Part shown: positions 1 through 64,000 of the stretch, piece after piece | Layout of the letters: every line of letters starts with the position of its first letter | Position numbering within the stretch: position 1 is the first letter of the stretch | Position numbers and translations under genes: made by a program | NCBI GenBank assembly: GCA_016192455.1 | Contig: JACPUC010000026.1 | Coordinates: 198,821-262,820, forward strand | Length of the DNA stretch: 64,000 nt | Origin: Candidatus Tectimicrobiota bacterium | Lineage (GTDB): Bacteria; JACPUC01 | Reading direction: 5' to 3' | Notes under the pieces: generated by a model | Seen by the model: the letters and a program-made list of their open reading frames with translations, nothing else | The model's database searches: none | What the model was told of the DNA's origin: nothing

Positions 1-213
1 ATGTGGATTTTCAAGCATTGCATCGAGTCCACCGGAGCCACCCTCGATGCCAAGGACATCAAAAGTGACCGCGAGAAGATTCGCGACTGCTGGGCCGGCT
101 TGAAAGATTTCGCGGTGCTCGGCGGCACCATGTCAATCAACAAAGATGGCGACGCCAAGCGCGATGCGAACATCCTCACGATTAAGGACGCCAAGTTCAT
201 CAAGTTGAACTGA
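1..213 (+). CDS. 3' end of a probable branched-chain amino acid-type ABC substrate-binding protein (partial)
   Basis: The C-terminal pattern 'F.VLGGTMSINKDGDAKRDANILTIKDAKF' resembles the end of LivJ-like periplasmic binding proteins. The start lies upstream of the window. Confidence 0.6.
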   Translation: MWIFKHCIESTGATLDAKDIKSDREKIRDCWAGLKDFAVLGGTMSINKDGDAKRDANILTIKDAKFIKLN

Positions 214-349
214 CTCAGGTCTCGGAAAGAGCCATACGAACTCGCGGCGGAGAGCGCAGGCGGGGAGGAGAGTTTGAACGGCGATCCTCTCTGCCCTCGC
301 CGCGCCCGAGGGGACAGCGAGGGGACGCGGCGCCCTGTTGACAGTGTCG

Positions 350-533
350 TCGTGTCCCCTAAGTTCCATCGCAAAATCCGCGAGGGTACCTTGTCCCCCC
401 GCGCACCCCGCCGACGCGAGCTGCTGCGCAGGTCGCGGGGAATGGGGATGTTGGGGAGCATGGGTCCCACATGAGTTCCCCTCCGATGCAGCGAGCAACG
501 CCGCAAATTTTTCAGCGAACTTGTGAGACATGA
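350..533 (+). mobile_element. MITE-like repeat, divergent copy 1
   Basis: Imperfect terminal inverted repeats TCGTGTCCCCTAAGTTC / GAACTTGTGAGACATGA. The internal AAGTTCCATCGCAAAATCCGCGAGGG...CCCCGCGCACCCCG...CGCGAGCTGC is similar to 20753-20950. Confidence 0.6.
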
Positions 534-736
534 GATTAGCGAGCCTTGTTTCTACGGCCCTGGGGTACGTGGTCTTCACGCAGCCTCACCACCACGGCAC
601 CCTAAGCAGCTCACCTGCCGAGAACTTGTGGGACCTGAAGCCGGGCATCCCGCCGACAAGGCCTGAACCGCCGGCATCTCCTTCCCGCTGCCTGCAGGAG
701 CGAGCGTCCGCGGCAGCGTCGTGAGCGGAGCGGAGG

Positions 737-1114
737 ATGGCGTCCTGGTTGACGAAGCTCTGGAGCCACCTGACAGAAACGGGGCGCCGCGAGCCAGCCG
801 CCGCCGCGCCGGTCGTCGAGGCCGTCCTTCTGACGCGCCCAGGTTGCTGCCTGTGCGATGAGCTGAAGGCGGCCCTGCAACGGGCGGCGCAGCGGTCCCC
901 CCTACATCTCCTCGAGATTGACGTCTCCTCCAGCCCCGCCCTGGAAGCTGCGTACGGCGAGCGCATCCCCCTCCTGTGGCTGAACGGGAGCCTCAGCGCC
1001 AAGTACCGTATCTCCGAGCAGGAGCTGCACGAAAAGCTGCGGCGCGCAGGGACCCATCGCGCCAAGCTGCCGGAGGAGATCAGGCGCGGCCTTGGTCGGG
1101 GGAACCCCGCGTAG
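737..1114 (+). CDS. glutaredoxin-like protein (DUF836 type)
   Basis: TRPGCCLCDEL CxxC motif, followed by 'EIDV...LEAAYGERIPLL'. Confidence 0.8.
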   Translation: MASWLTKLWSHLTETGRREPAAAAPVVEAVLLTRPGCCLCDELKAALQRAAQRSPLHLLEIDVSSSPALEAAYGERIPLLWLNGSLSAKYRISEQELHEKLRRAGTHRAKLPEEIRRGLGRGNPA

Positions 1115-1194
1115 ACCCGGGGGAAAGCAGCCTGGCTCATCCTTGCGGGCAGGCCACGGTCGTTGCCTTCGGGAAGCGCCGCCGGGCCTGCGCA

Positions 1195-2091
1195 TCACGC
1201 TGTTTCCCGCCCCTGGAGCGCAATGAGGCTGAGCTGCGCGCCGCGGCGTTCGCCCTGCCTACGGTGACTGAAAAAGTACGCCGGGTGACACTTCGTGCAC
1301 AGGGGCAGGGTGCCAATGTGCGCTCCCCGCAGACCGCAGCGTTGCAGGAGTCGCCGCACGGTTCCCGCCAGATCGAGATGCCAGCGGTCCTGCGACCTCG
1401 GCAGGAAGGTTTCGGCAGCCGTAACGCCGACGGCTGCAAAGGCCTCAAAGACATCCCGCCCCACCTCGTAGCAACAGGCGCCGATGGCCGGGCCGATACC
1501 GGCGCGTAGGTTCGCGGCATCACACCCCGCCTCGTCACCGAGACGCTCGACCACGCGCTCAATGATCGCCGCCGCAACGCCCCGCCAGCCGACATGCACC
1601 GCCGCGATCAGCCCGCACGTGGGATCATGCAGCAGCAGCGGCACGCAATCGGCGGTGCTGACCGCCAAGGCAATGCCGGGTGTGGTGGTGAAGAGAGCGT
1701 CGGCGGCCTGCCGGCTGGCCCTCGCCAGGTCCTCCCCGGCCTTCGAGAGCCGCAGCACCGCGCTCCCATGCACCTGGCGCATGGTGACCACCGCCTCTGG
1801 AGGCAGGTTGACGGCCGTGGCCGCGGCCGCGAGGTCCGGCCTGCTCCGCGCCGGCTCGGAGATGGGCGCCCCTCCTCCCCGCGTTCGGGAGTCTGGCTCC
1901 GGGCGAGCTCCCACATGCGCCGCCGCGGACATCGCTGCAGCGCACTTCCTGTGCGTGAGAAAGGCGTGCGTGACGAGGGGTTCCGTGGCGAGAACGGGCA
2001 GGGTAAAGTAGAGCGCCCCGCCGGCGCCGATTTGCGTCACACACCCCTGCCGCGCCGCCCGCAGCGTGGCGTGATCAGCTCCTTCGTTCAT
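1195..2091 (-). CDS. pgeF: YfiH/PgeF family purine nucleoside phosphorylase / peptidoglycan editing factor
   Basis: Motifs QVHGS, STADCVPLLL, AAVHVGWRG, GPAIGACCYEVG and FFSHRR. GGAGG RBS before the ATG at 2091. Confidence 0.9.
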   Translation of the reverse strand: MNEGADHATLRAARQGCVTQIGAGGALYFTLPVLATEPLVTHAFLTHRKCAAAMSAAAHVGARPEPDSRTRGGGAPISEPARSRPDLAAAATAVNLPPEAVVTMRQVHGSAVLRLSKAGEDLARASRQAADALFTTTPGIALAVSTADCVPLLLHDPTCGLIAAVHVGWRGVAAAIIERVVERLGDEAGCDAANLRAGIGPAIGACCYEVGRDVFEAFAAVGVTAAETFLPRSQDRWHLDLAGTVRRLLQRCGLRGAHIGTLPLCTKCHPAYFFSHRRQGERRGAQLSLIALQGRETA

Positions 2092-2343
2092 GACACCTCC
2101 AATGCCTCGCTTCGGGCAGGTGGACGAACCTGCGCCGCTGCAACGGGAGTGAGCAAGAAAACACTGGTTCGAACCGTTGCGGGAGCTTCAGGTACGGTCG
2201 CAGAGGTCCCGCGGCGATATCATGATGCCTGCCTTTTTTTCGTTGCCGGGACAGTTCTTTCTTGCTATACTTAGGGTAACAGTTTGCCTTGTTGTCGGCA
2301 CATAGCGCGTGTCACCTTCAGCGATACTCGAGAGGACCATGAA

Positions 2344-2571
2344 GTGAATCGTTCCGAGGTGAAGAAGAATCTCAAAGAGAACAAAGTTCTGCGTGTTGGC
2401 GAAGTACAGATTGAATCTGAAAACGATCTCTACTATGTGACCATCAATGGTCACGCCCTTCACACCGACGACTTTGAGCTCGCCTACCGACGTTTCACCA
2501 CTGCGCTGAAGGAGCACGGCCACGCACCCGTGGGCGAGCGGCTCAACCAGCAAGAGTGCGAAGGCTCGTAG
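2344..2571 (+). CDS. small hypothetical protein (75 aa)
   Basis: GTG start after AGAGGA, protein-like composition (NRSEVKKNLKENKVLRVGEVQIESENDLYYVTINGH...), followed by a hairpin at 2588-2615. Confidence 0.6.
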   Translation: MNRSEVKKNLKENKVLRVGEVQIESENDLYYVTINGHALHTDDFELAYRRFTTALKEHGHAPVGERLNQQECEGS

Positions 2572-2705
2572 TCCCCGCGCCAGGTTTCCCCTGCGCCTCA
2601 ACGAGGTTGCAGGGGGGAGTTGGATGCGGGGAGCTGGCGTGCGCCGCGATAACCATCTCCGTGCGCTTTCTTTGCTGCTCCAAAGAGACCTATGCAAAGA
2701 GATTG

Positions 2706-2739
2706 GGCACTCCGCAAGAGGAGTGCCATTTCTCTTTCT
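2706..2739 (+). terminator. intrinsic terminator-like hairpin
   Basis: GGCACTCC-GCAAGA-GGAGTGCC perfect 8-bp stem followed by ATTTCTCTTTCTT. Confidence 0.55.
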
Positions 2740-3668
2740 TACCACAGAGCTGCGTTGGGGAGCAATCGCGGCGCGCGCGGTTCGCCCTGCAACGAAGCAT
2801 CGTTTCATCTTACGAAGCGCTGCATGTGTCAAGTTCGGCAGGGCTTTTCTTACCACATTCTTCGGCGGGAGGGTGAGAGATTTCGCGCCCCGGCCAACCT
2901 CAACGGCTTGCGGGGCTACACTCTGAACCCATCACGCACCCGAGGCGCGATACTTCGGCTTTCCGGCTGCCGCGCTGGACACGTCTGGCGGCGGGGTCCC
3001 CACATCTGGATGGTGTTTCCACTTCCTTCCCTGCCCGTGCCGGTCACTCAGTCCTCTTCCGTTGGGTTGAACGTCCGAGAAGAACTTTGGGGAGACGACC
3101 GGGGTGGCGCGCCGCATCCTGGATACTCCCATTTGCGGCGCCGGCGCAAGCAACGGATTCATTCCTTCCCAAGTCTCCCTCCTCCAACCCCGTTTCGCCA
3201 GGGTCCGGCCCTGGCGCCAGCCCCTTTCAGGGTGTGTTCCAATTCTCTGCCGCCCCCTGCGCCTGACCTCTTGACCGCGCCCACCCCCAGAAAAAAATGT
3301 TTCGAACGACGCAAGAAATAACTCCAAGCTGCCGACAATTACAATGAGGGAGCACGAACCTCGCGGCAGGGTGAAGGACGCCCTCGAGGATGCTCCAGGA
3401 GCGTGCTTCTGCCATTGCGGTCTCCCCCTCGGCGTGGCTTCGAGGCAGCGGGGAGCAAACCTCCGCCTACCTGGAAGAGCCGGCGGGCATGGTGAGTCAA
3501 GGTGTCCCACACCAGGGTCGAAGTTATGACATCGTTGCGCAGCGCCCAGCGTGCGAGAGGACGGAGTTTGCCCTGCCGCATCGAAATGCCGCTCCCAAGC
3601 CCTTGCTTGGAGCATCATGTCCTCGGCAGCCCGGAGCGGGCCTGCGCACGAGAGCTGCTCGGCAGGAA

Positions 3669-3684
3669 TGGCACGGAGTTTGCT
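3669..3684 (+). promoter_or_regulatory. sigma-54 (-24/-12) promoter
   Basis: TGGCACG-GAGT-TTGCT is an exact match to the TGGCACG-N4-TTGC(A/T) consensus, about 155 bp upstream of ORF 3840. Confidence 0.8.
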
Positions 3685-3839
3685 TATACAAATGGCAGGA
3701 GAAACCAGAGTGAGGCTTCGGATTCACCTCGCAACGCGGCCTCGCCGCTCCCGCACCAGGAGGCGCGTCGCGCGCGGGAGAGCACGGCAAGCTTCCTGAC
3801 GGGGTAAGCTCTTACGAGTCATTCTAGAGGAGGGGGGAG

Positions 3840-4028
3840 ATGAGTAAGGCGGCTGCTTTCACCACACCGTGTGAAGTCATTCATACCACGCTGTATGACC
3901 TTCTTGCCTGCATCGGCGAGGCATGCGACAGCGAGGAAGAGATCATCGCCACGCTGGAGCACCTTTTGGCAACCCACCGCGTGACCGTCGATGACGAGTA
4001 CGCCACGATCGTCCAGCTCGCCGCCTAG
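3840..4028 (+). CDS. small acidic helical hypothetical protein (62 aa)
   Basis: Strong GAGGAGGGGG RBS and an upstream sigma-54 promoter. Amphipathic sequence HTTLYDLLACIGEACDSEEEIIATLEHLL. Confidence 0.75.
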   Translation: MSKAAAFTTPCEVIHTTLYDLLACIGEACDSEEEIIATLEHLLATHRVTVDDEYATIVQLAA

Positions 4029-4805
4029 CACGGATGCAGGGAGGATCGCCGTTTCGCCCTGCCCGAGCAGCCGCGGAAGCGGTGACCGCCTCGGGTGGCA
4101 GGCGCGTAACGAGGCCCGCCAAGAAGTCTACAGCTTGCCGGGTCGCTCCCTGCCACGCTCACCAGCACCGCGCGCCGGCGTCATGAACGTGGCGGCCGCG
4201 ATCTCTGCAAGTCCTTAAGGACGTGACAGTTTCCGACAGCCAGCGCGGCTTGCGGGGCCCCGGCGGGGTCCTTCTTCCCTATCGGCTCCCATCCAGACAG
4301 CTTCTCGCCAGCCACCCAGCGCCAGACTCACCCAGCCGGCTGCGTCAGCACCAGCATGACGCTCCCCAAGCGTGTTCCCATCAGCAAACCATGGGACATT
4401 TTTGCCGGGTTCCGCGCGATGTTGCACGCAGGCCACAACAGCTCCTCTCCTGCGGAAGCCGTTCAGGCCGAGCGCTCTCCCCAGCGGCCGCGTTCATCGC
4501 TCGCAGAGCGCTGACCGAGAGGCAACCGTGCAGGATGAGGTGGACTCGGCGGGAGTGGCCGACAGGCTGGAAATACTACTCTCAGGTGCTGGTCGCTCGA
4601 TGAAACTTCACAAGACTCTGGATAGGATGGTCAGACCGTCAAACGGAAGCCCTCGAACGGCCAGATGCGTCCGAAGTTGCCCGACGTCCTCGACTTGCGG
4701 CATCTTGACCAGCAGCAAGGAGCGGGGCGCCCGAGGCTCCTTCCGCGGGCGCACCGCCACCTTTGCGGAGCTGAGGGAACGGGCGCGGCGCGCGCCGCGC
4801 CGGCC

Positions 4806-5939
4806 CTACTGGTACTTCTTGCGAATCTGGTCGAAGTTCTCCTCCTGCTCGAGGAAGCAGGCCACGACGGCTGGATCGAGAGCCGTTCCCGAGCCGTGCA
4901 CAATCATCGCTCGGCTCTCCGCATGGGAGAAGGCCGGTTTGTAGCAACGGCGGGAGGTCAGGGCATCGTACATGTCCGCCAGGATGACGATGCGGGCGCA
5001 CAGGGGGATGCGCCGGCGCGTCAGCCCCAGCGGATAACCTTTGCCATCCCAGCGTTCGTGGTGGTGGAGGGCGATCTCCGTCGCCATGGTGAGGAAGGTC
5101 TCCGAGAAGTTCAGCACCTCTTTGAGCGCTTGATCCGCCTCGCCGAGGATGGCCGCCCCGATCGTCGTGTGCAGCTTCATGAGCACCCATTCGGCGTCGG
5201 TAAGGTGCCCGGGCTTCAGGAGGATGCCCTCGGGAATGCCGATCTTGCCGATGTCGTGCAGGATACTCCCCTTCTCCACCCGTTGGATGTATTCGTCATC
5301 CACCTCGCCCAGGTAGCTCGGCTTCTCGGCAAGGCTTTGCGCCAGGAGCACGGAGTATCGTTGCATGCGATCAAGATGGCCGGTGATCATGGGATCGCGA
5401 TGCTCGGCAATCCTGGCCAGGGTGGCCACCGTCACGCCCTGGGTGACGCTAATCTCTTTCAGACGCTGGGAGAGGAGCTTCTCCAGGTCGCAGAGGCGGG
5501 CGTTCTTGGCGGTAAGCTCCTGGATGATCGAGCGCTCGCGGATCACCCGGTTGAGTTTCGCCTCCATCTCCTCCACGCGGAACGGCTTGGTGAGAAAATC
5601 ACTGGCGCCGGCGTTAATCACCTGGTTATAGACGAACTGGTCGCCATAGCCGGTGACGACAATGACATCCATCTCGGCATGGCTCTGCTTCGTCTGCGCC
5701 AGCAGCTCCAGGCCATCCATCGCAGGGAGGTTGATGTCGGTGATCATGACATCGAAACGCTCCGTCTCCAGCTTCTCCAGGGCCTCCTCGGCAGAGCCCA
5801 CCGTCACGCAGGTATGACCGAGGTTCGTCAGCATTTCGCTGTAGAGCTGGTGGAGCGATACCTCGTCGTCCACCAGGAGAAGCTGCTGGGGCTTCGCCTG
5901 GGCTAAGTTCGGCATGATCTGCGTAAGTACCTGTTCCAT
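4806..5939 (-). CDS. REC + HD-GYP response regulator (RpfG-like c-di-GMP phosphodiesterase)
   Basis: LLLVDDE...DVMITDINLPAMDG receiver domain; HDIGKIGIP and HHHERWDGKGYP motifs intact. The start could alternatively be at 5915. Confidence 0.92.
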   Translation of the reverse strand: MEQVLTQIMPNLAQAKPQQLLLVDDEVSLHQLYSEMLTNLGHTCVTVGSAEEALEKLETERFDVMITDINLPAMDGLELLAQTKQSHAEMDVIVVTGYGDQFVYNQVINAGASDFLTKPFRVEEMEAKLNRVIRERSIIQELTAKNARLCDLEKLLSQRLKEISVTQGVTVATLARIAEHRDPMITGHLDRMQRYSVLLAQSLAEKPSYLGEVDDEYIQRVEKGSILHDIGKIGIPEGILLKPGHLTDAEWVLMKLHTTIGAAILGEADQALKEVLNFSETFLTMATEIALHHHERWDGKGYPLGLTRRRIPLCARIVILADMYDALTSRRCYKPAFSHAESRAMIVHGSGTALDPAVVACFLEQEENFDQIRKKYQ

Positions 5940-6248
5940 GCAGGAACACTCCTGTCGGAATGCGCACCCCCGGCCGGAGGACGGATTGTGTCTTCCCCGG
6001 CCAGTTGCTATGGTAGCAGTGTGTGTATCGGTGCAAAGGCGCGGAATCTTAACGGAAAAGATGCCACTCGCATGGGGGGAGGAGGGGAATCCATGCCGCG
6101 GCTCAATGCTGCTTGGATCGCCCCGCAGGGCGGCGGCGGCCGCGGCGAGACGGGGCGCCTCCCGGCACACCGCTGGGTGTGGACCTCGCGCGCGGCGCAC
6201 CAGGCCGCCGCAGAAGAGCATCGCAGAGCGCCGGCCGCGGCCGGCCCC

Positions 6249-7220
6249 ATGCCGAACCGCCCAGGCCCCCTGGCACCATGCCGGTTCGCGCTCCTGGTCG
6301 GCGCGCTGCTGGTCCACCTGGCAACTCAGCCGGCGGCTGCGCAAGGAGGTTCCTGGGAGCGGGGCGCACCCTCGCGCTGGGAACGCACTGAGGTGGCCGC
6401 TGCCGCGCTCGCCGGCACGATCTACGTGGTGGGCGGCTTTCACAGCCGAGGCGAGGTCACCGACCTGCTGGAGAGCTACGATCCCAGGAGCCAGAGGTGG
6501 GAGGTCCGCGCTCCCCTCCCCCGGCGGCTCCATCACGTCGCCATGGCGGCCCTTGCCGACCGTCTCTACGTCGTGGGAGGCTTCCGGGGGGAGGCCACCT
6601 GGCGCCCCGTGGCCACAACCTGGGAATACGACCCTGCGGCGAATCGGTGGCGCCGGCTGCAGGACCTCCCGGCGCCGCGCGGCGCCCTCGCCGCCGCCGT
6701 CTTCAGAGACGCGCTCTATGCGGCAGGGGGTGTGACCAACAGCTCAGTGGCAACGTTCGAGCGCTTTGATCCACGCCGCAACTCCTGGGCGCAGCTTCCT
6801 CCCATGCCGACGGCACGCGATCACCTCGCCCTGGCGGCAGCGCGGGGTAGGCTCTACGCCATCGGCGGTCGACGGCAGACGTTCGCGGCGAACCTGAAGA
6901 CGGTCGAGGCCTTCGATCCCGTCACCCGCACCTGGAGCGAGGCCGCTCCACTCCTCGCGCCGCGCAGCGGCTTTGCCGCCGCCAGCCTCGGTGAGCGCAT
7001 CTACGTCTTCGGCGGTGAATCGCCCGAGGGCACCTTCAACACCACGGAACGCTACGATCCAACCACGAACACCTGGCTGCGCCTCGCCGCCATGCCGACA
7101 GCGCGCCACGGGCTGGGCGCCGCCGTGGTCGGGAAGCGCATCGTCGTCCTCGGGGGAGGGCCGCGGCCCGGCTTCTCCTTCAGCGGCATCGTGGAAACCT
7201 TCACCCCGCCCGCCAACTAA
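6249..7220 (+). CDS. secreted Kelch-repeat beta-propeller protein
   Basis: Signal-peptide-like N-terminus and six Kelch blades with IYVVGG/LYVVGG/LYAAGG/LYAIGG/IYVFGG/IVVLGG cores and downstream Trp. Start chosen at MPNRPG. Confidence 0.88.
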   Translation: MPNRPGPLAPCRFALLVGALLVHLATQPAAAQGGSWERGAPSRWERTEVAAAALAGTIYVVGGFHSRGEVTDLLESYDPRSQRWEVRAPLPRRLHHVAMAALADRLYVVGGFRGEATWRPVATTWEYDPAANRWRRLQDLPAPRGALAAAVFRDALYAAGGVTNSSVATFERFDPRRNSWAQLPPMPTARDHLALAAARGRLYAIGGRRQTFAANLKTVEAFDPVTRTWSEAAPLLAPRSGFAAASLGERIYVFGGESPEGTFNTTERYDPTTNTWLRLAAMPTARHGLGAAVVGKRIVVLGGGPRPGFSFSGIVETFTPPAN

Positions 7221-7226
7221 CCTTGG

Positions 7227-8057
7227 TTGGCGACTTCCCGTGCAGCGGCGTTTCCCATGCAACCGCAGCTCGACACGCTCATCTCCGCCGCAGCCACCGC
7301 CCAACGGCCGGCGCTGGTCATCCTGCGTCATTCAACCCCCGAAGCGCAGGCGGCGGAGCACCTCGGCGTCTTCCCGGCGGCCTTCGCCCCGCCTACCTTC
7401 GCGCACATCGCCCTCATCCAACGCGCGCAACGCCAGGCCCGTCTCGATGCCGTCCTCCTCCTCCTCAACCTGCGCAACGCCGACAAGGGGGATATGCGGC
7501 GGGACCTCCAGCATAGCGTCGCGATGCTCGAGCTGCTCTGCCGCCGCGTCACCTGGCTCGGCCTGGGACTCAGCAGCCATCCCTACTTCCTCGACATGCT
7601 GGAGGCGCTGCGCGACGCCAGCGTGCAGGGCCGGGTCAGCTTCCTCGTCGGCTTCGACACCCTGGTGCGTATCCTCGACCCCGAGGGGCGGTACCTGGGC
7701 CACTACGCCACGCCCCGCGCTAGCCGCGCCGAGGCCCTCGCCGCCCTCTTCAGCACCGCCTCGGCCCTGGTGGCCGGCCGCGCCCAGCGCAGCGCCCGCG
7801 ACCTTCACGATCTCCTCGTGGAGCAGGGAGCGGCGGCGTGGCAGGCGAGCATCAGCTACCTGCCGATGCCGAAAGGGCTCCACGGCGTCTCCTCGAGCCT
7901 GGTGCGCGAGCGCGTGCGAGGCATGGCGGGTATCGAGGACCTGGTGCCGCGCAGCATCGCAGCCTATATTGCCACGCATCGTCTCTACGAGGGCCGGGGA
8001 CGCGGGCCGTCACGGGGAGCCTCGGGAAGTTACCCCGCCCCCGTGGAGGAAGCGTGA
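7227..8057 (+). CDS. nucleotidyltransferase, Pof1/NadD-like NMN/NaMN adenylyltransferase
   Basis: GVFPAAFAPPTFAH (HIGH-like), FLVGFDTLVRILD and GVSSSLVRER motifs. The start may be the ATG at 7257. Confidence 0.75.
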   Translation: MATSRAAAFPMQPQLDTLISAAATAQRPALVILRHSTPEAQAAEHLGVFPAAFAPPTFAHIALIQRAQRQARLDAVLLLLNLRNADKGDMRRDLQHSVAMLELLCRRVTWLGLGLSSHPYFLDMLEALRDASVQGRVSFLVGFDTLVRILDPEGRYLGHYATPRASRAEALAALFSTASALVAGRAQRSARDLHDLLVEQGAAAWQASISYLPMPKGLHGVSSSLVRERVRGMAGIEDLVPRSIAAYIATHRLYEGRGRGPSRGASGSYPAPVEEA

Positions 8058-8418
8058 ACCCCGCCGCGCGCCAGGCAGCTTCTCCCCGCCATGCCGCACG
8101 GAGCAACCGCCAGCCGGCGCTCGTTGAGGCGATGCGACGGCTACCCCCGCGGCGGGAGCATCGTCCCTTTCAGGCAGGTGCATCGGCAGGTCGGTGCGCC
8201 CGTTTGCGTCCAGGGTGGCGCTCCCCACCTCCACTTGCCCGCCGAGAGGCGGGAGCCTCCCCATGCCGCGGCATGGAGGAACTTCTTGGATTCAGCAGGC
8301 ACGGGTACGATGCTTCCCGCTCCTCTCCACGCCCGGGGCGGCCTCCTGCGATGCAGGCGGGAACCAGCCGCGCGGCGCTCCCCGCTCCCACCTTGGGACC
8401 CCACTTTGGGAGTTCACC

Positions 8419-9423
8419 ATGAACAGTAAGCGACTGCTCGTCGCGCTCTCCGTCTCCCTGGCGGCCTCTCTGCTGCCGCTAGGCCAGCTCTTGGCGCAGC
8501 CGGCGCCGAACCCCGCTGCAGCGCCGCAGGGCAAAGCTGAGACGCGCGCCGCGACGGTCAACGGCAAGACCATCATGCTCAGCGAGGTCAACCGCGCGCT
8601 GCGGCTGCGTTTCAATGTTCCGGAGACGGTCGTAAACTCGGACCCGCGCTTCCTGGAGCTGCGGCAGACGGTGCTCCAGAACCTCATCGACGCGGAGCTG
8701 CTGCTCGTGGAGGCGCGGCGGCGCAACCTCGCGGTCGACGAAGCCCGCATCCAGCAACACCTCACGAACATTCGCGGGCGGTTCCCCGATGAGAAGAGCT
8801 TCGAGGCGGCGCTGCGGGAGCAGGATCTCACCCCCGCCAGCCTGCACGACGATCTCCGCGATGCCCTGCTGCGGGATGACCTGCTCCAAGCCGAGATCGA
8901 GCCCACCCTGGCGTCGAATGACGAGGAGGTGAGCGCCTTCTACCAGCAGCACCGCAACCGCTACGCACGCTCCGAAGCGGTGCATGCGCGCCACATTCTC
9001 ATCAGGGTTCCCGACGGCGCCGATGCGGCGCAGCGGGAGGCCGCGCGCAAGAAGGCGGAGACGGTCCTGGCGGAGGTCCGCCAAGGCAAGCGCGACTTTG
9101 CGGAGATCGCCCGCCAGTTCTCCGAGGGACCGACCGGGCCGCGGGGGGGCGATCTCGGCTACTTCACCCGCGGCCAGATGGTGGCCCCTTTCGAGGCCGC
9201 TGCCTGGGCGTTGAAAGCCGGCGGCGTGAGCGACCTCGTCGAGACCCGCTTCGGATTCCACATCATCAAGGTGGAGGACCATCGGCCAGCCCAGGAGGCA
9301 CCCTTGAGCGAGGTGAAGGATCAGGTGCGCGAGGACGTCCTGCAGGAGAAGCGCCGCCAGCGCTATGACGCCTTTCTCGGCAACCTGCGCCAGCGGACCG
9401 CCATCACCCTCCACCTCGACTAG
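8419..9423 (+). CDS. PpiC/parvulin peptidyl-prolyl isomerase (SurA/PrsA-like foldase)
   Basis: Signal peptide, SurA-like N-domain, VHARHILI, FAEIARQFSEGP, GGDLGYF and ETRFGFHIIKV. Confidence 0.92.
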   Translation: MNSKRLLVALSVSLAASLLPLGQLLAQPAPNPAAAPQGKAETRAATVNGKTIMLSEVNRALRLRFNVPETVVNSDPRFLELRQTVLQNLIDAELLLVEARRRNLAVDEARIQQHLTNIRGRFPDEKSFEAALREQDLTPASLHDDLRDALLRDDLLQAEIEPTLASNDEEVSAFYQQHRNRYARSEAVHARHILIRVPDGADAAQREAARKKAETVLAEVRQGKRDFAEIARQFSEGPTGPRGGDLGYFTRGQMVAPFEAAAWALKAGGVSDLVETRFGFHIIKVEDHRPAQEAPLSEVKDQVREDVLQEKRRQRYDAFLGNLRQRTAITLHLD

Positions 9424-9618
9424 TGTTACGTCACACAAATTCCATCCTTAATCGGACGCTTTCTTCGGGCCATGTGGTGGGGGAGTTTTTGCGCAAGACC
9501 GTGGCTTCCCCACACCCCCAATCCCCGTGAGCTGCGCAGCAGCTCGCGTAGTCGGGGTGCGCGAGGGGGCGAGGCTCCCTCGCAAATTCTTGCGATAGAA
9601 TTTGTGAAACAGCACACT
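9421..9618 (+). mobile_element. MITE-like repeat, copy 2
   Basis: 190/198 identity by manual count to the reverse complement of 20753-20950. Imperfect ~25-bp TIRs AGTGTnnnGTnnCACAAATTCnATC. Begins at the TAG stop of the PPIase gene. Confidence 0.8.
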
Positions 9619-9695
9619 GGCAGGCTGCCGACGGCCGTCGCCGCTCCCCAGCCGGCTACCCCGGTCCGGCGGCAGCCGCCGCTGGAAGTCTCGGC

Positions 9696-10778
9696 TCAGC
9701 GCGGGAAACTGGCGAGGAGATAGGCTCCGCCGGCAGCGAAGACGAGGTTCGGAGTCCACGCCGCGAGGAGGGCGGGGAGGATCCCCTTATAGCCGGCGGT
9801 GAGGCTGAGGGAGAGGATGACAAAGTAGGCGAGCGACAACCCGAGGGTGACGGCGATCCCCAGGGCGGTGCCGCTGCGGCGTCCTGGACGCAGCGACAAG
9901 GGCAGGCCGATGAGCACCATGAGAATCGGCACCCATGGTTGGGCCAGCTTGTTCTGCAGGTCCACCGTGTAGCGGGTGTCATCAAGGCCGTGCTCGCGGG
10001 CTCGCTGCACGAAGCGGTAGATTTCCCCCAGCGTCATGTTCTCCGGCTTCTTGCGCAGCTCGAGGAAATCACCGGGTTCCTCCGGGAAGGTGCGCAGGAG
10101 CGTCGCTTGGTGCTCGTATTGGACATCGCCGTCGGGCGTGAACTCATGCGCATAGGCATTCACGAAGCGCCAGGTTCCCCCCTCGAAAAAGGCGTGCTCC
10201 GCATCGAGACGCCGCCGTACCTGGTGGTTCTCGTCGAACATGTAGATCGTCACGCCGTGCAGCGAGTTCGTGGGGCGGTGGAAGTAGCGCACGTGCCAGA
10301 TCCTCGACTCGCGATCGCGGTACCAGAGATCGTTGTCGCGAAACACCCCGCGCGGCTCCTTGCCTTCGACCTTCTCGCGCATCGTGCGGTCAACGAGCGT
10401 GTTGGCCAGCGGCACCACCACCTCATGGGCGGCGACCAGGAACAGGCTCACCGCCACGGCGCACCAGAACATCGGCTTGCCGATGCTCACCAGGCTCATG
10501 CCGGCGCACCGCATCGCCGTCGTCTCCTGGTTGCGGGCCTTCAAGGTCAAGGTCAGCACGGTTGCGAGGAGCACCGCGAAGGGAGCCGTCTGCGTGAAGA
10601 TGAAGGGGAGCCGGTAGAAAAAGTAAGTGAGCGCATGGACGAGGCGCGCCTGGTGCTCGATGAAATCGTCGACGCGCTCGAAGAACTCCACCAGCAGGTA
10701 GATGCTGGTGAAGATCACCAGGCTGAGACCTAACAGGCTTAGGAACTCGCGCAGGAGATAGCGATGCACGATCTTCAC
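9696..10778 (-). CDS. lptG: LPS export ABC transporter permease LptG
   Basis: IVHRYLLREF N-terminus, YjgP/YjgQ architecture, 'LQNKLAQPW' and C-terminal 'LLAAWTPN'. GTG start overlaps the lptF stop. Confidence 0.88.
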   Translation of the reverse strand: MKIVHRYLLREFLSLLGLSLVIFTSIYLLVEFFERVDDFIEHQARLVHALTYFFYRLPFIFTQTAPFAVLLATVLTLTLKARNQETTAMRCAGMSLVSIGKPMFWCAVAVSLFLVAAHEVVVPLANTLVDRTMREKVEGKEPRGVFRDNDLWYRDRESRIWHVRYFHRPTNSLHGVTIYMFDENHQVRRRLDAEHAFFEGGTWRFVNAYAHEFTPDGDVQYEHQATLLRTFPEEPGDFLELRKKPENMTLGEIYRFVQRAREHGLDDTRYTVDLQNKLAQPWVPILMVLIGLPLSLRPGRRSGTALGIAVTLGLSLAYFVILSLSLTAGYKGILPALLAAWTPNLVFAAGGAYLLASFPR

Positions 10779-11965
10779 GCCCGCTCCTGTCGCGCGAAGC
10801 GCTTTGGGAAACGCCGCGCCAGCCACATCTGCGCCTGGTCGAGGACGCGGAGCATGCTGCTCAACCCGGCCTCGCGGCTGACCCCCACCATGAGGTAAGA
10901 GCCGATCAGTCCCAGGAAGAGATTGGGGCTCCACGCCGCCACCACCGCAGGCACCACCCCCTCCCCGCCCAGGGACTTGCCGGCGGTCAGCAAGAGGTAG
11001 TAGCTGAGGATGACGGCCAGGCTGGCGATCATGCCGCCGAAGCGCCCGGAGCGGCGGTTGAGCATCCCCAGGGGGGCACCAATGAGGCCCAGGATCAAAC
11101 TCGCAAAGGGGAGAGCAAATTTCTGCTGAAACTCGATGCGCAACTGATGGGTCGGTCGGCCGGCGCGCTCCTGCTGCTGGATGAAGGCGGAGAGCTCCCG
11201 CGGCGTCATCTCGCGCGTGCTTTTGCGCAAGGGAGCGCGCAGCTCCGCGCCGAACGACAGGGTGAGGTCGTAGCGGGCAAAGCGGAGGTAATCGTACTTC
11301 TCCTTGCCACCATCCCAGCTATGGATGCTCCCATTCTTCAGACGCAGGAAGATTTTCAACTCCGCCGGATCGACGAAGAGCATTCCTTCGTCCGCCGTGA
11401 TGGTCTGGGGCGCCTTGGGGTCGCGCGAGTCCGCGATGAGCACCCCGCGCAGGAAGGTGCCGTCGCGCTCCGCTTCGTCGACGTAGAGCATCACCCCGGG
11501 GAAGTAGTCGTTGAAGACCCGCGCCCGCAGGCCCACATCGGCCCGCATGCGCAGGATTGAGAAGAGGTACCTGCGAAAGGCATGGTTGCTGCGCGGCACG
11601 GTTGACACCATGAAGACCGCGGCGACGAGCCCCACCGCAACGGAGAAGGCGATCATCGGACGCAGCAAGCGCACCAGGCTGACGCCGCTGGCGCGCAGCA
11701 CGGTGATCTCGGAATCGGTGGCCAGGCGGCTGAACGCCATGACGATCGCCACGAGCTGCGCCATCGGCAAGGTGACGGCCAGGTACGACGGCAGGAGGTA
11801 GAGGAGAAGCAGGAAGACGCCCCCGAGGGGCACCCCTTTCTTCACCACCAGGTCGGTGAGCTGAAGGAGCTGCGCCAAGCCGAGCACAATTGTCAGCACG
11901 GCCACGTTGGCCACGAAGAGCAGGGCGATTTCCCGAAAAAGGTAGCGATCGATGATCTTGAGCAC
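10775..11965 (-). CDS. lptF: LPS export ABC transporter permease LptF
   Basis: IIDRYLFRE, DSEITVLRASGVS, 'EFQQKFALPFA' and 'AAWSPN'. Directly upstream of lptG. Confidence 0.88.
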   Translation of the reverse strand: MLKIIDRYLFREIALLFVANVAVLTIVLGLAQLLQLTDLVVKKGVPLGGVFLLLLYLLPSYLAVTLPMAQLVAIVMAFSRLATDSEITVLRASGVSLVRLLRPMIAFSVAVGLVAAVFMVSTVPRSNHAFRRYLFSILRMRADVGLRARVFNDYFPGVMLYVDEAERDGTFLRGVLIADSRDPKAPQTITADEGMLFVDPAELKIFLRLKNGSIHSWDGGKEKYDYLRFARYDLTLSFGAELRAPLRKSTREMTPRELSAFIQQQERAGRPTHQLRIEFQQKFALPFASLILGLIGAPLGMLNRRSGRFGGMIASLAVILSYYLLLTAGKSLGGEGVVPAVVAAWSPNLFLGLIGSYLMVGVSREAGLSSMLRVLDQAQMWLARRFPKRFARQERA

Positions 11966-12092
11966 GGCGAGCTCGGCATCGTTGAGAAAGAGGAAGTCGC
12001 GCCTCGGGACGTGAGAGATCCCGACCGGCAGCACCGAATGATTCTACCACACTCCTGGGGCGCCGGAGCCGAGAGAGGCATGGCGGGACGAA

Positions 12093-13676
12093 TTGGCGGC
12101 GCCGGCCGCGCCGCTGCGGCGCTCGGCGGCGGGGGGGTGGGACGTGAGCTGGAGAAGCTGTGCGGCGCCGGGCCAACCTGTGCCGACACGCCGACCAGAG
12201 CGCCCGCAAGGCGGTGCGGGTGGCTGGCTCGCCGTCGTTCTTGGAACCTGGTTGTGGTGGGTTGCCGCGGCCGCCGCGGCGCAGGGTCAGCTCCACTTGC
12301 CTCCAGGCTTCACCGCCAACGTCTACTTCCGCAGCGGCCCCGCCGGCAGTCTACGCCGCCCCACCTCCCTGGCGTTTGACGGCGCCGGCGGGCTCTACGT
12401 TGGGGAGCTGGGCGGCCGAATCCTCCTCCTCAGCGATGACGACGCGGATGGCGAGGCAGACCGTCTCATCGAGTTCGCCAGCGGCCTCGGCTCGAGCACC
12501 GGCATCGCCCTTCACGATGGCGCGCTCTACGCCTCCAGCCGCGGCAGCGTCGTGCGGCTGCGCGACCGCGACGGCGACGGCCGCGCTGACGAACGGCAGG
12601 TGATCATCAGCGGCCTGCCGACGGGACGGCATCAGAACAACGGCATCGCCTTCGGCCCCGATGGCCTCCTCTACCACTGCATCGGCTCGCGCAGCGACGG
12701 CAGCGAAGCGCGTCTCGAGGTGCTGCCGCTGGAGGCGAGCATCGTGCGCGCCACGCCGCACGGCGAGGAGCTGGAGGTGTTCGCCAGCGGCCTGCGGAAC
12801 TGCTACGACCTCGCCTTCCATCCCGTCAGCGGCGAACTCTACGCCACCGATAACGGCCGCGACGTGCCCGACTCCGGCGTGCCGGAGGAGCTGAATCTCA
12901 TCGTTGCCGAGGGAGACTATGGCTGGCCGGATTGCTGGGGAAACGGCGGCGGGTCCACCTGCAGTGGCACCCTCCCACCCATCGCCACCCTGCAGGCCCA
13001 CTCCTCAGCGGATGGGCTTGCCTTCTCCAGCGGGACGCAGTTTCCCGCCGCCTATCGCACCAACCTCTTTGTGGCGCTCTTCGGGGCCAACAGCGGCGAT
13101 CCCACAATCGGCAAGCGCGTCGTGCGCATTCGCCTGCCCGAGGCCGGCGAGGAGGCCCAGGTTGCGGACTTCGCCCTCGGCTTCGAGAACCCGCTCGACC
13201 TGGCGTTCGGACCGGATGGCAGCCTCTACGTGGCGGACTACGGCGCCGAAACGATCTACCGCATCAGCTTCGTCGGCGGCGGCGAGGAAGGCCTTCCGCC
13301 CAGCCTGGCGCCGAGCTTGCGCCTGCGCGCCGGGGCGCCGACCTACCGGCGCGGCGACACCTTGGCGCTCGAGCTTGAAGCGGAGAACGCCTCGGCAGCC
13401 TCGGCGCTGGACCCCTACGTTGCGATCATCCTTCCCGGCGGCCAGTTCGTAACCCTGCCGGCGCCGTTCGCGTTCAGCCGGCTCGGGGAGGTCCGCCGCT
13501 ATGAGGCGGCGCTGCCGACCAGCAGCCCGGAGGTGATCGTGCGGTTCAGCGCCAGCGCTACCCTCGAGGCAGGGGAGTACCGCCTTGTCGCTGTGCTCGC
13601 CCGGCGCGGCGCCGATCCCGTCAAATCGGAAAACCAGCTCTCCGTTGAGCAGACGAGCTTTACCCTCCTGCCGTAG
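12093..13676 (+). CDS. PQQ-dependent glucose/sorbosone dehydrogenase-family beta-propeller with an extra C-terminal beta-rich domain
   Basis: GLRNCYDLAFHP, LYATDNG, EELN...GDYGWP and LDLAFGPDGSLYVAD. Start uncertain. Confidence 0.8.
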   Translation: MAAPAAPLRRSAAGGWDVSWRSCAAPGQPVPTRRPERPQGGAGGWLAVVLGTWLWWVAAAAAAQGQLHLPPGFTANVYFRSGPAGSLRRPTSLAFDGAGGLYVGELGGRILLLSDDDADGEADRLIEFASGLGSSTGIALHDGALYASSRGSVVRLRDRDGDGRADERQVIISGLPTGRHQNNGIAFGPDGLLYHCIGSRSDGSEARLEVLPLEASIVRATPHGEELEVFASGLRNCYDLAFHPVSGELYATDNGRDVPDSGVPEELNLIVAEGDYGWPDCWGNGGGSTCSGTLPPIATLQAHSSADGLAFSSGTQFPAAYRTNLFVALFGANSGDPTIGKRVVRIRLPEAGEEAQVADFALGFENPLDLAFGPDGSLYVADYGAETIYRISFVGGGEEGLPPSLAPSLRLRAGAPTYRRGDTLALELEAENASAASALDPYVAIILPGGQFVTLPAPFAFSRLGEVRRYEAALPTSSPEVIVRFSASATLEAGEYRLVAVLARRGADPVKSENQLSVEQTSFTLLP

Positions 13677-13773
13677 GCGTTTTCCACGCCCCCGAACCCC
13701 GGCCTGCGCAGACAACCGGCACGAGAAAGGGCAGGGAACCTTCGCTCCCTGCCCCAGCCGGTCATTCGTCTGA

Positions 13774-14397
13774 CTACTTTGGACTATTTTGCTTAGCCGG
13801 CTCAGGCGCCTTGGCGGGCTCAGCGGGCTTCATCGGCGCCGCCGCCTTGGGCGGCTCGGCCGCTTTTGCCGGTGCAGCGGGCGCAGCCGCCTTTGCCGGT
13901 GCAGCCGCCTTTGCAGGCGCGGCTGGCTTCGAAGCTTTCGCCGGCGCGGCGCGGCCGGCCTTGGGTGCGGGCTTGGCAGCGGCGGGCTTGGCGGCCGGCT
14001 TGGCGGCAGGCTTAGCGGCGGCGGGCTTGGCAGCGGGCTTCGCGGCGGCGGGCTTGGAGACTTTCTCCATGCCGCTCACCCGCAACTCCGTGCCGATGAG
14101 TCGATCATCCTGGCGCGTATACTTCAACGAGACTCGCTTGCCCTTCTGAAGATCGCCGAGGCTCTTGATCCCTCTGAGCTTCGCAGCCTTGTCGAGCGTG
14201 ACGCCGACCGTCAGCGTCCCCTTCTTCGCTGGCACTTCGATCACCACCGCATTCTGCGCCACATCAACCGCCGAGACGGCTCCCGTGGCCCAGCGCACCT
14301 GCCCAGGTTCAATGGTCTTCGCCAGAGCCGAAGGAACGAGGATTGCGAGAGCCAGGATGAGCAAGCCAGCCGCAACTGCGTGTCCGATCCTAATCAT
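13774..14397 (-). CDS. exported protein with a small beta domain and a long Ala/Lys/Pro low-complexity tail
   Basis: Signal peptide (MIRIGHAVAAGLLILALAILVPSALA) after GGAGG, then KPAAAKP/AKAAAP repeats over about 90 aa. Confidence 0.8.
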   Translation of the reverse strand: MIRIGHAVAAGLLILALAILVPSALAKTIEPGQVRWATGAVSAVDVAQNAVVIEVPAKKGTLTVGVTLDKAAKLRGIKSLGDLQKGKRVSLKYTRQDDRLIGTELRVSGMEKVSKPAAAKPAAKPAAAKPAAKPAAKPAAAKPAPKAGRAAPAKASKPAAPAKAAAPAKAAAPAAPAKAAEPPKAAAPMKPAEPAKAPEPAKQNSPK

Positions 14398-14878
14398 TCT
14401 TCCACCTCCACTCCTGGGTACCCAGACCCACCGGTCATGATGGATGAGGGAACTTCGCCATGAAGGCTCCGGCATCCCGACCGCCACAGGTTCATGCCGC
14501 CGCGCGATCGGCGGCGGCGCGGTACTACGGCCCCCTCCACGGATCATTTGGGCGATTCGACGACCTCGCGCCGCGTCCTTCTCCCTCACCTGCCCTACCA
14601 CTCAAGTATACATGCCTTCCTGCTGCCTGCCAACGAGAACCCGCAACCATACCGCGGCGCGGCTCTCAAGGCCAGCCCCAAGGGGCGCTGAGAGGCGCCC
14701 CCAGCTTGGGCGAGAATGGGGTGGCGATGTACGGAGGCTTCGCCCTCCTCTTCGTGCCGGGCGGTTGCCGGCCACCGCTCGCCTGGCGCCACAACGCCGC
14801 TGACCACCCCCCTTCCACGCCAGAGCAGCCCGCGCCGCGCCCCCTCCCGCGCCCACCGCGAGGAAGTTCCCAGGCTGC

Positions 14879-15697
14879 TCAGATGCGCCCGCGCGCAAAT
14901 CGCGTCTCCAGCCGCGCCAGGCAAAACTTATCGACGAGATAGACCATGACGATGATGGCGACGATGGTCGCAAACATGAGCGGCGTATCGAACTCCTGGC
15001 GGGCGCGGTTCATGAGGTAACCGAGTCCGGTATCGGCGCCGAAGAGCTCGGAGATGAGGGAGACCTTCCAGGCCACGCCGTACGACACCCGCAGCGAGGA
15101 GAAGATGAACGGGAAGAGCATCGGCAAGACGACCTTGCGCAGCACCCGCAGACGCGCGCGGGTGAAGCTGTGGGCCATTTCGAGAATCTCCGTATCGAGC
15201 GACTTCATCCCCTCGTACATGTTGATCATGCAGAACGGCAGGAGAATGGCGGTTTCCACGAAGATGACGGAACCATCGGAGACGCCGAACCAGAGCACGG
15301 CGAGGAGCGCCCAGCCAAGGGAGGGGAAGGCATTGAAGAATGGGATGACGCGATCGGCGACGAGGACATCGAACTGCTTCAGGTAGGTCGGCACGAGCGC
15401 CACAAGGCCGCCGAGGACGAGCGCGAGAAAGGTCGAGATGAGGACCCGCGCCAGCGAGGCGTAGGTATGAAGTCCCCAGTTGGTGCTGAGGTCGAAGAGG
15501 AGTTTTGCGCTCAGCTTCAAGACCTTGCCGGGAGCCGGCAGGACGAACTCCGGCAAGCCTTGCGCCGCCCACCACCAGCCGATGAGGAGCAGAAGGATCA
15601 CCAGCTCCGCCAGCATGCGGTTCTTGGTGACCGTGAAGCGGCGCACGCCAACCGTGCCGGCCCTGGTATCTTCCGACGGCAATGGGGCGACGCTCAT
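14879..15697 (-). CDS. NitT/TauT family ABC transporter permease
   Basis: LPAPGKV, FPSLGWALL and LRVSYGVAWKVSLISELFGADTGLG (EAA-region) motifs. Confidence 0.9.
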   Translation of the reverse strand: MSVAPLPSEDTRAGTVGVRRFTVTKNRMLAELVILLLLIGWWWAAQGLPEFVLPAPGKVLKLSAKLLFDLSTNWGLHTYASLARVLISTFLALVLGGLVALVPTYLKQFDVLVADRVIPFFNAFPSLGWALLAVLWFGVSDGSVIFVETAILLPFCMINMYEGMKSLDTEILEMAHSFTRARLRVLRKVVLPMLFPFIFSSLRVSYGVAWKVSLISELFGADTGLGYLMNRARQEFDTPLMFATIVAIIVMVYLVDKFCLARLETRFARGRI

Positions 15698-15802
15698 ACC
15701 TTCGCGCACTCCATCTGCTGGCGCAGGGGGACACCCAGCATGAGAGGATCACCACCGGCTGCGCAGGGCGCCGCCGCGCACGGAAGACCGGCGCACGAAC
15801 CT

Positions 15803-16855
15803 CTACTTCTTCGCCCAGTAGCCGCGGAAGAGCATGCTTTCTACCGGCGGGTAGCTGTCGATGAAACCCGCCTCCTTCGACAACCGCAGGAGCGTATCGA
15901 GGGTTTTGATGTCGATCTCCCCCAGTTCGCCGGTGATGGTGTTCCACTCCATCCAGTCGAGGAACATCTAGGCGGGGCGATCGTTCAGTTTCGCCAGCTC
16001 TTGGGCGACCTCTTGCGCATGTTCGCGGGAGTACTTGCTCGACTCGTAGCTCAACCGCTGCTCCACTTCAATGAGCTTCGCTTTTTTCGCCAGCACGCTG
16101 TCGTACGTGATGTACACCGAGGGCATGAACTTGACCTGAAAGAAGTCGCGGAACTCCGGCACGGTGTCCTGCAGGACCTGGTACTCACCGGAATCGAGCA
16201 CCTTGCGGGCAAAACTCTGGAGCGTGAAGCCGGCATCCACCCGGTCTTTCAGGAGCGTGGTCCCGATGGTGGTGATGGGGATCTCCTGGCAGCGGATGTC
16301 GCCTCCCTTGGAGATATTCAGCCCGTTCTTCTTCCAGAGCAGGAGCTGCATCTGCGCCACTGAGGTCGAGCCTAGGGAGAAGACGGCGACGGTCTTACCC
16401 TTGAGCTGCTCCGGCTTGGTGATTGGCGAGCCCTTCTTGGTGAACAGGATCTGCCCGCCGGTGGCGGTCAGGCCCCCCATGATGATCTTCACATCCAGGC
16501 CGCGCTGGCGCGCCCGCACGGCCCCGAGGATCGAGGTCTCGGCGATATCGAACTGGCGCGAGCCGGTGGCCTGAATGAGCGCCGAGATGTCCAGCCCCGT
16601 CAGCTTCAGGTCTACCAGGTCAGATTTCACCTTGCCGCTCGCAATGGCAGGATAGACGGCATCGTAGCCCTTGTCGAAAAAATGCGCCATGGTGATCGTC
16701 TCTTTCGCGGCCGCGCCGCCTCGTGAGCCGAGGATCACCAGCCCCAGCAGCATGAGCACGAACCACGATCCCCTCCACGACCTCCCCCCCCCGATTGCGA
16801 ATCGACCTCCATCTCCATTCAGGCGACAGAGCCTGGCGACAACGCTGCACCCCAC
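15803..16855 (-). pseudogene. NitT/TauT family ABC substrate-binding protein interrupted by an in-frame TAG at 15968-15970
   Basis: SBP motifs (LKGKTVAVFSLGSTS). After ...NDRPA-TAG the same frame continues MFLDWMEWNTITGELGEIDIKTLDTLLRLSKEAGFIDSYPPVESMLFRGYWAKK-TAG, a typical SBP C-terminus. Confidence 0.7.
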
Positions 16856-17092
16856 TCCGCAGACCCAGCTTCATCTACATGCAGACCGGGAGCGACAGAG
16901 AGGGTGACCGGAGCATTGTCAAAAGGAGCAAGCCTTGCTACAGTACCTCAAGTATGGGAAAAGTTCCAGGGGCGCGGGCGCGGCGTCCCCTGTAGGAACG
17001 CGGCAGGCGCGACGGCACAGCAAGTCAACCCCGGGCATGTGGGAGGCGCATCGCTTACACTCCCACGCACCCATCAGGTGAGATAGAGAGCC

Positions 17093-18787
17093 ATGAGTCC
17101 CTTCGATGCAATCACCTTGGAGCTGATGTGGAGCCGCCTCATCTCGATCGCGCAGGAGCAGGCGCGGGCGCTCGTCCAGGCATCGTTCTCCACCCTCGTG
17201 GGGGAGACCGAGGACATCGCCAGCGGCATCTACGACGCGCAGGGAAACATCATCGCGCAGGGGGTCACCGGCACGCAAGGCATCCTCATCGGCATGGGGC
17301 GGGGGATCAAGCACATCCTCGCCCAGTTCCCCCCCGAACGCCTGCGGCCCGGCGATGTCCTCATCTGCAACGACCCCTGGCTGTTCACCGGGCACAAGTT
17401 CGACATCACCATTGCCATGCCGGTCTTTCTGGGGGGTCGCTTCGTCGGCATGACCGGCACCGTCTCGCACGCCACGGATGTCGGCGGCATCAAGTCGCCC
17501 GGCGACTCGGAGGAGGTCTACGAGGAGGGCTTGCACATCCCCATCCTGAAGCTCTACAAGGCCGGCAAGCTGAATGAGGATGTGCACGAGATGATCCGCT
17601 CAAACGTGCGCATGGAGACCCTGGTCATGGGTGACCTCATGGCTCAGGTGGCAGCCTGCGAGGTGGGACAGCACAAGGTGCAAGCGTTCCTGCGGGAGTA
17701 CGAGCTCGACAGCCTGGAGGCTCTCTCGACGGCCATCATGGAGCGCACCGAGGCCGCCGTGAAGGCGGCCATCCGCGCCTTCCCCGACGGGAGCTGGTCA
17801 CACACCGTGCTGCTGGACGGCATGGAGGAGCCCCTGCAGGTGCGGGCGCGCCTCACGGTGCAGGGCGAGGAGATGCTGGTGGACTTCGCCGGCAGCTCGC
17901 CGCAGACGACCCGCGGCGCCATCAACGCGGTGAAGAACTTCACCGACGCCTACACCCTGCACGCTATCAAGACGCTGCTGCTGAGCGACGTGCCGAACAA
18001 CGAGGGCTTCTTCCGCTCGGTGCGCATCGAGGCGCCGGCGGGCACGATTGTCAATGCCAGCTTCCCGGCGCCGGTGATGTCCCGCCAGATGATGACTTCC
18101 TTCGTCTCCTCCGCCGTCTTCGGCTGCCTGACGCAGGCGCTGCCGGGACGGGTCATCGCCGAGTCGGGGATCACGCAGATGGGTCTGATCAACGGCCATG
18201 ACGCCGGCGGCCGGCCGTACGTCTACTGGCTGCTGGGATTCGGCGGCATGGGGGGACGGCCGGGGATGGACGGCCACCACGCCACGAATTTCCCAGCCAA
18301 CATCGGCAATGTGCCTGTCGAAATCATTGAGGCTCTGACGCCGGTGCGGGTGGTGCGCAAGGGCCTCATTCCCGACTCCGGCGGCGCCGGCAAGTGGCGC
18401 GGCGGCTGCGACCAGGAGATCACCGTCACCGTCGCCAGCCCCTATCCGGCCACCATCAACTGCTTCTTCGAGCGCACCACGGTGGAGCCGCGCGGCTACC
18501 ACGGCGGGAGGAACGGCCGCCGCGCCATCGCCCAGATCAACGGCCGGGAGGTCCACCCGAAGCGCAAGGCTCTCCTGCAACCGGGCGACGAGCTCACCTA
18601 CAGCAGTTGCGGCGGCGGCGGGCTCTTCCCGGCCGAGGAGCGGGATGCGGAGGCGGTGCTGCGGGACGTTTTGGAAGGCTACGTGAGTGTGGAAGCGGCG
18701 CGCCGCGACTACAAGGTAGCCCTGGACCTGGCGACGCTGACGGTGGACGCGGAGGAGACAGCGAAGCTGCGCCGCGATGGGATGTAG
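17093..18787 (+). CDS. hydantoinase B / oxoprolinase family protein
   Basis: DAITLELMWSRL, PGDVLICNDPW, HATDVGG, EEGLHIP, PVEIIE, PDSGGAGKWRGG and GGGG motifs. Confidence 0.92.
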   Translation: MSPFDAITLELMWSRLISIAQEQARALVQASFSTLVGETEDIASGIYDAQGNIIAQGVTGTQGILIGMGRGIKHILAQFPPERLRPGDVLICNDPWLFTGHKFDITIAMPVFLGGRFVGMTGTVSHATDVGGIKSPGDSEEVYEEGLHIPILKLYKAGKLNEDVHEMIRSNVRMETLVMGDLMAQVAACEVGQHKVQAFLREYELDSLEALSTAIMERTEAAVKAAIRAFPDGSWSHTVLLDGMEEPLQVRARLTVQGEEMLVDFAGSSPQTTRGAINAVKNFTDAYTLHAIKTLLLSDVPNNEGFFRSVRIEAPAGTIVNASFPAPVMSRQMMTSFVSSAVFGCLTQALPGRVIAESGITQMGLINGHDAGGRPYVYWLLGFGGMGGRPGMDGHHATNFPANIGNVPVEIIEALTPVRVVRKGLIPDSGGAGKWRGGCDQEITVTVASPYPATINCFFERTTVEPRGYHGGRNGRRAIAQINGREVHPKRKALLQPGDELTYSSCGGGGLFPAEERDAEAVLRDVLEGYVSVEAARRDYKVALDLATLTVDAEETAKLRRDGM

Positions 18788-18945
18788 TCTTGCCACGCTT
18801 CAGGCAGGTCCCCATGGGCCTGCGGCCCGCCCGCGAAGCTGATGAGAATGGGGTATGCTCGGCGGTACCGTTTGCGCAACGATGTTGACCGTTCCTTGGT
18901 ACGCGCCGGTCTGCCGAACGGGAGAATCGCGGATGATCGCCGATG

Positions 18946-18973
18946 GTAGGGGCGGTTCGCGAAGCGCCCCTAC
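18946..18973 (+). repeat. GTAG-type REP palindrome (stand-alone)
   Basis: GTAGGGGCGGTTCGCGAAGCGCCCCTAC; related copies at 43336 and 53299. Confidence 0.8.
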
Positions 18974-19073
18974 GAGATGATCCGTGTGCCTCCGTCGTGC
19001 TCACCCATCCGTTCCGGCTGGCTGTCGCGCTTCAACTGCGGTGGCAAACTCGTGAGACGCAGCCGCAGCGTCC

Positions 19074-20498
19074 CTACCGCGCCTCCCCGCCCTCGTGGTA
19101 CTCCGCATCGATATTGACCAGCCAGGGATCGTAGCGCCCCAGCCCCAGGACGTTGCGCGCCGCCAGCAGCCCGGTGGCGATGGCGTGGTCCTGATTGTTG
19201 TACTTGAACATGCCGGAACGGCCGATGGGCTGCAGGTTCGTCAGCCGGTCGAGCCAAGCTTTGATGATGGCGATGTGCTCGTGGTAGCCGAGTTCGATCA
19301 CGGGGTAGGCTTGCTGGCTGCGCACGACGAAGCCTGAGAGCACGTCGCGGGGGTGAACGAAGCCCATCTGCCGCAGCTCGTCCGCGGCCACCTCGATGAG
19401 CTCCTCATCGGCGCGCTTCCAGAAATCGTCCCCCTCAAACGCGAAGTATTCCACGGTGAGGGGGCTCGTCCCTTCCCCATCGGCCATCTGCGGCGAGAAG
19501 TTGCGGTAATTGGCGACCCGCGCCATCCGCACCTCGCGGGAATGCACATAGATCCAGTTGTCGGGAAAGGGGAGGCCCCGCACTTTCAGGTGCACTCCGA
19601 GATGGCCGCGGTAGCGCAGGCGGCGACAGGCGGCCAGGACCGCCTCCGGCGGCGGCGGCTCCAGCATCTCGACCATGGCGATGAGCGGCATGCTCGACAG
19701 CACCTGCGCTGCTTCGACCTCCTCCTCCTGGCCGTCCGGTCCCTGCGCGACAACGCTGCGAATCCGCATGCCGTCGCGCCGCAACCCCACCACCCGGCGA
19801 CCCAGGAGGATCGTCCCACCACGCACCTCCACCAGGTCGGCCAGCTTTTCGTAGAACATGCCGGCGCCATGGCGAGGGAAGAGGAACTCATCCACGAGGG
19901 TTTTCACGGTATGCTTCTTGGGACTGAGCAGCGCGTGCTTCAGCGCCACGCCCAGACTCAGCCCCTTGATGCGCTGCGCCGCCCAATCGGCGCCGATGCG
20001 GTCGCAGGAGATGCCCCAGACCTTTTCCGTGTAGGTTTTGAAGAAGGTCTCGTAGAGGCGCGCCCCGAAGTGGTCGATCATCCACTCCTCGAAGGTGTGC
20101 TGCGGGCGCGGCGCCAGGCGATGCCGCAGGCGCGCCCGGGCGTAGCTCAGGAACATCAACACCGCGCTCGCCGGGCCGACGCCGAAGAGCGCGTTCACCG
20201 GTGAGAGCGGGTAGTTGAAGAGCTTGTTGCGGTAATGGATGCGGGTCAGGCGAGCGACGCGCAGCAGGTCCTCCGCCACGACCTCGACAAAGAGCTGGTG
20301 CACCTCCTCGTTCCTGGTGAAGAAGCGGTGCGGCCCGATGTCGAAGCGGCAGCCGTCATGCTGGATGGTGCGCGCCAACCCGCCCACCTGCTCGAGGCGC
20401 TCCAGCACCCGCACCGAGGCGCCGTGCCGGGTCAGTTCGTAGGCCGCGGCGAGACCGGAGGGCCCGGCTCCAAGAATGACGGCATCGGCTCCAGGCAT
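19074..20498 (-). CDS. FAD-dependent oxidoreductase (protoporphyrinogen oxidase / UDP-galactopyranose mutase-like, glycan-associated family)
   Basis: VILGAGPSGL Rossmann motif, GGLART, FDIGPHRFF and GRSGMFKYNNQDH. Confidence 0.8.
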   Translation of the reverse strand: MPGADAVILGAGPSGLAAAYELTRHGASVRVLERLEQVGGLARTIQHDGCRFDIGPHRFFTRNEEVHQLFVEVVAEDLLRVARLTRIHYRNKLFNYPLSPVNALFGVGPASAVLMFLSYARARLRHRLAPRPQHTFEEWMIDHFGARLYETFFKTYTEKVWGISCDRIGADWAAQRIKGLSLGVALKHALLSPKKHTVKTLVDEFLFPRHGAGMFYEKLADLVEVRGGTILLGRRVVGLRRDGMRIRSVVAQGPDGQEEEVEAAQVLSSMPLIAMVEMLEPPPPEAVLAACRRLRYRGHLGVHLKVRGLPFPDNWIYVHSREVRMARVANYRNFSPQMADGEGTSPLTVEYFAFEGDDFWKRADEELIEVAADELRQMGFVHPRDVLSGFVVRSQQAYPVIELGYHEHIAIIKAWLDRLTNLQPIGRSGMFKYNNQDHAIATGLLAARNVLGLGRYDPWLVNIDAEYHEGGEAR

Positions 20499-20752
20499 GG
20501 GCGTCTTGCGTGCGGGGCAAAAGAAACTCTGGGCAGCTTTTTGGCCGCTGCTCGCACGATCGTTGAAGATAGAGAAATCCGGCGCGCAAGACAAGGGCGA
20601 GGGGCAGGATGTGGTGGGGAAGCGAGGCGGGGGCGAGCGGCCGGCAGAGAGAAGCCTTGCCCGCCATGGCTGGTCAGGCCGGTGGCAGGCGAGCAAGGTT
20701 CCCCTCGCCGCGCCTGGAATCGGCGAGGCAGGATGGGGGCTTTACCCCGCCA

Positions 20753-20950
20753 AGTGTGCTGTTTCACACATTCTATCGCAAGAATTTGCGAGGGAGCCTC
20801 GCCCCCTCGCGCACCCCGACTACGCGAGCTGCCGCGCAGCTCGCGAGGATTGGGGGTGTGGGGAAGCAAAGGTCTTGCGCAAAAACTCCCCCACCACATG
20901 GCCCGAAGAAGGCGTCCGATTAAGGAGGGAATTTGTGTGACGTAACACTA
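20753..20950 (-). mobile_element. MITE-like repeat, copy 3
   Basis: Near-identical inverted copy of 9421-9618. Includes the TAG stop of the SDR gene. Confidence 0.8.
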
Positions 20951-21763
20951 CGAAGCGAAGTGGCAGGAGACCCCGCCGTCGACGGGGAGCGCCACGCCGG
21001 TGATGAAGCGGGACTGGTCACTCACCAGGAAGAGGGCGGCCTCGCCGATGTCCTTCGGGTCGGCGAGATACCCCACGAGGATGCCGCGGAGCATGTGCTG
21101 GCGGGTTGCCTCGGGGTCGGGCGATTCATTGATGATCCGCTCGATGCCGCGCGTCGTGGCAAAGCTCGGGCAGATGCAGTTGACGCGGATGTTCTGGGCG
21201 CTGTACTCCACCGCCAGGGCGCGCGTGAGCTGCACCACGCCCCCCTTCGCGGCGCAGTAGGCCGCCTCGTTGGGGCGCCCGTTCAGCCCGGCCACCGAGG
21301 CGATGTTGAGGATCACCCCGCCCCCCTTCTCGAGCATGTGCGGGATGGTGTATTTCGACGTCAGGTAGATCGAGGTGAGGTTCACCGCGAGGGTGCGATC
21401 CCACAGCTCCTCGGGCAGGTCCGCCAGCTTGCCGGTGTAGCCGAAGGTGCCGCCGGCGTTGTTGACCAGGATGTCAAGCCGACCGAAGCGCGCGATGGTC
21501 TGCTTGATGACCTCCTGGACGCTCTGCGACACCGACACATCCATCTTCACGGCGAACGCCGCGACGCCGAGCGCCTCGGCCTGCTCGACGGTGCCCGCGC
21601 CGCGCTTCGATGAGATGTCGGCGATGACGACATTCGCCCCCGCCGCCGCGAGCTTCAGGGCGATTGCTTCGCCAAGCCCCGCCCCCCCCGCGGTGATGAG
21701 GGCACTCTTGCCTACCAGCAACTTCGCCGTCTGCGTCGCGGCCTGAGCTTCAGCCTGCGTCAT
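20948..21763 (-). CDS. classical short-chain dehydrogenase/reductase
   Basis: TAGGAGLG, NNAG, YCAAK and RVNCICP motifs. Appears to be the last gene of the hcr transcription unit. Confidence 0.9.
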   Translation of the reverse strand: MTQAEAQAATQTAKLLVGKSALITAGGAGLGEAIALKLAAAGANVVIADISSKRGAGTVEQAEALGVAAFAVKMDVSVSQSVQEVIKQTIARFGRLDILVNNAGGTFGYTGKLADLPEELWDRTLAVNLTSIYLTSKYTIPHMLEKGGGVILNIASVAGLNGRPNEAAYCAAKGGVVQLTRALAVEYSAQNIRVNCICPSFATTRGIERIINESPDPEATRQHMLRGILVGYLADPKDIGEAALFLVSDQSRFITGVALPVDGGVSCHFAS

Positions 21764-21863
21764 CAGCACTGCTCCTTCTCGCACCTCACCGCCGTGCGGC
21801 GCGTGGCAACGGCTGGCGGCTTATCGACCGCCAACCCCTCGCGCACTCGCAGAGACTTCCCTC

Positions 21864-22853
21864 TTAGACACCCGCCAGGGCGCGCAGGCGGCGCTCGAAG
21901 AGGATGCGCACCATGCGTTTCCGATGACCCGGCTCGGCATTCGTCGTCTTGGTCGGGTGAGCGGCTTTCCAGAGCGCCTGACCGGCGGCGCTGATGCTCT
22001 CCGGCGTCAGCGGCTCATTCTCCAGAATGCGCGCCGCCTCGTCAACGAGGAAGGGCCGCGCCTCCAAGCCTGTCAGGGCGATGCGGGCGCTGCGGCAGTG
22101 ACCGTTGGCGCCGGCGCGCACCAGCGACACGGCGATGCCGGCAAGGGGAAAGTCGATGGTGCCGCGGCGCCGGAACTTCTCGTAGAAACCACAGGCGCCG
22201 AGCTCCGGCGGCGGCACCTGGAACGAGGTGATGATCTCCGCCGGCTTCAGGGTAAATGGGTGCTTCCCGTCGTTCGTGTAGAGATCGGCCAGAGGAAACC
22301 GCCGGACGCCGCCCGGCCCCTCGACGGTCACCGTGGCGCCGAGGGCCAGGAGCGCCGGGGCCACGTCGCCCGAGAAGGCCGCCACGCACTCCTGCTTACC
22401 GTGCACGACGTAGCAGACCTCCCCATCCTCCTTGAAGCAGGGGCCGTAGCTCCGGCGCCAGAACTCGTCCTGGTTGTAGTAGCGGCAGCGGGTGTCGAGG
22501 CAGGCGTTGCCGCCCACCGTCCCCATGTTCTGGTGATGCCAGCTTCCGGCTTTCGAGGCCGCCTCCTGGAGCAGCGGGTAGTGCTGCGCCACCAGCGGCG
22601 AGGTCTTCAGCTCCTGCAGGGTGACGAGCGCCCCGATCCGCAGGCCGCCGGCATCGTAGGCCAGGCGGCGCAGCTCGGCCACGCGGCGCAGCCCCACGAG
22701 GTGGCGGGGGGTGAACAGGCCCTGCTTCATGGAGACGAGGAGGTCCGTCCCTCCGGCCATCAGCTTCGCCTCGGCGGGGTTCTCCTGCAGGACGGCGCAG
22801 GCCTCCTTCACGGAGCGCACCGCATGGTACCTGAACGTGGGCAAGAGTAGCAT
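21864..22853 (-). CDS. hcrB: 4-hydroxybenzoyl-CoA reductase beta-like FAD/[4Fe-4S] subunit
   Basis: AGGTDLL and GTVGGN, plus the HcrB-specific Cys insertion CLDTRCRYYNQ...C...C...C. Confidence 0.85.
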   Translation of the reverse strand: MLLLPTFRYHAVRSVKEACAVLQENPAEAKLMAGGTDLLVSMKQGLFTPRHLVGLRRVAELRRLAYDAGGLRIGALVTLQELKTSPLVAQHYPLLQEAASKAGSWHHQNMGTVGGNACLDTRCRYYNQDEFWRRSYGPCFKEDGEVCYVVHGKQECVAAFSGDVAPALLALGATVTVEGPGGVRRFPLADLYTNDGKHPFTLKPAEIITSFQVPPPELGACGFYEKFRRRGTIDFPLAGIAVSLVRAGANGHCRSARIALTGLEARPFLVDEAARILENEPLTPESISAAGQALWKAAHPTKTTNAEPGHRKRMVRILFERRLRALAGV

Positions 22854-25145
22854 TCAACCCCTCCTCTGGCGCTGCTTGGCCTCGAGCGCCTTTACCACGT
22901 CGGCGGGCGAGATCGGCAGCCGGGTAAACATCACGCCGGTGGCATCGTAGACGGCATTGACGAGGGCGGAGATCACCGCCAGGCCCGCCGCCTCGGCCGC
23001 CTCCTTGGCGCCGTAGGGGCCGTCAGGATCGTTCGACTCAACGATCAGGGAGACGATCTCCGGGGTCTCCTTGATGGTCGGGATATGGTACTCCAGCAGG
23101 TTCGGGTTCAGGGCCATCCCGCCGTCCCACGTGAACCCCTCGTGGAACACCTGGCCGATGCCGAAGAGTACCGACCCGTGCACCTGCCCGTCCACGGCGC
23201 GGGGATTGATGGCCTTGCCGCAATCCTGCGCCGCCGCCACCTTCAGGACGGTCACCTCGCCGGTTTCTGGATCAACCTCCACCTCGGCGGTCACGGCGCC
23301 ATAGCTGTAGGTGCCGGTGGCCTGGCCGTACTGCTTGCCCGGCGTCAGCCAATCGCGATTGAAGTTAATTTTCGGCGTGTAGCTGCCGCGGCCGAGCACC
23401 GGGCGGCCGACGGCGTAGGCATGGCGCACCAGGGCGCCGATGCCGACGCGGCGCTGCGGCGCGCCGCGCACCCAGAGCTCGCCGTTGTAGCCCTCGATGT
23501 CCGCCACGTTCGCCTCCAGGCGCTCCGCCGCCAGCGCCAGCAACTGCTCGCGGGCGTCGAGCGCCGCGGCGCGCACGCCGTTGCCGGAGACGAAGGTGGC
23601 CGACATGCTGTAGGCGCCGGGGTCCTGCGGCGTCGTCTCGGAGTCGGCGGAGATGAGCTCGATGCTGGAGACGGGTACGCCCAGCGCCTCGGCGGCCACC
23701 TGCACCACCATCGTGTTGTTCCCCTGGCCGTTGTCCACGGCGCCGGTGAACAGCGTCAGGCTGGCATCCTCGTTGAACTTGAGGTAGGCGGAGGAGCTGG
23801 AGCGGAAGCCCATGTTGAAGCCGTTGATCATCCCCGCGCCGCCGATGCCGCGCCCGCGCAGCTTGCCGTTGGCGGACGGCTTCGGCGTCTTCCAGTTGAC
23901 GGCGCCGGCGCACGCCTCGAGGGCCTCGCTGAGGCCGGAGCTGACGACGCGCGAGCCGCTCAGGGCTTCCTCCCCCGTCTTCATGGCGTTGCGCAGGCGG
24001 ATGTCCAGGGGATCGATGCCAAGGTCCTTGGCGCAGAGATCGAGGAGGCAGCTCTCGGCGTAGTGAACCTGCTGGCCGCCGTGCCCCTTCATAGCGCCGC
24101 GGATGGGCCGGTTCGTGTAGATGCGGCGACCGCGCCAGCGCAGGCTCTTGCTGCGCAGGGCGATCTCGACCATCGCCAGGGGCCAGCCGATGGCGATGGG
24201 GCCGGTGCTCATGTAGGCGCCGCCGTCGGCAAGGAGATCGAGGGTCTTCGCCAGGATGGCGCCGTCCTTGGTCAGCGCCAATCCCATGGTGACCTCCATG
24301 GGGTGCTTCTGGCGCGACATCATGAGGGACTCTTCGCGGCTTAGGGTGATGCGCACCGGGCGGCCGCAGGCGATGCTCAGGCGGGCGGCGCAGTAGTCGG
24401 CCGGGAAGGTTTCGGAGCGTCCGCCGAAGGCGCCGCCGGAGAAGACCTTGTGGACGCGGATTTTCTGCGCCGGCAGGTCGAGGACGTTGGAGAGGGCGCG
24501 GCGGCGCGCGAAGGGGGAGGTGGTCGGCGCCCAGATAAGGAGCTTGCCGCCGCTGTAGGAGGCGAGGACGCCGTAGGGCTCCATCTGCACGTGCGAGATG
24601 GCCTCGCAGAAGAAGGTCTCCGTGCGGCGGTAGTCGGCCCGGCGCCAGCACGCATCCACGTCGCCGTAAGAGGTGTTGTTCTCGGCGCCGATGTTGTTCG
24701 GTGCATGCTCGTGGAGCTGCGGCGCCCCCGGCTCCATCGCCTTCTTGAAGTCGAAGACGGCGGGCAGATCCTCGTAGTCGACGCTGATGAGCGCCAGCGC
24801 CTCCTGGGCGACGTCCTGGCTGGTGGCCGCCACCGCGGCTACTTCCTCGCCGATGTAGCGCACCTTGTCGCGCGCCAGGAGGAACTGGTCGCGGCTGTTC
24901 GTGAAGACCCCGTAGGGGATGCCGGCGTACGACTCGCCGGTGACGACGGCCCGCACGCCGCGCAGCTTCTTCGCCTTGCTCACGTCGATGCCGCGGATGC
25001 GCGCATGGGGGAAGGGGGAGCGCAGGATGGCGCCGTAGAGCATGCCGGGCGGACGATGGTCGGAATAGTAGGCAGCCGCTCCGGTCACCTTCTCGATGCC
25101 GTCCACGCTCGGGATCGGCTGGCCTACCACGTGGAGGTCGTTCAT
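22854..25145 (-). CDS. hcrA: 4-hydroxybenzoyl-CoA reductase alpha-like molybdopterin subunit
   Basis: Xanthine oxidase family with AMKGHG and GAKEAAEA, which resemble HcrA signatures rather than the generic GFG/GVGE. Gene order is C-A-B. Confidence 0.8.
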   Translation of the reverse strand: MNDLHVVGQPIPSVDGIEKVTGAAAYYSDHRPPGMLYGAILRSPFPHARIRGIDVSKAKKLRGVRAVVTGESYAGIPYGVFTNSRDQFLLARDKVRYIGEEVAAVAATSQDVAQEALALISVDYEDLPAVFDFKKAMEPGAPQLHEHAPNNIGAENNTSYGDVDACWRRADYRRTETFFCEAISHVQMEPYGVLASYSGGKLLIWAPTTSPFARRRALSNVLDLPAQKIRVHKVFSGGAFGGRSETFPADYCAARLSIACGRPVRITLSREESLMMSRQKHPMEVTMGLALTKDGAILAKTLDLLADGGAYMSTGPIAIGWPLAMVEIALRSKSLRWRGRRIYTNRPIRGAMKGHGGQQVHYAESCLLDLCAKDLGIDPLDIRLRNAMKTGEEALSGSRVVSSGLSEALEACAGAVNWKTPKPSANGKLRGRGIGGAGMINGFNMGFRSSSSAYLKFNEDASLTLFTGAVDNGQGNNTMVVQVAAEALGVPVSSIELISADSETTPQDPGAYSMSATFVSGNGVRAAALDAREQLLALAAERLEANVADIEGYNGELWVRGAPQRRVGIGALVRHAYAVGRPVLGRGSYTPKINFNRDWLTPGKQYGQATGTYSYGAVTAEVEVDPETGEVTVLKVAAAQDCGKAINPRAVDGQVHGSVLFGIGQVFHEGFTWDGGMALNPNLLEYHIPTIKETPEIVSLIVESNDPDGPYGAKEAAEAAGLAVISALVNAVYDATGVMFTRLPISPADVVKALEAKQRQRRG

Positions 25146-25154
25146 GACATCTCC

Positions 25155-25649
25155 TCAAACCTGCACGGGCGCGCGCATCGCCGCGGCGGCTCTCTGCACG
25201 GCCTCGATGATGTGGACGTAGCCGGTGCAGCGACAGAGCACTGAACCAAGGGCCGCGCGGATGTCCTCGACGCCCGCCTCGGGGCAGCGCTCGAGCAGCG
25301 CCTTCGCCGACAGGATCATGCCCGCGGTGCAGTAGCCGCACTGCATCGCCCAGGTGTCGAGGAAGGCCGTCTGCAGCGGATGGAGCTGACCGTTCTCCGC
25401 CAGCCCTTCGATGGTCTCGACCCGCCGTCCGTCGCACTCCACGGCGAGGGTGAGGCAGGAGAGCACCGGCTGGCCGTCGAGGAGGAGGGTGCAGCAACCG
25501 CAGTCGCCCTTGTTGCACCCCATCTTGGCGCCAGTGAGGTGGAGGTCCTCACGAATGACATCAAGGAGGGTGCGATGGGTGGGCGTGGTGAGGTCATGGG
25601 GTTCCCCATTCACCTCCAGCTCAATCGTCTGGTAGCAAGGTTCCGTCAT
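25155..25649 (-). CDS. hcrC: 4-hydroxybenzoyl-CoA reductase gamma-like 2x[2Fe-2S] subunit
   Basis: GCNKGDCGCC, QCGYCTAG and LCRCTGY. Confidence 0.88.
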   Translation of the reverse strand: MTEPCYQTIELEVNGEPHDLTTPTHRTLLDVIREDLHLTGAKMGCNKGDCGCCTLLLDGQPVLSCLTLAVECDGRRVETIEGLAENGQLHPLQTAFLDTWAMQCGYCTAGMILSAKALLERCPEAGVEDIRAALGSVLCRCTGYVHIIEAVQRAAAAMRAPVQV

Positions 25650-25823
25650 TACCTTGTTCCCTTCTTAGCACATGGATCAACCGGGTCCGCTCTCGCCGCG
25701 GCAACCTGGCGGGGTCCCAGCTCCGCTTCTCTGAGGTGTTCCCCTGCTTCGCCCAAGGCGCCCAGGCGCAGGCGGGCGGGGTGCGCGCCAGCGCGGTTGC
25801 ACGCTGCTCCCGAGCCCTAGGGG

Positions 25824-26999
25824 CTACCCCGCCAGTAGCGCGCGAGCCACGATCAGGCGCTGGATTTCCGCCGAGCCGTCGTAGATGCGCATAATGCGCG
25901 TGTCGCGGTACATCCGCTCGACCAGGCTCGCCGCCGCGCCGTCGGCCTGGAGGCCGAGGATGCCGAAGAAGTCCACGGCGCGGTCGGCGACGCGGTTGAC
26001 CACCTCCGTGCCGAAGAACTTCGCCATCGAGGCCTCCGTCGAGCAGCGCTCGCCGCGGCCCATGCGCGCCGCCGTGGTGTAGAGGAGCAGCCGCAGGGCG
26101 TAGATCTCCGTCTCATTCGCGGCCAATAGCTCCGCGAGCCTGCCGCGCCGCCCCCGCACGCCGAAACCGGCGCCGTTCCCGGCCCGCTTCCCAGCCTGGG
26201 CGGCAGCGTACTCCCGGCAGCTCTCCTGCAGGCGGCCCGCCGCCCCCAGCCCGCCGGCCGCCATGCCAAGGCGCCCCTTGTCGAGGGCACGCATGGCGAC
26301 GCGGAACCCCTTGTTCACTTCGCCGATGACGTTGCGCTTCGGCACGCGGCAGTCGTGCAGGCGCAGCTCGCAGGTGGCCGCGCCGCGCAGCCCCATGAGG
26401 CGGTCGACCGGGCCGAGATCCAGACCCGGCGTCTGGCGCTCCACGAAGAACGCCGTCATGCCGCGGTTGCCGGCCGCCGGGTTCGTCTTCGCCAGGATGG
26501 TGTAGTAACTCGCGTGCGGCCCGTTCGACACCCAGATCTTTTGGCCGTTGAGCACGTAGGCATCGCCGTCGTCGACGGCCCGCGTTTGGATGGCGGCGGC
26601 ATCCGAGCCGGCATTCGGCTCGGTGAGGGCGAGGGAGGCAATGGCCTCGCCGCGCGCCAGCTTCGGCAGGTAGGCGCGCTTCAGCTCCTCGGAGCCTTCG
26701 TACACCAGGCCCATGGCGCCGATGCCGCTGTTTGTTGTGATGCGCGTGCGCAGGCAGAGGTTTGTGGTGGCGATCTCTTCAAGGACGAGGATCTCCGCCA
26801 CCAGCGGCAGCTCGAGGCCCCCATAGGCGGCGGGGATGCTCAATCCGAAGAGGCCCAGCTCGCGCATGCGCCGCAGGAGGTGCTCCGGGATAACCCCTTC
26901 CTCCTCGATCCGCTGTTCCAGCGGGCGCACCTCGCGGCGCACGAAGTCCCGCACCTGGTCACGCAGCGTTAACTCAGCGGCACTGAATCCAAAATGCAT
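25824..26999 (-). CDS. acyl-CoA dehydrogenase
   Basis: LALTEPNAGSDAA, NGQKIWVSNG, MGLRGAAT and IYDGSAEIQR. Confidence 0.92.
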   Translation of the reverse strand: MHFGFSAAELTLRDQVRDFVRREVRPLEQRIEEEGVIPEHLLRRMRELGLFGLSIPAAYGGLELPLVAEILVLEEIATTNLCLRTRITTNSGIGAMGLVYEGSEELKRAYLPKLARGEAIASLALTEPNAGSDAAAIQTRAVDDGDAYVLNGQKIWVSNGPHASYYTILAKTNPAAGNRGMTAFFVERQTPGLDLGPVDRLMGLRGAATCELRLHDCRVPKRNVIGEVNKGFRVAMRALDKGRLGMAAGGLGAAGRLQESCREYAAAQAGKRAGNGAGFGVRGRRGRLAELLAANETEIYALRLLLYTTAARMGRGERCSTEASMAKFFGTEVVNRVADRAVDFFGILGLQADGAAASLVERMYRDTRIMRIYDGSAEIQRLIVARALLAG

Positions 27000-27271
27000 C
27001 CTGGAAAGCCCGGCTGGATGAGACGACGGAGCAGCGGGGGGAATTGAGAGGCTGGCGGCGTGCGGCAGGTGGGCGATACATCGTCCTCCCCGAGGCAGTT
27101 CCCCTTCGCGAGCTGGAGCAATAGTCGTGCCGGCCTCCTTACGTCGCCGCCGCTGCGGGGAGAGGGCGTGAGCCGCCGCCCCGTGCAGGCGGTCGCCACC
27201 GAGGAACTCCGCCGCATCGCTCTCTGCCGCGTGGTTGGCCTATATGTTGCGGCTCGAAATGGCGGCTTTCA

Positions 27272-27285
27272 TTGATCCACGTCAA
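27272..27285. promoter_or_regulatory. FNR box
   Basis: TTGAT-CCAC-GTCAA, one mismatch to TTGAT-N4-ATCAA, in the divergent acyl-CoA dehydrogenase / hemerythrin intergenic region. Confidence 0.7.
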
Positions 27286-27692
27286 GTTTTCCCCTTCCAG
27301 CCGGGAGCATATTAGCCACGCAGAGAGCTGTCATGGCGATGGCGCTAAGCGGCAGCGTGCTGCGCTCCACCGCTTACCGCGCCACCCGGCGAGTGGCGCG
27401 CGCCGTGCGCGAGGCAAATCGCCGCGGGAGATCAAACTCCTGGAGGTGAACGGTTGGCAACGGCCCCGCTTCGGGCCCGTAGAAGCCGTTGCCTCGCGTG
27501 CACCTTGAGAAGCCACCACGGTTGGGGGGAAAGGGTGGCAGGCGGGCCGGCGCGGCGGCGTTAACCGCCGGCGTCACAGCTTATCCCGCGCCTGATGGCT
27601 CCACACCCCCCTGACTACTCTCGGCCGACGGGCGCACCTGAGTGCGCAATTCGCCCCGCAATCGCCACGAAGCTAGCCAGGAGATTGAGAGG

Positions 27693-28202
27693 GTGACGAA
27701 TCCACTGGACCTGCTTACAGAACAGCATCAACACGGCTTGCGCGAGCTGGACCGCCTCGACGCCGCGCTCTCCAGAGTGCAGACGAGCGGCAACCTTGCG
27801 GCTGAGCTGGCGACGATCAGGCAGGCGGTCACGTTCCTTGATACGGAGGTGCGCCAGCATAACCAGATCGAGGAGGACCACCTCTTCCCCGTGCTTGAAG
27901 CCACCGCTCCCGGCGGCCCCATCGGGGTGATGCTGGATGAGCACCGTGAGCTGTGGGCCGCACTCGATGCGCTGCAGAACAGCCTCCGCAAACTGGCGGC
28001 GAGGAGCACCGATGAGGCGGCGCGCGATCTCCTGCTGCGCGAGGGGCTGCACATCTGCGACCTGCTGCGCAACCACATCGCCAAGGAGGAGAACATCCTC
28101 TTCCCCAGCGCCCGCGAATGCCTGACGCCGAGCCAGCTCGAGCGCATCTCCTGGGCCATGGAGGGGGAAGCCTCGGAGGAGTACAAGCGGCGCGACACGT
28201 GA
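27693..28202 (+). CDS. hemerythrin (HHE) domain protein
   Basis: EQHQH, RQHNQIEEDHLFP, DEHREL and NHIAKEENILFP. Confidence 0.88.
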   Translation: MTNPLDLLTEQHQHGLRELDRLDAALSRVQTSGNLAAELATIRQAVTFLDTEVRQHNQIEEDHLFPVLEATAPGGPIGVMLDEHRELWAALDALQNSLRKLAARSTDEAARDLLLREGLHICDLLRNHIAKEENILFPSARECLTPSQLERISWAMEGEASEEYKRRDT

Positions 28203-28559
28203 CTTAGCGCGTGCCGTGCTGGCGGCTCACGGCAGACGCCGGCTCTGCCTGCCTTTTCTCCCTTGGGGCGCCAAGAAAGGGGCATGGCTGCTTGCCATGA
28301 ACGCGCCACGGAAAGCGCTCACCGCCAACAAGCTGGAAGGGGGAGGACCGGCTGCGGCAAGGCAGAAGAAGGGGCTGTTGCGCCTGATTTCTCTAGTATC
28401 CGATGACGTTACTGTCGCGTGTGTGGCATTTTGTCCCGATTCTATGTCTCAGACTATCTTCATTGTCCCACTGTTTGAAGGTCTCCCCCCTCCGCAGAAC
28501 CAGTAAAGCTCTCCCAAGACACCTTTCTTCATCCCCAACCCAGTGGCGAGCGCATTTTC

Positions 28560-28573
28560 TTGACTTTTGTCAT
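28560..28573. promoter_or_regulatory. possible Crp/Fnr-family site upstream of fnr
   Basis: TTGAC-TTTT-GTCAT, with a TGAC/GTCA core palindrome. Confidence 0.4.
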
Positions 28574-28677
28574 ACTCTTAGGGTACTCATAAGGTGTTGT
28601 GCTACAATGAATTGGTTTTTCCAGTCCGAACTAGAGGCAGATGGGGAGGGGGAGTACGCCGCCCGGGGGGCGGAATT

Positions 28678-28693
28678 TGGCACTAAACATGCT
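28678..28693 (+). promoter_or_regulatory. possible sigma-54 promoter upstream of fnr
   Basis: TGGCACT-AAAC-ATGCT keeps the GG-N10-GC spacing. Confidence 0.4.
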
Positions 28694-29044
28694 CCAAGCA
28701 AGAATCAGGACTCTTCCCAGTCGGCGCCGCGGTTGCACCACACAGCCGCTGGATAGGGTTGGAGGGAGTGCCAAGAGGGATGCCCTTCTTCCATCAGGCT
28801 GCTGGAGGGGCGCGGCCGAGAAGGCGCAACGAGAGGATGGCGAAGAGAGGCGCACGCATCCGAGGCACGTGGGAGGGGGCGCCGGGCGGCGGAGCGAACG
28901 AGCTGCAAGGGTGGCACGCTCTACCGACGCGGACACGGAGCTGAGCGTGCGCCGCGCCAGGCCTCTCCCAGGTTCGCCTCTCCAAGCTCGCATCAACTCC
29001 GGCGTTGTTGCCGGTGGAGCTTTCGTTGGGATGAGGAGGTCGCT

Positions 29045-29740
29045 ATGCAACCGAATTGCGCAAGCTGTAAGTCGACCACCGACTGTCATTGGAGCTCATT
29101 GAACGACAAGCTCATCGAGGACCTGGTTCACCAGAGCAGCGTGCGCAGCTATGCCAAGAAGCAATACATCTTCCATGAATCGGATCCGGTGCATGGCTTG
29201 TACATCCTGTGCGAAGGCCTCGTGAAGCTCATCAAGACCACCGCCAACAGCCGCCAGGTCATCGTCAAGCTGGTATATCCCGGGGAACTTCTCGGGGGCC
29301 TCTTCTTCCTGAACGGCAACGACGCCTCCTTCTCCGCCCAGGCGGTGGAAGACTCCTCCATCTGCTTCACGCATCGCAGCTACATCGAGCAGGTACTGCT
29401 GCGCGACGCCAACCTCTCTCTCAACCTCCTCACCTACTTCAACGAACAACTCTGCAACAGCTTCCAGACCCTGTGCGAGTTTGCCGCCTTCGACGTGGAG
29501 CAGCGCCTCGCCGGCACCCTGCTGCGCTTTGCCGAGCACTACTCCGTGGAGACGCGGGACGGCTTGGCCTGTCATCTGCCGCTGCGGCGCGGCGAGCTGG
29601 CCGAGTTCCTCGGCACCACCGCCGAGACCACAGCGCGCACCCTCAGCAACTTGAAGCGGCAGCAGATCATCGCCCTGGAACGGCGCACCATCACCTTCCT
29701 GGATGTTGACCGCCTGCGGGCCATTGCCAAACGCTCCTGA
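29045..29740 (+). CDS. fnr: FNR-type Crp/Fnr transcriptional regulator
   Basis: N-terminal C-x2-C-x5-C (CASCKSTTDC) plus a central SSICF Cys, and HTH LGTTAETTART. Confidence 0.82.
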   Translation: MQPNCASCKSTTDCHWSSLNDKLIEDLVHQSSVRSYAKKQYIFHESDPVHGLYILCEGLVKLIKTTANSRQVIVKLVYPGELLGGLFFLNGNDASFSAQAVEDSSICFTHRSYIEQVLLRDANLSLNLLTYFNEQLCNSFQTLCEFAAFDVEQRLAGTLLRFAEHYSVETRDGLACHLPLRRGELAEFLGTTAETTARTLSNLKRQQIIALERRTITFLDVDRLRAIAKRS

Positions 29741-29889
29741 CGCCAGTCTGCACCCCCGCTGGTTTCCAACGGGGCTCCTCTTCACGCCACCTGAAACGCG
29801 CTTCACGGGGATAAAAAAAGTGGCGAAGAGATTCGTTAGCTATGAAATTATGTGTGAGCATAAAAATTTTGCTCAAATCGTTAGATTCC

Positions 29890-29903
29890 TTGATTTTCAT
29901 CAA
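29890..29903. promoter_or_regulatory. FNR box upstream of the bcr operon
   Basis: TTGAT-TTTC-ATCAA is a perfect consensus match. Confidence 0.85.
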
Positions 29904-30165
29904 TTTTTTCCACCAACGACTGGCGCATGTTGTGGAACGAGAAAGCCGCCAGCCGGCGCCGAGAGCATGCTCCCGGCAGGCTGCTGGCCTCGAACTCCTG
30001 CCGCCGCAAAGCAGGCGCCGGCGGGAGAGGCCGCGGGATCAGCAGGGCCGCCGGCCAACGAGAGCGGAGGTCAAATTGCAAGCGGGCCACAGGGCGGAGC
30101 GGGTGACGAACGGCAGGCGGCTGGCGAGTCGCCGGCGGCGCTCATTCTGAGAAGGAACCCAGGCT

Positions 30166-31011
30166 GTGACGGGCGCGATCGACATCCTCTGCTACTTCTT
30201 CAGCCATGAAGCGATCCAGAAGTACTGGTACGACTGCGAGGAGCTCTACCGCGTGGTGCTCTGGTGGCAGATGCAGGATCGCGTGCAGGGACGCTCGCTC
30301 GACGAGTTCGTCGCCCTGCTGGACGAGGCGGGGGTGGAGAAGGTGCTCATCCCGGCCACGAAGATGATGTCCTACAAGACCAAGAAGATGCTATGGGACA
30401 TCAGCCCCGACGAGGTTCTCGCCGTCGTGCAGAGCAAGCCGGACCGCTTCGTCGGCATGGCGGGCTTCAACCCCTACAGCGGCATGGCCGGGGTGCAAGA
30501 AGTGGAGCATGCGGTGCGTACCCTCGGCTTCCGCGGCGTCCACCTCCACACCTATGGCTTCGGCCTCGAGCTGGACCACCGCAAGTACTACCCGCTCTAC
30601 GCCAAGTGCGTCGAGCTTGGCGTTCCCGTCGTCATGCAGGTGGGCCACTCCGCCGAGCACATGCCCAGCGCCCTGGGCCGGCCCATCCTGGTTGATACCA
30701 TCGCCCTCGATTTCCCCGATCTGAACATCGTGGGGGCCCACACCGGCTGGCCGTGGACCGACGAGATGATCGCCCTCGCCTGGAAGCACGAGAACGTCTA
30801 CATCGGCATCGACGCGCACCACCCCCGCTACCTCGATCCCTCCCTCCTCCGCTTCATGAAGTCGCGCGGCAGGACGAAGGTCCTGTGGGGAACGAACTAC
30901 CCGGTGGTGGCGCACGCCTCGGCCAACTACATGCGCGAACACCTGGGCCTCAGCCCAGAAGTGCAAGACCTGATCCTGCGCGAGAATGCGCGCAAGCTTT
31001 TCGGGTTGTAA
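30166..31011 (+). CDS. amidohydrolase_2 family protein (atypical motifs)
   Basis: YYPLYAKCVELGVPV, QVGH, GAHTGWPW and WGTNYP. No N-terminal HxH. Confidence 0.85.
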   Translation: MTGAIDILCYFFSHEAIQKYWYDCEELYRVVLWWQMQDRVQGRSLDEFVALLDEAGVEKVLIPATKMMSYKTKKMLWDISPDEVLAVVQSKPDRFVGMAGFNPYSGMAGVQEVEHAVRTLGFRGVHLHTYGFGLELDHRKYYPLYAKCVELGVPVVMQVGHSAEHMPSALGRPILVDTIALDFPDLNIVGAHTGWPWTDEMIALAWKHENVYIGIDAHHPRYLDPSLLRFMKSRGRTKVLWGTNYPVVAHASANYMREHLGLSPEVQDLILRENARKLFGL

Positions 31012-31066
31012 CGGTTTCGCACCGGCGGCTGCGCCCGCATGGCGCGCGGCGGAGCCGGAGGGAGGG

Positions 31067-32230
31067 GTGAGCGTGAGTCTGCAACAACACCTGCAACGCT
31101 GCCGCAAGGTGGTGTACGACATGAACTTCACCTACGTCGACGCCTGGAGGCAGCAGCACCCCCAGGGCAAGGTGGTGGGCTGTTTCCCCGTGTACATCCC
31201 GCGCGAGGTCATCCACGCCGCCGGCATGCTCCCCGTGGGCATCTACGGCGGCGGGCTGGAGATCGAGATCGACCGCGCCGACGCGCGCGTGCAGTCCTTC
31301 ATCTGCTCTATCAGCCGCAGCACCCTCGAGCTCGGCATGTCGCACTACCTGAAGAACTTCGACGCCATGTACTTCACCTCCGTGTGCGACGTGGCGCGCA
31401 ACCTCTCCGGCGTCTGGGAGCGCAATTTCCCCAGCGTCCTCGTGGAGTACATCCACTTCCCGCAGAACATGGAGTCGAAGAGCTCGGTGCCGTACTACAG
31501 CGGCGAGATGCGCGGTCTGTGCCAGAACCTCGAGCGCATCGGCAACGTCACCATCACCGACGAGCAGTTGCGCCACAGCATCCAGGTCTACAACGAGAAC
31601 CGGGCGCTGCATCGCCAGCTCACCACCTTCAAGCAAGAGAACCCCGGCAAGCTCGACGCCAGCGAGCTCTACCTCCTGCAGCGCGCCGGCGCCTGCCTGC
31701 CCGTTGAGGAGCACACCGCCATGTTGCGCGAGGTGCTCGACGAACTGCCGCGCCGCGAGGGCAAGCGCCGCGACCGCATCCGCGTGGTGCTGGAAGGGGC
31801 CTTCTGCGAACAACCGCCGCTCGAGCTCATCGAGATCATCGAAGAGGCCGGTTGCGACATCGTCGCCAGCGACTTTGCGCTCGGCCTCATGTGGTTCCTC
31901 GAGGATGTGCCGGTGCAGGGCAACCCCCTGGAGAACCTGGCGCGGAGCTACCTGACGCAGAGCGACTACAGCTCCGTGCGCCATTACGGACTGAAGCGCC
32001 GCGATTACAGCTTGGTCGAGAAGGTGCGCCGAGTGAAGGCCGACGGCGTGCTCTTCTGCATCGCCAAGTTCTGCGAACCGGCCCTCATCGACTACGTCAC
32101 CCACAAGAATACCCTGGAGCGCGAGGGCATCCCCCTCGTGAACTTCGAGTTCGAGGAGAAGATGGGGGTGTTCGAGAACATCCGCATGCAAGTTGAGACC
32201 TTCGCCGAGTCCATCTTGCTGTTTGCCTAG
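31067..32230 (+). CDS. bcrC: class I benzoyl-CoA reductase subunit C-like (2-hydroxyacyl-CoA dehydratase family)
   Basis: PVYIPREVIHAAGMLPVGIYGGG, QSFICSISRSTLELG, SVCDVARNLSG and KFCEPAL. Confidence 0.85.
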   Translation: MSVSLQQHLQRCRKVVYDMNFTYVDAWRQQHPQGKVVGCFPVYIPREVIHAAGMLPVGIYGGGLEIEIDRADARVQSFICSISRSTLELGMSHYLKNFDAMYFTSVCDVARNLSGVWERNFPSVLVEYIHFPQNMESKSSVPYYSGEMRGLCQNLERIGNVTITDEQLRHSIQVYNENRALHRQLTTFKQENPGKLDASELYLLQRAGACLPVEEHTAMLREVLDELPRREGKRRDRIRVVLEGAFCEQPPLELIEIIEEAGCDIVASDFALGLMWFLEDVPVQGNPLENLARSYLTQSDYSSVRHYGLKRRDYSLVEKVRRVKADGVLFCIAKFCEPALIDYVTHKNTLEREGIPLVNFEFEEKMGVFENIRMQVETFAESILLFA

Positions 32231-32240
32231 GGGGGAACGC

Positions 32241-33497
32241 ATGGAGCAGAAACCTACCTTAAAGTACAAGAACCTGGCGATGAACACCCAGCGCGACCTG
32301 CTCGCCACCTGGTACGGGAAGCTTGCCACGGCCGAGGAGACCAAGCTCCCCATCGCTTACATGCTGGTGCCCGGCAGCGTCAGCGAGCTGGTGCGCCTGA
32401 TGGGCTTCGAGATCGTCTTCCCGGAGATCAACGCGCTGCAGTGCGGCATGAAGAAGACCGCCGGCAAGATGATCTTGAAAGCCGAAGACCTCGGCTATTC
32501 CTCCGACGTCTGCGGCTACGTGAAGAACGAGGTGGGCCTCTTCCTCACGGACCGGGAGTCTCCGACCGGGAAACTGCCGGCGCCCGACCTCCTGGTCTGC
32601 AACTACGTGGGCTGCACCACCTTCGTGAAGTGGTTCGAAGCCCTCGCCTCCTACTACGAAGTGCCGCTCTTCATGCTCGACGCCCCCTACATCCGCGGCG
32701 ACGGCATCACCCTGCACCAGCGCGACTACTTCGTGCAGCAGTTGCGTGATCTGGCGGACCTCTGCGGCTCCATCTCCGGCGCCAAGTACGACGAAGACAA
32801 GCTGAAGGAGATGCTGCGCTACTCGAAGGAAGCCGAAGACTTGTGGGTGAAGATCCTGCACTCGGCGAAGCACGTCCCCACCCCCATCGACTCCTACTTC
32901 GAGGCCGTCTTCTTCATGTCGCCGGTCTTCCTCATGCGCGGCATGCCGGAGACCGTGGAGTTCTACAAGAACGCCTGGCTCGAGGTGGAGGAGCGCATGC
33001 AGCTCGGCATCGGCCCCCTGCCCGAGGAGAAAGTGCGCGCCGTCATTGAAGGCCCGCCCGCCTGGCCGCACTTCCGGGCTTTCTGGGACCTCTTCAAGAA
33101 GTGGGGCGTGGTGAGCGTCGCCTCGACCTACTCCAAGGTCGGCGGCCTCTTCGACCTGGGATTCCGGCATGATCCCGACCATCCGCTGGAGAGCATCGCG
33201 GAGTACTGCATGGGGTGCTACACGAACATCAGCCTGCCGAAACGGGCCAAGCTCCTGAAGCAGTACCTCGAGGAGTACTCCGCCGATTGCCTCGTCATTC
33301 ACTCCGTGAAGAGCTGTCGCTCCTTCTCCATGGGACAGGCCGACATGCGGGAGTACTTCATGCACGAAGTGAATGTGCCGACTCTGCAGATCGAGTCCGA
33401 CCTAGCCGATCCCCGTTACTTCCAGCGGGCTCAGCTCATGAACCGCATTGACGCGTTCTTCGAATCGCTCGAGCACCGCAGGCTGACGGCGGTGTAG
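32241..33497 (+). CDS. bcrB: class I benzoyl-CoA reductase subunit B-like
   Basis: [41 protein letters not shown] and [10 protein letters not shown]. Confidence 0.85.
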
Positions 33498-33558
33498 TTC
33501 GCGCCGCGCCGCGGCAGCGCCAGTTCACGAAGGCAAGAGGTGCGAGGGGGAAGATGCC

Positions 33559-34368
33559 ATGTACGTTGCCGGTGTAGACGTAGGGTCAACGCAAACCAAG
33601 GCAGTGATCCTGGATGGAGACAAGAAGATCGTGGGGCGCGGCCTCACGCACACGGGCGCCAACGTTATCGCCGCCGCCCAGCGCGCCTTCGACGAGGCGC
33701 GCCAGGAGGCGGGCGTGCAGCAGGATGAGGTGACCTATACCATCGGCACGGGGTATGGGCGCTACAAGGTCCCCTTCGGGGATACCCAGGTCACCGAGAT
33801 AAGCTGTCACGCCAGAGGCGCCTGCTACCTCTTCCCGGCAACGCGGACCGTCCTCGACATCGGCGGGCAGGACACCAAGGGCATCCGCACCAACGAGCTG
33901 GGAGAGGTGGTGGATTTCGTCATGAACGACAAGTGCGCGGCGGGCACCGGGCGCTTCCTGGCCGCCGCGGCCGAGGTCATGGGGTTGACGCTTGACCAGC
34001 TTGGCGAAACCTCGCTCCGCTCGCAGAAGGCCCTGCGCATCACCAACGTCTGCACGGTCTTCGTGGAGACCGAGATCATGGCGCAGCTCGCCCGCGGCCG
34101 CTCCGTGGAAGACATCCTGCACGGCGTGCACAACTCCATCTCCGGTCGCAGCGTCAGCCTGTTGCGCCGCGTCGGTCTCGAGCCGGAGATCACCATGACC
34201 GGCGGCGTGGCGCGCAACGTCGGCATGGTCTCGGCGCTGGAGGAGCGCATGCAGCTCAAAATCAACGTCAGCGCGGACTCCCACTACGTCGGCGCCCTGG
34301 GAGCCAGTATCTTCGCCTGGGAGCGCGAGTTCGCGCACGTCGCCGCCGGCGAGCGGAAAGGGGAGTAG
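33559..34368 (+). CDS. bcrA: benzoyl-CoA reductase ATPase subunit A-like (short, 269 aa)
   Basis: [44 protein letters not shown] and NVCTVF. Confidence 0.8.
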
Positions 34369-34370
34369 CG

Positions 34371-35177
34371 ATGGCCTTCACCGCAGGCATCGATATCGGC
34401 ACGCGGATGACCAAGACCCTCATCTACAATACCGACAGCAAGGAGATCGTTGCCGCTGTCATCGATCTCACCGGGCACAACCTGGGGGCCGCGGCGCAGC
34501 GCACCTTCGACGCGGCCCTGGCGAAGGCCGGCTTGAAGGCGGCGGACATCGGCTACGTCGCCACCACCGGCTACGGCCGCTACCAGGTGGAGTTCCGCAA
34601 CATCCAGATCACGGAGATTTCCTGCCACTCGAAGGGCGCCCTGAAGCTCTTCCCGAAGACGCAGAGCGTCCTCGACGTGGGAGCCCAGAACTCGCGCGCC
34701 ATGCGCGTGGCGCCGAATGGCCGGGTGACGAGCTTCCGCATGAACGAGAAGTGCGCCAGCGGCGCCGGGCGGTTCATCGAGCGCGTCGCCGGCGCGCTCG
34801 AGATTGAACTCGACCAGTTCGGCCCCATGTCGCTGAAAGCCGCCAACCCGCAGGAGATCAGCAGCGTCTGCGCCGTGCTCGCCGAGTCGGAGGTGATCAA
34901 CCACGTCACGGAAGGGCAGGAGATCGAGGATATCCTCATGGGCGCCAACAACGCGGTGAGCGACCGCATCGTAGCGCTGCTGCGGCAGGTCAAGGTGGAG
35001 CCGGAGGTGACCCTCACCGGCGGCGTGGCGAAGAATGCGGGCATGGTGAAGGCGCTCGAGAACCGCCTCGAGCTGTCCCTGAATGTCTCTGAGCTCTCGG
35101 AGTACGCGGGTGCTCTGGGAGCCTGTGTCTTCGCCAGCGAACGTCTGGCCAAGATGGGACAACGGGTGGCGGCCTGA
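34371..35177 (+). CDS. bcrD: benzoyl-CoA reductase ATPase subunit D-like
   Basis: AGIDIG, TTGYGR, MNEKCASGAGRF and ISSVCAVLAESEVIN. Confidence 0.82.
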   Translation: MAFTAGIDIGTRMTKTLIYNTDSKEIVAAVIDLTGHNLGAAAQRTFDAALAKAGLKAADIGYVATTGYGRYQVEFRNIQITEISCHSKGALKLFPKTQSVLDVGAQNSRAMRVAPNGRVTSFRMNEKCASGAGRFIERVAGALEIELDQFGPMSLKAANPQEISSVCAVLAESEVINHVTEGQEIEDILMGANNAVSDRIVALLRQVKVEPEVTLTGGVAKNAGMVKALENRLELSLNVSELSEYAGALGACVFASERLAKMGQRVAA

Positions 35178-35398
35178 GGTGGCGATGCCGCTCGCCTCTA
35201 GCCGCTGGCTGTCACCCGTTGGCAGCCGGGGAAGGCGGCGCGGCACGGCGGCGGATGAAGGCGGTTCGGAGCCCGGGCGGGGCGCACCAGCCCCTCCCTG
35301 GGTGCCGCGAGCGCCGGTCCGGCGACCGGACGGCGCTCGCGCCCTACGGCCTTGGGCGCAACGCCGATACTGCCGCCGGGCCAGCGGAGAATGGCGCC

Positions 35399-36328
35399 AT
35401 GAAGACGCCCGTCATCGACGTCCACCTGCACGCCTCGTCGATCTCCGGCTGGGGACGGCAGTGGCCCTTCGTGGAGTCATTTGCCGCCACCAGCGGCTTC
35501 TACGAGACCGTCGACGCCAACGGGGTCATGAAACCGGAGCTGGTGGAGGCCCTGCTGCGGCGCTGCGGCATTGATTACGCCCTCCTCCTGCCGGAGCTCA
35601 GCCCCCTCACCACGTACTACGTCGAGAATGAGTGGGTCTTCGAGTTCTGCAAGCACAGCACGCGGTTCCTGCCCTGCGCCAACATCAACCCGCACCTCGA
35701 GCACGACCTGGGGGGCCTGGTGCGCCGCTACATCGCCGAGCATGGTCTGCGGGCCATCAAGCTGGCGCCCACCTACCAGCATTTCTACCCGAACGACTCC
35801 CGCCTCTACCCGCTTTACGCCGTGGCCGAGGAGTGCGGCCTGCCGGTCCACATCCACACCGGCACCTCGATCTTCCGGCAGGCCAAGATCAAGTACGGCT
35901 ATCCCCTCCTCCTCGACGACATCGCCGTGGACTTCCCGCGCCTGAAGCTCGTGGCCGTGCACAGCGGCCGACGCTTCTGGTACGATGAGGCGTTCTTCCT
36001 TGGCGAGCAGCACGAGAACGTCTACCTGGAGATCGCCGGCCTGCCGCCCAAGAAGCTGCCGGAGTACTTCCCCAAGTTCAAAACGCTGACCCACAAGTTC
36101 ATCTTCGGCTCCGACTGGCCGGCGATGCCGAGCCTCGAGGGGAACATCGCCCAGGTGCGGGCCCTGCCGATCCCACCGGAGGATCAGGACGCTATCCTCG
36201 GCGGCACGGCGGCGCGCCTGCTCGGCATCGGCACGGAAACCTTCACCGACCAGGACGAGAGGCCGCGCCGGCAGTCCCACGGGGAGTCCGCGGTAGGCGG
36301 GCGCAGCGCAGGAACCACCTCATCCTGA
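35399..36328 (+). CDS. amidohydrolase_2 family protein
   Basis: IDVHLH, IKLAPTYQHF, VHIHTG, VAVHSG and FGSDWP. Confidence 0.88.
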   Translation: MKTPVIDVHLHASSISGWGRQWPFVESFAATSGFYETVDANGVMKPELVEALLRRCGIDYALLLPELSPLTTYYVENEWVFEFCKHSTRFLPCANINPHLEHDLGGLVRRYIAEHGLRAIKLAPTYQHFYPNDSRLYPLYAVAEECGLPVHIHTGTSIFRQAKIKYGYPLLLDDIAVDFPRLKLVAVHSGRRFWYDEAFFLGEQHENVYLEIAGLPPKKLPEYFPKFKTLTHKFIFGSDWPAMPSLEGNIAQVRALPIPPEDQDAILGGTAARLLGIGTETFTDQDERPRRQSHGESAVGGRSAGTTSS

Positions 36329-36485
36329 AGGCAGGCCGAGGCTCTTCCCATCTCCGGGCATGTCGCCGCGAAACGCAGGGTGCGACGGCAGGGCGGCGTC
36401 GGGCGTCGGCGCGCCGGCGGCGTGGCTCGATGCCGGCGCAGCTCCTTCCCCTCCACGGCAGGTAACCACGAGAAGGAAGCAACCT

Positions 36486-37238
36486 ATGGACGTCGCTGAC
36501 AAGGTCTCGATCATCACCGCGGCAGCCTCCGGGATCGGCAAGGCGACGGCAAGGCGCTTCGCCGAGCTTGGCGCTCGTGTCATCCTGGTGGACATTAACG
36601 AGGGCGCCTTGACGGCGGCGGCCAAGGAGCTCGCCGAGGCCGGCTATGCGGCGCAGCCCGAGGCGTGCGACATCACCAACCAGGAGGCGGTGCAGGCGCT
36701 GGTCCGCCGCGTGCTCGAACAGCGCCAGCGCATCGACGTGCTGGTGAACGCGGTCGGCTGGGGGAATATCGAACCGTTCCTGGACGGCACCCTGGCGTAC
36801 TGGCAGAAGCTCATCCAGCTCAACCTGATGGGCACTCTCATCATGTCGCACGCCGTGCTGCCGAGCATGCTGGCGCGGCAGAGCGGCAGCATCGTCAACC
36901 TCGCCTCCGATGCCGGGCGCGTCGGCAGCCTGGGCGAAACGGTCTATGCCGCCGCCAAGGGAGGGGTGATCGCCTTCACGAAATCCCTGGCGCGCGAGGT
37001 CTCCCGCCACGGCGTCCTGGTGAACTGCATCTCCCCCGGCCCCACGGACACCCCGCTGCTGCGCGAGCATGCCGGCACCGGCAGTGTCATCGAGAAGATG
37101 GTGAAGGCCATCCCCATGCGCCGCATCGCCCAGCCGGAGGAGCTGGCCAACGCCATCGTCTTCATGGCCTCGCGGGAGAATACGTACATCACCGGGCAAG
37201 TGCTGAGCGTCAGCGGCGGCCTCACGATGTCCGGCTAA
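36486..37238 (+). CDS. SDR, BadH-like (2-hydroxycyclohexanecarboxyl-CoA dehydrogenase-like)
   Basis: NAVGW..EPF, ASDAGRVGSLGETVYAAAKGG and CISPGPTDTPL resemble BadH. Confidence 0.75.
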   Translation: MDVADKVSIITAAASGIGKATARRFAELGARVILVDINEGALTAAAKELAEAGYAAQPEACDITNQEAVQALVRRVLEQRQRIDVLVNAVGWGNIEPFLDGTLAYWQKLIQLNLMGTLIMSHAVLPSMLARQSGSIVNLASDAGRVGSLGETVYAAAKGGVIAFTKSLAREVSRHGVLVNCISPGPTDTPLLREHAGTGSVIEKMVKAIPMRRIAQPEELANAIVFMASRENTYITGQVLSVSGGLTMSG

Positions 37239-37331
37239 CGCCGTCCCGGCCTGCCGCCGCGGGCATGCCGGCGCCGGCGCTCCGCCCGCAGCGCTCCCCC
37301 ATCCGCTGCCGTTGACGTGGGGACTGGAACG

Positions 37332-37904
37332 ATGCAGAAGCTCCCCGAAGGCTACCTGCAGCATGATCACCAGGCGATCATGCGGATGCTCACGCAGGTT
37401 GAAGGGGCATTGCAGCAGTTGGCCGCGACGGGCACGCTGCCGAACGCCTCGCTGCACGCCCTGGTGCGCAGGCTCGATGACGAGGTTGAGCGCCATTTCA
37501 TGAAAGAGGAACTGGTGCTGGGGCCCGTGTTGAGCCAGGTGGAGCCGGACGAGCGCGCGGCGCTGAGCGAGATCCTGCAGGACCACGAACGCCTGCGGCA
37601 AGAGATGGGCGCCTTCCGGGCCGCGGTGGAGCTGCACGAGGAGGGACACCTGCGCCCGAAGTCGACGGCGCAGTCGAAACTCATCCTGCGCGGCCTCGAC
37701 CTGGTGCGCAGCCTCGTGCAGCATATGCAGCGCGAGGAGAGCAGCTCCTTCCTCGATGCCGAGCGCCAGCTCAGCAGCGAACAGCGCCTGGCGGTGGCGC
37801 AGCAGCTCCGCGAGGCCGCCGTCTGGGAAGACCTCGCCGCGCCCCCGGAGCTGAACGCCCCTCCGCACGGCGGCAGTTCAGGGTCGTCCCACGAGGCGCC
37901 TTGA
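37332..37904 (+). CDS. hemerythrin (HHE) domain protein
   Basis: QHDHQ, ERHFMKEELVL, QDHERL and QHMQREE. Confidence 0.8.
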   Translation: MQKLPEGYLQHDHQAIMRMLTQVEGALQQLAATGTLPNASLHALVRRLDDEVERHFMKEELVLGPVLSQVEPDERAALSEILQDHERLRQEMGAFRAAVELHEEGHLRPKSTAQSKLILRGLDLVRSLVQHMQREESSSFLDAERQLSSEQRLAVAQQLREAAVWEDLAAPPELNAPPHGGSSGSSHEAP

Positions 37905-37973
37905 GGGCGGTCGCGTCTCGGGCTCCCCAGCTTTCACGAAGCGCTTGCGGGGGCGCTTCCCGGTTCAGGAGTG

Positions 37974-38003
37974 AAAAAGGCCGGTCTCATCGGAGACCGG
38001 CCT
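37974..38003 (-). terminator. intrinsic terminator
   Basis: AGGCCGGTCTC-ATCG-GAGACCGGCCT perfect 11-bp stem, with a T-run on the minus strand downstream of the QPC-repeat gene. Confidence 0.75.
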
Positions 38004-38064
38004 CTCTACTTCTGGATGGTACTCGAGCGTGGGCCCTACCCGAGCGAGCAGAGCCGCTCCCTCA

Positions 38065-38418
38065 CTACTTCTTCGGCGCGCACGGTTGGGCTGCGTCGGT
38101 CTTCTTCGGCGCGCACGGCTGGGCCGCATCCGTCTTCTTCGCCGCACACGGCTGAGCGGCATCCGTCGTCTTCGGCGCGCACGGTTGAGCGGCTTCCTTC
38201 TTCGGCGCGCACGGTTGGGCCGGGGCCGTCGCTTGGGCCACGACGATGGAGTTGCCGTCCACCGGCGTCATCGGAGTTTCAACCGGAGCACTCGCCACTT
38301 CCAATTTCGCGCTGCTGAAGTGGCTGCAGCCACCCAGGTCGCCCGCCACCGCCGGACCCGCCAGCAGAAGCCCCACCCCCATGACCATGACCAACATTGC
38401 GAAACAGCGTCCTTTCAT
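38065..38418 (-). CDS. small secreted protein with five AQPCA(P/A)K repeats
   Basis: GGAAGAGGAGG RBS, signal peptide MKGRCFAMLVMVMGVGLLLAGPAVA, 30-33 bp tandem repeats at 38068-38227, and its own terminator. Confidence 0.82.
   Translation of the reverse strand: MKGRCFAMLVMVMGVGLLLAGPAVAGDLGGCSHFSSAKLEVASAPVETPMTPVDGNSIVVAQATAPAQPCAPKKEAAQPCAPKTTDAAQPCAAKKTDAAQPCAPKKTDAAQPCAPKK
38068..38227. repeat. coding tandem repeat, 5 x 30-33 bp
   Basis: Unit is approximately CTTCTTCGGCGCGCACGGTTGGGCTGCGTCGGT. Confidence 0.9.
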
Positions 38419-39152
38419 TCTCTCATCCTCCTCTTCCTTCGATTCGCGTTGCACGGGACCTCGCCCCCACTTGGGAACCTCTTCCCAGGCTGGCGAGCTA
38501 CACGACTGCTCCGGTCAAGCGTCTTGACCACACCCAGGAAGTACCGCTTTAACATCACCTCCTCCGGAAGTTATTCCAGTTTCTCCATTTTTTGGCTCAA
38601 AACATCAATTGAGCCCAATCACAGTAGCTAGCGCACGCGGAAGCACGACGTCACGCACGGGATGCCGGCTTATTGGCGACCGTGGGTCAGCACCGATCTC
38701 CGCGGTGGATCACCCCAGAGAGCGCCACCCAGAGGACCGACCGGGATCGCCAAAGATTGCCAATCCTATCCACCGCGCTCTTCTGCCTTCTCGGCTCACC
38801 AACGCCGTTCGGGGCCATTCTCCTCGGCGCACGGCTGGCCCAGTTCGACGTTGCCGTGCCGCTCCGTCGCCCCCAGCTCGCCAAGTGCCGGCGGTATGCG
38901 CCCGGTGAGCTGCGGGATGCGCATAAGGATGTAAGCCTTCCACGTTGCCACAGTAAACGCAAGTAAAATTTTTCCCCCTCCGCTGGAACCCTGTCCCAAG
39001 AGCTGCGCCGCAGATCGCCCCCTTCCCTCTTCCCGCCTGCCACCACCGCCGCGCCCCGCGCCAGGACTTCCCGTCGCTTTTGCCAATCTGGCGCCGCCTC
39101 AAAACGGTTAGCGGCCGCCGGGGATGCAGCGCGGTGCGGCGCTCGCACCGGC

Positions 39153-40178
39153 TCAGTTCGCGCCCACGAACGATTTCCCGTAGAAGCGCCGGGCGTTCTC
39201 CCCGAGGATGGCTCGCTTCGCAGAGTCGCTCAGCTCCTTGCGCTCGAGGATCGGCGCGGTGCAGTCAGGGTACGTCATATCCCAGTGCGGGTAATCCGAA
39301 GCGAAGAGAATCGCCTGCTCCCCCAGGTTCTCCACCGCGAACGGCATGGTCTCCTCTTCCGGCTCGCAAGAGAAGTAGATGCGTCCCCCCTTGACGTGCT
39401 CGCTCGGCATCACCTTCAGGTTCGGGGCCTCGACGGCGCGCTTCTCGTACTCCTCGTCCATGCGATCCATCCAGTAGGGCACCCAGCCGGCCCCCGCTTC
39501 CAGGAAGCCGAGTCGCAGGGTGGAGAAGCGATCGCAGATGCCGCTGAAGATCACCGCGGTAAGCTGCCGCATGATGGGCAGCGGATGGCCGCAGGTGTGC
39601 ACACAGATGAAGGCGTCGAACATCTCCGTCCCCGGCTCATCGCCGCCGCTGGCATGGATGGCCAGGGGCACGTTCAAGCGCTCTGCCTCCTCGTAAAGCG
39701 GGTAGAACTCCGAATTGCCGAAGCTTTTGGCGTGCCCATGCGCCGGCAGCATCCCCCCCACCAGCCCATGCTTCGTGACAGCGCGGTTGAGTTCGGCCGT
39801 GGCCAGCTCGCCGTTGGGCGGCAGGAGGGCCACCGCCGAAAGCCGCCCGCCCGCCTGGGCGCAGTGATCGGCAACCCAGTCGTTGTAAGCGCGGCAGAGC
39901 GCTGTGGCAAACTCCGGCTCGCGAATCTTGCCGATGAAGAGCCCAAGCGTCGGGTAGAGAACGGAGTGCTGGATCTTCGAGAGGTCCATATCGGCGAGCC
40001 GCTCCCGCACATCGGTGCCGGGCCTGCCCAGGGTGCCGCCCATTCTGCGGTCATACGACTCCATGGGGTAGAGCGGCGAGGAGCGCCGGCGGTAAGGCTC
40101 ATCCAGGTAGCCACGATAACAGACCTCCTCCAGGTCCATCGCATGTCCATCCGCGTCAATGATCGCGAACTCTCCCAT
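39153..40178 (-). CDS. amidohydrolase_2 family protein (decarboxylase/hydratase-like)
   Basis: IDADGH, CRAYNDW, LAIHASG, FLEAGAGW and FASDYPHWD. Confidence 0.88.
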   Translation of the reverse strand: MGEFAIIDADGHAMDLEEVCYRGYLDEPYRRRSSPLYPMESYDRRMGGTLGRPGTDVRERLADMDLSKIQHSVLYPTLGLFIGKIREPEFATALCRAYNDWVADHCAQAGGRLSAVALLPPNGELATAELNRAVTKHGLVGGMLPAHGHAKSFGNSEFYPLYEEAERLNVPLAIHASGGDEPGTEMFDAFICVHTCGHPLPIMRQLTAVIFSGICDRFSTLRLGFLEAGAGWVPYWMDRMDEEYEKRAVEAPNLKVMPSEHVKGGRIYFSCEPEEETMPFAVENLGEQAILFASDYPHWDMTYPDCTAPILERKELSDSAKRAILGENARRFYGKSFVGAN

Positions 40179-40407
40179 ACCGCGCTCTCCTCCCTCATCT
40201 CATCCTTGCTCGCCTTGCCGTTGGCGCCGAACTCTCCTATCGTAACCGGCGGCGGGCACGGCGCCCGCGCTTCTGGTCGATCCCCACCGCCTTGGGCGCT
40301 CCCCCCTCTCGCGCGCCTGGAGTCTCTCCCGCCACGGGAGCGCGCCTGACATAGTGTACTCTTTGGCGAGGAATTCTCAACTATTTCCTTTTCTCATAGG
40401 TGGTAAC

Positions 40408-41667
40408 GTGGATATTCAGGCTCTCCTGCGGACCGCACCCAGCGTCGATGAGGCGAGGCGGATTCTGCTCGAGGCGATAACACCGCTCGCCGAGGAGACG
40501 ATGCCGGCGAGGCAGGCGCTCGGCCGCTGCGTCCGCCGCTCGGTCCCAGCCCGCCTGAACCTGCCGGGATGGGCGAAATCGGGGATGGACGGCTACGCCC
40601 TGCGCGCCGCCGACAGCGCCGGCGCTTCGGCGGCGACGCCGCGCCGCCTCCCCATCGCCGGCACCGTCACCGCCGGCGGCGCGGCGATCGCCACCGTGCC
40701 CCCCGGGAGCTGCGCCCGCGTGATGACCGGCGGACTCCTCCCCGATGATCTCGACTGCGTCGTGCCGCTGGAAGACGCGCGCCGCGACGGGGAAAACCTG
40801 GTCCTCGAGCGGCCGCTGTCGCCGGGGACCTACGTGCGCGCCGCCGGCAGCGAGGTCGGCGCCGGCAGCGTGTTAGCGCCGGCCTGCCATGAGTTGACGG
40901 CGGAGCGCCTCGAGCTGCTCAGCTCGCAGGGCATCCTGGAGGTTGTGGTGGGAACGCGGCCGCGAGTGGCGATCTTCTCCACCGGCGATGAGCTTATCGA
41001 CCCCGACGCGCCAGGCGCGCCCTCTGCGCTGCCGCGCGGTTCCATCTACTGCTCGAACAACCACTACTTCGGGGCGCTGGCGGAGTCGGCAGGGGGACTG
41101 CCGTGGCTCCTCGGCACGGCGGTCGATGAGCGCGCCGTCATCGCCGCCAGGCTCGGGGAGGCCATGAGCGCCGAGGTCGTGCTCATCACCGGCGGCACGG
41201 GACTTGGCGATAAGGACCTGGCGGCGCCGGTCATGAAGGAGTGCGGCCTCGACCTCCTCTTCAAAAACGTGCGCATGCGGCCCGGCACCTTCATTGCCGT
41301 GGGACGGCGCGGCGCCACGCTCGTCTTCTCGCTCTCCGGCTACGCGAACGCCGCGGCCATCACCTACGAGCTGCTGGTGCGACCGGCGCTGCGCGCCCTG
41401 CAGGGCTTCGCTCCCCAGCCGGCGGTGGAGCTCGAGGCCGTCCTCGACTGCGACCTGCGCGCCCGCCCGGGACTCCCCACCTACCTGCGGGGCGTCCTAA
41501 GCTGGCGGCCCGGCGGTTGGCACGCCGACCGTTGGAAATCCGGCCACCCCGGCGCCGCCCCCCTCGTCAACGCCCTCATCGTCATGCCGCCCGAGCGTAC
41601 CCAGATGCGCGCCGGTGAGAAGGTCACCGCTATCCTGACGCATCCGGAGCGCGCGGTCTTCCAGTGA
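40408..41667 (+). CDS. moeA: molybdopterin molybdotransferase MoeA (divergent)
   Basis: SGMDGYALR, VMTGG and FSTGDEL. The usual PGNP motif reads SGYA. Confidence 0.82.
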   Translation: MDIQALLRTAPSVDEARRILLEAITPLAEETMPARQALGRCVRRSVPARLNLPGWAKSGMDGYALRAADSAGASAATPRRLPIAGTVTAGGAAIATVPPGSCARVMTGGLLPDDLDCVVPLEDARRDGENLVLERPLSPGTYVRAAGSEVGAGSVLAPACHELTAERLELLSSQGILEVVVGTRPRVAIFSTGDELIDPDAPGAPSALPRGSIYCSNNHYFGALAESAGGLPWLLGTAVDERAVIAARLGEAMSAEVVLITGGTGLGDKDLAAPVMKECGLDLLFKNVRMRPGTFIAVGRRGATLVFSLSGYANAAAITYELLVRPALRALQGFAPQPAVELEAVLDCDLRARPGLPTYLRGVLSWRPGGWHADRWKSGHPGAAPLVNALIVMPPERTQMRAGEKVTAILTHPERAVFQ

Positions 41668-41699
41668 TGGGCGTGACAAGCAGTCAGCGGGCAAGGTAG

Positions 41700-41890
41700 G
41701 GGCAAACCTGGAAAGAAGGCTTTTTGCGGGAGCCCCTTGCTCTCCCCCACCTGCCTATCGCCCCAGCCTGCTTGCGCGCTGCGCAGGCAAGTGGGGCAGG
41801 CAGGCACCCCCATTTGCTGCGAGCCGCGTGGCAATTCGCGTAAGGGAGGGGGAGGAGGAAGCGACCTCAGCCTGCGTCCCCCCTCGTCCT
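41700..41890. repeat. structured intergenic repeat between convergent genes, partly related to the MITE-like family
   Basis: CCCTTGCTCTCCCCCAC resembles the MITE core, followed by a CCTGCCT...AGGCAGG hairpin. Confidence 0.4.
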
Positions 41891-41893
41891 GCC

Positions 41894-43177
41894 TCACTCC
41901 TGGTCTTGCAGGAAGGCGTGGGCGAAGATGAGGGCGTCCCGCTCCAGGTACTCGAGGCGGCAGTACTCGTTCGGCTGGTGGCCGCTGTTGTCGCTCTGGC
42001 AGTAGACGACGGCGGGGTAGCCAGCCTGGCGCAAGTAAGTCGCCACCGTGCCGACGCCCATGCCGATGCGTCTCGGCTCGCGCGCCGCCACCTCGCGCAC
42101 CGCCTGCCGCACCGCCTGGTAGGCCGGCGCCTGTTCGTCGACCGCGGGCACGGAGGGGCGCGCCTGCACGAGGTTGATGTCGATCTCGACCGCCGCGCGC
42201 GCCGCCACGGCCGCGGCGATCTCACGCATGGCCGCGAGCACGGCGTCCAGGTCGTAGACCGGCAGGACGCGGCAGTCGAGGTAGAAGACGTCCGTGCCTG
42301 GAATCATGTTGATGTTGCCGATGTTGGCGTCGTGGCGGGTGGGCTCGAAGGTGCTCCGCGGCGGCTCGAAGAGGGGGTCGCTGGCCGGAAACCTGGCGTA
42401 GAGGTCATCGAGCGCCAGCACCAGCCGGGCAGCGGCGCGATGGCTGTTGCTGCCGAGGTGCGGCAGGCTGCTGTGGCATTGCGCACCGCGGACGGTGCAG
42501 CGCACCTGCAAGATCGCCTTCTCGGCCACCTCGATGCTGAAACCGGCGCCGCAGCCGGTGTCGGGGGCGATGACGAGGTCGCCCGGTGAGAAGAAGGCGC
42601 CGCGGCCCAGGACGTGGCTGATGCCGAACTGGTTCCCCGTCTCTTCGTCGGCGACGAAGGCGATGCCGACCGTGCGCCGCGGTGGCAGACCAAGAGCGCC
42701 TAAAGCTCGCAAGGCAAAGACAGAGGCCACGATCCCCTGGTGGTTGTCTTCCGCGCCGCGGCCGATGAGGCGGTCGCCGTCGGTGCGCAGCTCGTAGGGG
42801 TCCGCCTCCCAGAGCGACAGATCGCCCGGCGGCACGACATCGAGGTGCGACACCACCCAGGTGGCCGGGGGGCGGGCAGCGGAGGAGGAGGAAACCGCCC
42901 CGGAGCGCCCCGCCGCCGCGCGCCCCGACAGCCGCGCGGCGACGTTCGGCCGCTGCCCGGCGGGCACGCTCGCGTCAGGGGCGTGCGCCGTCTCGATGTC
43001 GCCGAGCCCGGCCTGCCGCAGGTAGTCGACGAGAAGCCGCGCCTTTTCCCATTCCCCCTCGCCGCCGTTGCGGGGCCCGATGGCGGGCACGGCGGTGAGC
43101 AGGCGCATGAGCTCGATCATCTCGCCGCGCCGCGCCTGCAAGAATCGCTGCACAGCGCCCAGGCGTTGCAACCCCAT
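41894..43177 (-). CDS. M20 family metallopeptidase (DapE/ArgE-like)
   Basis: VSHLDVVP, GRGAEDN, ADEETG and GAQCHSS. Confidence 0.88.
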   Translation of the reverse strand: MGLQRLGAVQRFLQARRGEMIELMRLLTAVPAIGPRNGGEGEWEKARLLVDYLRQAGLGDIETAHAPDASVPAGQRPNVAARLSGRAAAGRSGAVSSSSAARPPATWVVSHLDVVPPGDLSLWEADPYELRTDGDRLIGRGAEDNHQGIVASVFALRALGALGLPPRRTVGIAFVADEETGNQFGISHVLGRGAFFSPGDLVIAPDTGCGAGFSIEVAEKAILQVRCTVRGAQCHSSLPHLGSNSHRAAARLVLALDDLYARFPASDPLFEPPRSTFEPTRHDANIGNINMIPGTDVFYLDCRVLPVYDLDAVLAAMREIAAAVAARAAVEIDINLVQARPSVPAVDEQAPAYQAVRQAVREVAAREPRRIGMGVGTVATYLRQAGYPAVVYCQSDNSGHQPNEYCRLEYLERDALIFAHAFLQDQE

Positions 43178-43225
43178 ACGCCCTTCCTCACGCCGCCTCA
43201 GACGCTAGCCCCGCCAGGGCGACCG

Positions 43226-43430
43226 GTGGCGCTCACAAGTTTCATCCTAAAATCGACGTCTTCTTCGATCCATGCGAGGGGGAAAATTTGGTGTGGGAGA
43301 CCCTTGCTCCCCCACACCCCCATTCCCCGCGAGCGGTAGGGGCGGTTCGCGAACCGCCCTTACGATGAGGGGTGCGCGAGGGGGCGCGGCTCCCTCGCAA
43401 CTCAAGGCGATCAAACTTGAGAAGCAGCAC
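43226..43430 (+). mobile_element. MITE-like repeat, copy 4, with an internal GTAG REP at 43336-43363
   Basis: Ends GTGGCGCTCACAAGTTT / AAACTTGAGAAGCAGCAC; shared core CCCCACACCCCC...GGGGTGCGCGAGGGGGCG.GGCTCCCTCGC. Confidence 0.7.
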
Positions 43431-43431
43431 C

Positions 43432-45867
43432 CTACGCCGCCCCCTCCGCCTTGGCCGCCTGCATGAGATGCCAGAGGGAGTTGGGGGTGACGGGGAGCTC
43501 GTTGATTTCGATCCCCAGGGGGTGGAGGGCATCGTCCACCGCCGCCGCCAGGACGACGGGGGCCGACATGGTGCTGCTCTCGCCGCAGCCTTTCGAGCCC
43601 AGGACGGTGAACGGCGACGGCGTGACGATATGGTCGATGCTGATCGTCGGCGCTTCCACCGCCGTGGGGCAGAGGTAATCCATGAAGGTGGCGGCGAGGA
43701 ACTGGCCGTCGTCGGCATACTTCAGCTCTTCGTACATCGCTCCGCCGATGCCGTGCAGGGCGCTGCCGTAAATCTGACCTTCGACGAGGTTCGGGTTGAG
43801 GATGACGCCGCAGTCGTGCACCGAGGTGTAGTGCACGATCTTCACCTCGGCGGTCTCGGGGTCCACCTCCACCGCCATGACATCGGTGATGAAGCTGTAG
43901 GTGTTCGATGAATTAACGCGATCAAACTCATCGGGCACCGCGGCGGTGGGGAAGTTGAAGAGGTAGGTCGCGGCCAGGCCCGGCTCCATGTCCTTCGGCA
44001 GGCTGTCCGTGCTCCAGTGCGCCAGGCCGGCGAGGTCGCGCACGGAGAGGCCGCGCTTCGGCGTCCCCTTGACGCGGACGACGCCCTCCTCCAGCTCCAG
44101 GTCGTCGCGGCTTACCTCCAGGACGTGAGCCGCGATGCGGAACATCTTCTCCTTCACCTTGCGGGCCGCCATGGCGAAGGCGCTGGCTCCCACCGAGGCG
44201 AAGCGGCTGGAGTAGGTGCCGGTGGTGATGCTCCAGACGCGCGTGAAGGTGTCCATCTGCCCCTCGACGTGCACGTCCTCGATCGGCACGGTCAGCTCGT
44301 CGGCGACGATCTGCGCCACCGCCGTCTCGTGCCCCTGCCCTTCCGGCACGGTGTTGAGGAGGACGTGCACCTTGCCCAACGGGTCGATCTTGAGCTGGCC
44401 CGTCTCGCTCGAGCCCGATTTCGACTGGTAGCCCGCGGCGGCGCGCTCCTCCGGCGTCCAGGCGACGGTGATGTAGGCCATGTTGGTCACCGACGGATCG
44501 ACCGCCGTGCTGATGCCGACGCCGAAGAGGCGCCCTTCGGCGCGCGCCTGGCGTTGGCGCCGGCGCAGCTCCTCGTAGCGGCTCACATCAAGGGCCTTGT
44601 GCAGCACCGCCTGGTAGTTGCCGATGTCGTAGATGCCGCCGCTCGGCGTGGTGTAGGGGAACTCATCAGGGCGCACGAGGTTCTTCAGGCGCAGCTCGGC
44701 GGGGTCCAGGTTCATGGCCCTGGCCATCTTGTCGATGGTGCGCTCGATGCCGAAGTAGAGCTGCTGGCAGCCGTAGCCGCGATTGGGGCCGGTGGGCGAT
44801 TTGTTCGTGGTCATGGCGTAGCAGTCGAGCCGCAGGTTCCGGTGGCGGTAGCCGTTCGAGGAGTTGCCGGTGGTGCGGTAGAGGTTGGCCGGCTCGGGCG
44901 TGCGCAGGTAGGCCCCCTGGTTGTCGATGAACTTCGCCTTCATGCCGGTGATGGTGCCGTCGTTGGTGACCGCGATGTCCCAGTGGGCGGTGCGGTCGGC
45001 GCCGCTGCAGCTCGCCAGGAGGTGCTCGCGGCGGTCCTCGATCCACTTCACGGTCTGCCCGGTCTTCATCGCCATGATCGCCACCAGGACGATGTAGGGG
45101 TAGATGGAGACCTTGTTGCCGAAGCCGCCACCGATGTCCTGCGGCACGATGAAGCGCAGCTTGTGCTCCTGCAGCTTCAGGGCGCGCGCCGTCACCGGGT
45201 GCATGATGAACGGCCCGTGGAAGTTCGACCAAGCGGTCAGCACGCCGCTGAGGGGGTCATGGTGGGCCACGACCGCGAACCCCTCCATCGGTGAGGAGGT
45301 ATACTTCGGGTAGTAGTAGCTGCCGGAGAAGACCCGGTCGGCCTCGGCGAAGGCTTTGTCCACGTCGCCGTAGCTCAGCAGGCGGTGGTTCACCACGTTG
45401 CTGCCGACCTCCTCGTGCAGGACCGGCGCGCTCGCTTCGAGGGCTTTCACCTCGCTGACCACCGCCGGCAGCACCTCGTACTCCACCTCGATGAGGTCGA
45501 GGGCGTCCTCAGCCAGGTAGCGGTTGCTGGCGACGATCGCCGCCACCGGCTCGCCGACGAAGCGCGCCTTGTCCGTGGCGGTGCAGTAGTACTTCAGCGG
45601 CGCGGCGACCCCCAGGCCGAAGGGTCGGGTCATCCTCAGGACGTCCTCCGGGGTAATCGCCCCCAGCACCCCCGGCGCCGCCAGCGCCCGGCTCGCGTCG
45701 ACGCGCTTGATGCGGGCATGCGCGTGGGGGCTGCGCAGAATAGCCAGGTGCCGCACGTTCGGCAGCGGCAGGTCATCGACGTACTGGCCGCGGCCGGTCA
45801 GCAGGCGGGGATCCTCCAAGCGCTTCATCGGCTGGCCAACCCATTTCTTTCTGCGTTCGCTCATCAT
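43432..45867 (-). CDS. xanthine dehydrogenase family molybdopterin-binding large subunit (orphan)
   Basis: EDPRLLTGRG, DIGGGFGNK, PNRGYG and SKGCGE. No adjacent FAD or Fe-S subunit. Confidence 0.88.
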   Translation of the reverse strand: MMSERRKKWVGQPMKRLEDPRLLTGRGQYVDDLPLPNVRHLAILRSPHAHARIKRVDASRALAAPGVLGAITPEDVLRMTRPFGLGVAAPLKYYCTATDKARFVGEPVAAIVASNRYLAEDALDLIEVEYEVLPAVVSEVKALEASAPVLHEEVGSNVVNHRLLSYGDVDKAFAEADRVFSGSYYYPKYTSSPMEGFAVVAHHDPLSGVLTAWSNFHGPFIMHPVTARALKLQEHKLRFIVPQDIGGGFGNKVSIYPYIVLVAIMAMKTGQTVKWIEDRREHLLASCSGADRTAHWDIAVTNDGTITGMKAKFIDNQGAYLRTPEPANLYRTTGNSSNGYRHRNLRLDCYAMTTNKSPTGPNRGYGCQQLYFGIERTIDKMARAMNLDPAELRLKNLVRPDEFPYTTPSGGIYDIGNYQAVLHKALDVSRYEELRRRQRQARAEGRLFGVGISTAVDPSVTNMAYITVAWTPEERAAAGYQSKSGSSETGQLKIDPLGKVHVLLNTVPEGQGHETAVAQIVADELTVPIEDVHVEGQMDTFTRVWSITTGTYSSRFASVGASAFAMAARKVKEKMFRIAAHVLEVSRDDLELEEGVVRVKGTPKRGLSVRDLAGLAHWSTDSLPKDMEPGLAATYLFNFPTAAVPDEFDRVNSSNTYSFITDVMAVEVDPETAEVKIVHYTSVHDCGVILNPNLVEGQIYGSALHGIGGAMYEELKYADDGQFLAATFMDYLCPTAVEAPTISIDHIVTPSPFTVLGSKGCGESSTMSAPVVLAAAVDDALHPLGIEINELPVTPNSLWHLMQAAKAEGAA

Positions 45868-46309
45868 TGCCCCCCTCGTCATGCGCCTCGTCGAGATGGA
45901 GATTGAAGCATCCGTCGCCGCCCGCGCCTCCGCCGGGAACCTGGGTCGCGCGCCAGGCGCTTGCGATCCAGACCTACCTTGTCGCTGATATAGCCCGAAT
46001 ATATCTCATTTCACACTGCCAGTGAACCCAGGCCTCCAAGCCGGCGCTGCGTAAGCAGATGAAGCCTCCACCGCGCGCGGCCCACCCCATGAGACGCCGC
46101 CGGCACCCCGCCCGCGCCGGGGCGGCGGCTCCGTTGCAGGGTCGGAGCGCGGGGGCTATAATTGATCGGGAGTAGGGCGAGGAAACCTCCCGCGCACGGG
46201 AGGTCCCATGCCGCCGCGATGCTGGCGCGGCCTTCATGTGCGTTCCTTATAGATCAGCACCATATCGCCACGTTCAGCCGCAAGCGGCTGATTTGTCTGA
46301 AAGCTCCGC

Positions 46310-46942
46310 ATGCTCATCGAGACCTTTCCCGTCGGCCCGTTCCAGTGCAACTGCACCATCCTGGCCGACGATGCGACGCGGGAAGCGATCATCATCGACC
46401 CCGGCGACGAGCCGGAGCAGATTCTCGACATCGTGCGGGTGAACAACCTCACGGTGCGCTACCTGATCCACACGCACGCGCACATGGACCACATCCTCGG
46501 CACGCGACGGGTGAAGGAGGCGACCGGCGCGGCGATCCTCCTGCACCGGGCCGACGAGTGGCTCTACCGCAACCTGCGGATGCAGGCCTCAATGTTCGGG
46601 GTTGAGGTGAACGACCCGCCGGCCATCGACGCCTACCTTGAGGATGGCCAGGCGGTGACCTTCGGCGCCGGCGGCGAGGCGCGCGTCATCCACACCCCGG
46701 GACACAGCCCGGGCAGCGTCTGCTTCCGCCTGCGCGACGAGCAGGAGATCCTCTTCTCCGGCGACACGCTCTTCGCCCAGGGGATCGGGCGCACCGACCT
46801 CTGGGGCGGCTCCTTCGAGACCCTCATGCGCTCCATCCGCGATCGCCTCCTGATCCTGGATGATGAGACGCTGCTGCATCCCGGCCATGGGCCAAGCAGC
46901 ACCGTGTGGCAGGAGAAGCGCCGCAACCCCTGGCTGCAGTGA
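46310..46942 (+). CDS. MBL-fold metallo-hydrolase (glyoxalase II-like)
   Basis: THAHMDH, HTPGHSPG, FSGDTLF..IGRTD and HPGHG. Confidence 0.92.
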   Translation: MLIETFPVGPFQCNCTILADDATREAIIIDPGDEPEQILDIVRVNNLTVRYLIHTHAHMDHILGTRRVKEATGAAILLHRADEWLYRNLRMQASMFGVEVNDPPAIDAYLEDGQAVTFGAGGEARVIHTPGHSPGSVCFRLRDEQEILFSGDTLFAQGIGRTDLWGGSFETLMRSIRDRLLILDDETLLHPGHGPSSTVWQEKRRNPWLQ

Positions 46943-47256
46943 GGCACGGCGGGATGCGCGGCGGAACAGCCGGTGGTCGGGCGGACCGCCAGCCCCGCGG
47001 CCGGGCCGCGGCTCCCTGTCGCCGGTAGCCGCGCGGCAGGCTGGCTCGTCGCGCGCGGCGCTCGTGCCCTCGTGCGGGGGGCGGGCCGTGGTCCCGTGCT
47101 GCAAACGGAATGGATCGGAGGCGCTCTCGCGCCCCACCATGTTGAAATCGAGTCGCAAGAGGCCCGTCATGACGGCCTGACGCGTTGGGCAGCGTGGCAG
47201 CGCCTGCCGTGCTCCTCGCAGTCGTTCTTGGCATTCAGGGTGAAGGAGTGTGCCGA

Positions 47257-47658
47257 ATGAACATCACGTTCGTCAATCCAGAGAGCATGTCGCCCCCGCA
47301 TGGCTTCTCCCATGCCGTGAAGACAATAGCCCAAACGACGCTCTACATTGCCGGGCAGGTCGGCTCCGGCAAGGATGGCGTCATTCAACACCGCGGCGAC
47401 CTCGTCGGCCAGTTCGAGCTCACCCTGCAAAATATCAAGACGCTGGTGGAGGAGGCCGGCGGCAAGGTTGAGCACATCGTGAAGATGAACCTCTACACGA
47501 AGGATGTGCGCCAGTATGTCAGCAAGCTGCGAGATCTCGGGGGGGTCTACCGCAAGTATTTCGGCAAGCACTTCCCGGCCATGACCTTGGCGGGGGTGAC
47601 GGACCTCTATAACGAGGGGGCGCTGATCGAGATCGAGGCGGTGGCGGTGCTTGACTAA
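47257..47658 (+). CDS. RidA (YjgF/YER057c/UK114) family protein
   Basis: GFSHAV, LYIAGQVG, FPAMTL and LIEIEAVA. Confidence 0.88.
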   Translation: MNITFVNPESMSPPHGFSHAVKTIAQTTLYIAGQVGSGKDGVIQHRGDLVGQFELTLQNIKTLVEEAGGKVEHIVKMNLYTKDVRQYVSKLRDLGGVYRKYFGKHFPAMTLAGVTDLYNEGALIEIEAVAVLD

Positions 47659-47840
47659 GGCCTAACCTTGGCGATACGGTAGGAGCGCGACGCAACGGAG
47701 CGCGAGCAAAGGTTCGAGAAGGCCGCCGTGCAGTCCGCGCGGCGGGGGAGCGACGAGGCCGGCTCCCGGGGCCGGCGCGGTTCTCTCTCCGAGGCGACGC
47801 CAGAGTCAGGCGTGTCGCCGGTCGTCATCTCGCGTGGGGT

Positions 47841-49076
47841 ATGAACATGGCAGATTCAGCGCAGGACAACAAGCCTCTCCGCGGCATCCGCGTGGTCAGC
47901 ATGGAGCAACAGGTCGCCGGTCCTTACTGCACGCAGATGCTGGCCCACCAGGGAGCCGAGGTCATCAAGATCGAACGACCGGGCAGCGGCGACTCGAGCC
48001 GCGAGATGGCTCCCATCCTGAAGAACGACAAGGGCGAGGTGAACAGCGGCTACTTCATGCGCTTCAACCTCAACAAGAAGAGCATCACCCTCAACACCCG
48101 CTCGGACGAAGGCCGGGAGATTTTCAAGGGTCTGGCGCGGCAGGCGGACGTGATCGTCGAGAACTTCCGCCCCGGCATGATGCAGAAGCTGGGGATCGGC
48201 TACGACGTCCTGAGCAACCTCAACCCCCGCCTCATTTACGCCAGCATCAGCGGCTTCGGCACGCTCGACCAGTACAAGGGACCCTACAGCGACCGTCCCG
48301 CCTATGACATCGTCTCGCAGGCGATGGGCGGGCTGATGCACGTCTGCGGGCAGGCCGGCGGTCCCCCCACCTGGCTTGGCATCGCCCTGGGCGACATCTA
48401 CTCCGGCGTCATGGCCGCCTACGGCATCACCCTGGCGCTCATCCACCGCCAGCATACCGGCGAGGGGCAGTACCTCGACATCTCCATGTACGACAACATG
48501 GCCTCGCTTGCCGAGCGCTACCTCGTGGCCTACTCGCTCACCGACCAGGTGATGTCGCGCGGCAAGGAGAAATTCATCGCCCCCTGGGGACCGTTCCAGG
48601 TGAAGGACGGTTACGTGGCCCTCATCGTCGCCACCGAGAGCGACTGGGCGAAGTTCTGCACCGCCATCGGCCACGACGAGCTGATCGGGCACGAGAAGAC
48701 CAAGTCCGGCCCGGCGCGCGCCGCGAACATGGAGAGCTTCATCGGCCCCATCATCAGCGAGTGGTTCATGCAGCATACGAAGCAGGAGGTCACCGAGATA
48801 CTCCTGCGGGACGGCATGCCGGTCGGCCCGGTGCAGGACCCCAGGGAGGTCTTTGAGTGCCCGCACATCAAGGCCCGCGACCTCATCGTGGAGACGAACG
48901 ACCCCATCGTTGGTCCCGTGAAGCTCATCGGCTCGCCGCTGAAGCTGTCGAAATCGCCGGAGCAGCTCACCGAGCCGGTGCCCAGTCTCGGCCAGCACAC
49001 CGATGAGGTGCTCCGCACTCTCCTCGGCTACTCCGCCGAACAGATTGCCAAGGCCCGCCAGGCCGGCGTGGTGTAA
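47841..49076 (+). CDS. family III CoA-transferase (CaiB/BaiF)
   Basis: AGPYCTQMLA, VIKIERPG, NLNKKSITL, ENFRPG and GFG..G..S.RPAYD. Confidence 0.92.
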   Translation: MNMADSAQDNKPLRGIRVVSMEQQVAGPYCTQMLAHQGAEVIKIERPGSGDSSREMAPILKNDKGEVNSGYFMRFNLNKKSITLNTRSDEGREIFKGLARQADVIVENFRPGMMQKLGIGYDVLSNLNPRLIYASISGFGTLDQYKGPYSDRPAYDIVSQAMGGLMHVCGQAGGPPTWLGIALGDIYSGVMAAYGITLALIHRQHTGEGQYLDISMYDNMASLAERYLVAYSLTDQVMSRGKEKFIAPWGPFQVKDGYVALIVATESDWAKFCTAIGHDELIGHEKTKSGPARAANMESFIGPIISEWFMQHTKQEVTEILLRDGMPVGPVQDPREVFECPHIKARDLIVETNDPIVGPVKLIGSPLKLSKSPEQLTEPVPSLGQHTDEVLRTLLGYSAEQIAKARQAGVV

Positions 49077-49132
49077 CTGTCGTGGAGGAGTTGAAGAGCC
49101 GTTCCACGGCGGCGCCTGAAGGAGATGATCCC

Positions 49133-50329
49133 ATGGAAGACCTTGTGATTGTGAGCGCAGTGCGCACCCCCTTCGCTGCCTTCGGCGGCACGCTGAAAGA
49201 CTTCTCGCTGCCGACCCTGGGGAGCATCGTGATCGCCGAGGCGTTGGCCCGCGCCAAGGTGCAGCCCGAGGAGGTGGACGAGATCGCCATGGGGGTCAAC
49301 CTGCCCGGCTCCGATCGCTCCATCGCCCGGCAGGCCATGCTGAAGGCCGGCATCCCGGAAGAGCGCGTCGCCTACACCGTGGACCGCGCCTGCTGCTCCT
49401 CGCTGGTCGCCATCACCCTGGCCTCGCGCGGCGTGCGTTCCGGCGATGCCGCCATCGCCGTGGCCGGCGGCACCGAGAACATGAGCAAGGTGCCCTACTT
49501 CGTCCACGACGCCCGCTGGGGTCATCGCCTGGGCGACATCGTGCTGAAGGACCAACTCGTCATAAGCTGCCCGCACACCGGCGTGCCGCGGGCCGTGCAG
49601 GCGGGCGAGGAGGCGGTGAAGTTCGGCGTCAGCCGTGAGGAACAGGACGAGTGGGCCTTCAACAGCCAGGAGCGCTACTTCGCCGCCGACGCCGCCGGCA
49701 AGTTCGCCGATGAGCTGGTGCCGGTGAAGGTGAAGCAGCGCAAGGGACCCGCCATCCCCTTCGAGAAGGACGAGTCGCCGCGCCGCACCACCCTCGAGAA
49801 GCTGGCCCAGCTTCAGACCATCTACGGCAGCCCCACGGTCACCGCCGGCAACGCCCCCGGCCTCAACACCGGCGCCTCGGCCTTGGTACTTATGTCGCGC
49901 CGTCTGGCGGAGAAGCGGGGGATTCAGCCCCTCGCCATCCTGCACACCACCGCCATGGTCTCCGGGCATCCCCACAGCCTGGCGTCGATCCCCGCCGTGG
50001 CGGCCAAGAAGGCGTTGGACCGGGTCGGCAAGCGCATCGAGGAGATGGACGTCATCGAGATCAACGAGGCCTTCGCCGCCATGCCGCTGGTCTCTACCCT
50101 GGTGCTCGCCGGCAACGACGTGAAGAAAGCGCAGGCGCTGCGGGCACGCACCAACGTGAACGGCGGCGCCATCGCCCTCGGCCACCCCACCGGAGCGACC
50201 GCCGCCCGCCTGGTCATGACCACGGCCTACGAGCTGCGTCGGCGCGGCGGCGGCTGGGGTGTGGCGACCCTCTGCGGCGGCATCGGCGAAGGCGAGGCGG
50301 CCGTCGTGGAGGTGCCACCCTCCTGGTAG
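49133..50329 (+). CDS. thiolase (acetyl-CoA C-acyltransferase)
   Basis: DRACCSS, NEAFA, GHPTGATAAR and LCGGIGEG catalytic motifs. Confidence 0.92.
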   Translation: MEDLVIVSAVRTPFAAFGGTLKDFSLPTLGSIVIAEALARAKVQPEEVDEIAMGVNLPGSDRSIARQAMLKAGIPEERVAYTVDRACCSSLVAITLASRGVRSGDAAIAVAGGTENMSKVPYFVHDARWGHRLGDIVLKDQLVISCPHTGVPRAVQAGEEAVKFGVSREEQDEWAFNSQERYFAADAAGKFADELVPVKVKQRKGPAIPFEKDESPRRTTLEKLAQLQTIYGSPTVTAGNAPGLNTGASALVLMSRRLAEKRGIQPLAILHTTAMVSGHPHSLASIPAVAAKKALDRVGKRIEEMDVIEINEAFAAMPLVSTLVLAGNDVKKAQALRARTNVNGGAIALGHPTGATAARLVMTTAYELRRRGGGWGVATLCGGIGEGEAAVVEVPPSW

Positions 50330-50413
50330 CACTACCAGGAGGGGCGGCGAAGGGGACGCAGCCCCCCGTGCGCCGCGCATCGCCGCCGCCTCTCACTGAT
50401 CAGGAACCACGCC

Positions 50414-52099
50414 ATGTCCGAACAACCCGCCAACGATGCGCAGCTTCGCGCCCATGCCGAAGCCTGGCGCAAGGCAACCCTGGAACCGGAGCGCGCCAAA
50501 AAGGGCGAGCGGCGGCCGCAGTTCACGACGCGCTCCGGCATCCCCGTGGAGCCTCTCTACACGCCGCTGCACCTTGACGGGTTTGACTACGAACGGCAGC
50601 TTGGTTTCCCCGGCGAGTACCCGTACACGCGCGGCGTCGATCCCAACATGTACCGTTCGCAGCTCTGGACCATGGGGCAGTATGCCGGCTTCGGCTCCGC
50701 CGAGGACTCGAACCGCCGCTTCAAGCTCCTCGTCGAGAAGGGCGGCACCGGTTTCTCCATCGCCCTCGACCTGCCGGTGCAGACCGGGCGCGACTCCGAC
50801 GACCCGCGGGCCATGGGCGAGGTCGGCAAGGTCGGCGTGGCCCTCAACTCCCGCAAGGACATGGAGGCGCTGCTCGACGGCGTGCCCCTGAGCAAGGTGC
50901 GGCAAATCCGCACCACGGCCAACTCCGTCGGCAACATCCTCCTGGCCTACTTCTGTTGCGCCGCCGAGGCCCAGGGGATCGCCCCCACCAGCTTCAACGT
51001 GCTGCTGCAGAATGATCCCCTGAAGGAGTACATCGGGCGCGGCACCTTCATCTACCCGCCGCGCGCCGCCATCCGCGTCACGGCGGACGTCATGGCCTAC
51101 TGCGCCGAGCACCTGCCGAACTGGACCTCGGTGAACGTCTCCGGCTACCACATCCAGGAGTCCGGCGCCACCGCGCCGCAGGAGATCGCCTTCACCTTCT
51201 GCCACGCCAAGGAGTACATCGACGCCACCCTGCAGCGCGGGGTCGCCATCGACGCCTTCGCGCCGAGCATCTGGGTCTTCTTCTCGGCGCAGATGGACCT
51301 CTTCGAGGAGGTGGCAAAGTTCCGCGCCGCGCGCCGCATCTGGGCCCGCATGATGAAGGAGCACTACGGCGCCCGGAACCCGCGGTCGATGGCCCTGCGC
51401 TTCCTCACCTTCACCGCCGGCAGCGCCCTCACCGCCCAGCAGCCGATGAACAACATCATCCGCGTCACCATCCAGGCCCTGGCCGGGGCGCTGGCGGGCA
51501 CGCAGACGCTGCACGCCTGCTCCTTCGACGAAGCCCTCGCCCTGCCCTCGGAGCAGGCGGTGACGATGTCCCTGCGGACGCAGCAGATTCTGGCCGAGGA
51601 GACCGGGGTGACGAACACCGTCGATCCCCTGGGCGGCTCCTACTACGTCGAGTCCCTGACGAACCGCCTCGAAGAGGAGGCCCTCGCCATCATGGAGAAG
51701 ATCGCCTCCCTGGGCGGCGCCGTCGAGGCCATCGAGAAGGGCTACGTGCAGCAGGAGCTCGGCAACGCGGCCTGGCAGCAGCAGCGCGCCATCGACCGCA
51801 AGGAGCAGATCGTCGTCGGCGTCAATCAGTACGTGGTGCCGGAGCAACTCGAGATCGGCCTCTTCAACCAGGACCCGAAGGTCTACGAGCGCGAGTGCGA
51901 GAAGCTGCGCAGGCTGCGCGTCGAGCGCGACGCCGACCGGGTGCGCAGGTCGCTCGACCGGTTGCGCAAGGATGCGGAGGGGACGGCGAACATCGTGCCG
52001 GCGACGCTCGATGCCATCAGGAACTGCGCCACGGTCGGCGAGGTCTGCGGCATCCTGCGCGAGGTCTTCGGCGAGTGGCGCGACCCGGGGATCATCTGA
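50414..52099 (+). CDS. B12-dependent acyl-CoA mutase large (substrate-binding) subunit
   Basis: PGEYPYTRG, WTMGQYAGFG, QNDPLKE, SGYHIQE and LGGSYYVE. No cobalamin-binding domain in the ORF or nearby. Confidence 0.9.
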   Translation: MSEQPANDAQLRAHAEAWRKATLEPERAKKGERRPQFTTRSGIPVEPLYTPLHLDGFDYERQLGFPGEYPYTRGVDPNMYRSQLWTMGQYAGFGSAEDSNRRFKLLVEKGGTGFSIALDLPVQTGRDSDDPRAMGEVGKVGVALNSRKDMEALLDGVPLSKVRQIRTTANSVGNILLAYFCCAAEAQGIAPTSFNVLLQNDPLKEYIGRGTFIYPPRAAIRVTADVMAYCAEHLPNWTSVNVSGYHIQESGATAPQEIAFTFCHAKEYIDATLQRGVAIDAFAPSIWVFFSAQMDLFEEVAKFRAARRIWARMMKEHYGARNPRSMALRFLTFTAGSALTAQQPMNNIIRVTIQALAGALAGTQTLHACSFDEALALPSEQAVTMSLRTQQILAEETGVTNTVDPLGGSYYVESLTNRLEEEALAIMEKIASLGGAVEAIEKGYVQQELGNAAWQQQRAIDRKEQIVVGVNQYVVPEQLEIGLFNQDPKVYERECEKLRRLRVERDADRVRRSLDRLRKDAEGTANIVPATLDAIRNCATVGEVCGILREVFGEWRDPGII

Positions 52100-52201
52100 G
52101 GCATCTCCTGACAAAGCCTGCGGGCGCCAGGCATCCGTCTGGAGCAGCACGACAAGGCCGGCCAGTCGCCGGCCTTGTCGTCTCGGCACGGGAGATCGCG
52201 C

Positions 52202-53176
52202 ATGACGGAGCCGACCATCGCCGTCATCCAGTCGCGCTTCGCCTCCACCGACGTCGAGGCGGAGGTCTGGGTCGAGCTGCGGCCGCGCATCGTGACCACC
52301 GCGGCTTGGTCCAGCGAGGCGATCCTCGACGCCGCCGCCGAGGCCGACGCCGTCCTGGCGGGGGCGCGGCCGCAATTCACCGCGGCGGTGCTGCGGCGGC
52401 TGCCGCGCTGCAAGGGACTGGTCTTCAACGGGGTGGGCTACAACAATATCGACATGGCGGCGGCGACCGCCCAGGGCATCGCGGTGTGCAACGTGCCCGA
52501 CTACTGCGTCGAGGAGGTGGCCACGCACACCATCCTCATGCTCCTGGTGCTGGCGCGCAAGCTTCCCGCCGCCCTCGAACAAGTCCGCACTGGCCAATGG
52601 AACGCGCGCGCCCTGGCGCCCATCCCACCGCTCGACGAGCAGATCCTCGGCATCATCGGCTTCGGCCGCATCGGCCAGGCGGTCGCCGTGAAGGCGCAAG
52701 CCTTCGGGCTGACGCTGTGGGTGCACGACCCGTACGCAGAGTTCGCCCACATCCGCCAGTACGGCGCCCTACCGGTGAGCCTCGAGGACCTCGCCTCGCA
52801 CGCCGATTTCATCAGCCTGCACAGCCCCCTCACCGCCGAGACCCGCCACCTCGTCAACGCCGCCCTGCTGCGGCGCATGAAGCCGAGCGCAGCGATCATC
52901 AACACCTCGCGCGGCTCCCTCATCGACGAGGCAGCCCTCCTCGAGGCGCTGAACCGCGGCGCCCTGCGCGCGGCCGCCCTCGACGTCCTGGACACGGAGC
53001 CGCCGGCGCCGGATCACCCCCTCCTCCATCATCCCCAGGTGCTCGTCACCCCCCATGCCGGCTGGTACTCCGATGCCGCCGAGCCGCGCGTGCGCCGCCT
53101 CTCCGCCGAGGAGGTCCGCCGCATCCTCACCGGCCAGCGCCCCCGCTGCCTGCTCAATCCCGAGGTTCTCGCGTGA
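52202..53176 (+). CDS. D-isomer-specific 2-hydroxyacid dehydrogenase (CtBP-like)
   Basis: NVPDYCVEEVA, GIIGFGRIG, INTSRG and TPHAGWYS. Confidence 0.9.
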   Translation: MTEPTIAVIQSRFASTDVEAEVWVELRPRIVTTAAWSSEAILDAAAEADAVLAGARPQFTAAVLRRLPRCKGLVFNGVGYNNIDMAAATAQGIAVCNVPDYCVEEVATHTILMLLVLARKLPAALEQVRTGQWNARALAPIPPLDEQILGIIGFGRIGQAVAVKAQAFGLTLWVHDPYAEFAHIRQYGALPVSLEDLASHADFISLHSPLTAETRHLVNAALLRRMKPSAAIINTSRGSLIDEAALLEALNRGALRAAALDVLDTEPPAPDHPLLHHPQVLVTPHAGWYSDAAEPRVRRLSAEEVRRILTGQRPRCLLNPEVLA

Positions 53177-53194
53177 TTCCACCCTTCCTTCCTT

Positions 53195-53393
53195 GCGTTA
53201 CGACCCACAAGTTCCATCCTCGATTCGACGCTTTCTCCGCGCCATTTGAGGGGGGAAATTTCTTCTGGGGCACCCTTGCTCCCCGACACCCCCATCTCGT
53301 AGGGGCGGTTCGCTAACCGCCCTTACAACGCGGGGTGCGCGAGGGGGCGCGGCTCCCTCGCCAAGCTATGCGGTAAAACTTGAGAGACAACAC
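53195..53393 (+). mobile_element. MITE-like repeat, copy 5, with an internal GTAG REP at 53299-53326
   Basis: Left end GCGTTACGACCCACAAGTTCCATCCT resembles the left end of copy 2; right end AAACTTGAGAGACAACAC. Confidence 0.7.
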
Positions 53394-53444
53394 AGTAGCA
53401 CCCGCCTGTCCGAGCCCTTAGATTTTTGGTAGGAAGAGAGAGGC

Positions 53445-54416
53445 GTGACGGCAAGCTCGCCGCCTTACGGGAGCAACCCGATGTGGTTCGCGCAGCCCCT
53501 CAATCGCGGTCTGACGTGGCTCGTGCCGCGCCTGCCCGATGCGCTGGTGCGCCGGGTGGCCGCTCCGTACCTGGCCGGGGAGAGCCGCGTCGACGCCCTG
53601 GACCTGCTGAAGAGCCTGGCGGCGCGCGGCATTCGGGGCGCCCTCAACTACCTCGGCGAAGAGGTGGAGAATCCGGAGCAAGCCGAGGCGGCGCTCAACG
53701 AGTATCTCCAAGTGCTGGATGCCGTCGCCTCGCTCGGCGCCGATGCTTACGCCTCGATGAAACCGTCGCAGCTCGGCCTGCGTCCCCGTGGCGTGGGGAT
53801 GGAGGGCTGCATCGAGCGTTGCCTGCACCTGGCGCGGCGCGCGGCGCGGGATGGGCTCTTTCTGCGCCTCGAGATGGAGGACGCCACCTACACCGACGCC
53901 ACCCTCGAACTCTGGCGGCGCGTGCATTGCGAGTACGCCAACGTCGGGCTGGTGCTGCAGGCGCGCCTCTTCCGCAGCGCGGCGGATGCCGCCACCCTGA
54001 TGACGGCCGCCGCGGCGGTGCGGCTGTGCAAGGGCATCTACATCGAGCCGCGGGACATTGCCTACACCAGGGATGCCGACATCCGCGCCAGCTACCTCCG
54101 TCTCGCCGAGCGGCTCATGGAGGGGAATGGTTTCCTCGCCTTCGCCACCCACGACGACTGGCTTGTCGAGCGACTCCTCGAACGGCTTACGGAGCGCGCT
54201 TTCCCAGCCGAGCGCTACGAGTTCCAGCTCCTCCTCGGGGTGCGCCCCCACCTGATCGGTGAACTGCTGCGGCGCGGCCAGCCGCTGCGCCTCTACCTGC
54301 CGTACGGCCCGTGGTCCCAGGCGCGGGCTTACGCCCAGCGACGCATGCGCAAGAATCCCGCCCTTGCCTACCACCTGCTGAAGAACACACTCCTCTCAGG
54401 GGGTGCCCGCGCCTAG
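53445..54416 (+). CDS. monofunctional proline dehydrogenase family protein
   Basis: YLAGES, NYLGEE, LEMED, VRLCKGIY, FATHD, FQLLLGV and YLPYG.W..Y..RR. Confidence 0.88.
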   Translation: MTASSPPYGSNPMWFAQPLNRGLTWLVPRLPDALVRRVAAPYLAGESRVDALDLLKSLAARGIRGALNYLGEEVENPEQAEAALNEYLQVLDAVASLGADAYASMKPSQLGLRPRGVGMEGCIERCLHLARRAARDGLFLRLEMEDATYTDATLELWRRVHCEYANVGLVLQARLFRSAADAATLMTAAAAVRLCKGIYIEPRDIAYTRDADIRASYLRLAERLMEGNGFLAFATHDDWLVERLLERLTERAFPAERYEFQLLLGVRPHLIGELLRRGQPLRLYLPYGPWSQARAYAQRRMRKNPALAYHLLKNTLLSGGARA

Positions 54417-54678
54417 CCCTCCTGGCCGCGACATTGCCCCTGGCGAAGGCGGCCGGTGGCGGACGCAACCATGGAAGAGGCGCCTGGCGACACCCTACGG
54501 CGCTCCTCCAGCCGCCGTAAGGAGTTTCGGACCAGGGCGCCCTCGGGTGGTTGGGTTCTCGGCGGAGAGACTAGGTAGCCGTTGCAAGTCGCAGCCTGGT
54601 GTGCCATACTTCCGCGCAACCTACCCGACCTCTTCACTCGCGATACGCTAACGTCGTTCGTTGCAGAGGAGTTTCAGC

Positions 54679-55338
54679 ATGTCCGAGCGCTACGACATCA
54701 CCATGTATATTTGCTACGTCTGACCCTACGCCGCCCGGGCCACGGAGTGGCTCTATCGGCTGCAAGAGAAGTGGGGCGAGAACCTCAACGTCACCTACAA
54801 GTCGTTCGTCCTGGAGCAGGCCAACTCGCGCCGCGAGCCGGAGTGGAAGGTCTGGCTCGACCGCTACTTCCCGAGCCGCGACCTGCCCCCCCTGGAGGCC
54901 GCGAAGTGCGCCGCCATGCAGGGCGAGGAGGCGTTCCGGGCCTATAACATCCGCCTCTTCCGCGCCTGCCATCAGGAGAAGCTGGAGATCACCAACCAGC
55001 TCGTGCTCTACGAACTGGCGAAAGAGGTCGGGCTGGACGCCGCGTGCTTCTCCGCCGACCTGCGCAGCAAGCGGGCGCGCGAGCTGGTGGCCCAGGAGCA
55101 CGAGGAGGCGGTGGCGCGCTACGGCCTCTTCGGCGTGCCGACGATCATCTTCGAGGAGCGCGAGGCGGTCTTCGTCAAGCTCGAGCCGGGCGACTGGGAG
55201 GGGACGGACGACGAGGCGCTCTTCCGGGACATCGCAAAGATGGCCACGCGCTACCCGAAGCTCCTGGAGCTGAAGAAGCCGGACTCCGAAGTGCTGGCCA
55301 GGAAGTCCGCCGAGAAGTACGCCAAGCGCCAGGCGTAA
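54679..55338 (+). CDS. DsbA/FrnE-like thioredoxin-fold selenoprotein, CxxU (Sec at codon 15, TGA 54721-54723)
   Basis: AGAGGAG RBS, then MSERYDITMYIC-Y-V-TGA-PY. The frame continues without a stop into the tracked ORF 54916-55338 (GVPT cis-Pro loop). A SECIS-like hairpin lies 20 nt after the TGA. Confidence 0.85.
54737..54753 (+). promoter_or_regulatory. bacterial SECIS-like stem-loop
   Basis: GGGCCAC-GGA-GUGGCUC: a 7-bp stem with one G-U pair and a G-initiated apical loop starting 20 nt after the UGA. Confidence 0.6.
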
Positions 55339-55537
55339 CGTCGTTGCCGCCCAGCCTCCGCCGGCGCCCTTCTGGCACAACGTCTCCCTGCGACGCCTAC
55401 CAGCCGCCTCGCCGCCGCGAGCGGCTGGTAGGCTGTGTGCGCCTTCCGCCGAGCGCAACCGACTGTTACGCCCCATCGCTCCCGCCCACTTCCCATCACC
55501 TGTTTCCAGCGAAGTCTCCCTCCACGACTCCAAACAC

Positions 55538-55568
55538 CGTGGGAGTTCGAGCCGCTCCTTCGGCGCCA
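55538..55568 (+). other. degenerate tRNA-3'-end-like sequence, possible att remnant
   Basis: CGTGGGAGTTCGAGCCGCTCCTTCGGCGCCA resembles a tRNA-Leu T-arm/acceptor end, but the T-stem does not pair fully. It sits at the composition shift. Confidence 0.25.
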
Positions 55569-55604
55569 GAAATTCCTTGTAAGCTATTAACATTCAAGGA
55601 GATA

Positions 55605-55955
55605 TTAGAGTACATGGTTGTGGGAGTTTGTGCGGAAGTCCTGCGGCAATGTTCCACGTGGAACATCGGTTTGAGTTGTGCTGATCATCTGCCTCGCTGC
55701 CACCAGTTTGAGTACGCCTCCGAGGCTGGAACGGAGTACAACCTCCTGTTGTTCAGTCCGTGGTTTCCGGCATCCGCATCCTCCAACGTCGTGCCAAACC
55801 GTTGCTGCGTACCGCCAGGGCATCCCGCCTGTCTCCGTCCTCAACATCTTCACCAGCCCGCCTGAGGCTGTTACAACCAAGATCACCGTGTCCAACGCAT
55901 AGCCTTCGGCCTTGGTGATCACGAGTTCTTTAAGGTCCGGATTCTGGGGTTCCAT
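55605..55955 (-). CDS. hypothetical protein or gene remnant downstream of arsC
   Basis: Same strand as the ars operon and starts 37 bp after arsC; no recognisable motif. Confidence 0.3.
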   Translation of the reverse strand: MEPQNPDLKELVITKAEGYALDTVILVVTASGGLVKMLRTETGGMPWRYAATVWHDVGGCGCRKPRTEQQEVVLRSSLGGVLKLVAARQMISTTQTDVPRGTLPQDFRTNSHNHVL

Positions 55956-55991
55956 GAGGCGAAGGACGCCTGAAGGGGATGAGCCCTTTTC

Positions 55992-56402
55992 TCACAGCCG
56001 CGCGAGTAATGTCTCCACCTTGTCCCGGATCATATCTCGGATGCTGCGGAAGTCCTTGAATGCCATCTCTTTCGGATCAGGAATGTGCCATTCTTCCCGG
56101 ATTTTTGCTGGTACGAACGGGCAGGCGTCCCCGCAACCCATGGAGATGACGGCATCGTACTCGTTCATCGGAATCTCGGCGAGGGACTTGGAGCTATGGA
56201 TGGAAAGGTCGTAACCGACCTCGTTCATGGCTTCGATGGCTTTCTGGTTGAGGCGCCCGGAAGGCCGTGCTCCAGCGCTCCAGGCCTCGATCCGTGCACC
56301 GCCGAGCATCCGAGCGAAGGCTTCAGCCATCTGACTCCGGTTGGAGTTCTCGATGCAGACGAAGAGGACGCGCTTGCGACCGCGGGAGTCGTTGGGCTGC
56401 AT
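55992..56402 (-). CDS. arsC: LMW-PTP-fold arsenate reductase
   Basis: VLFVCIENSNRSQMAE P-loop, SAG and MGCGDACP; follows acr3. Confidence 0.85.
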   Translation of the reverse strand: MQPNDSRGRKRVLFVCIENSNRSQMAEAFARMLGGARIEAWSAGARPSGRLNQKAIEAMNEVGYDLSIHSSKSLAEIPMNEYDAVISMGCGDACPFVPAKIREEWHIPDPKEMAFKDFRSIRDMIRDKVETLLARL

Positions 56403-56422
56403 CGTTCTTCCTCAACGACGTA

Positions 56423-57541
56423 TCAAGCGGGGGTCGAAACGGTGAAGAACATGCGCTGGAACCGGAGCGCCACGTTCACCAGGCTGATGAGCACGGGCAC
56501 CTCCACCAATGGACCGACGACCGCCGCGAAGGCGGCGCCCGAGTTGATGCCGAAGACAGCGACCGCCACGGCGATGGCCAGCTCGAAGTTGTTGCTGGCC
56601 GCGGTGAACGACAAGGCGGTCGTCTTCGCGTAGTCCGCTCCGATCTTCCTGCCCATCCAGAAGGAGACCAGAAACATCAGCACGAAGTAGAACAGCAATG
56701 GCACGGCAATCCGCACGACATCCAGCGGAATCCCCACGATCAGCTCGCCTTTCAGGCTGAACATCACCAGGATTGTAAAAAGGAGCGCGGCCAGCGTAAT
56801 CGGGCTGATCTTCGGGATGAACGACCTCTCGTACCAGGTCTTGCCCTTCACCTTCAGCAGCACAAAGCGCGTGATCATGCCGGCAAGGAAGGGAATGCCG
56901 AGGTAAATGAAGACGCTCTCCGCGATCTGGCCCATGCTCACCTTGACGATGCTCCCGCTCAGGCCGAAGAGTGGAGGGAGGACCGTGATGAAGACGTACG
57001 CGTAGGCGCTGTAGAAGAGTACTTGGAAGACACTGTTGAACGCTACTAGGCCGGCGGCGTACTCGGTGTCCCCCTCGGCCAGTTCGTTCCACACGATGAC
57101 CATTGCGATGCAGCGCGCCAGGCCGATCATGATCAGCCCGACCATGTACGCCGGGTAACCCCTCAGGAAGAAGATCGCCAGGAAGAACATCAGCATCGGC
57201 CCGACGATCCAGTTCAGCACCAGTGAGACCCCAAGGACCTTCCAGTTGCGGAATACGTCCCTGAGTTCCTCGTATTTCACCTTCGCAAGCGGTGGGTACA
57301 TCATGAGGATCAGTCCGACGGCGATCGGGATGTTCGTCGTGCCGACTTGGAACCGGTTGATGAATGCATCGACGCTAGGGAGAGCGTAGCCGGCGCCGAC
57401 CCCCACCGCCATGCCCAGAAAAATCCACAGGGTCAGGTATCGGTCCAAGAAAGGGAGATTCGCGGCAACGCCATGGGACGACTGGCGTATGGCGCCGTCC
57501 ATGACAGACCGATTCGGTGTGGTGGTCTGAGCATCGCTCAT
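56423..57541 (-). CDS. acr3: ACR3 family arsenite efflux transporter
   Basis: [28 protein letters not shown] and [11 protein letters not shown]. Confidence 0.95.
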
Positions 57542-57909
57542 CGTGATGTCTCCTCGCAACCAGGCGGGCAGCATCCACCCGTCATGCGCAGCCTCTTCGC
57601 CCGGGCCTGGTCTCCCTCGAGCTCGGGCGCCTCCTGGAAACAACTGCCCAGACAGTCGAGCAGCTTCGCGTGGAAGCTGGTGCGAGCCTCCGTCAGCGAA
57701 TAGAAGCACCAGCGGCCGTCCTTGCGGACCTCCACCAGACCGGCTTCCCGCAGATAGCGCAGATGGCGAGAGGCCGTCGGCTGGGGAACTTGCAGCACCT
57801 CGACAAGATCCCCCACGCACATCTCGTCCTCGCGCAGCAGCAGGAGGATGCGCAGACGGATCGGGTCGGTGAACGCCCGGAACATGCGGTTAACGGCCGC
57901 GGTTCTCAT
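57538..57909 (-). CDS. arsR: ArsR/SmtB family repressor
   Basis: [30 protein letters not shown] and C-terminal CC; 4-bp overlap with acr3. Confidence 0.9.
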
Positions 57910-57927
57910 ATTCACTTATCCGAATAT
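57908..57927. promoter_or_regulatory. candidate ArsR operator
   Basis: ATATTC-N8-GAATAT inverted repeat overlapping the arsR start. Confidence 0.5.
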
Positions 57928-58347
57928 ATGTGAGGCGTGGATATCTGTCAAGGTGTCGGCTGCCGCGGGGGCACTGCAAAAGCAATGTCGTGGACTGGCC
58001 TTCGGGCACAGAACGTCCGAGACGATGGCCTGGCGTTGCGCGCGGCGTACTCGCGGCCCACCACGTCGCGCACCTTCACTTCCAGGGCCTTCCCGGCCAG
58101 TGCTGAATGGCGAGCCGCGCCAGCGAGCTCATCGGGTCTCCCCGGGGCGCCCGTGTCCGGCAGCGTCCGCTTCGTTCCCCTTGTTTGCTTTGATGATGGT
58201 TCCCTGGGCCTGGAGTAAGCCTCCTTTTTCCCCAAGGTGTCCAGCCGAAGCATACTTTATCGGGCCGAGGCTCAGCCCCCCTTGCTTGATCAATAAGTTT
58301 TAGACTTTCTCGATCATATATAGTATGCGTTATTCTTATGCTAGATA

Positions 58348-58361
58348 TTGATATCTATCAA
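58348..58361. promoter_or_regulatory. FNR box in the ars / ttr-like divergent region
   Basis: TTGAT-ATCT-ATCAA is a perfect consensus match. Confidence 0.8.
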
Positions 58362-59025
58362 GTTTTTTCATTTTCACCGTCATTACATTAGCATCGAGTT
58401 CCTGGGAAGGGCGCAGGGTCGCCTACCTACATGGGTCTCCGGGCTCCGATGTTCGACTGCCTCAGCCAATGAAGCTAAGAATCTAGCCAGGCGTTGAAGC
58501 AGACTCCGCAGTGCTTAGGAGAAAGGCTGAAGAGAGAGTCCATCTCTACCGCTCTTCCGGGCGGTTTGTTCGCGGTGTCAAGCATGGCGAGGCGTCACGC
58601 TCCTGCTAGCCGCAGTGCTTTTCCTCTTTCCTTGATAGCACAACATCCTGCTATCATCGCCTGCCACGTCACTGTAGTCCGTTCTCTCCACTTGGCAAGA
58701 TCACCATTCAAGTGCGCCTCCACGATCCCATCGCAAACCCCGGTTAAAGCTAAGTCTGAACGCCCCAAATATCCTTTTAGTTTCTCATGCCTTAACTTCA
58801 AAGCACAAATTTATGAACGCCGCCTAAATTATTCACATTTCAGTGAACCATACGCACCATCCTTAGATACTTTCTCCAGCAACTCTTCCTATTCATTCCG
58901 CCGCACCATGATGTGTCAAAAAGCCGATGTTCAATATGTCAGCAGTGCCCTGTTACTCCATTGTGGTAAACTTCTCACCTGCCAATCGTTGCGTTTCCAG
59001 CGTGGTGTCAAAAAGGAGATCTCCT

Positions 59026-59793
59026 ATGCATGATACGACTCGCACGCGAAAGAAGATGGACCGCCGAACCTTCCTCAAGCGTTCACTAGCTTCGGGAGTG
59101 GCTGCGGCAACGGCGGCAGCAGCAGCCCCTAGCAACGCTGCGGAGCCGAAGGCCCACCCGAGCAAACAGCTCGGCATGGTGATCGACCTGAAGAAGTGTA
59201 TTGGGTGTAATGCTTGCACGATCTCCTGCAAGAGCGAGAACCATACCCCGCCGGGGGTGGTCTACAACGTGGTGCTTGAAGAAGAAGTGGGAGAATACCC
59301 CTATGTGTCGCGGCGATTCCTGCCGCGGCCCTGCATGCATTGCAAGAATCCCTCCTGCACGAAAGTGTGCCCGGTTGGGGCCACCTATAAACGAGAGGAG
59401 GATGGCATCGTCGTTATTGACTATGATCGTTGCATCGGCTGCCGCTACTGCATTGCAGCCTGTCCTTACGACGCGCGGTACTTCGACTTCGGTGAAGAAT
59501 ATAATGCCACCCCTACGGCGTTCGACCAATCCCTTTCCCCCGAATATGGCGAGTTGCGCAAGCGGCGCAAAGGGCGTTCCCCCATCGGCAATACCCGCAA
59601 GTGCACCCTCTGTCTCCACCGGATTAAGAAAGGGCTACAACCGGCCTGCGTCGATACCTGCCTCGGTCGTGCGCGTTACTTCGGCGATGTGGCGGATAAA
59701 CAAGGGCCGTTGTGGCAGATGATCTCGAGACGCAGTCACATGCGCCTGCGCGAGGACTTGGGCAACGAACCATCTGTTTACTACCTACTGTAG
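59026..59793 (+). CDS. Tat-exported 4x[4Fe-4S] electron-transfer subunit (TtrB/SrdB/DmsB-like)
   Basis: MDRRTFLK twin-Arg signal; CIGCNACTISC, CMHCKNPSCTKVCP, CIGCRYCIAACPY and KCTLC...ACVDTC. Confidence 0.92.
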   Translation: MHDTTRTRKKMDRRTFLKRSLASGVAAATAAAAAPSNAAEPKAHPSKQLGMVIDLKKCIGCNACTISCKSENHTPPGVVYNVVLEEEVGEYPYVSRRFLPRPCMHCKNPSCTKVCPVGATYKREEDGIVVIDYDRCIGCRYCIAACPYDARYFDFGEEYNATPTAFDQSLSPEYGELRKRRKGRSPIGNTRKCTLCLHRIKKGLQPACVDTCLGRARYFGDVADKQGPLWQMISRRSHMRLREDLGNEPSVYYLL

Positions 59794-59810
59794 ACCGGGA
59801 GGTATTGGCG

Positions 59811-61094
59811 ATGGATCAAGGAATCTTGCTGCAGAACAGGACCCTGTTTCGCGGCATGCTCGGGATGATTCTCGTTGCCCTGGTGATCGGTAGCATAGGC
59901 ATGGTCATCCGATTCAGTGAAGGACTCAGGGTCACCAATCTCGGCAGCATCATTCCGTGGGGCCTGTGGGTAGGCTTCTACATTTATTTCATTGGGTTGA
60001 GCGCCGGCTCGTTCTTGCTCTCGACGCTCGTCTACGTGTTCCGCCTCGAAAAGTATGAGCCATTGGGACGGCTGGCGTTGTTCCAGGCTCTTATCTGCCT
60101 GGTGATCGGGCTGCTTTTCGTCTTCATCGACCTGGGGCATCCCTGGCGATTTTATATGGTGTACATCTCCCAGAACTGGCATTCCGTGCTTGAATGGGAA
60201 ATCCACTTCTACCTGCTCTATATCGTCTTGCTTGCCGCTGAGCTTCACCTGGTGATGCGGGAGGATTTTCGCCTCCTTGCCGAGCGCAAGCGGGGCGTCA
60301 GGCGGTTTGTATATCGCCTCTTGTCGCTCTGGGCGGATGCGCCAACTCCCCGCATCAGGGAACGTGCCGCCACCGTACTGAAGGTATGCGGAATCATTGG
60401 CATCCCCACCGCCATCGCCGTGCACGGCGGCACCGGCGCCATCTTCGCGGTCGTCAAGGCCCGACCGTACTGGTACTCCTCTCTCTTCCCCGTCATCTTC
60501 CTGGTGTCGGCGTTGGTCTCCGGGGGCGGGCTCATGCTCTTCTTGCGGGCTTTCTTCTTTAGCAACGAGACGCCGGAGGAGCGCGACATGCTTGCCGGAC
60601 TTGGAAAGATGACAGGCGGCCTGCTGGCGCTGGACCTCTTACTTCTGTCAATCGAGACGCTGGTCGGGTTCTACGGCGACATTCCAGAACACGTCGCAAC
60701 CCTGCGGATGATCATGTTCAATGGACGGTATGCCTGGGCCTTTTGGATTCTTCAAGTAGCCATCGGAACCATTCTTCCCCTCATTATCTTTCTTTCCGGA
60801 CGAGCTTCCCGATCGGTGGCGGCTCTGGGATTCGCTGGATTGAGCATTGTCGTGGGCATCGTGTCGGTGCGCATGAACATCGTCATCCCCGCGCTTGCCT
60901 TGGCCATCTTGCCGGGACTGACGGAGGCGTACCACAACATCCGGCTCGATGCAGTCTACGCCCCGAGCCTCGTTGAATGGCTTACCACCATCTTCGCCTT
61001 GGGTCTGTTCGCCTTGCTTCTCGTTGCCGGACTGCGGCTCCTGCCCCTCGGCAAGAATCGTTTTTGGCAACGGGCAACCCTCGCGGAGGAGTAA
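59811..61094 (+). CDS. NrfD/PsrC/TtrC family membrane anchor
   Basis: PWGLWVGFYIYFIGLSAG, DLGHPWR and HGGTG.IF.V..ARP.W. Confidence 0.9.
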   Translation: MDQGILLQNRTLFRGMLGMILVALVIGSIGMVIRFSEGLRVTNLGSIIPWGLWVGFYIYFIGLSAGSFLLSTLVYVFRLEKYEPLGRLALFQALICLVIGLLFVFIDLGHPWRFYMVYISQNWHSVLEWEIHFYLLYIVLLAAELHLVMREDFRLLAERKRGVRRFVYRLLSLWADAPTPRIRERAATVLKVCGIIGIPTAIAVHGGTGAIFAVVKARPYWYSSLFPVIFLVSALVSGGGLMLFLRAFFFSNETPEERDMLAGLGKMTGGLLALDLLLLSIETLVGFYGDIPEHVATLRMIMFNGRYAWAFWILQVAIGTILPLIIFLSGRASRSVAALGFAGLSIVVGIVSVRMNIVIPALALAILPGLTEAYHNIRLDAVYAPSLVEWLTTIFALGLFALLLVAGLRLLPLGKNRFWQRATLAEE

Positions 61095-61096
61095 CC

Positions 61097-64000
61097 ATGG
61101 ATAGAAAGCGCCGCAACTTCCTCAGGACAACCGCCCTTGTGGGTTCAGCCGTGGCCGTGGGCGCCAAGGTGCAGCAAGTGATGACGCGTCTGGCGTACGC
61201 TGCGCATGAACAAACAATGGGAGAGTCCACGTTCGACTACGCCCAGCAGCATGCCGAAAACCGCATCTACAGCACCTGCTTGCAGTGTCACACCGCCTGC
61301 CAGATCGCCGCCAAGATCGTCGATGAGGTATGCGTGAAGCTTGATGGGAGCCCCTACAGTCCCCAGAATCTACTCCCTCACATTGCTTACGAAACCTCTC
61401 TTCAAGAAGCGGCAAAGATTGATGGCAAGCTCTGCCCGAAAGGACAGGCCGGAATCGAGACGCTCTACGATCCTTACCGCATCAGAAAAGTGTTGAAGCG
61501 GGATGGTCCGCGTGGCTCGAACCGCTGGAAGACCATTTCGTTCGAGGATGCCATCCGCGAGATCGTGGAAGGCGGCAAGCTCTTCGCGCACCTGAACGAG
61601 CAGCAGGAGGTGGAAGGCCTGCGCTCCATCTTCGCTCTTCGCGATGCCTCGCAGGCAGCGGCGCTGGCTGCTGATATTCAGCGCCTCCGCTCAAGAACCA
61701 TCAGCCTGGCCGAGTTTCGCTCCAAGCATCGTGACGCTGCCGAGGTGCTGATCGATCCCAATCATCCAGACCTGGGCCCGAAGAACAACCAGTTCGTGTT
61801 TCTGGCGGGGCGCATCGAGCATGGTCGCAAGGAGTTCATGAATTGGTTCACGCGAACTTCCTTTGGCTCCGTGAACACAATTGAACACACCTCCATCTGC
61901 GAGCAGAGCCACCATATCGCCTACGGCCAGGTCACCGCGCAGCCGCAGGGCAAAACATGGAAGCCCGGCCTCACCCATTTGAAACCCGACGCCGCCAACG
62001 CTGAATACATCCTCTTCTTCGGCACCGGCGCCTTCGAGGCGAACTTCGGCCCCACGCCAATGGCCGAGAAGATCACCCAGGGCATGGTCGACAGGAATCT
62101 GAAGATCGATGTCGTCGACCCGCGGCTCTCCAAGACAGCCGGCAAAGCCAGCTCCTGGATCCCCATCAAGCCAGGCACCGACGGCATGCTGGCCCTGGCC
62201 ATGGCAAGCTGGATCATCTCCCAGGAGCGCTTCGACCGCCGCTACCTCGAGAATGCCAATGTGGCTGCGGCCCTGGCAGATGGCGAACCCACCTGGACGA
62301 GCGCGACTTACCTGGTGAAGCTGGAGAACGACCGACCAAGCCGCTTTGTTCGTGCCAGCGAGCTGGCTCTCGGGAAGGAGGACGAGTTCGTTGTTCTCAG
62401 CGCTGGCAAACCAACGGCGGTTCGCCCGAACGACACAAAGACCCCGATCCATGGCGACCTCTTTGCCAGCTACGGCAGAGATGGCCTTCAGGCGAAAACC
62501 TCCTTTGCCCTGTTCGCCGAACTGGCCCAAAAGACCAGCCTGGAAACGTACGCGAACCGTTGCGGCGTTGCCAAGGACGAGATCGTTCGCCTGGCTCGCG
62601 AGTTCACCAGCCATGGCAAGCGCGCCGTGGCGGAGTTTTACCGCGGTGCCGTTAAGCACACCGACGGCTACTACCAGGCGCAGGCGATCATCTCCCTCAA
62701 CCTCTTGCTGGGAAACGCGGACTGGAAGGGCGGGCTAAGCAAGGGAGGCGGCCACTGGCACGAATTCGGCGGCAAACCGGGGAACCTTTTTGATTTCAAG
62801 AAACTCAATGCCGGCGCCCTGAAGACGTTTGGCATGCCCATCTCGCGCGAGGCTTGGGCCTACGAGGAGACGACGCTTTTCGGCGGCAAGGGGTACCCGG
62901 CGCGGCGTCCCTTCTATCCCTATAGCAACAATATCTACCAAGAAGTGATCCCGTCGGGGGCCGAGGGCTACCCTTACCAAGCCAAAGTTCTCCTCCTGCA
63001 CAAGGGCACGCCGGCCTTGTCGACTCCAGCAGGACACAAGTTTATCGACCTGCTGCGCGATACCACGAAGATACCGCTGTTCATCTCCTGCGACATCGTG
63101 CTCGGAGAGACGACGATGTACGCGGACTACGTGTTTCCCGACCTCACGTATCTGGAGCGCTGGGGAACGCCGCACGTTACCCCTGATGTGCAGACGAAAG
63201 CAAGCAAGGTGCGTCAACCAGTCGTCGAACCTCTTACCGAATCCGTGACCATTGATGGTGAGGAAATGCCGATCTGCATGGAAGCCCTGCTTATCGCCTT
63301 GGGCAAGAGGCTCGGTCTTTCAGGGTTCGGTCGGGATGCTTTCGGCGCTGGAGAGCACTTCAATCGGCCCGAAGATTTCTATTTGAAAGCCGTTGCCAAC
63401 ATCGCCCATGGTGACAAACCAGGCGAGGCGGTTCCGGAGGCGAGCGATGAGGAACTCGCGCTCTTTCAGAAAGCTCGTCGTCATCTCCCCAAGTCCGTCT
63501 TTGACGAGGCACAATGGCGCAGGGCGGTTGCCGGCGATGAAGCCCGCTGGCGGCGCACCGTCTATGTGCTGAACCGCGGGGGACGCTTTGAGGCTGCCGA
63601 CAAGGCGTATACCGGGGATCGCCTAACCCATCGCTACGGAGAGATGTTCAACTTCTTCTGCGAAGAGGTGGCTTTGGGTCACAACAGCATAAGTGGAAAG
63701 CTCTTCGAAGGCTTTCCGCATCCAGAACCACCGCAGGATGCCGCAGGCAAACCTGTGAAGCAGTCGGGACACCGGTTTACCTTGCTTACCTACAAGACGA
63801 TCCACCACGGGCAGTCCCGCACCGCACCGCCAGACTACTGGCTCGCAGACCTGTTGCCGGAAAACCATGTGCTGATGAACGCCGCCGATGCGCGGAAGCT
63901 AGCCTTGAAGGCAGGGGACATTGTACGCCTCGTCTCGCAGTCAAACCGCGATGGCATGTTTGATGTCGGGGATGGCAGACGACTGGCAGTGCAGGGGAAA
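61097..64000 (+). CDS. Tat-exported DMSO-reductase-family molybdoenzyme catalytic subunit, TtrA/SrdA-like (partial; runs off the window)
   Basis: Not in the ORF track because it has no stop. Manual translation is open for 968 codons: RRNFLR signal, YSTCLQCHTAC...KLCPKG [4Fe-4S] motif, EHTSICEQSHH Mo-ligand region (Cys), VDPRLSKTA and ADYVFPD..YLE. Confidence 0.88.
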   Translation, partial: MDRKRRNFLRTTALVGSAVAVGAKVQQVMTRLAYAAHEQTMGESTFDYAQQHAENRIYSTCLQCHTACQIAAKIVDEVCVKLDGSPYSPQNLLPHIAYETSLQEAAKIDGKLCPKGQAGIETLYDPYRIRKVLKRDGPRGSNRWKTISFEDAIREIVEGGKLFAHLNEQQEVEGLRSIFALRDASQAAALAADIQRLRSRTISLAEFRSKHRDAAEVLIDPNHPDLGPKNNQFVFLAGRIEHGRKEFMNWFTRTSFGSVNTIEHTSICEQSHHIAYGQVTAQPQGKTWKPGLTHLKPDAANAEYILFFGTGAFEANFGPTPMAEKITQGMVDRNLKIDVVDPRLSKTAGKASSWIPIKPGTDGMLALAMASWIISQERFDRRYLENANVAAALADGEPTWTSATYLVKLENDRPSRFVRASELALGKEDEFVVLSAGKPTAVRPNDTKTPIHGDLFASYGRDGLQAKTSFALFAELAQKTSLETYANRCGVAKDEIVRLAREFTSHGKRAVAEFYRGAVKHTDGYYQAQAIISLNLLLGNADWKGGLSKGGGHWHEFGGKPGNLFDFKKLNAGALKTFGMPISREAWAYEETTLFGGKGYPARRPFYPYSNNIYQEVIPSGAEGYPYQAKVLLLHKGTPALSTPAGHKFIDLLRDTTKIPLFISCDIVLGETTMYADYVFPDLTYLERWGTPHVTPDVQTKASKVRQPVVEPLTESVTIDGEEMPICMEALLIALGKRLGLSGFGRDAFGAGEHFNRPEDFYLKAVANIAHGDKPGEAVPEASDEELALFQKARRHLPKSVFDEAQWRRAVAGDEARWRRTVYVLNRGGRFEAADKAYTGDRLTHRYGEMFNFFCEEVALGHNSISGKLFEGFPHPEPPQDAAGKPVKQSGHRFTLLTYKTIHHGQSRTAPPDYWLADLLPENHVLMNAADARKLALKAGDIVRLVSQSNRDGMFDVGDGRRLAVQGK

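Follow-up and report, generated by a model that had tools for sequence, protein, structure and literature searches.

The window, a stretch of 64,000 nucleotides from a Candidatus Tectimicrobiota bacterium, contains a block of eight genes on the plus strand in the order amh1-bcrC-bcrB-bcrA-bcrD-amh2-SDR-hemerythrin. The first gene, amh1 (30166-31011), encodes an amidohydrolase of 281 amino acids (Amidohydro_2, Pfam PF04909, 135 bits). It is followed by the genes for a BcrC-like subunit of the HGD-D family (31067-32230), a BcrB-like active-site subunit (32241-33497), a compact BcrA-like ATPase of 269 residues (33559-34368; PF01869) and a BcrD-like ATPase of 268 residues (34371-35177). Downstream, amh2 (35399-36328; 309 residues, PF04909) encodes an Amidohydro_2 protein of a second subfamily and precedes the gene for a BadH-like SDR (36486-37238; 250 residues), while a gene for a hemerythrin-domain protein (37317-37904; PF01814) closes the block. 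The reading frames of bcrC, bcrB, amh2 and the SDR gene are open from 30986, 32193, 35219 and 36360, respectively. Based on the ribosome-binding site GGAGGGAGG upstream and on the lengths of homologues, bcrC is likely to start with a GTG at 31067 or 31073; for amh2 and the SDR gene, the ATG codons at 35399 and 36486 are the probable starts, and the database form of bcrB begins at 32241. Since the starts of bcrC, amh2 and the SDR gene lie downstream of those of the longest reading frames, amh1 and bcrC, which seem to overlap, are more likely separated by 55-61 bp. A GC-rich spacer of 221 nt (35178-35398, plus strand) sets bcrD and amh2 apart and is highly structured (RNA fold of -142.5 kcal/mol, z = -4.0 versus shuffles). 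Due to this spacer, a single transcript can only be inferred; the eight genes may be co-transcribed as one operon or as an operon pair.

A perfect FNR/CRP-type box (TTGATTTTCATCAA, 29890-29903) precedes amh1 by 263 bp and is embedded in an AT-rich spacer. Two FNR sites were observed in the window, compared to 0.02 expected by chance, and a gene for a Crp/Fnr-family regulator (29045-29740) lies shortly before the box. Thus, the gene order, the common orientation and the FNR box described in the original prediction are all present. A second hemerythrin gene was detected at 27642-28202. In an Acidobacteriota locus (L107), in which an amh1 homologue, an SDR gene, mbdNOQP-like genes and a hemerythrin gene are directly adjacent, hemerythrin follows the reductase genes as it does in the window. 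On the minus strand, a divergent unit (20948-26999) comprises the gene for an acyl-CoA dehydrogenase, genes for an hcrC-, hcrA- and hcrB-like Mo enzyme (TIGR03193/4/5 as best or near-best matches, below cut-off) and an SDR gene. The window also encodes an amine oxidase, hydantoinase B, an M20 peptidase and RidA, which are nitrogen-related, and a set of CoA-transferase, thiolase and B12-mutase.

By their sequences, the bcr genes encode a genuine four-subunit class I benzoyl-CoA reductase, which belongs to a widespread Thauera-related clade with two compact ATPases. The same four subunits in the same C-B-A-D order are known from BcrCBAD of Thauera aromatica and BadDEFG of Rhodopseudomonas palustris, and the best models for the window proteins are TIGR02263 (367 bits, cut-off 421), TIGR02260 (402 bits, cut-off 487), TIGR02259 (aligned only over profile positions 229-432) and TIGR02261 (172 bits). 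Two different ATPases with cluster cysteines and FNR-type anaerobic control are further common properties. By contrast, none of the four window subunits reaches its NCBIfam equivalog cut-off, the A subunit of 269 residues lacks the N-terminal half of BcrA (the extension of about 170 amino acids in the Thauera protein), and the cluster is devoid of ferredoxin, dch, had and oah genes; a CoA ligase gene was not found in it either. BcrA and BcrD are paralogues (48% identity) that have kept their cluster cysteines (KCAAGTG and VCTVFVETE in BcrA, KCASGAG and VCAVLAESE in BcrD). The solved structure nearest to BcrB is MbdONQP, the 3-methylbenzoyl-CoA reductase of Azoarcus/Aromatoleum sp. CIB (PDB 9G87; 216 bits with MbdO). 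Compared with the BzdO structure, BcrB retains the catalytic Glu, the Tyr that binds the thioester and all three cysteines of the cluster: the Glu of FPEIN, the C-G-Y motif and the cysteine of K-S-C-R correspond to Glu65, Cys95/Tyr97 and Cys380 of BzdO. The BcrC-like subunit, which matches the double_cubane model with 136 bits, is expected to carry a double-cubane cluster.

HGD-D and BcrAD_BadFG domains are common to the whole 2-hydroxyacyl-CoA dehydratase/double-cubane superfamily, the HadB and HadC models match at 203-244 bits and HadB in the PDB at 163 bits. The four-gene set might therefore encode another ATP-dependent ketyl-radical enzyme acting on a non-aromatic CoA ester. This is very improbable, however, as the Bcr models score far above the Had models, two distinct ATPase genes are present versus one homodimeric activator, orthologues lie inside dch/had/oah/KGOR clusters, and the genome possesses a true oah gene. 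Reductase relatives with 62-63% identity, found in Bacteroidota and others, are encoded in clusters arranged as oah-SDR-DUF2889-dch-bcrCBAD-had-ACAD-KGOR-Mo enzyme; no amidohydrolase gene was found near the closest relatives on long contigs. The scores of the relatives with the Bcr models are almost those of the window proteins (C, 369 vs 367; B, 440 vs 402; A, 219 vs 217; D, 173 vs 172), and on this comparison, scoring below the cut-offs characterises the clade as a whole. Because relatives in complete dch/had/oah/KGOR clusters share these scores, benzoyl-CoA would be the simplest reading of the substrate. When the Mo enzyme and FAD subunit of one such cluster (L024) are compared with this genome, the divergent unit at 20948-26999 gives the best matches (40-41% identity), and by these matches it is the orthologue of the Mo-enzyme set in the relatives' reductase clusters.

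The original prediction had also considered a reductase for a non-benzoate aryl-CoA. A substituted or heteroaromatic substrate (2-aminobenzoyl-, hydroxybenzoyl- or methylbenzoyl-CoA) would leave the amidohydrolases to treat the substituent, as deaminases, decarboxylases or hydrolases of an enamine/enol product. The sub-cutoff scores of all four subunits, the location of the closest named amh1 relatives in a 3-methylbenzoate-type (mbd) cluster of Aromatoleum, and the nitrogen-related genes of the window point in this direction, as does the CoA-transferase/thiolase/B12-mutase set, which we take to resemble the anaerobic indoleacetate route to 2-aminobenzoyl-CoA. We nevertheless judge this reading unlikely. 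The scores are equalled by relatives in complete benzoyl-CoA clusters, so that they lend it no support; the nitrogen-related genes belong to separate transcription units 8-17 kb from the cluster, and conservation next to the reductase was seen in none of the relatives examined; and members of both amidohydrolase families are found with plain benzoyl-CoA-type clusters, too.

For both amidohydrolases, the best match in sequence and structure is BB4693 of Bordetella bronchiseptica (PDB 3IRS/3K4W), a TIM-barrel protein. The amh1 product is a TIM-barrel of the BB4693 subfamily (best PDB match 3IRS), and its AlphaFold model (pLDDT 92.6) is nearest to 3IRS with a TM of 0.79; LigJ, a hydratase in Amidohydro_2, also ranks among its structural neighbours. 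For the amh2 model (pLDDT 82), the top neighbours are 3IRS, LigW and LigJ. Common motifs of BB4693 are (S/A)H(G/T)(N/G)WPW and GT(A/N)YP without the strand-8 Asp, but the identity to the window proteins is only 24-25% and BB4693 is uncharacterised, so it does not help to deduce a mechanism. In the family alignment, the metal site of amh1 is degenerate (IDILCY for IDxHxH, GTNYP for GTDYP); amh1 is very strongly conserved although the canonical ligands are lost. The amh2 product has intact metal ligands of the HxH/H/H/D type (IDVHLH, HTGT, VHSGR, GSDWP), and D7, H9, H11, H153, H188 and D239 are invariant in its family.

The linkage of amidohydrolases and reductases is conserved in several phyla. 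Reductase genes occur within 10 kb of an amh1 homologue in nine of the 80 best genome loci. Besides the Acidobacteriota locus L107, direct adjacency was found in a Binatia MAG (bcrCBAD, BadH-like SDR, amh1), in two loci with the order mbdNOQP-like genes, amh1, dch and had (L104/L105), and in Methylomirabilota, Fraserbacteria and Aromatoleum mbd-type clusters. In the mbd-type cluster of Aromatoleum buckelii, a homologue with 60% identity to amh1 immediately follows the reductase genes, and thiolase, ECH, 3HCDH, had, oah, dch and ferredoxin genes come next, none of which accompanies the reductase in the window; moreover, the Mbd-type reductase represents a different branch with 33-35% identity to the window reductase. 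The mbd operon of strain CIB has been reported to contain "some genes of unknown function" (PMC4424350). For amh2, reductase ATPase genes are present in 11 of 40 homologue loci of at least 8 kb in metagenomes. A had-amh2 pair recurs in four clusters with class I reductases (L178, L188, L199, L209) and once in a bam-like cluster of class II (L124), and a relative with 74-78% identity retains the amh2-SDR pair. In Anaerolineae, a class II (bam-like) cluster encodes, behind oah-had, an amidohydrolase with 52.5% identity to the amh2 product. On these sequence comparisons, amh1 and amh2 are members of different subfamilies and conserved partners of reductases across several phyla rather than a local replacement, and both families recur beside aryl-CoA reductases of every type. 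Most members are nonetheless located away from reductases (one amh2-type gene sits among histidine and haem genes; relatives of amh1 in aerobic Actinobacteria lie beside thiolase, ECH and 3HCDH genes), suggesting that their chemistry is not reductase-specific.

An association of this kind is not new, since the amidohydrolase-superfamily proteins ThnN and BamU have already been named in thn and bam clusters, where they have no assigned function; expressed ThnN was insoluble (PMC12016498, PMC13689101). ThnN (N47_E41360/NPH_5899) is a TIM-barrel like amh1. Its gene is part of the thn operon, which serves the anaerobic degradation of naphthalene and also encodes an aryl-CoA reductase of class I type, a thiolase, a 3HCDH and an SDR; the thn system differs in that it acts on a bicyclic CoA ester. 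From its 43% identity to the amidohydrolase of a thn-like locus of the TRIP culture and from gene context, amh1 is probably ThnN-type. The gene context similarly suggests that the amh2 family probably equals BamU, the amidohydrolase-family protein of the benzoate-degradation (bam) cluster of Geobacter metallireducens, although the partner of BamU is a class II reductase and that of amh2 a class I enzyme.

A Pfam scan of 38 window genes revealed no ECH or Zn-ADH domain, whole-genome profile searches gave no oah, dch or had match within the window (C31:198821-262820), and no small CxxCxxCxxxC ferredoxin ORF was detected in it, the only such motifs being those of an Fe-S subunit encoded near 59 kb. 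The reported lack of crotonase, Zn-alcohol dehydrogenase and ferredoxin genes in the window was thus confirmed. Outside the window, the genome-wide search recovered a true oah (contig C18, 555 bits) but, in a genome that is 88% complete, no equivalog of had (best match 117 bits), dch (149 bits, in a PaaA/BoxB-like cluster), badK or badI (best BadI-like match 182 bits, C9). With that degree of completeness and an oah gene only 2.4 kb from where its contig stops, the missing sequence could contain dch and had. In addition, in-cluster Dch proteins of non-proteobacterial lineages score only about 169 bits, so a generic crotonase like the 149-bit one on C7 could be Dch. A complete dch/had/oah set was not found elsewhere in the genome, and the linkage is conserved.

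It is possible, if rather doubtful, that the cluster encodes a third version of the lower benzoyl-CoA pathway through non-orthologous replacement, in which amh2 would hydrate the dienoyl-CoA for Dch, the BadH-like SDR would oxidise the alcohol for Had, and a ThnN-type amh1 would open the ring by C-C hydrolysis for Oah/BadI. Besides the missing had and dch equivalogs, there are five loci (L102, L107, L169, L173, L176) in which SDR and amidohydrolase genes accompany the reductase and neither had nor dch lies within 10 kb; in three of them (L169, L173, L176), an oah-bcrCBAD block is divergent from SDR-amh2. Amidohydro_2 includes the hydratase LigJ, and in the literature the ring-opening step of naphthalene degradation has ThnN as its best candidate, a role as ring-opening hydrolase having been proposed for it (PMC12016498). 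Neither oah nor badI equivalogs are present in any of the five other genomes with amh1 beside a reductase (G061-G065), which keeps a ring-opening role for amh1 alive. By contrast, a true oah was found in seven of 12 reductase genomes that lack amh1 altogether (11 Acidobacteriota, one Bacteroidota), in searches that included positive controls; the difference (0/5 vs 7/12, hypergeometric P ~0.04) is to be read with the different reductase sub-clades of the two groups and uncontrolled MAG incompleteness in mind. On the other hand, this genome encodes a bona fide Oah, amh1 lacks the ligands that activate water in canonical amidohydrolases, and the C7 crotonase is a candidate Dch. Furthermore, in most related loci the two families are found alongside the enzymes they would replace, usually dch and had and at times also oah: amh1 is accompanied by dch and had in L104/L105, and by oah as well in the Aromatoleum and Paramagnetospirillum clusters, and amh2 is paired with had in L199 and has dch, had and oah-like genes around it in L178, L188 and L209. 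The view that amidohydrolases stand in place of dch/had/oah was hence too strong, while the idea that they open the ring is sustained by the ThnN proposal and weakened by the lost ligands of amh1 and the presence of Oah.

We regard it as moderately probable that the block is an FNR-controlled unit for dearomatisation of benzoyl-CoA and the first steps on the ring product, with the SDR at the Had step, the amidohydrolases as pathway partners and Oah acting in trans. BcrCBAD would dearomatise benzoyl-CoA in an ATP-driven reaction under FNR control. The amh2 product would most likely be a metalloenzyme that hydrates or hydrolyses a cyclic dienoyl-, enoyl- or beta-oxoacyl-CoA formed after ring reduction, and amh1 may act on, or bind, a CoA-ester intermediate of the same pathway. 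As the crotonase-type ring hydrolase is encoded elsewhere, on C18, the pathway is probably completed in trans. The cluster is thus a useful lead on what reductase-associated amidohydrolases do in anaerobic aromatic-acid breakdown. The alcohol-dehydrogenase step is probably performed by the BadH-like SDR, which would replace the Zn-dependent Had. Its best NCBIfam match is BadH (TIGR03206, 274 bits), the 2-hydroxycyclohexanecarboxyl-CoA dehydrogenase of R. palustris, but the score is below the cut-off of 431 and the SDR is no equivalog. It shares 78% identity with the SDR encoded after amh2 on the contig of a relative (L126), and 44% with the SDR encoded between bcrD and the amidohydrolase in the Binatia MAG, which likewise has BadH as its best NCBIfam match (296 bits).

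Gene calling guided by GC3 and profile searches confirmed eight co-oriented genes on the plus strand, in the order originally predicted. The block begins with amh1 (30166-31011), a gene for an Amidohydro_2 protein, followed by genes for BcrC-, BcrB-, BcrA- and BcrD-like proteins in that order. Then come a second Amidohydro_2 gene, amh2 (likely ATG start at 35399, 309 aa), a gene for a short-chain dehydrogenase (SDR; likely ATG start at 36486, 250 aa) whose best family match is BadH and, at the end, a hemerythrin gene (37317-37904). The whole array stands behind a perfect FNR box (TTGATTTTCATCAA, 29890-29903). Two FNR box sites were observed in the window, compared to 0.02 expected, and a Crp/Fnr-family regulator gene together with another hemerythrin gene is located just upstream of the box. 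A crotonase or Zn-dependent alcohol dehydrogenase gene was found neither among the 38 window genes scanned nor, for oah, dch and had, by the genome-wide searches, which gave zero matches within the window range. A small ferredoxin ORF was likewise absent from the window, so that the predicted lack of all three gene types was confirmed.

The starts of three genes had to be revised: besides amh2 and the SDR gene, with the starts given above, this concerns bcrC, which most likely begins with a GTG at 31067 or 31073, preceded by GGAGGGAGG. Due to this strong ribosome-binding site and the two GTG codons, a 26-nt overlap of amh1 and bcrC, which would have implied translational coupling, was dropped. 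The spacer between bcrD and amh2 (35178-35398, 221 nt) is GC-rich and folds with -142.5 kcal/mol (z = -4.0 against shuffles); within it, a stretch at about 35308-35342 forms a near-perfect hairpin of 15 bp without a U tract. This spacer could be an element for mRNA processing or stability, or an internal attenuator. Terminator-like sites did not exceed the shuffle background. We infer that all eight genes may be transcribed as a single unit.

In bacteria, the central pathway of aromatic degradation without oxygen consists of benzoyl-CoA reductase and its follow-up enzymes. According to Pfam and NCBIfam, the enzyme encoded in the window is composed of two HGD-D-type Fe-S subunits and two different BcrAD/BadFG ATPases. 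The ATPase genes bcrA and bcrD are paralogues (48% identical), BcrA being a compact ATPase of 269 aa, and each product possesses the two cysteines expected to ligate a bridging [4Fe-4S] cluster (KCAAGTG and VCTVFVETE in BcrA, KCASGAG and VCAVLAESE in BcrD). In the active site of the reference subunit BzdO, the aqua-[4Fe-4S] cluster is held by Cys95, Cys128 and Cys380, Glu65 is catalytic and Tyr97 is bonded to the thioester oxygen (PMC11971306). Alignment to BzdO and to a second reference subunit, MbdO, revealed that BcrB retains the three cluster cysteines, the catalytic glutamate and the thioester tyrosine (FPEIN, DVCGY, VGC, KSCR). The position of BzdO His131 is occupied by phenylalanine in both the window BcrB and MbdO, demonstrating that this histidine is not universal.

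All four subunits match the Thauera-type Bcr models best, yet they remain below the NCBIfam equivalog cut-offs (C 367/421, B 402/487, A 217/578 and D 172/313 bits). The original prediction had allowed for a reductase acting on a non-benzoate aryl-CoA, and such a shortfall might be taken to point to an altered substrate. However, almost identical scores below the cut-offs were obtained with relatives from complete dch/had/oah clusters, so that the shortfall marks a clade rather than an altered function. BcrB homologues with 57-63% identity number in the thousands; the MAGs that encode them belong to Bacteroidota, Acidobacteriota, Planctomycetota and other groups. Where long contigs are available, the relatives exhibit the order oah, SDR, DUF2889, dch, bcrC, bcrB, bcrA, bcrD, had, acyl-CoA dehydrogenase, 2-oxoacid:ferredoxin oxidoreductase and a Mo enzyme similar to 4-hydroxybenzoyl-CoA reductase. 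The best matches of this Mo enzyme and its FAD subunit in the genome of the source organism (G000) are found in the window itself, in a divergent hcrCAB-like unit. Because of the conserved sites, the complete clusters of the relatives, the shared scores and the match of the Mo enzyme, we regard the window enzyme, from its sequence, as a true benzoyl-CoA reductase of class I that belongs to the compact-ATPase clade and would not be retuned for another substrate. A non-benzoate aryl-CoA as substrate is thus improbable, and we give hardly any credence to the notion that the four genes do not encode an arene reductase at all. An indoleacetate (iaa-like) cluster feeding 2-aminobenzoyl-CoA was initially suggested by genes for hydantoinase B, Mo hydroxylases, a family III CoA-transferase, a thiolase and a B12 mutase in the window. 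It was abandoned as main reading since the bcr-adjacent Mo enzyme resembles 4-hydroxybenzoyl-CoA reductase and has an orthologue in the reductase clusters of the relatives, while the remaining candidate genes show no conserved linkage to the reductase.

The oah (bamA) gene is the standard marker gene for anaerobic aromatic degradation. The G000 assembly (4.46 Mb, 31 contigs, 88% complete) contains one true oah equivalog (555 bits, cut-off 464) at C18:96155-97261, 2.4 kb from the contig end. This gene belongs to a locus (C18:92899-97261, L009) far from the reductase, where the only true oah of bamA type in G000 is accompanied by NfnAB-like genes for an NADPH-dependent glutamate-synthase-type subunit and a sulfide-dehydrogenase-like FAD/NAD subunit. 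In G000, no equivalog was detected for had (best 117 bits, cut-off 339), dch (149 versus 292 bits) or badI (182 versus 468 bits, a crotonase on C9), and the SDR itself, with 274 bits, is below the BadH cut-off of 431. Equivalogs thus make up neither the Thauera-type lower pathway (Dch, Had, Oah) nor the BadH and BadI steps of the Rhodopseudomonas type (BadK, BadH, BadI) in G000, and the complete dch/had/oah set that would have counted against the original prediction was not found in the assembly, only its oah. Since the Dch encoded within clusters of the Bacteroidota type reaches only 169 bits with the dch model, a generic crotonase may conceivably serve as Dch in G000. By contrast, Had really seems to be absent, as the corresponding Had of the Bacteroidota type scores 267 bits, well above any match in G000.

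Several loci of G000 deserve mention in this context. The best Dch-like crotonase shares its locus (C7:304435-309286, L133) with another crotonase, a PaaA/PaaC (BoxB-like) protein and a flavoprotein resembling rubredoxin reductase. At C9:37025-39905 (L134), directly next to an acyl-CoA dehydrogenase and a second Hcr-like set, a BadI/MenB-like crotonase is encoded (182 bits for BadI, 159 for Oah, below all cut-offs) which might act as an alternative ring hydrolase. A second reductase was not found in G000, only an orphan bcrB paralogue (66% identity) lacking bcrC, bcrA and bcrD. This orphan (C22:121708-126793, L010/L011) is positioned between a KGOR-like 2-oxoacid:ferredoxin oxidoreductase and a 3-hydroxyacyl-CoA dehydrogenase (3HCDH), followed by a B12-binding protein and Mo hydroxylases, and the order oxidoreductase, bcrB-like gene and 3HCDH is repeated on an unrelated Logan contig (L023). 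This KGOR on C22 is a candidate for the electron-donor system that the reductase otherwise lacks. G000 also harbors well over 25 paralogues of the large subunit of xanthine-dehydrogenase-family Mo enzymes, including several Hcr-like three-gene sets (C30, C9, C22), which is an unusual expansion.

Both amidohydrolases belong to PF04909, but they are only 32% identical and constitute two distinct subfamilies with different active sites. The amh2 family possesses all canonical Amidohydro_2 ligands known from ACMSD, LigW and LigJ (HxH, histidines of strands 5 and 6, aspartate of strand 8), its invariant residues being D7, H9, H11, H153, H188 and D239. The amh1 family, with a mean column identity of 71% across phyla, does not: its metal site is degenerate, the HxH motif reading IDFHCN in most members and IDILCY in the window protein, and the aspartate of strand 8 is replaced by asparagine (GTNYP). 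Invariant in this family are C9, H128, H161, E164 and H192, while the metal-ligand positions vary among members. For both proteins the best PDB match is 3IRS, an uncharacterised protein which shares a WPW motif with amh1 and likewise misses the aspartate of strand 8. AlphaFold yielded confident TIM barrels (pLDDT 92.6 for amh1 and 82.4 for amh2) whose structural neighbours are 3IRS and then aromatic-acid decarboxylases and the hydratase LigJ. The fold searches with either amidohydrolase, in which 3IRS was followed by generic decarboxylases and hydratases alone, did not favour any one function.

[quoted passage not shown] The same review lists BamU of the Geobacter metallireducens bam cluster as a ThnN homologue of unknown function (PMC12016498). 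A paper of September 2026 describes ThnN as insoluble and therefore inaccessible to assay (PMC13689101). In the phenanthrene culture TRIP, two such genes are located beside reductase-like and beta-oxidation genes, and identities of 48-60% to ThnN are given for the TRIP amidohydrolases (PMC6849830). An amidohydrolase from a thn-like locus of TRIP is 43% identical to amh1. From relatives, not from the named sequences themselves, we infer that amh1 is of the ThnN type and amh2 of the BamU type. Like ThnN and BamU, amh1 and amh2 are TIM barrels of the amidohydrolase superfamily whose genes lie within an aryl-CoA reductase or ring-degradation cluster. Hence, the association of amidohydrolase and reductase is already known, though unexplained (PMC12016498).

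Nine of the best 80 genome loci of amh1 have reductase genes within 10 kb, and layouts drawn as tblastn hit maps revealed that the two are directly adjacent in many lineages. In Binatia (L102), bcrCBAD is followed by a BadH-like SDR, 44% identical to the window SDR, and amh1. Acidobacteriota have amh1, SDR, mbdNOQP-like genes and hemerythrin (L107), Acidobacteria and Blastocatellia mbdNOQP-like genes, amh1, dch and had (L104/L105), Methylomirabilota reductase genes and then amh1 (L045), and Fraserbacteria amh1, dch and then distant reductase-like genes (L106). Aromatoleum (L027, L038, L039) combines mbdONQP-type genes with amh1, thiolase, ECH, 3HCDH, had, oah, dch and ferredoxin, Paramagnetospirillum (L028) a CoA-transferase with amh1, thiolase, ECH, 3HCDH, had, oah and dch. 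In the Methylomirabilota MAG, about 4.3 kb of other sequence (about 3400-7700) splits bcrCB from bcrAD, and the contig carries a second amh1 paralogue beside a Dch-like crotonase (G061:C62:8241-10705). Most remaining amh1 relatives, including those of aerobic Actinobacteria, occur with thiolase, ECH and 3HCDH and without reductase.

For amh2, reductase ATPase genes were present at 11/40 metagenome loci of at least 8 kb. A had-amh2 pair recurs in mbd-like class I clusters (L178, L188, L199, L209), and oah-had-amh2 was encountered in a class II bam-like cluster of Anaerolineae. An alternative layout without had or dch shows oah-bcrCBAD divergent from SDR-amh2 (L169, L173, L176). Two short Logan contigs from one sequencing run encode bcrB (77% identity) as well as amh2 (74%) and SDR (78%), so that the amh2-SDR pair is kept in the nearest known relative. 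One amh2 context (P0276) lies outside aromatic metabolism, and no amidohydrolase was located near the closest reductase relatives on long contigs. Taken together, both subfamilies recur with every reductase type, and the window is the most compact arrangement found, the reductase being placed between one member of each subfamily, plus a BadH-like SDR. The linkage to bcr is therefore conserved across phyla as anticipated, but in most related loci the amidohydrolases stand alongside dch and had, sometimes also oah, and not in their place. A search of the species collection for relatives of G000 returned 60 genomes, all related at the level of the domain alone and no two of one family, so that a close relative seems to be missing there.

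In the genomes reached through the compared loci, oah, had, dch and badI were scored. The five genomes from outside the Proteobacteria in which amh1 adjoins the reductase (G061-G065) contain neither an oah nor a badI equivalog, and just two of the five have Had-like genes. Among 401 sampled genomes of the Acidobacteriota, 11 have a BzdO equivalog; six of these possess a true oah, three more a weak oah-like gene, and none an amh1-family gene, although this search matched in 6/6 positive controls. Including the Bacteroidota genome G069, a true oah is thus present in 0/5 amh1-linked genomes versus 7/12 reductase genomes without amh1 (hypergeometric P about 0.04, with different reductase sub-clades and MAG completeness uncontrolled). 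Where amh1 lies next to the reductase, oah tends to be missing from the genome, a distribution which fits amh1 standing in for Oah and agrees with a full replacement, in which the amidohydrolases and the SDR take over the Dch, Had and Oah steps. The evidence is weak, since the two genome groups differ in reductase sub-clade, MAG completeness is uncontrolled and three genomes carry both genes, G000 as well as Aromatoleum and Paramagnetospirillum, the latter two within one cluster. The true oah of these amh1 carriers speaks against a full replacement, which we consider rather unlikely.

The same distribution bears on a third lower benzoyl-CoA pathway in uncultured Binatia, Methylomirabilota, Acidobacteriota, Fraserbacteria and G000, in which the amidohydrolase fold would replace the crotonase fold. 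There, the strongly conserved ThnN-type protein, devoid of the canonical metal ligands, would act as a ring-opening C-C hydrolase of a new kind in place of Oah or BadI, and the metal-bearing BamU-type protein and the BadH-like SDR would replace Dch and Had. If true, this would settle what ThnN and BamU do, and with the ring-opening reading surveys based on bamA/oah would undercount anaerobic aromatic degradation. The conserved linkage and the lack of had and dch equivalogs speak for the undescribed pathway originally proposed; the true oah and the co-occurrence of dch and had in relatives speak against it, and we regard such a third pathway as doubtful.

The best-supported reading, towards which we lean moderately, is an FNR-controlled bcr operon of the compact-ATPase clade, with the SDR as Had, two amidohydrolase partners and Oah encoded elsewhere. 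According to this reading, the BadH-like SDR probably carries out the Had step, and Oah would be supplied from another place in G000. The proteins amh1 and amh2 would be members of two conserved, uncharacterised families of aryl-CoA-reductase partners: to judge from its ligands, amh2 probably converts a ring-derived CoA ester as a metal-dependent hydratase or hydrolase, while amh1, an atypical member, may have some role on such an ester. The window thus offers a compact, comparative handle on ThnN/BamU function, with concrete proteins and substrates to test.

Genes for LptF/G and SurA in the window indicate that the source organism is Gram-negative. A third Amidohydro_2 gene, amh3 (39153-40178, minus strand), represents yet another subfamily with about eight paralogues in G000; its nearest solved relatives are not hydrolases but amidohydrolase-fold diiron oxygenases (SfbO 8SM6-9, AibH 6M1W/8FUL, PtmU3 6OMP). 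Hemerythrin-domain genes at 27642-28202 and 37317-37904 bracket the reductase region, and a hemerythrin gene (17393-17839) follows the reductase genes in the Acidobacteriota locus L107 as well. This suggests that hemerythrin recurs as a partner of the oxygen-labile reductase, either sensing oxygen or NO or protecting the enzyme.

What the first reader, a model, noticed from the sequence alone, without database searches (positions are those of the whole stretch)
54679..55338. Hidden selenoprotein: DsbA-fold oxidoreductase with CxxU and a SECIS-like hairpin
Seen in sequence: RBS plus ATG at 54679, TGC-TAC-GTC-TGA-CCC-TAC (C-Y-V-U-P-Y), and a 219-aa frame with no other stop and a GVPT cis-Pro loop. 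The hairpin GGGCCAC-GGA-GUGGCUC has its loop 20 nt after the UGA. Established: DsbA/FrnE-like proteins carry a CxxC-P-aromatic motif at this position, and bacterial SECIS elements sit just 3' of the UGA with a G-initiated loop. Inference: this is a Sec redox enzyme that standard callers truncate to 140 aa. DsbA-like selenoproteins are a known class, but this gene's partner and function are unknown.
Basis: partly seen in the sequence, partly recalled or inferred. Interest (0 to 1): 0.75.

Follow-up and report, generated by a model that had tools for sequence, protein, structure and literature searches.

The report
Mis-called DsbA-like selenoprotein gene (C-x-x-U)
This is a real gene for a small cytoplasmic redox enzyme whose catalytic residue is selenocysteine, encoded by an in-frame TGA that gene callers read as a stop; such DsbA-like selenoproteins are known, so the main gains are a corrected gene call and an uncatalogued active-site variant.

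Summary
There is an ATG at 54679 with a GAGGAG ribosome-binding site, an in-frame TGA at 54721-54723, an open 219-codon frame and the stated hairpin.

The selenoprotein reading is strongly supported.
- All 44 homologous loci from other species-level genomes (Nitrospinota, Tectomicrobia, one Planctomycetia MAG) carry TGA at the same codon, inside an invariant C-Y-V-U-P motif.
- The three codons before the TGA show only synonymous changes.
- The 7-bp hairpin with a GGA loop 20 nt after the UGA is present in all 45 sequences. It shows a covarying closing pair and frozen synonymous sites.
- The genome encodes tRNA-Sec, selA, selB and selD.

Sec15 occupies the first, nucleophilic position of the canonical C-P-x-C motif. 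The usual second Cys is Ala18. Cys12 replaces an Asp that stands there in 83 of 84 full-length Cys-type relatives.

The protein is cytoplasmic. Its closest relatives are the single-Cys DsbA-like proteins (DR2335 of Deinococcus, and Rv2466c). DsbA-like selenoproteins are catalogued as UxxC and DxxUP; this CxxUP-x-A clade is a variant of the second form. Function is inferred only.

The parts
54665..54670 (+). Shine-Dalgarno-like GAGGAG, 8 nt before the ATG
   Evidence: Sequence read. All 44 homologues also have an AGGAG-type motif before their ATG.
54679..55338 (+). Full coding sequence of the DsbA-like selenoprotein: 219 aa plus TAA, with one in-frame TGA read as Sec
   Evidence: Translation. 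Pfam DSBA PF01323 E = 5.9e-17 over residues 7-164. AF2 pLDDT 93.2. Top Foldseek hit is DR2335, 7DK9, TM 0.79/0.82.
54712..54714 (+). Cys12 codon (TGC), 3 residues before Sec. It occupies the position of an Asp found in 83 of 84 full-length Cys-type relatives and is a candidate resolving residue.
   Evidence: Invariant in 45/45 clade members with TGC/TGT synonymous variation. Among 84 full-length Cys-type representatives this position is D in 83, N in 1 and never C. It aligns with Asp16 of Rv2466c.
54721..54723 (+). TGA = selenocysteine codon 15, at the nucleophile position (first Cys of the canonical C-P-x-C motif)
   Evidence: TGA at this codon in 45/45 genomes. Cys at the aligned position in full-length relatives. 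It aligns with Cys19 of Rv2466c and Cys24 of DR2335.
54737..54753 (+). SECIS core hairpin: 7-bp stem GGGCCAC/GUGGCUC and GGA loop (54744-54746), 20 nt after the UGA
   Evidence: Folds; the hairpin alone is -9.2 kcal/mol. It is conserved in 45/45 sequences. 98.6% of cells are paired, and the closing pair is CG/UG/UA with no C-A. The stem Ala codon is GCC in 44/44, and the stem Arg codon never ends in C or U. It meets the four numeric criteria of the bSECIS model quoted in PMC13188914.
54730..54760 (+). Possible lower-stem extension (GCCG 54730-54733 with CGGC 54757-54760) around the core hairpin, in this genome only
   Evidence: Folds (-17.7 kcal/mol for UGA+45 nt). The extension is not conserved in the homologues, so it is of uncertain relevance.
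55132..55143 (+). G152-V153-P154-T155, the cis-Pro loop of the thioredoxin fold
   Evidence: F151, G152, V153, P154 and T155 are invariant in alignments A1 and A5; in A4 V153 is nearly invariant (>=90%) and the other four are invariant.
54916..55338 (+). The truncated 140-aa ORF that a standard caller reports in place of the full gene
   Evidence: ORF listing output. P0004 in the protein collection is such a 140-aa call at 92% identity.

Best explanation
Coordinates 54679-55338 (+) encode a 219-aa cytoplasmic DsbA-fold selenoprotein.

**Shown by comparative evidence**
- UGA codon 15 is decoded as selenocysteine. A 7-bp hairpin with a GGA loop lies inside the coding sequence, 20 nt downstream, and fits the bacterial SECIS model. 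The genome supplies SelB, SelA, SelD and tRNA-Sec.
- Sec15 sits at the N-terminal cap of helix alpha1. This is the nucleophile position of the C-P-x-C motif of DsbA-like proteins.
- The canonical second Cys is Ala18.
- The protein belongs to the mostly monothiol, cytoplasmic DR2335 / Rv2466c-like branch of the DsbA superfamily (motif D-x-x-C-P-aromatic-Ala).

**Inferred**
- The selenolate of Sec15 attacks a disulfide or an S-thiolated (for example S-glutathionylated) substrate and forms a selenylsulfide intermediate.
- That intermediate is resolved either by Cys12, giving an intramolecular Cys12-Sec15 selenylsulfide, or by a low-molecular-weight thiol. The second route follows the monothiol mechanism described for Rv2466c.
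- Cys12 is the clade-specific residue that replaces the Asp found at -3 in 83 of 84 full-length Cys-type relatives.
- The physiological substrate and reductant are unknown.
For: 1. **TGA conserved in a conserved motif.** 44 of 44 homologous loci from other species-level genomes have TGA at the same codon within C-Y-V-U-P-[YF]-A-Y-R-A. The three codons before it show 24 synonymous and 0 non-synonymous variants in 40 distinct rows.
2. **Database homologues are truncated.** Predicted proteins for homologues start just after the TGA (MEWL...), as expected if callers stop at it.
3. **Cys at the aligned position in relatives.** Full-length relatives carry Cys there (D-x-x-C-P).
4. **TGA is a real stop in this clade.** 10 of 44 homologues end in TGA. 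It is also the commonest terminator of long frames in the window.
5. **The hairpin is under RNA-level selection.**
   - It is present in 45/45 sequences, with 98.6% of cells paired against 37-48% in slid controls.
   - The closing pair is C-G 15, U-G 14, U-A 11 and C-A 0; Fisher p = 0.0026, uncorrected for phylogeny.
   - The stem Ala codon is GCC in 44/44, the only zero-entropy multi-codon column in the gene.
   - The stem Arg codon is only CGG/AGG/AGA/CGA, although other Arg columns prefer CGC/CGT.
6. **The hairpin fits the bSECIS model.** It has a 3-nt loop, a 7-bp stem, G at loop position 1, 20-nt spacing and -9.2 kcal/mol.
7. **Sec machinery is present.**
   - tRNA-Sec scores 75.5 bits, and ARAGORN calls tRNA-SeC with anticodon tca.
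   - selB scores 366 bits and the adjacent selA 596 bits.
   - selD scores 389 bits and itself contains one in-frame TGA.
8. **Fold and register.**
   - Pfam DSBA.
   - AF2 pLDDT 93.2, with beta1 at 5-11 and the helix starting at 16.
   - Foldseek top hit DR2335, TM about 0.8, followed by FrnE, Rv2466c and DsbM.
   - The profile alignment puts U15 on Cys19, A18 on Cys22 and C12 on Asp16 of Rv2466c.
9. **No signal peptide.** Beta1 starts at residue 5.
10. **Precedent for the monothiol mechanism.** It is described for Rv2466c in PMC6178380.
Against: - There is no direct evidence of selenium incorporation or expression.
- The hairpin is not more stable than shuffles of the same GC-rich sequence (z = 0.01).
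- Part of the hairpin's conservation is forced by the conserved peptide R-A-[TM]-E-W-L.
- No Rfam family matches anywhere in the window.
- The covariation statistic is not corrected for phylogeny.
- The catalytic mechanism, the role of Cys12, the reductant and the substrate are all inferred from distant relatives (17-22% identity in the structure-based alignments to solved structures).
- The nearest solved relative, DR2335, has no reported function (PMC8945050).
- No gene neighbour is conserved between this window and the homologous loci.
Confidence: 0.9

Rival explanations
1. Nonsense pseudogene or assembly error. The TGA is a true stop that killed a former Cys-type DsbA-like gene, or a base-calling error in a metagenome-assembled genome.
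For: The genome is a draft of 31 contigs, 88% complete. Reads could not be inspected.
Against: The same TGA stands in 44 of 44 orthologues from other species-level genomes, with only synonymous changes in the three codons before it. A pseudogene would not keep the upstream frame, the RBS and the hairpin across about 50% protein divergence.
Confidence: 0.02
2. TGA terminates translation. The functional product starts downstream: the 140-aa ORF from ATG 54916, or a start just after the TGA as in the database calls. The upstream 14 codons would be a leader peptide or untranslated.
For: Gene callers produce such models.
Against: - In the window the first in-frame start after the TGA is ATG 54916, residue 80. 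A product from there would lack beta1, the active-site loop and helix alpha1 of the thioredoxin fold.
- The N-terminal segment, including the active-site motif, is the most conserved part of the protein.
- Full-length Cys-type relatives contain this segment.
Confidence: 0.02
3. The UGA is recoded but not as Sec. It could be a reassigned TGA (Trp or Gly codes) or near-cognate read-through inserting Cys or Trp.
For: Read-through of UGA with Cys or Trp occurs at a low level in bacteria under selenium limitation (general knowledge, not tested here).
Against: - TGA ends 10 of the 44 orthologous genes and many long frames in the window, so it is not reassigned.
- The genome has a complete Sec system, including a Sec-containing selD.
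- The position is Cys in relatives, the classic Sec/Cys pair.
- A SECIS-type hairpin is under selection.
Confidence: 0.03
4. It is a real selenoprotein, but Cys12 is not a redox partner. The enzyme would work as a pure mono-selenol (glutaredoxin- or mycoredoxin-like) reductase or a glutathione-transferase/isomerase-like enzyme, as in kappa-class GST and HCCA isomerase. Cys12 would only tune or shield the selenolate, or bind a metal or metalloid together with Sec.
For: - The wider family is mainly monothiol: the +3 residue is Ala, Val, Ser or Thr in 76 of 84 representatives.
- Kappa GST and HCCA isomerase are detectable relatives.
- Rv2466c can use a monothiol mechanism (PMC6178380).
- In this window the gene lies next to arsC and acr3.
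Against: - Cys12 is invariant in 45/45 clade members, and it replaces an Asp present in 83 of 84 full-length Cys-type relatives. This points to a specific new role.
- C-x-x-U spacing is the usual spacing of selenylsulfide couples.
- The arsenic-gene neighbourhood is not conserved in the 44 homologous loci.
Confidence: 0.4

Closest known systems
DsbA-like selenoprotein 'form 2' (PF01323, motif DxxUP; catalogue of Zhang et al. 2026, PMC13188914, citing Peng et al. 2016)
   Same: Both have the DsbA fold, Sec followed by Pro at the nucleophile position and no Cys at +3. Two loci of this type (F-D-[YF]-L-U-P-F-V, in genome G006) are 30-32% identical to the window protein and have their TGA at the same aligned codon.
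   Different: The Asp at -3 that defines the DxxUP motif is Cys in all 45 members of the window's clade, giving C-Y-V-U-P-[YF]-A. The catalogue's representative sequence could not be fetched, so whether its authors would lump this clade with form 2 is untested.
DsbA-like selenoprotein 'form 1' (UxxC; Sargasso Sea selenoproteome, Zhang et al. 2005, PMC1088965)
   Same: Both have the DsbA fold with Sec at the first position of the C-P-x-C motif. The same genome carries a candidate of this type (D-Y-L-U-P-W-C) about 100 kb upstream on the same contig.
   Different: The window protein has Ala, not Cys, at +3 (U-P-Y-A), so the U-x-x-C couple is absent.
DR2335 of Deinococcus radiodurans (PDB 7DK9; C24S mutant 7DKA), a single-Cys cytoplasmic DsbA-like protein
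   Same: It is the best match by sequence (E = 5e-10 for the single sequence, 1.8e-33 for the profile) and by structure (TM 0.79/0.82, rmsd 2.5 A). Its motif F-D-F-L-C-P-Y-A-W-R-G has the same P-Y-A after the nucleophile.
   Different: It has Cys instead of Sec and Asp instead of Cys at -3, at 22% identity. No function or expression data are reported for it (PMC8945050).
Rv2466c / mycoredoxin-2 of Mycobacterium tuberculosis (PF22234; PDB 4NXI, 4ZIL, 5XUR)
   Same: It is a cytoplasmic DsbA-like reductase and a profile-level homologue (E about 3e-25), with Foldseek TM about 0.63-0.75. A monothiol mechanism through the first Cys is described for it (PMC6178380).
   Different: It has a C-P-W-C dithiol motif and depends on mycothiol. 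The window protein does not reach the PF22234 model and comes from lineages not known to make mycothiol (general knowledge).
Rdx-type CxxU selenoproteins (SelW-like and relatives)
   Same: Both have a C-x-x-U spacing in a thioredoxin-like fold between beta1 and alpha1.
   Different: In Rdx proteins, as recalled from the literature and not tested here, Cys takes the first and Sec the second position of the canonical CxxC. Here Sec takes the first canonical position and the Cys lies 3 residues further upstream. The fold is DsbA with a helical insertion, not the minimal Rdx fold.

Membership tests
Bacterial selenoprotein gene (SelB/SECIS-dependent UGA decoding) | In-frame UGA conserved in orthologues, flanked on both sides by conserved coding sequence | tested here: met
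   45/45 genomes have TGA at the same codon. The three upstream codons show only synonymous variation.
Bacterial selenoprotein gene (SelB/SECIS-dependent UGA decoding) | Homologues with Cys at the position of Sec | tested here: met
   D-x-x-C-P in full-length relatives. The position aligns with Cys24 of DR2335 and Cys19 of Rv2466c.
Bacterial selenoprotein gene (SelB/SECIS-dependent UGA decoding) | bSECIS stem-loop: 3-9 nt loop, 4-16 bp stem, G in the first two loop positions, 16-37 nt after the UGA, MFE <= -7.5 kcal/mol (model quoted in PMC13188914) | tested here: met
   GGA loop, 7 bp, 20 nt spacing, -9.2 kcal/mol. Conserved with covariation and frozen synonymous sites. bSECISearch itself was not available.
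Bacterial selenoprotein gene (SelB/SECIS-dependent UGA decoding) | selA, selB, selC (tRNA-Sec) and selD in the genome | tested here: met
   All four score above their curated cut-offs. ARAGORN calls tRNA-SeC with anticodon tca.
Bacterial selenoprotein gene (SelB/SECIS-dependent UGA decoding) | Selenium actually incorporated at the UGA | not testable with these tools
   Needs 75Se labelling or mass spectrometry.
DsbA-like thioredoxin domain (Pfam PF01323) | Match to the family model above the gathering score | tested here: met
   62.5 bits against a cut-off of 25.6, residues 7-164.
DsbA-like thioredoxin domain (Pfam PF01323) | Thioredoxin fold with an inserted helical domain and a cis-Pro loop | tested here: met
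   AF2 pLDDT 93.2 with a helical insert at about 45-148. The Foldseek hits are all DsbA-like proteins. V153-P154-T155 are invariant in alignments A1 and A5; in A4 V153 is >=90% conserved.
Classical DsbA/FrnE dithiol oxidoreductase | C-P-x-C active-site pair | tested here: not met
   The motif is U-P-Y-A. Ala18 aligns with the second Cys (Cys22 of Rv2466c).
Periplasmic DsbA oxidase | Signal peptide or export | tested here: not met
   Beta1 begins at residue 5 and there is no hydrophobic leader. No signal-peptide predictor was run.
DsbA-like selenoprotein form 1 (UxxC) | Sec at the first and Cys at the fourth position of the motif | tested here: not met
   The motif is U-P-Y-A. A paralogue elsewhere in the genome does have U-P-W-C.
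DsbA-like selenoprotein form 2 (DxxUP) | Sec followed by Pro, no Cys at +3 | tested here: met
   The motif is U-P-Y-A. The protein is 30-32% identical to DxxUP proteins of genome G006.
DsbA-like selenoprotein form 2 (DxxUP) | Asp three residues before Sec | tested here: not met
   This position is Cys12 in 45/45 members of the clade. It is Asp in 83 of 84 Cys-type representatives.
Rv2466c-like mycothiol-dependent reductase (Pfam PF22234) | Match to the family model | tested here: not met
   PF22234 is not among the hits at E <= 0.1. Only profile-level homology to the Rv2466c structures was found. More distant Cys-type relatives do match it.

The most novel reading that the evidence does not exclude
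Within a family that works with a single nucleophile (Cys or Sec) and an Asp at -3 in 83 of 84 full-length Cys-type relatives, this clade has rebuilt a two-residue redox centre on the opposite side of the nucleophile. The clade consists of MAGs labelled Nitrospinota or Tectomicrobia, one Planctomycetia MAG, unclassified bacterial MAGs, and this genome. The Asp became an invariant Cys. This creates a Cys12-x-x-Sec15 selenylsulfide couple that is out of register with the canonical C-P-x-C and would act as a self-resolving reductase. Such an active-site geometry is not described for DsbA-like proteins.
Probability: 0.4. Interest if true: 0.45.

Novelty: new variant of a known kind. Interest (0 to 1): 0.3.

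Why it matters
**Annotation.** The gene and at least 44 orthologues are truncated in the protein collections searched here, and no full-length Sec form was returned. No NCBIfam model reaches its cut-off for the protein. Correcting the call adds a selenoprotein to the selenoproteomes of Nitrospinota and Tectomicrobia, groups that include marine nitrite oxidisers, and of this genome.

**Biology.** The clade offers a natural experiment. A monothiol DsbA-like scaffold combines a Cys-to-Sec change at the nucleophile with an Asp-to-Cys change at -3. This could show how selenylsulfide centres arise.

**Limits.** DsbA-like selenoproteins have been known since 2005, and the function of the whole DR2335-like branch is unknown. 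This is an incremental find, not a surprise.

Tried and rejected
- **Rfam scan of the whole window** found nothing. This is uninformative for a short SECIS hairpin inside a coding sequence.
- **Stability of the single-sequence hairpin** against shuffles gave z = 0.01. It was rejected as evidence either way, and comparative evidence was used instead.
- **The search for related loci with the 30-sequence alignment** failed because no stretch was conserved enough. A closer subset worked.
- **Search for a conserved partner gene.**
  - In 28 of 44 homologous loci the upstream neighbour is DUF4202, with a TP_methylase (CobA-type) gene recurring among the upstream ORFs (29 loci) and TauE downstream in 19.
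  - In this window the neighbours are proline dehydrogenase and a convergent arsC/acr3 unit.
  - DUF4202 sits on another contig of this genome.
  - No partner can therefore be assigned, and a functional link to the arsenic genes was rejected as unsupported.
- **'Relatives' genome search**: the 40 genomes offered were related only at domain level. Just one had a distant DxxUP homologue.
- **Literature on 7DK9 and DR2335**: no functional paper was found in the library.
- **Cys12-Sec15 distance in the AF2 model**: the coordinates are not exposed to the scripting box.
- **TGA reassignment**: considered and rejected.
Full report
**1. Observation**

The region was read directly.
- GAGGAG at 54665-54670 precedes ATG 54679.
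- The frame reads M-S-E-R-Y-D-I-T-M-Y-I-C-Y-V-(TGA)-P-Y-A-A-R, with the TGA at 54721-54723.
- The frame then stays open to TAA at 55336-55338, giving 219 codons.
- The hairpin GGGCCAC-GGA-GUGGCUC lies at 54737-54753. Its loop begins 20 nt after the UGA.
- A mechanical ORF list reports only the 140-aa piece 54916-55338.

**2. Is it more than chance?**

On its own the hairpin is not special. In this GC-rich stretch (66% over 54000-54999) its folding energy equals that of shuffles (z = 0.01). Rfam finds nothing in the window. The case rests on comparison across genomes.

A search of 5.8 billion predicted proteins returned 65 relatives.
- Almost all are cut at the N-terminus. They begin at M-E-W-L or later, which is just after the position of the TGA.
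- The only full-length ones in that first alignment carry Cys at the aligned position.

I then fetched the DNA of 44 homologous loci. They come from one-genome-per-species records labelled Nitrospinota, Nitrospinaceae, Tectomicrobia, one Planctomycetia or unclassified MAGs, at 47-59% protein identity.
- Every one has TGA at the same codon, inside C-Y-V-U-P-[YF]-A-Y-R-A.
- Each has an ATG and an AGGAG-type ribosome-binding site a few codons upstream.
- The three codons before the TGA (Cys, Tyr, Val) show 24 synonymous and no non-synonymous variants among 40 distinct sequences. That segment is therefore translated in this frame.
- Ten of the 44 genes end in TGA. TGA is also the commonest terminator of long frames in the window. 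The codon is therefore not reassigned.

**3. The SECIS element**

The hairpin G[GA]GCCA[CU]-GGA-[GA]UGGCU[CUG] is present in all 45 sequences.
- Counting pairs on the alignment gives 98.6% of cells paired. Sliding the 3' partners by 1-3 columns gives 37-48%.
- The closing pair occurs as C-G (15), U-G (14) and U-A (11), and never as C-A. The Fisher p-value is 0.0026, not corrected for phylogeny.
- The amino acids R-A-[TM]-E-W-L are conserved, so I tested synonymous sites.
  - The Ala codon in the stem is GCC in 44 of 44. It is the only multi-codon column of the whole gene with zero codon entropy; the other conserved Ala columns have 0.56-1.6 bits.
  - The stem Arg codon ends only in G or A, both of which pair with U, although other Arg columns prefer CGC or CGT.

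This is selection on the RNA, not only on the protein.

The element also meets the numeric criteria of the published bacterial SECIS model: loop 3-9 nt, stem 4-16 bp, G in the first two loop positions, 16-37 nt spacing and MFE <= -7.5 kcal/mol (PMC13188914). Here the loop is GGA, the stem is 7 bp, the spacing is 20 nt and the energy is -9.2 kcal/mol.

**4. Sec machinery**

The window's genome is G000, 4.46 Mb in 31 contigs and 88% complete.
- tRNA-Sec scores 75.5 bits. ARAGORN calls tRNA-SeC with anticodon tca.
- selB scores 366 bits and the adjacent selA 596 bits.
- selD scores 389 bits and itself contains one in-frame TGA.

**5. What the protein is**

- Pfam DSBA matches residues 7-164 with E = 5.9e-17. 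No NCBIfam model reaches its cut-off.
- An AlphaFold2 model built on a full-length alignment has mean pLDDT 93.2. Beta1 spans 5-11 and the first helix starts at residue 16.
- Foldseek against the PDB ranks DR2335 of Deinococcus radiodurans first (7DK9; TM 0.79/0.82). DR2335 is a DsbA-like protein with a single Cys. FrnE, YjbH, Rv2466c and DsbM follow, and these four are cytoplasmic.
- There is no signal peptide, so this is a cytoplasmic protein and not a periplasmic DsbA oxidase.

**6. The register of the active site**

A profile of the family aligns to Rv2466c (E about 3e-25) as follows:
- the Sec column falls on Cys19, the first (nucleophilic) Cys of C-P-W-C;
- Ala18 falls on Cys22;
- Cys12 falls on Asp16.

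DR2335 reads F-D-F-L-C-P-Y-A-W-R-G. A second candidate selenoprotein in the same genome reads D-Y-L-U-P-W-C.

I then searched 1.84 billion cluster representatives with the family profile. Among the top 150 hits, 84 are full-length Cys-type proteins.
- The residue at -3 is Asp in 83 and Asn in 1. It is never Cys.
- The residue at +3 is Ala (51), Val (13), Cys (8), Ser (7) or Thr (5).

The family is thus mainly a monothiol D-x-x-C-P-aromatic-Ala family. The window's clade differs by two changes that occur together in 45 of 45 members: Cys to Sec at the nucleophile, and Asp to Cys at -3. C-Y-V-U is therefore not the canonical CxxC. It is a new pair shifted one turn upstream.

**7. Mechanism**

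Shown by comparison:
- UGA15 is decoded as Sec by a SelB-dependent route, directed by the hairpin inside the coding sequence.
- Sec15 sits at the N-cap of helix alpha1, where thioredoxin-fold nucleophiles sit.

Inferred:
- The selenolate attacks a disulfide or an S-thiolated protein and forms a selenylsulfide.
- This intermediate is resolved either by Cys12, or by a low-molecular-weight thiol as in the monothiol mechanism reported for Rv2466c (PMC6178380).

I cannot choose between the two resolving routes. I give about 0.4 to the Cys12 route being an actual redox couple. The substrate is unknown, and no function is reported for the closest solved relative, DR2335 (PMC8945050).

**8. Context**

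- In the window the gene stands alone. Proline dehydrogenase ends 260 nt upstream.
- Downstream, on the opposite strand, lie a 116-aa ORF without a family match, an LMWP-type arsC and an Acr3-type (SBF family) transporter gene.
- In 28 of the 44 homologous loci the upstream neighbour is DUF4202. A TP_methylase (CobA-type) gene recurs among the upstream ORFs (29 loci), and TauE lies downstream in 19.
- In this genome DUF4202 is on another contig.
- No partner is conserved across the family.

**9. Comparison with what is known**

DsbA-like selenoproteins were first described from the Sargasso Sea with the motif UxxC (PMC1088965). The 2026 catalogue lists form 1 (UxxC) and form 2 (DxxUP), both under PF01323 (PMC13188914).
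- The window protein fails the defining Cys at +3 of form 1.
- It also fails the defining Asp at -3 of form 2.
- It shares Sec-Pro and the lack of Cys at +3 with form 2. It is 30-32% identical to two DxxUP loci found in another genome.

I therefore file it as a variant next to form 2, not as a member of either form. The catalogue's representative sequence could not be compared.

Two earlier notes of this scan, on orthologues in other genomes, reached the same reading. They are not independent evidence, but they agree with it.

**10. Verdict**

This is a real gene, a real selenoprotein and a correct hairpin. The kind is known. The active-site register was mis-stated, and there is a clade-specific Cys at -3 that is worth a bench test.

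Interest is modest at 0.3. Confidence that it is a selenoprotein of this description is about 0.9.

Noticed in passing
G000 contig C31 about 97379-98000 (locus L061 from 1258, + strand); outside the window, about 100 kb upstream on the same contig: A second candidate DsbA-like selenoprotein in the same genome: M-S-A-R-R-V-I-T-L-R-E-Y-T-D-Y-L-U-P-W-C-N-N. This is the 'form 1' U-x-x-C motif with Asp at -3. It is 49% identical to the window protein over residues 60-165, and the frame ends at a second TGA. The predicted hairpin after its UGA has a UCG loop, which does not fit the G-in-first-two-positions rule.
   Followed up: partly
L014-L057, about 100 nt upstream of the DsbA-like gene (for example L046 2060-2899): In 28 of 44 homologous loci the gene directly upstream on the same strand is DUF4202 (PF13875, E = 4e-77). 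A TP_methylase (CobA-type) gene recurs among the upstream ORFs (29 loci), and a TauE/SafE exporter gene lies downstream in 19. This may be a functional neighbourhood in Nitrospinota. It is not kept in this window: DUF4202 is on contig C15.
   Followed up: partly
window 55397-55431: A perfect 11-bp inverted repeat, CTACCAGCCGC(13 nt)GCGGCTGGTAG, lies between the convergent DsbA-like gene and the minus-strand ORF 55605-55955. It has no T-run and the terminator scan did not call it. It may be a bidirectional terminator or a protein-binding site.
   Followed up: no
window 55605-57820, minus strand: An Acr3-type transporter gene (SBF family, 56423-57820), an LMWP-type arsC (55992-56402) and a 116-aa ORF without any Pfam match (55605-55955) run convergently towards the selenoprotein gene. 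No link to the selenoprotein is supported.
   Followed up: partly
G000 contig C3 190907-191827 (L012): selD of this genome contains one in-frame TGA, so selenophosphate synthetase is itself a selenoprotein here.
   Followed up: no
G006 contigs C515 and C517 (L059, L060): Two near-identical short contigs of another genome each carry a DxxUP ('form 2') DsbA-like gene with an in-frame TGA, F-F-D-[YF]-L-U-P-F-V-Y-R-T. They may be a recent duplicate or strain variants in a MAG.
   Followed up: no
protein collection hits P0044, P0045, P0048, P0051 and about a quarter of the top 150 representatives: Many more distant family members are also N-terminally truncated just after the active-site position. 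Unrecognised Sec forms may therefore be common across this DsbA-like branch, beyond the C-Y-V-U clade.
   Followed up: no

Follow-up and report, generated by a model that had tools for sequence, protein, structure and literature searches.

What does a respiratory molybdoenzyme do when its operon stands back to back with an arsenic-resistance operon? The question is raised by a locus at the right-hand end of a 64,000-nucleotide stretch of a Candidatus Tectimicrobiota bacterium genome (contig JACPUC010000026.1; hereafter, the window). A first-pass annotation, made from the letters of that stretch alone, had described a B-C-A operon (a Tat-exported Fe-S subunit, an NrfD anchor and a Tat-exported Mo subunit with HTSICEQSHH) that diverges from an arsenic-resistance operon, with a perfect FNR box between the two. 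All of these elements are present, and we consider here which known enzymes the B-C-A complex resembles and which substrate it is likely to serve.

Two divergent operons on a low-GC island

The arsR-acr3-arsC operon lies on the minus strand and is separated from the B-C-A operon by a gap of 1.1 kb. ArsR (57538..57915) is an ArsR/SmtB repressor whose C-terminus carries a Cys cluster, CCPPGC (PF01022, 67.6 bits; NF033788, 94.3 bits, cut-off 55), and the end of its gene overlaps the start of acr3 by 4 nt. Acr3 (56423..57541), the arsenite efflux permease, is also above its curated cut-off (TIGR00832, 456.5 bits against 282.8), and another copy of the gene, 76% identical, is found elsewhere in the genome, on C23. 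ArsC (55992..56402) is a cytoplasmic arsenate reductase of the LMW-PTP type (PF01451 LMWPc, 77.7 bits) with the CX5R loop CIENSNRS; its best NCBIfam matches are arsenate reductases, at scores under the equivalog cut-offs (99.7 against 157.6). A candidate sigma-70-type promoter, TTGACA-17-TATATT, agrees with the consensus in 11 of its 12 positions and is found on the minus strand at 57923..57951, upstream of arsR and 8 nt from its start.

The three genes of the opposing operon are on the plus strand and tightly packed, with spacers of 17 nt between B and C and 2 nt between C and A. B (59026..59793) is a Tat-exported four-cluster [4Fe-4S] electron-transfer protein (PF13247; Tat motif DRRTFLK; four Cys groups). 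C (59811..61094) is an NrfD-type membrane anchor of 427 amino acids that is predicted to oxidise quinol (PF03916, 170 bits). A, the Tat-exported Mo/W-bisPGD catalytic subunit (PF00384, PF04879, PF01568; Tat motif RKRRNFL), has 1050 amino acids; its gene begins at 61097 and is truncated by the window end at 64000, the last 83 codons (249 nt) lying further along the contig, up to 64249. It carries the FS0 pattern C61-x2-C64-x3-C68...C113 and has HTSICEQSHH at residues 264-273.

Both operons belong to a single low-GC block of about 9 kb, which by its GC profile begins at 55560 and continues past the window end to about 64440 in window-equivalent numbering. The GC content of the block is 58%, against 67% for the genome, and local values range from 53 to 61% inside it and from 66 to 70% in the flanks. 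There is no tRNA gene at either edge of the island, and the arsR, B-C-A and downstream junctions were reproduced in three independent run assemblies. The island nature of the block is a point absent from the first-pass annotation, and the block was apparently acquired horizontally. That annotation had also suggested a link between the operon and a nearby DsbA-like selenoprotein gene (54679-55338), for which we find no support, since this gene is outside the low-GC island and nothing connects the two.

The gap between the operons contains a perfect FNR/CRP-type palindrome, TTGAT-ATCT-ATCAA (TTGATATCTATCAA, 58348..58361), one of only six such boxes in the 4.46-Mb genome; from base composition, we estimate that about 0.3 would be expected genome-wide and about 7e-4 in the gap. 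The palindrome, together with an overlapping 10-2-10 inverted repeat, is held in the second copy (58337..58362) of a 26-nt direct repeat, the first copy of which (57927..57952; 73% identical) overlaps the ars -35 hexamer and includes an FNR-like site with two mismatches (TGGATATCTGTCAA, at 57938). Candidate -10 hexamers are found at class II distance from the box in both directions, TACATT at 58384-58389 on the plus strand and TACTAT at 58325-58320 on the minus strand. With 665 nt between the box and the B start codon downstream of it, we can only infer its target gene and the promoter that it serves. A candidate trans-acting factor is encoded at 29045..29740 on the plus strand, where an FNR-type regulator with cNMP-binding and Crp HTH domains carries the FNR cluster motif, C5-x2-C8-x5-C14, at its N-terminus; the genome thus has both a TTGAT-N4-ATCAA site and an FNR protein with an N-terminal Cys cluster, and this regulator may act on the ars/B-C-A locus. 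No oxyanion sensor belongs to the locus, which has only ArsR and the FNR box.

Relation to tetrathionate and arsenate reductases

The first-pass annotation placed the complex in the tetrathionate/selenate reductase lineage rather than with ArrA or ArxA on the strength of its gene order and its motif, a contrast that the motif does not bear out. The B-C-A order and the Tat signals on A and B are those of Ttr, and the order is shared with SrdBCA as well. The active-site segment, AGRI...HTSICEQSHH, is closer to that of ArrA (RGRY...HSSVCAEAHK) than to that of true TtrA, which has no Gly-Arg and reads HGAYCGLAYR. G238-R239 of A aligns with G164-R165 of ArrA, although the ArrA motif RGRY is only half retained, as AGRI, and the two proteins have in common the G-R pair, a His, a Cys and one basic residue in this segment. 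Within the clade of A, G238-R239, H264, T265, E269, S271, H272 and H273 are invariant and C268 is nearly so. The AlphaFold2 model of A (pTM 0.80) has ArrA (6CZ7) as its top PDB match by E-value.

We rejected the assignment as bona fide TtrBCA, since all three subunits fall under the cut-offs of their models (TtrA, 457 bits against 1750; TtrB, 187 against 416; TtrC, 31.9 against 314), the Gly-Arg pair is present and A belongs to a separate clade. Phylogeny, which the first-pass annotation had named as a check on its proposal, puts A in a fully supported clade (SH-aLRT 100; 81 rows) apart from the TtrA of the true ttrSR-ttrBCA locus. With the Salmonella-type TtrBCA/TtrSR system the complex has in common the order of the genes, the kinds of subunit, the Tat signals of A and B and a Cys that ligates Mo, whereas A is only 29% identical to TtrA and B 38% identical to TtrB, C is larger (427 amino acids and, by a crude hydropathy count, about 10 predicted helices, against 340 amino acids and 9 helices) and TtrSR is missing from the window. 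B also scores 199 bits with the DsrO model, for which the cut-off is 200.

Canonical ArrAB was rejected as well, A scoring 99 bits against the ArrA cut-off of 1600, having AGRI in place of RGRY and lying in an operon ordered B-C-A, not A-B. The genome contains no canonical ArrA, its top match reaching 315 bits against the same cut-off. The layout nevertheless resembles that of Shewanella sp. ANA-3, whose arr and ars operons likewise diverge from each other on one island; that pair is reportedly controlled by ArsR and a CRP-family activator. The ANA-3 enzyme, ArrAB(C), is of another lineage, and its A subunit is about 200 residues shorter; it uses CymA, whereas the window complex has an NrfD anchor.

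The closest counterparts, likened to our complex by their published descriptions, are the Ttr-like ('alternative') reductases of Anaeromyxobacter sp. PSR-1, Geobacter sp. OR-1, Pyrobaculum aerophilum (PAE1265) and Melioribacter roseus. They have in common with it the B-C-A order, a catalytic subunit of some 1050 amino acids, Tat signals on A and B, Gly-Arg and a host without arrA; the 'ttr' locus of M. roseus, moreover, adjoins ars genes (PMC5492636), as the operon in the window does. Unlike the M. roseus locus and most members of the clade, the window has no PhnD-like/kinase/regulator sensor. None of these four enzymes is among the 120 best matches listed in our homology searches. According to a 2026 paper, every arsenic enzyme, Ttr-like arsenate reductases among them, has the Gly-Arg pair, which is not found in true Ttr (PMC12949373); a Ttr-type subunit set combined with this signature shared with Arr and Arx, which that paper takes to mark the Ttr-like arsenate reductases, is what we see here, as is an association of the homologues with arsenic genes in their genomes. 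The 'CEQSHH' clade to which A belongs comprises at least 589 matching stretches among species-representative genomes and thousands of proteins from metagenomes. We identified no characterised member of it, and our literature search found no experiments on A or on a clade member above about 53% identity.

Linkage to ars genes and the choice of substrate

The first-pass annotation had proposed a non-Arr respiratory enzyme of the Ttr/Srd lineage that is tied to arsenic, and had asked how often homologues are linked to ars. Other genomes show the linkage too: a true acr3 or arsA gene lies within 10 kb of 7 of the 80 homologous loci, or 7 of the 44 that have at least 8 kb of upstream flank, about 84% of these fully flanked loci being without an ars gene in that range. 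Chance would give 0.23-0.69 linked loci (P < 1e-5), an estimate that is conservative in view of the measured rate of acr3, present in 104 of 201 genomes and mostly as a single copy. On the tree, linkage corresponds to at least seven changes of state, that is, independent gains. The recurrence of ars linkage and the separation from bona fide TtrA both support the proposal. Since ars operons often ride on islands, part of the co-location may be hitch-hiking.

The arrangement itself also recurs. An Anaerolineaceae metagenome-assembled genome has the identical back-to-back ars/B-C-A layout (locus L076), and the cultured Geothermobacter hydrogeniphilus and Deferrisoma camini have the order ars, PhnD-like protein, kinase, sigma-54 regulator, B, A. 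In a neighbouring clade, found on conjugative enterobacterial plasmids, arsRDABC diverges from B-C-A with an FNR site of one mismatch. Among these is the Citrobacter arsenatis LY-1 plasmid (NZ_CP037863.1), with its Ttr-like B-C-A divergent from ars, an FNR-like site in the gap and the motifs GRI and EHTxICExSHH. However, plasmid A is only 34% identical to ours (B, 46%) and, in our tree, sister to the true-Ttr clade on a long branch, and the plasmid has an ArsAB pump where the window has Acr3. We found no paper on this enterobacterial plasmid locus, which therefore appears to be uncharacterised.

Because ars linkage exceeds chance, the ars/B-C-A layout recurs and Gly-Arg is kept in the clade, we read the island as a self-contained arsenic module in which B-C-A is a putative membrane-bound, Ttr-like respiratory arsenate reductase beside an ars resistance operon, and we consider this reading moderately probable. 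First among the alternatives, although unlikely, is an enzyme of sulfur oxyanions, either a reductase of tetrathionate, thiosulfate or polysulfide or a participant in sulfur disproportionation, with ars as a mere fellow passenger on an accessory island. The top curated family match is indeed TtrA/TtrB, gene order and Tat signals agree with the criteria for Ttr (PMC12949373), and the TtrBCA-type enzyme of Desulfolithobacter dissulfuricans was detected only during thiosulfate disproportionation (PMC9751629); yet every Ttr model scores far under its cut-off, the clade is distinct from that of the true ttrSR-ttrBCA locus, A has the Gly-Arg pair that true Ttr lacks (PMC12949373), and ars linkage lies far above chance and has arisen repeatedly. 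Of the homologous loci, 12 have an exported rhodanese beside the operon and 20 have LuxR-type regulators of the kind seen in TtrSR, but rhodanese and TtrSR are both absent from the window.

It is quite improbable, in our judgement, that the complex acts on another ars-related substrate, such as antimonate or thioarsenate, or works in the opposite direction as an anaerobic arsenite oxidase, supplying an adjacent denitrification-type chain. ArsR/Acr3 systems handle Sb(III) too, there is a NosZ-like gene cluster 5 kb downstream, and the clade is the one noted above as having no identified characterised member. Arr and Arx enzymes, furthermore, are bidirectional in vitro (PMC13685797); against this, the Arx motif XGRGWG is absent from A, nothing speaks directly for these substrates rather than arsenate, and As(V) is what the Ttr-like enzymes published so far reduce. 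A respiratory selenate reductase of the SrdBCA type is very improbable, for while gene order and lineage match (PMC7331816, PMC10100899) and the organism uses selenocysteine, there are no selenium-specific neighbours in the 80 homologous loci, the selenoprotein gene is off the island, and Limisphaera, with a Ttr-like complex of its own, can grow on arsenate and not on selenate (PMC13608581).

A proposed Ttr-like route of arsenate respiration

If arsenate is the substrate, as we suggest, B-C-A would form a periplasm-facing, membrane-anchored molybdoenzyme, a 'Ttr-like' alternative to ArrAB. The NrfD-type C subunit would oxidise menaquinol, the presumed donor, the four-cluster B subunit would relay the electrons, and the Mo-bisPGD subunit A, with Cys268 as the predicted metal ligand, would work in the reductive direction, converting arsenate to arsenite outside the cytoplasm. 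Arsenite entering the cell would then release ArsR from the divergent arsR-acr3-arsC operon and be exported by Acr3, and ArsC would reduce arsenate leaking in via phosphate carriers. By way of the perfect box between the two operons, an FNR-type oxygen sensor probably confines expression to anoxic conditions.

The idea of a bacterial Ttr-like arsenate reductase is not new, since such enzymes have been published for other bacteria, with expression and activity data summarised in PMC11462812 and PMC12949373 (further sources are PMC5492636 and PMC13608581). According to the summary in PMC11462812, As(V) induces the TtrA homologues of Anaeromyxobacter PSR-1 and Geobacter OR-1 about 14-fold and about 6-fold, respectively, and these homologues show As(V) reductase activity. 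The window therefore adds another member to an enzyme type that is already known. A wider reading, which we regard as doubtful, is that the 'CEQSHH' clade is an enzyme class of its own whose substrate is not plain arsenate (for example antimonate, thioarsenate or, in reverse, arsenite), and that the sensor-less 9-kb block, wired via ArsR and FNR, is a self-contained cassette for arsenic respiration and detoxification that moves between phyla.

Groundwater and the water of paddy soils receive arsenic from microbes that respire arsenate, and surveys that count arrA alone overlook the Ttr-like enzymes, which in one study were dominant in transcription in Japanese paddy soils (PMC11462812). The Tectimicrobiota locus is a compact and apparently horizontally acquired example of a reductase and a detoxification operon travelling together. 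The repeated, independent linkage to ars and the invariant Gly-Arg strengthen the case that arsenic is what this widespread clade deals with, and in Geothermobacter hydrogeniphilus and Deferrisoma camini this clade has cultured carriers that allow the arsenic prediction to be tested directly.

Divergent ars and B-C-A operons

Gene calls and motif reading confirmed the central observation of the first-pass annotation, an ars operon divergent from B-C-A with an FNR box. On the plus strand, B (59026-59793) encodes an Fe-S subunit bearing four Cys groups as well as a Tat signal, C (59811-61094) a 427-aa anchor of the NrfD family, and A (from 61097) the Mo-bisPGD catalytic subunit, which is truncated by the window and on the contig is 1050 aa long, ending at window-equivalent position 64249. 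In subunit A, a Tat signal is joined by an FS0 cluster motif and, at residues 264-273, by HTSICEQSHH. One minus-strand unit comprises arsR (57538-57915), acr3 (56423-57541; 4-nt overlap with arsR) and arsC (55992-56402); the products of the first two pass curated cut-offs, and ArsC is a reductase of the low-molecular-weight phosphatase type that has a CX5R loop. Located 8 nt upstream of arsR is a candidate sigma-70 promoter with the near-consensus sequence TTGACA-17-TATATT. The ArsR protein has CVG in place of the classical CVC metal site and ends in a CCPPGC cluster, which we take to resemble the C-terminal Cys triad of Acidithiobacillus-type ArsR. Outside this locus, the genome carries another acr3 copy.

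The 1.1-kb gap between the two operons contains a perfect FNR box, TTGATATCTATCAA (58348-58361), one of six such boxes in the genome, and a gene at 29045-29740 encodes an FNR-type protein with C-x2-C-x5-C. AT-rich sequence surrounds the box, each strand has a plausible -10 hexamer at class II spacing from it, and the box falls within a 26-nt repeat whose other copy overlaps the candidate ars promoter. Within the gap, an Rfam scan detected no family, the Moco riboswitch included, the ORFs matched no protein family, and nothing matched the neighbour genes of other homologous loci. The box lies 665 nt from the start of B and the rest of the gap has no recognisable content; we therefore infer its target.

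Relationship of subunit A to known reductases

That A is a bona fide TtrA, the catalytic subunit of tetrathionate reductase (Ttr), can be ruled out. Equivalog scores fell below the cut-offs for TtrA (457 vs 1750 bits), TtrB (187 vs 416) and TtrC (32 vs 314), and A shares 29% identity with the reference TtrA, from a ttrSR-ttrBCA locus recovered from a Citrobacter plasmid. The first-pass annotation had placed the enzyme in a broader tetrathionate/selenate reductase lineage; in a maximum-likelihood tree of 91 sequences, A belongs to a fully supported 81-row clade, and the true-Ttr clade is separate from it. The model for ArrA, the canonical respiratory arsenate reductase, scored 99 bits against a cut-off of 1600, and no canonical ArrA was found in the genome. 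An AlphaFold2 model of A (pTM 0.80) has the DMSO-reductase-family fold; in a PDB search with this model, ArrA (6CZ7) was best by E-value and PsrA by target-normalised TM-score, with no Ttr structure among the matches.

At the active site, RGRY...HSSVCAEAHK of ArrA aligns with AGRI...HTSICEQSHH of A, whereas true TtrA has T-SDEGR...HGAYCGLAYR at the same segment. Across 27 clade members, G238, R239, H264, T265, E269, S271, H272 and H273 are invariant, and C268 nearly so. Independently of the present analysis, the Gly-Arg pair has been described in the arsenic enzymes Arr and Arx and in Ttr-like arsenate reductases, and as absent from true Ttr (PMC12949373, 2026). Its Arg corresponds to ArrA R165, an As(V)-binding residue (PMC12949373), and the ArrA site comprises residues 163-166, 189, 193, 198 and 210 (PMC13685797).

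More than 1900 proteins match A, the top match at only 59% identity. The homologues span many phyla and almost none bears a specific name; no characterised close relative was identified. A species-representative genome collection contains at least 589 stretches encoding a relative. Searches seeded with Melioribacteraceae and Geothermobacter proteins returned no Melioribacter roseus, Geobacter OR-1 or Anaeromyxobacter protein among the matches listed. A scan of 401 Myxococcota-phylum genomes found just three carriers, and the two examined are not Anaeromyxobacter, because their GC content is 66-68%.

Arsenic genes and other neighbours of homologous loci

The link to arsenic detoxification that had been proposed for this locus recurs among its homologues. 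True acr3 or arsA genes occur within 10 kb of the operon at 7 of 80 loci, or 7 of the 44 whose upstream sequence extends for 8 kb or more, and the acr3 products at linked loci are 64-73% identical to that of the window. Chance would yield 0.23-0.69 linked loci (P < 1e-5), a baseline calculated solely from 0.92 Mb of flanks and an assumed one to three ars loci per 4 Mb. The assumed density is conservative because acr3 scored above cut-off in 104 of 201 sampled genomes, mostly as a single copy. Most homologous loci have no ars gene in their flanks, and the distribution of linkage needs at least seven changes of state on the tree.

At an Anaerolineaceae locus (L076), arsR-...-arsD-arsA-acr3 and B-C-A are divergent, the layout seen in the window. 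Geothermobacter hydrogeniphilus and Deferrisoma camini share the order ars, binding protein, kinase, sigma-54 regulator, B, A. Their B-A operons (L114 9258-13886 and L115 9224-13186) lack the NrfD anchor, with genes for TatA and a small cytochrome c next in Geothermobacter; the arrangement suggests a soluble, cytochrome-linked variant. A neighbouring lineage, at 34% identity, resides on conjugative plasmids of Citrobacter (C. arsenatis included), E. coli, Salmonella and Enterobacter, where arsRDABC is divergent from B-C-A with TTGATAAATGTCAA, an FNR-like site, in the gap between them. One such locus is at 28794-34135 of the C. arsenatis LY-1 plasmid NZ_CP037863.1; plasmids with this type of locus are near-identical across these hosts, and conjugative or mobilizable. 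We found no paper on the plasmid-borne arsRDABC and Ttr-like B-C-A, and this B-C-A appears uncharacterised.

The usual neighbours of homologous loci are a PhnD-like periplasmic binding protein (31 loci) and a histidine kinase (21), accompanied by a regulator of the sigma-54 (21) or LuxR type (20); FmdE (17), an exported rhodanese (12) and a MoeA-like protein (9) also recur. None of these is present in the window, and the sole PhnD-like candidate elsewhere in the genome is a weak match on contig C3. NCBIfam typing of the homologues' PhnD-like sensors did not discriminate arsenic from tetrathionate sensing. A metagenome contig (L104, 1420-16332) has this family's B-C-A set twice in tandem, preceded by genes for a PhnD-like protein and a fused HAMP/sigma-54 activator, and also carries a divergent ArsR-family gene.

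The low-GC island and the function of the enzyme

Across about 55560-64440, GC content drops from 0.66-0.70 to 0.53-0.61, and this island comprises exactly the ars and B-C-A genes. An identical A protein was recovered in three independent run assemblies; the block is not a chimera, since two of these assemblies extend across both arsR and the high-GC gene downstream. The suggested tie to a nearby selenoprotein was rejected: the DsbA-like gene concerned (54679-55338) falls beyond the island, in high-GC flanking sequence. No tRNA gene was found at either edge. Non-coding sequence at the left edge (55537-55988), with no Rfam family or convincing protein match, is 70-75% identical to short stretches on contigs C2 (68672-68993), C23 (293-395) and C1 (2921-3084) and could represent a dispersed repeat or what is left of an integration site. 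To the right, beyond the window end (L002 9696-16787, window-equivalent 64696-71787), are a 737-aa cytoplasmic-type molybdopterin oxidoreductase on the minus strand, an Rrf2 regulator, a dihaem cytochrome c and a NosZ-like nitrous oxide reductase. About a dozen DMSO-reductase-family catalytic subunits are encoded genome-wide, and one match (C9:26200-27054) has an in-frame TAG; the 40 relatives compared, all related at domain level only, yielded no empty island site.

Readings in which the enzyme acts on sulfur or selenium compounds compete with the arsenate reading, against which it can be said that a TtrBCA-type enzyme of Desulfolithobacter dissulfuricans was detected solely in thiosulfate disproportionation (PMC9751629). 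Elsewhere, Ttr-like arsenate reductases are backed by expression and activity in Anaeromyxobacter PSR-1 and Geobacter OR-1 (summarised in PMC11462812 and PMC12949373), and a growth phenotype favours such a reductase in Limisphaera (PMC13608581). In M. roseus, whose ttr locus has ars genes in its neighbourhood, ttrA transcription rose on arsenate, the statistically clear induction being that of psr/phsA only (PMC5492636). On balance, we lean towards the window enzyme being a Ttr-like respiratory arsenate reductase that was acquired together with an ars operon of its own and is probably controlled by ArsR and FNR.
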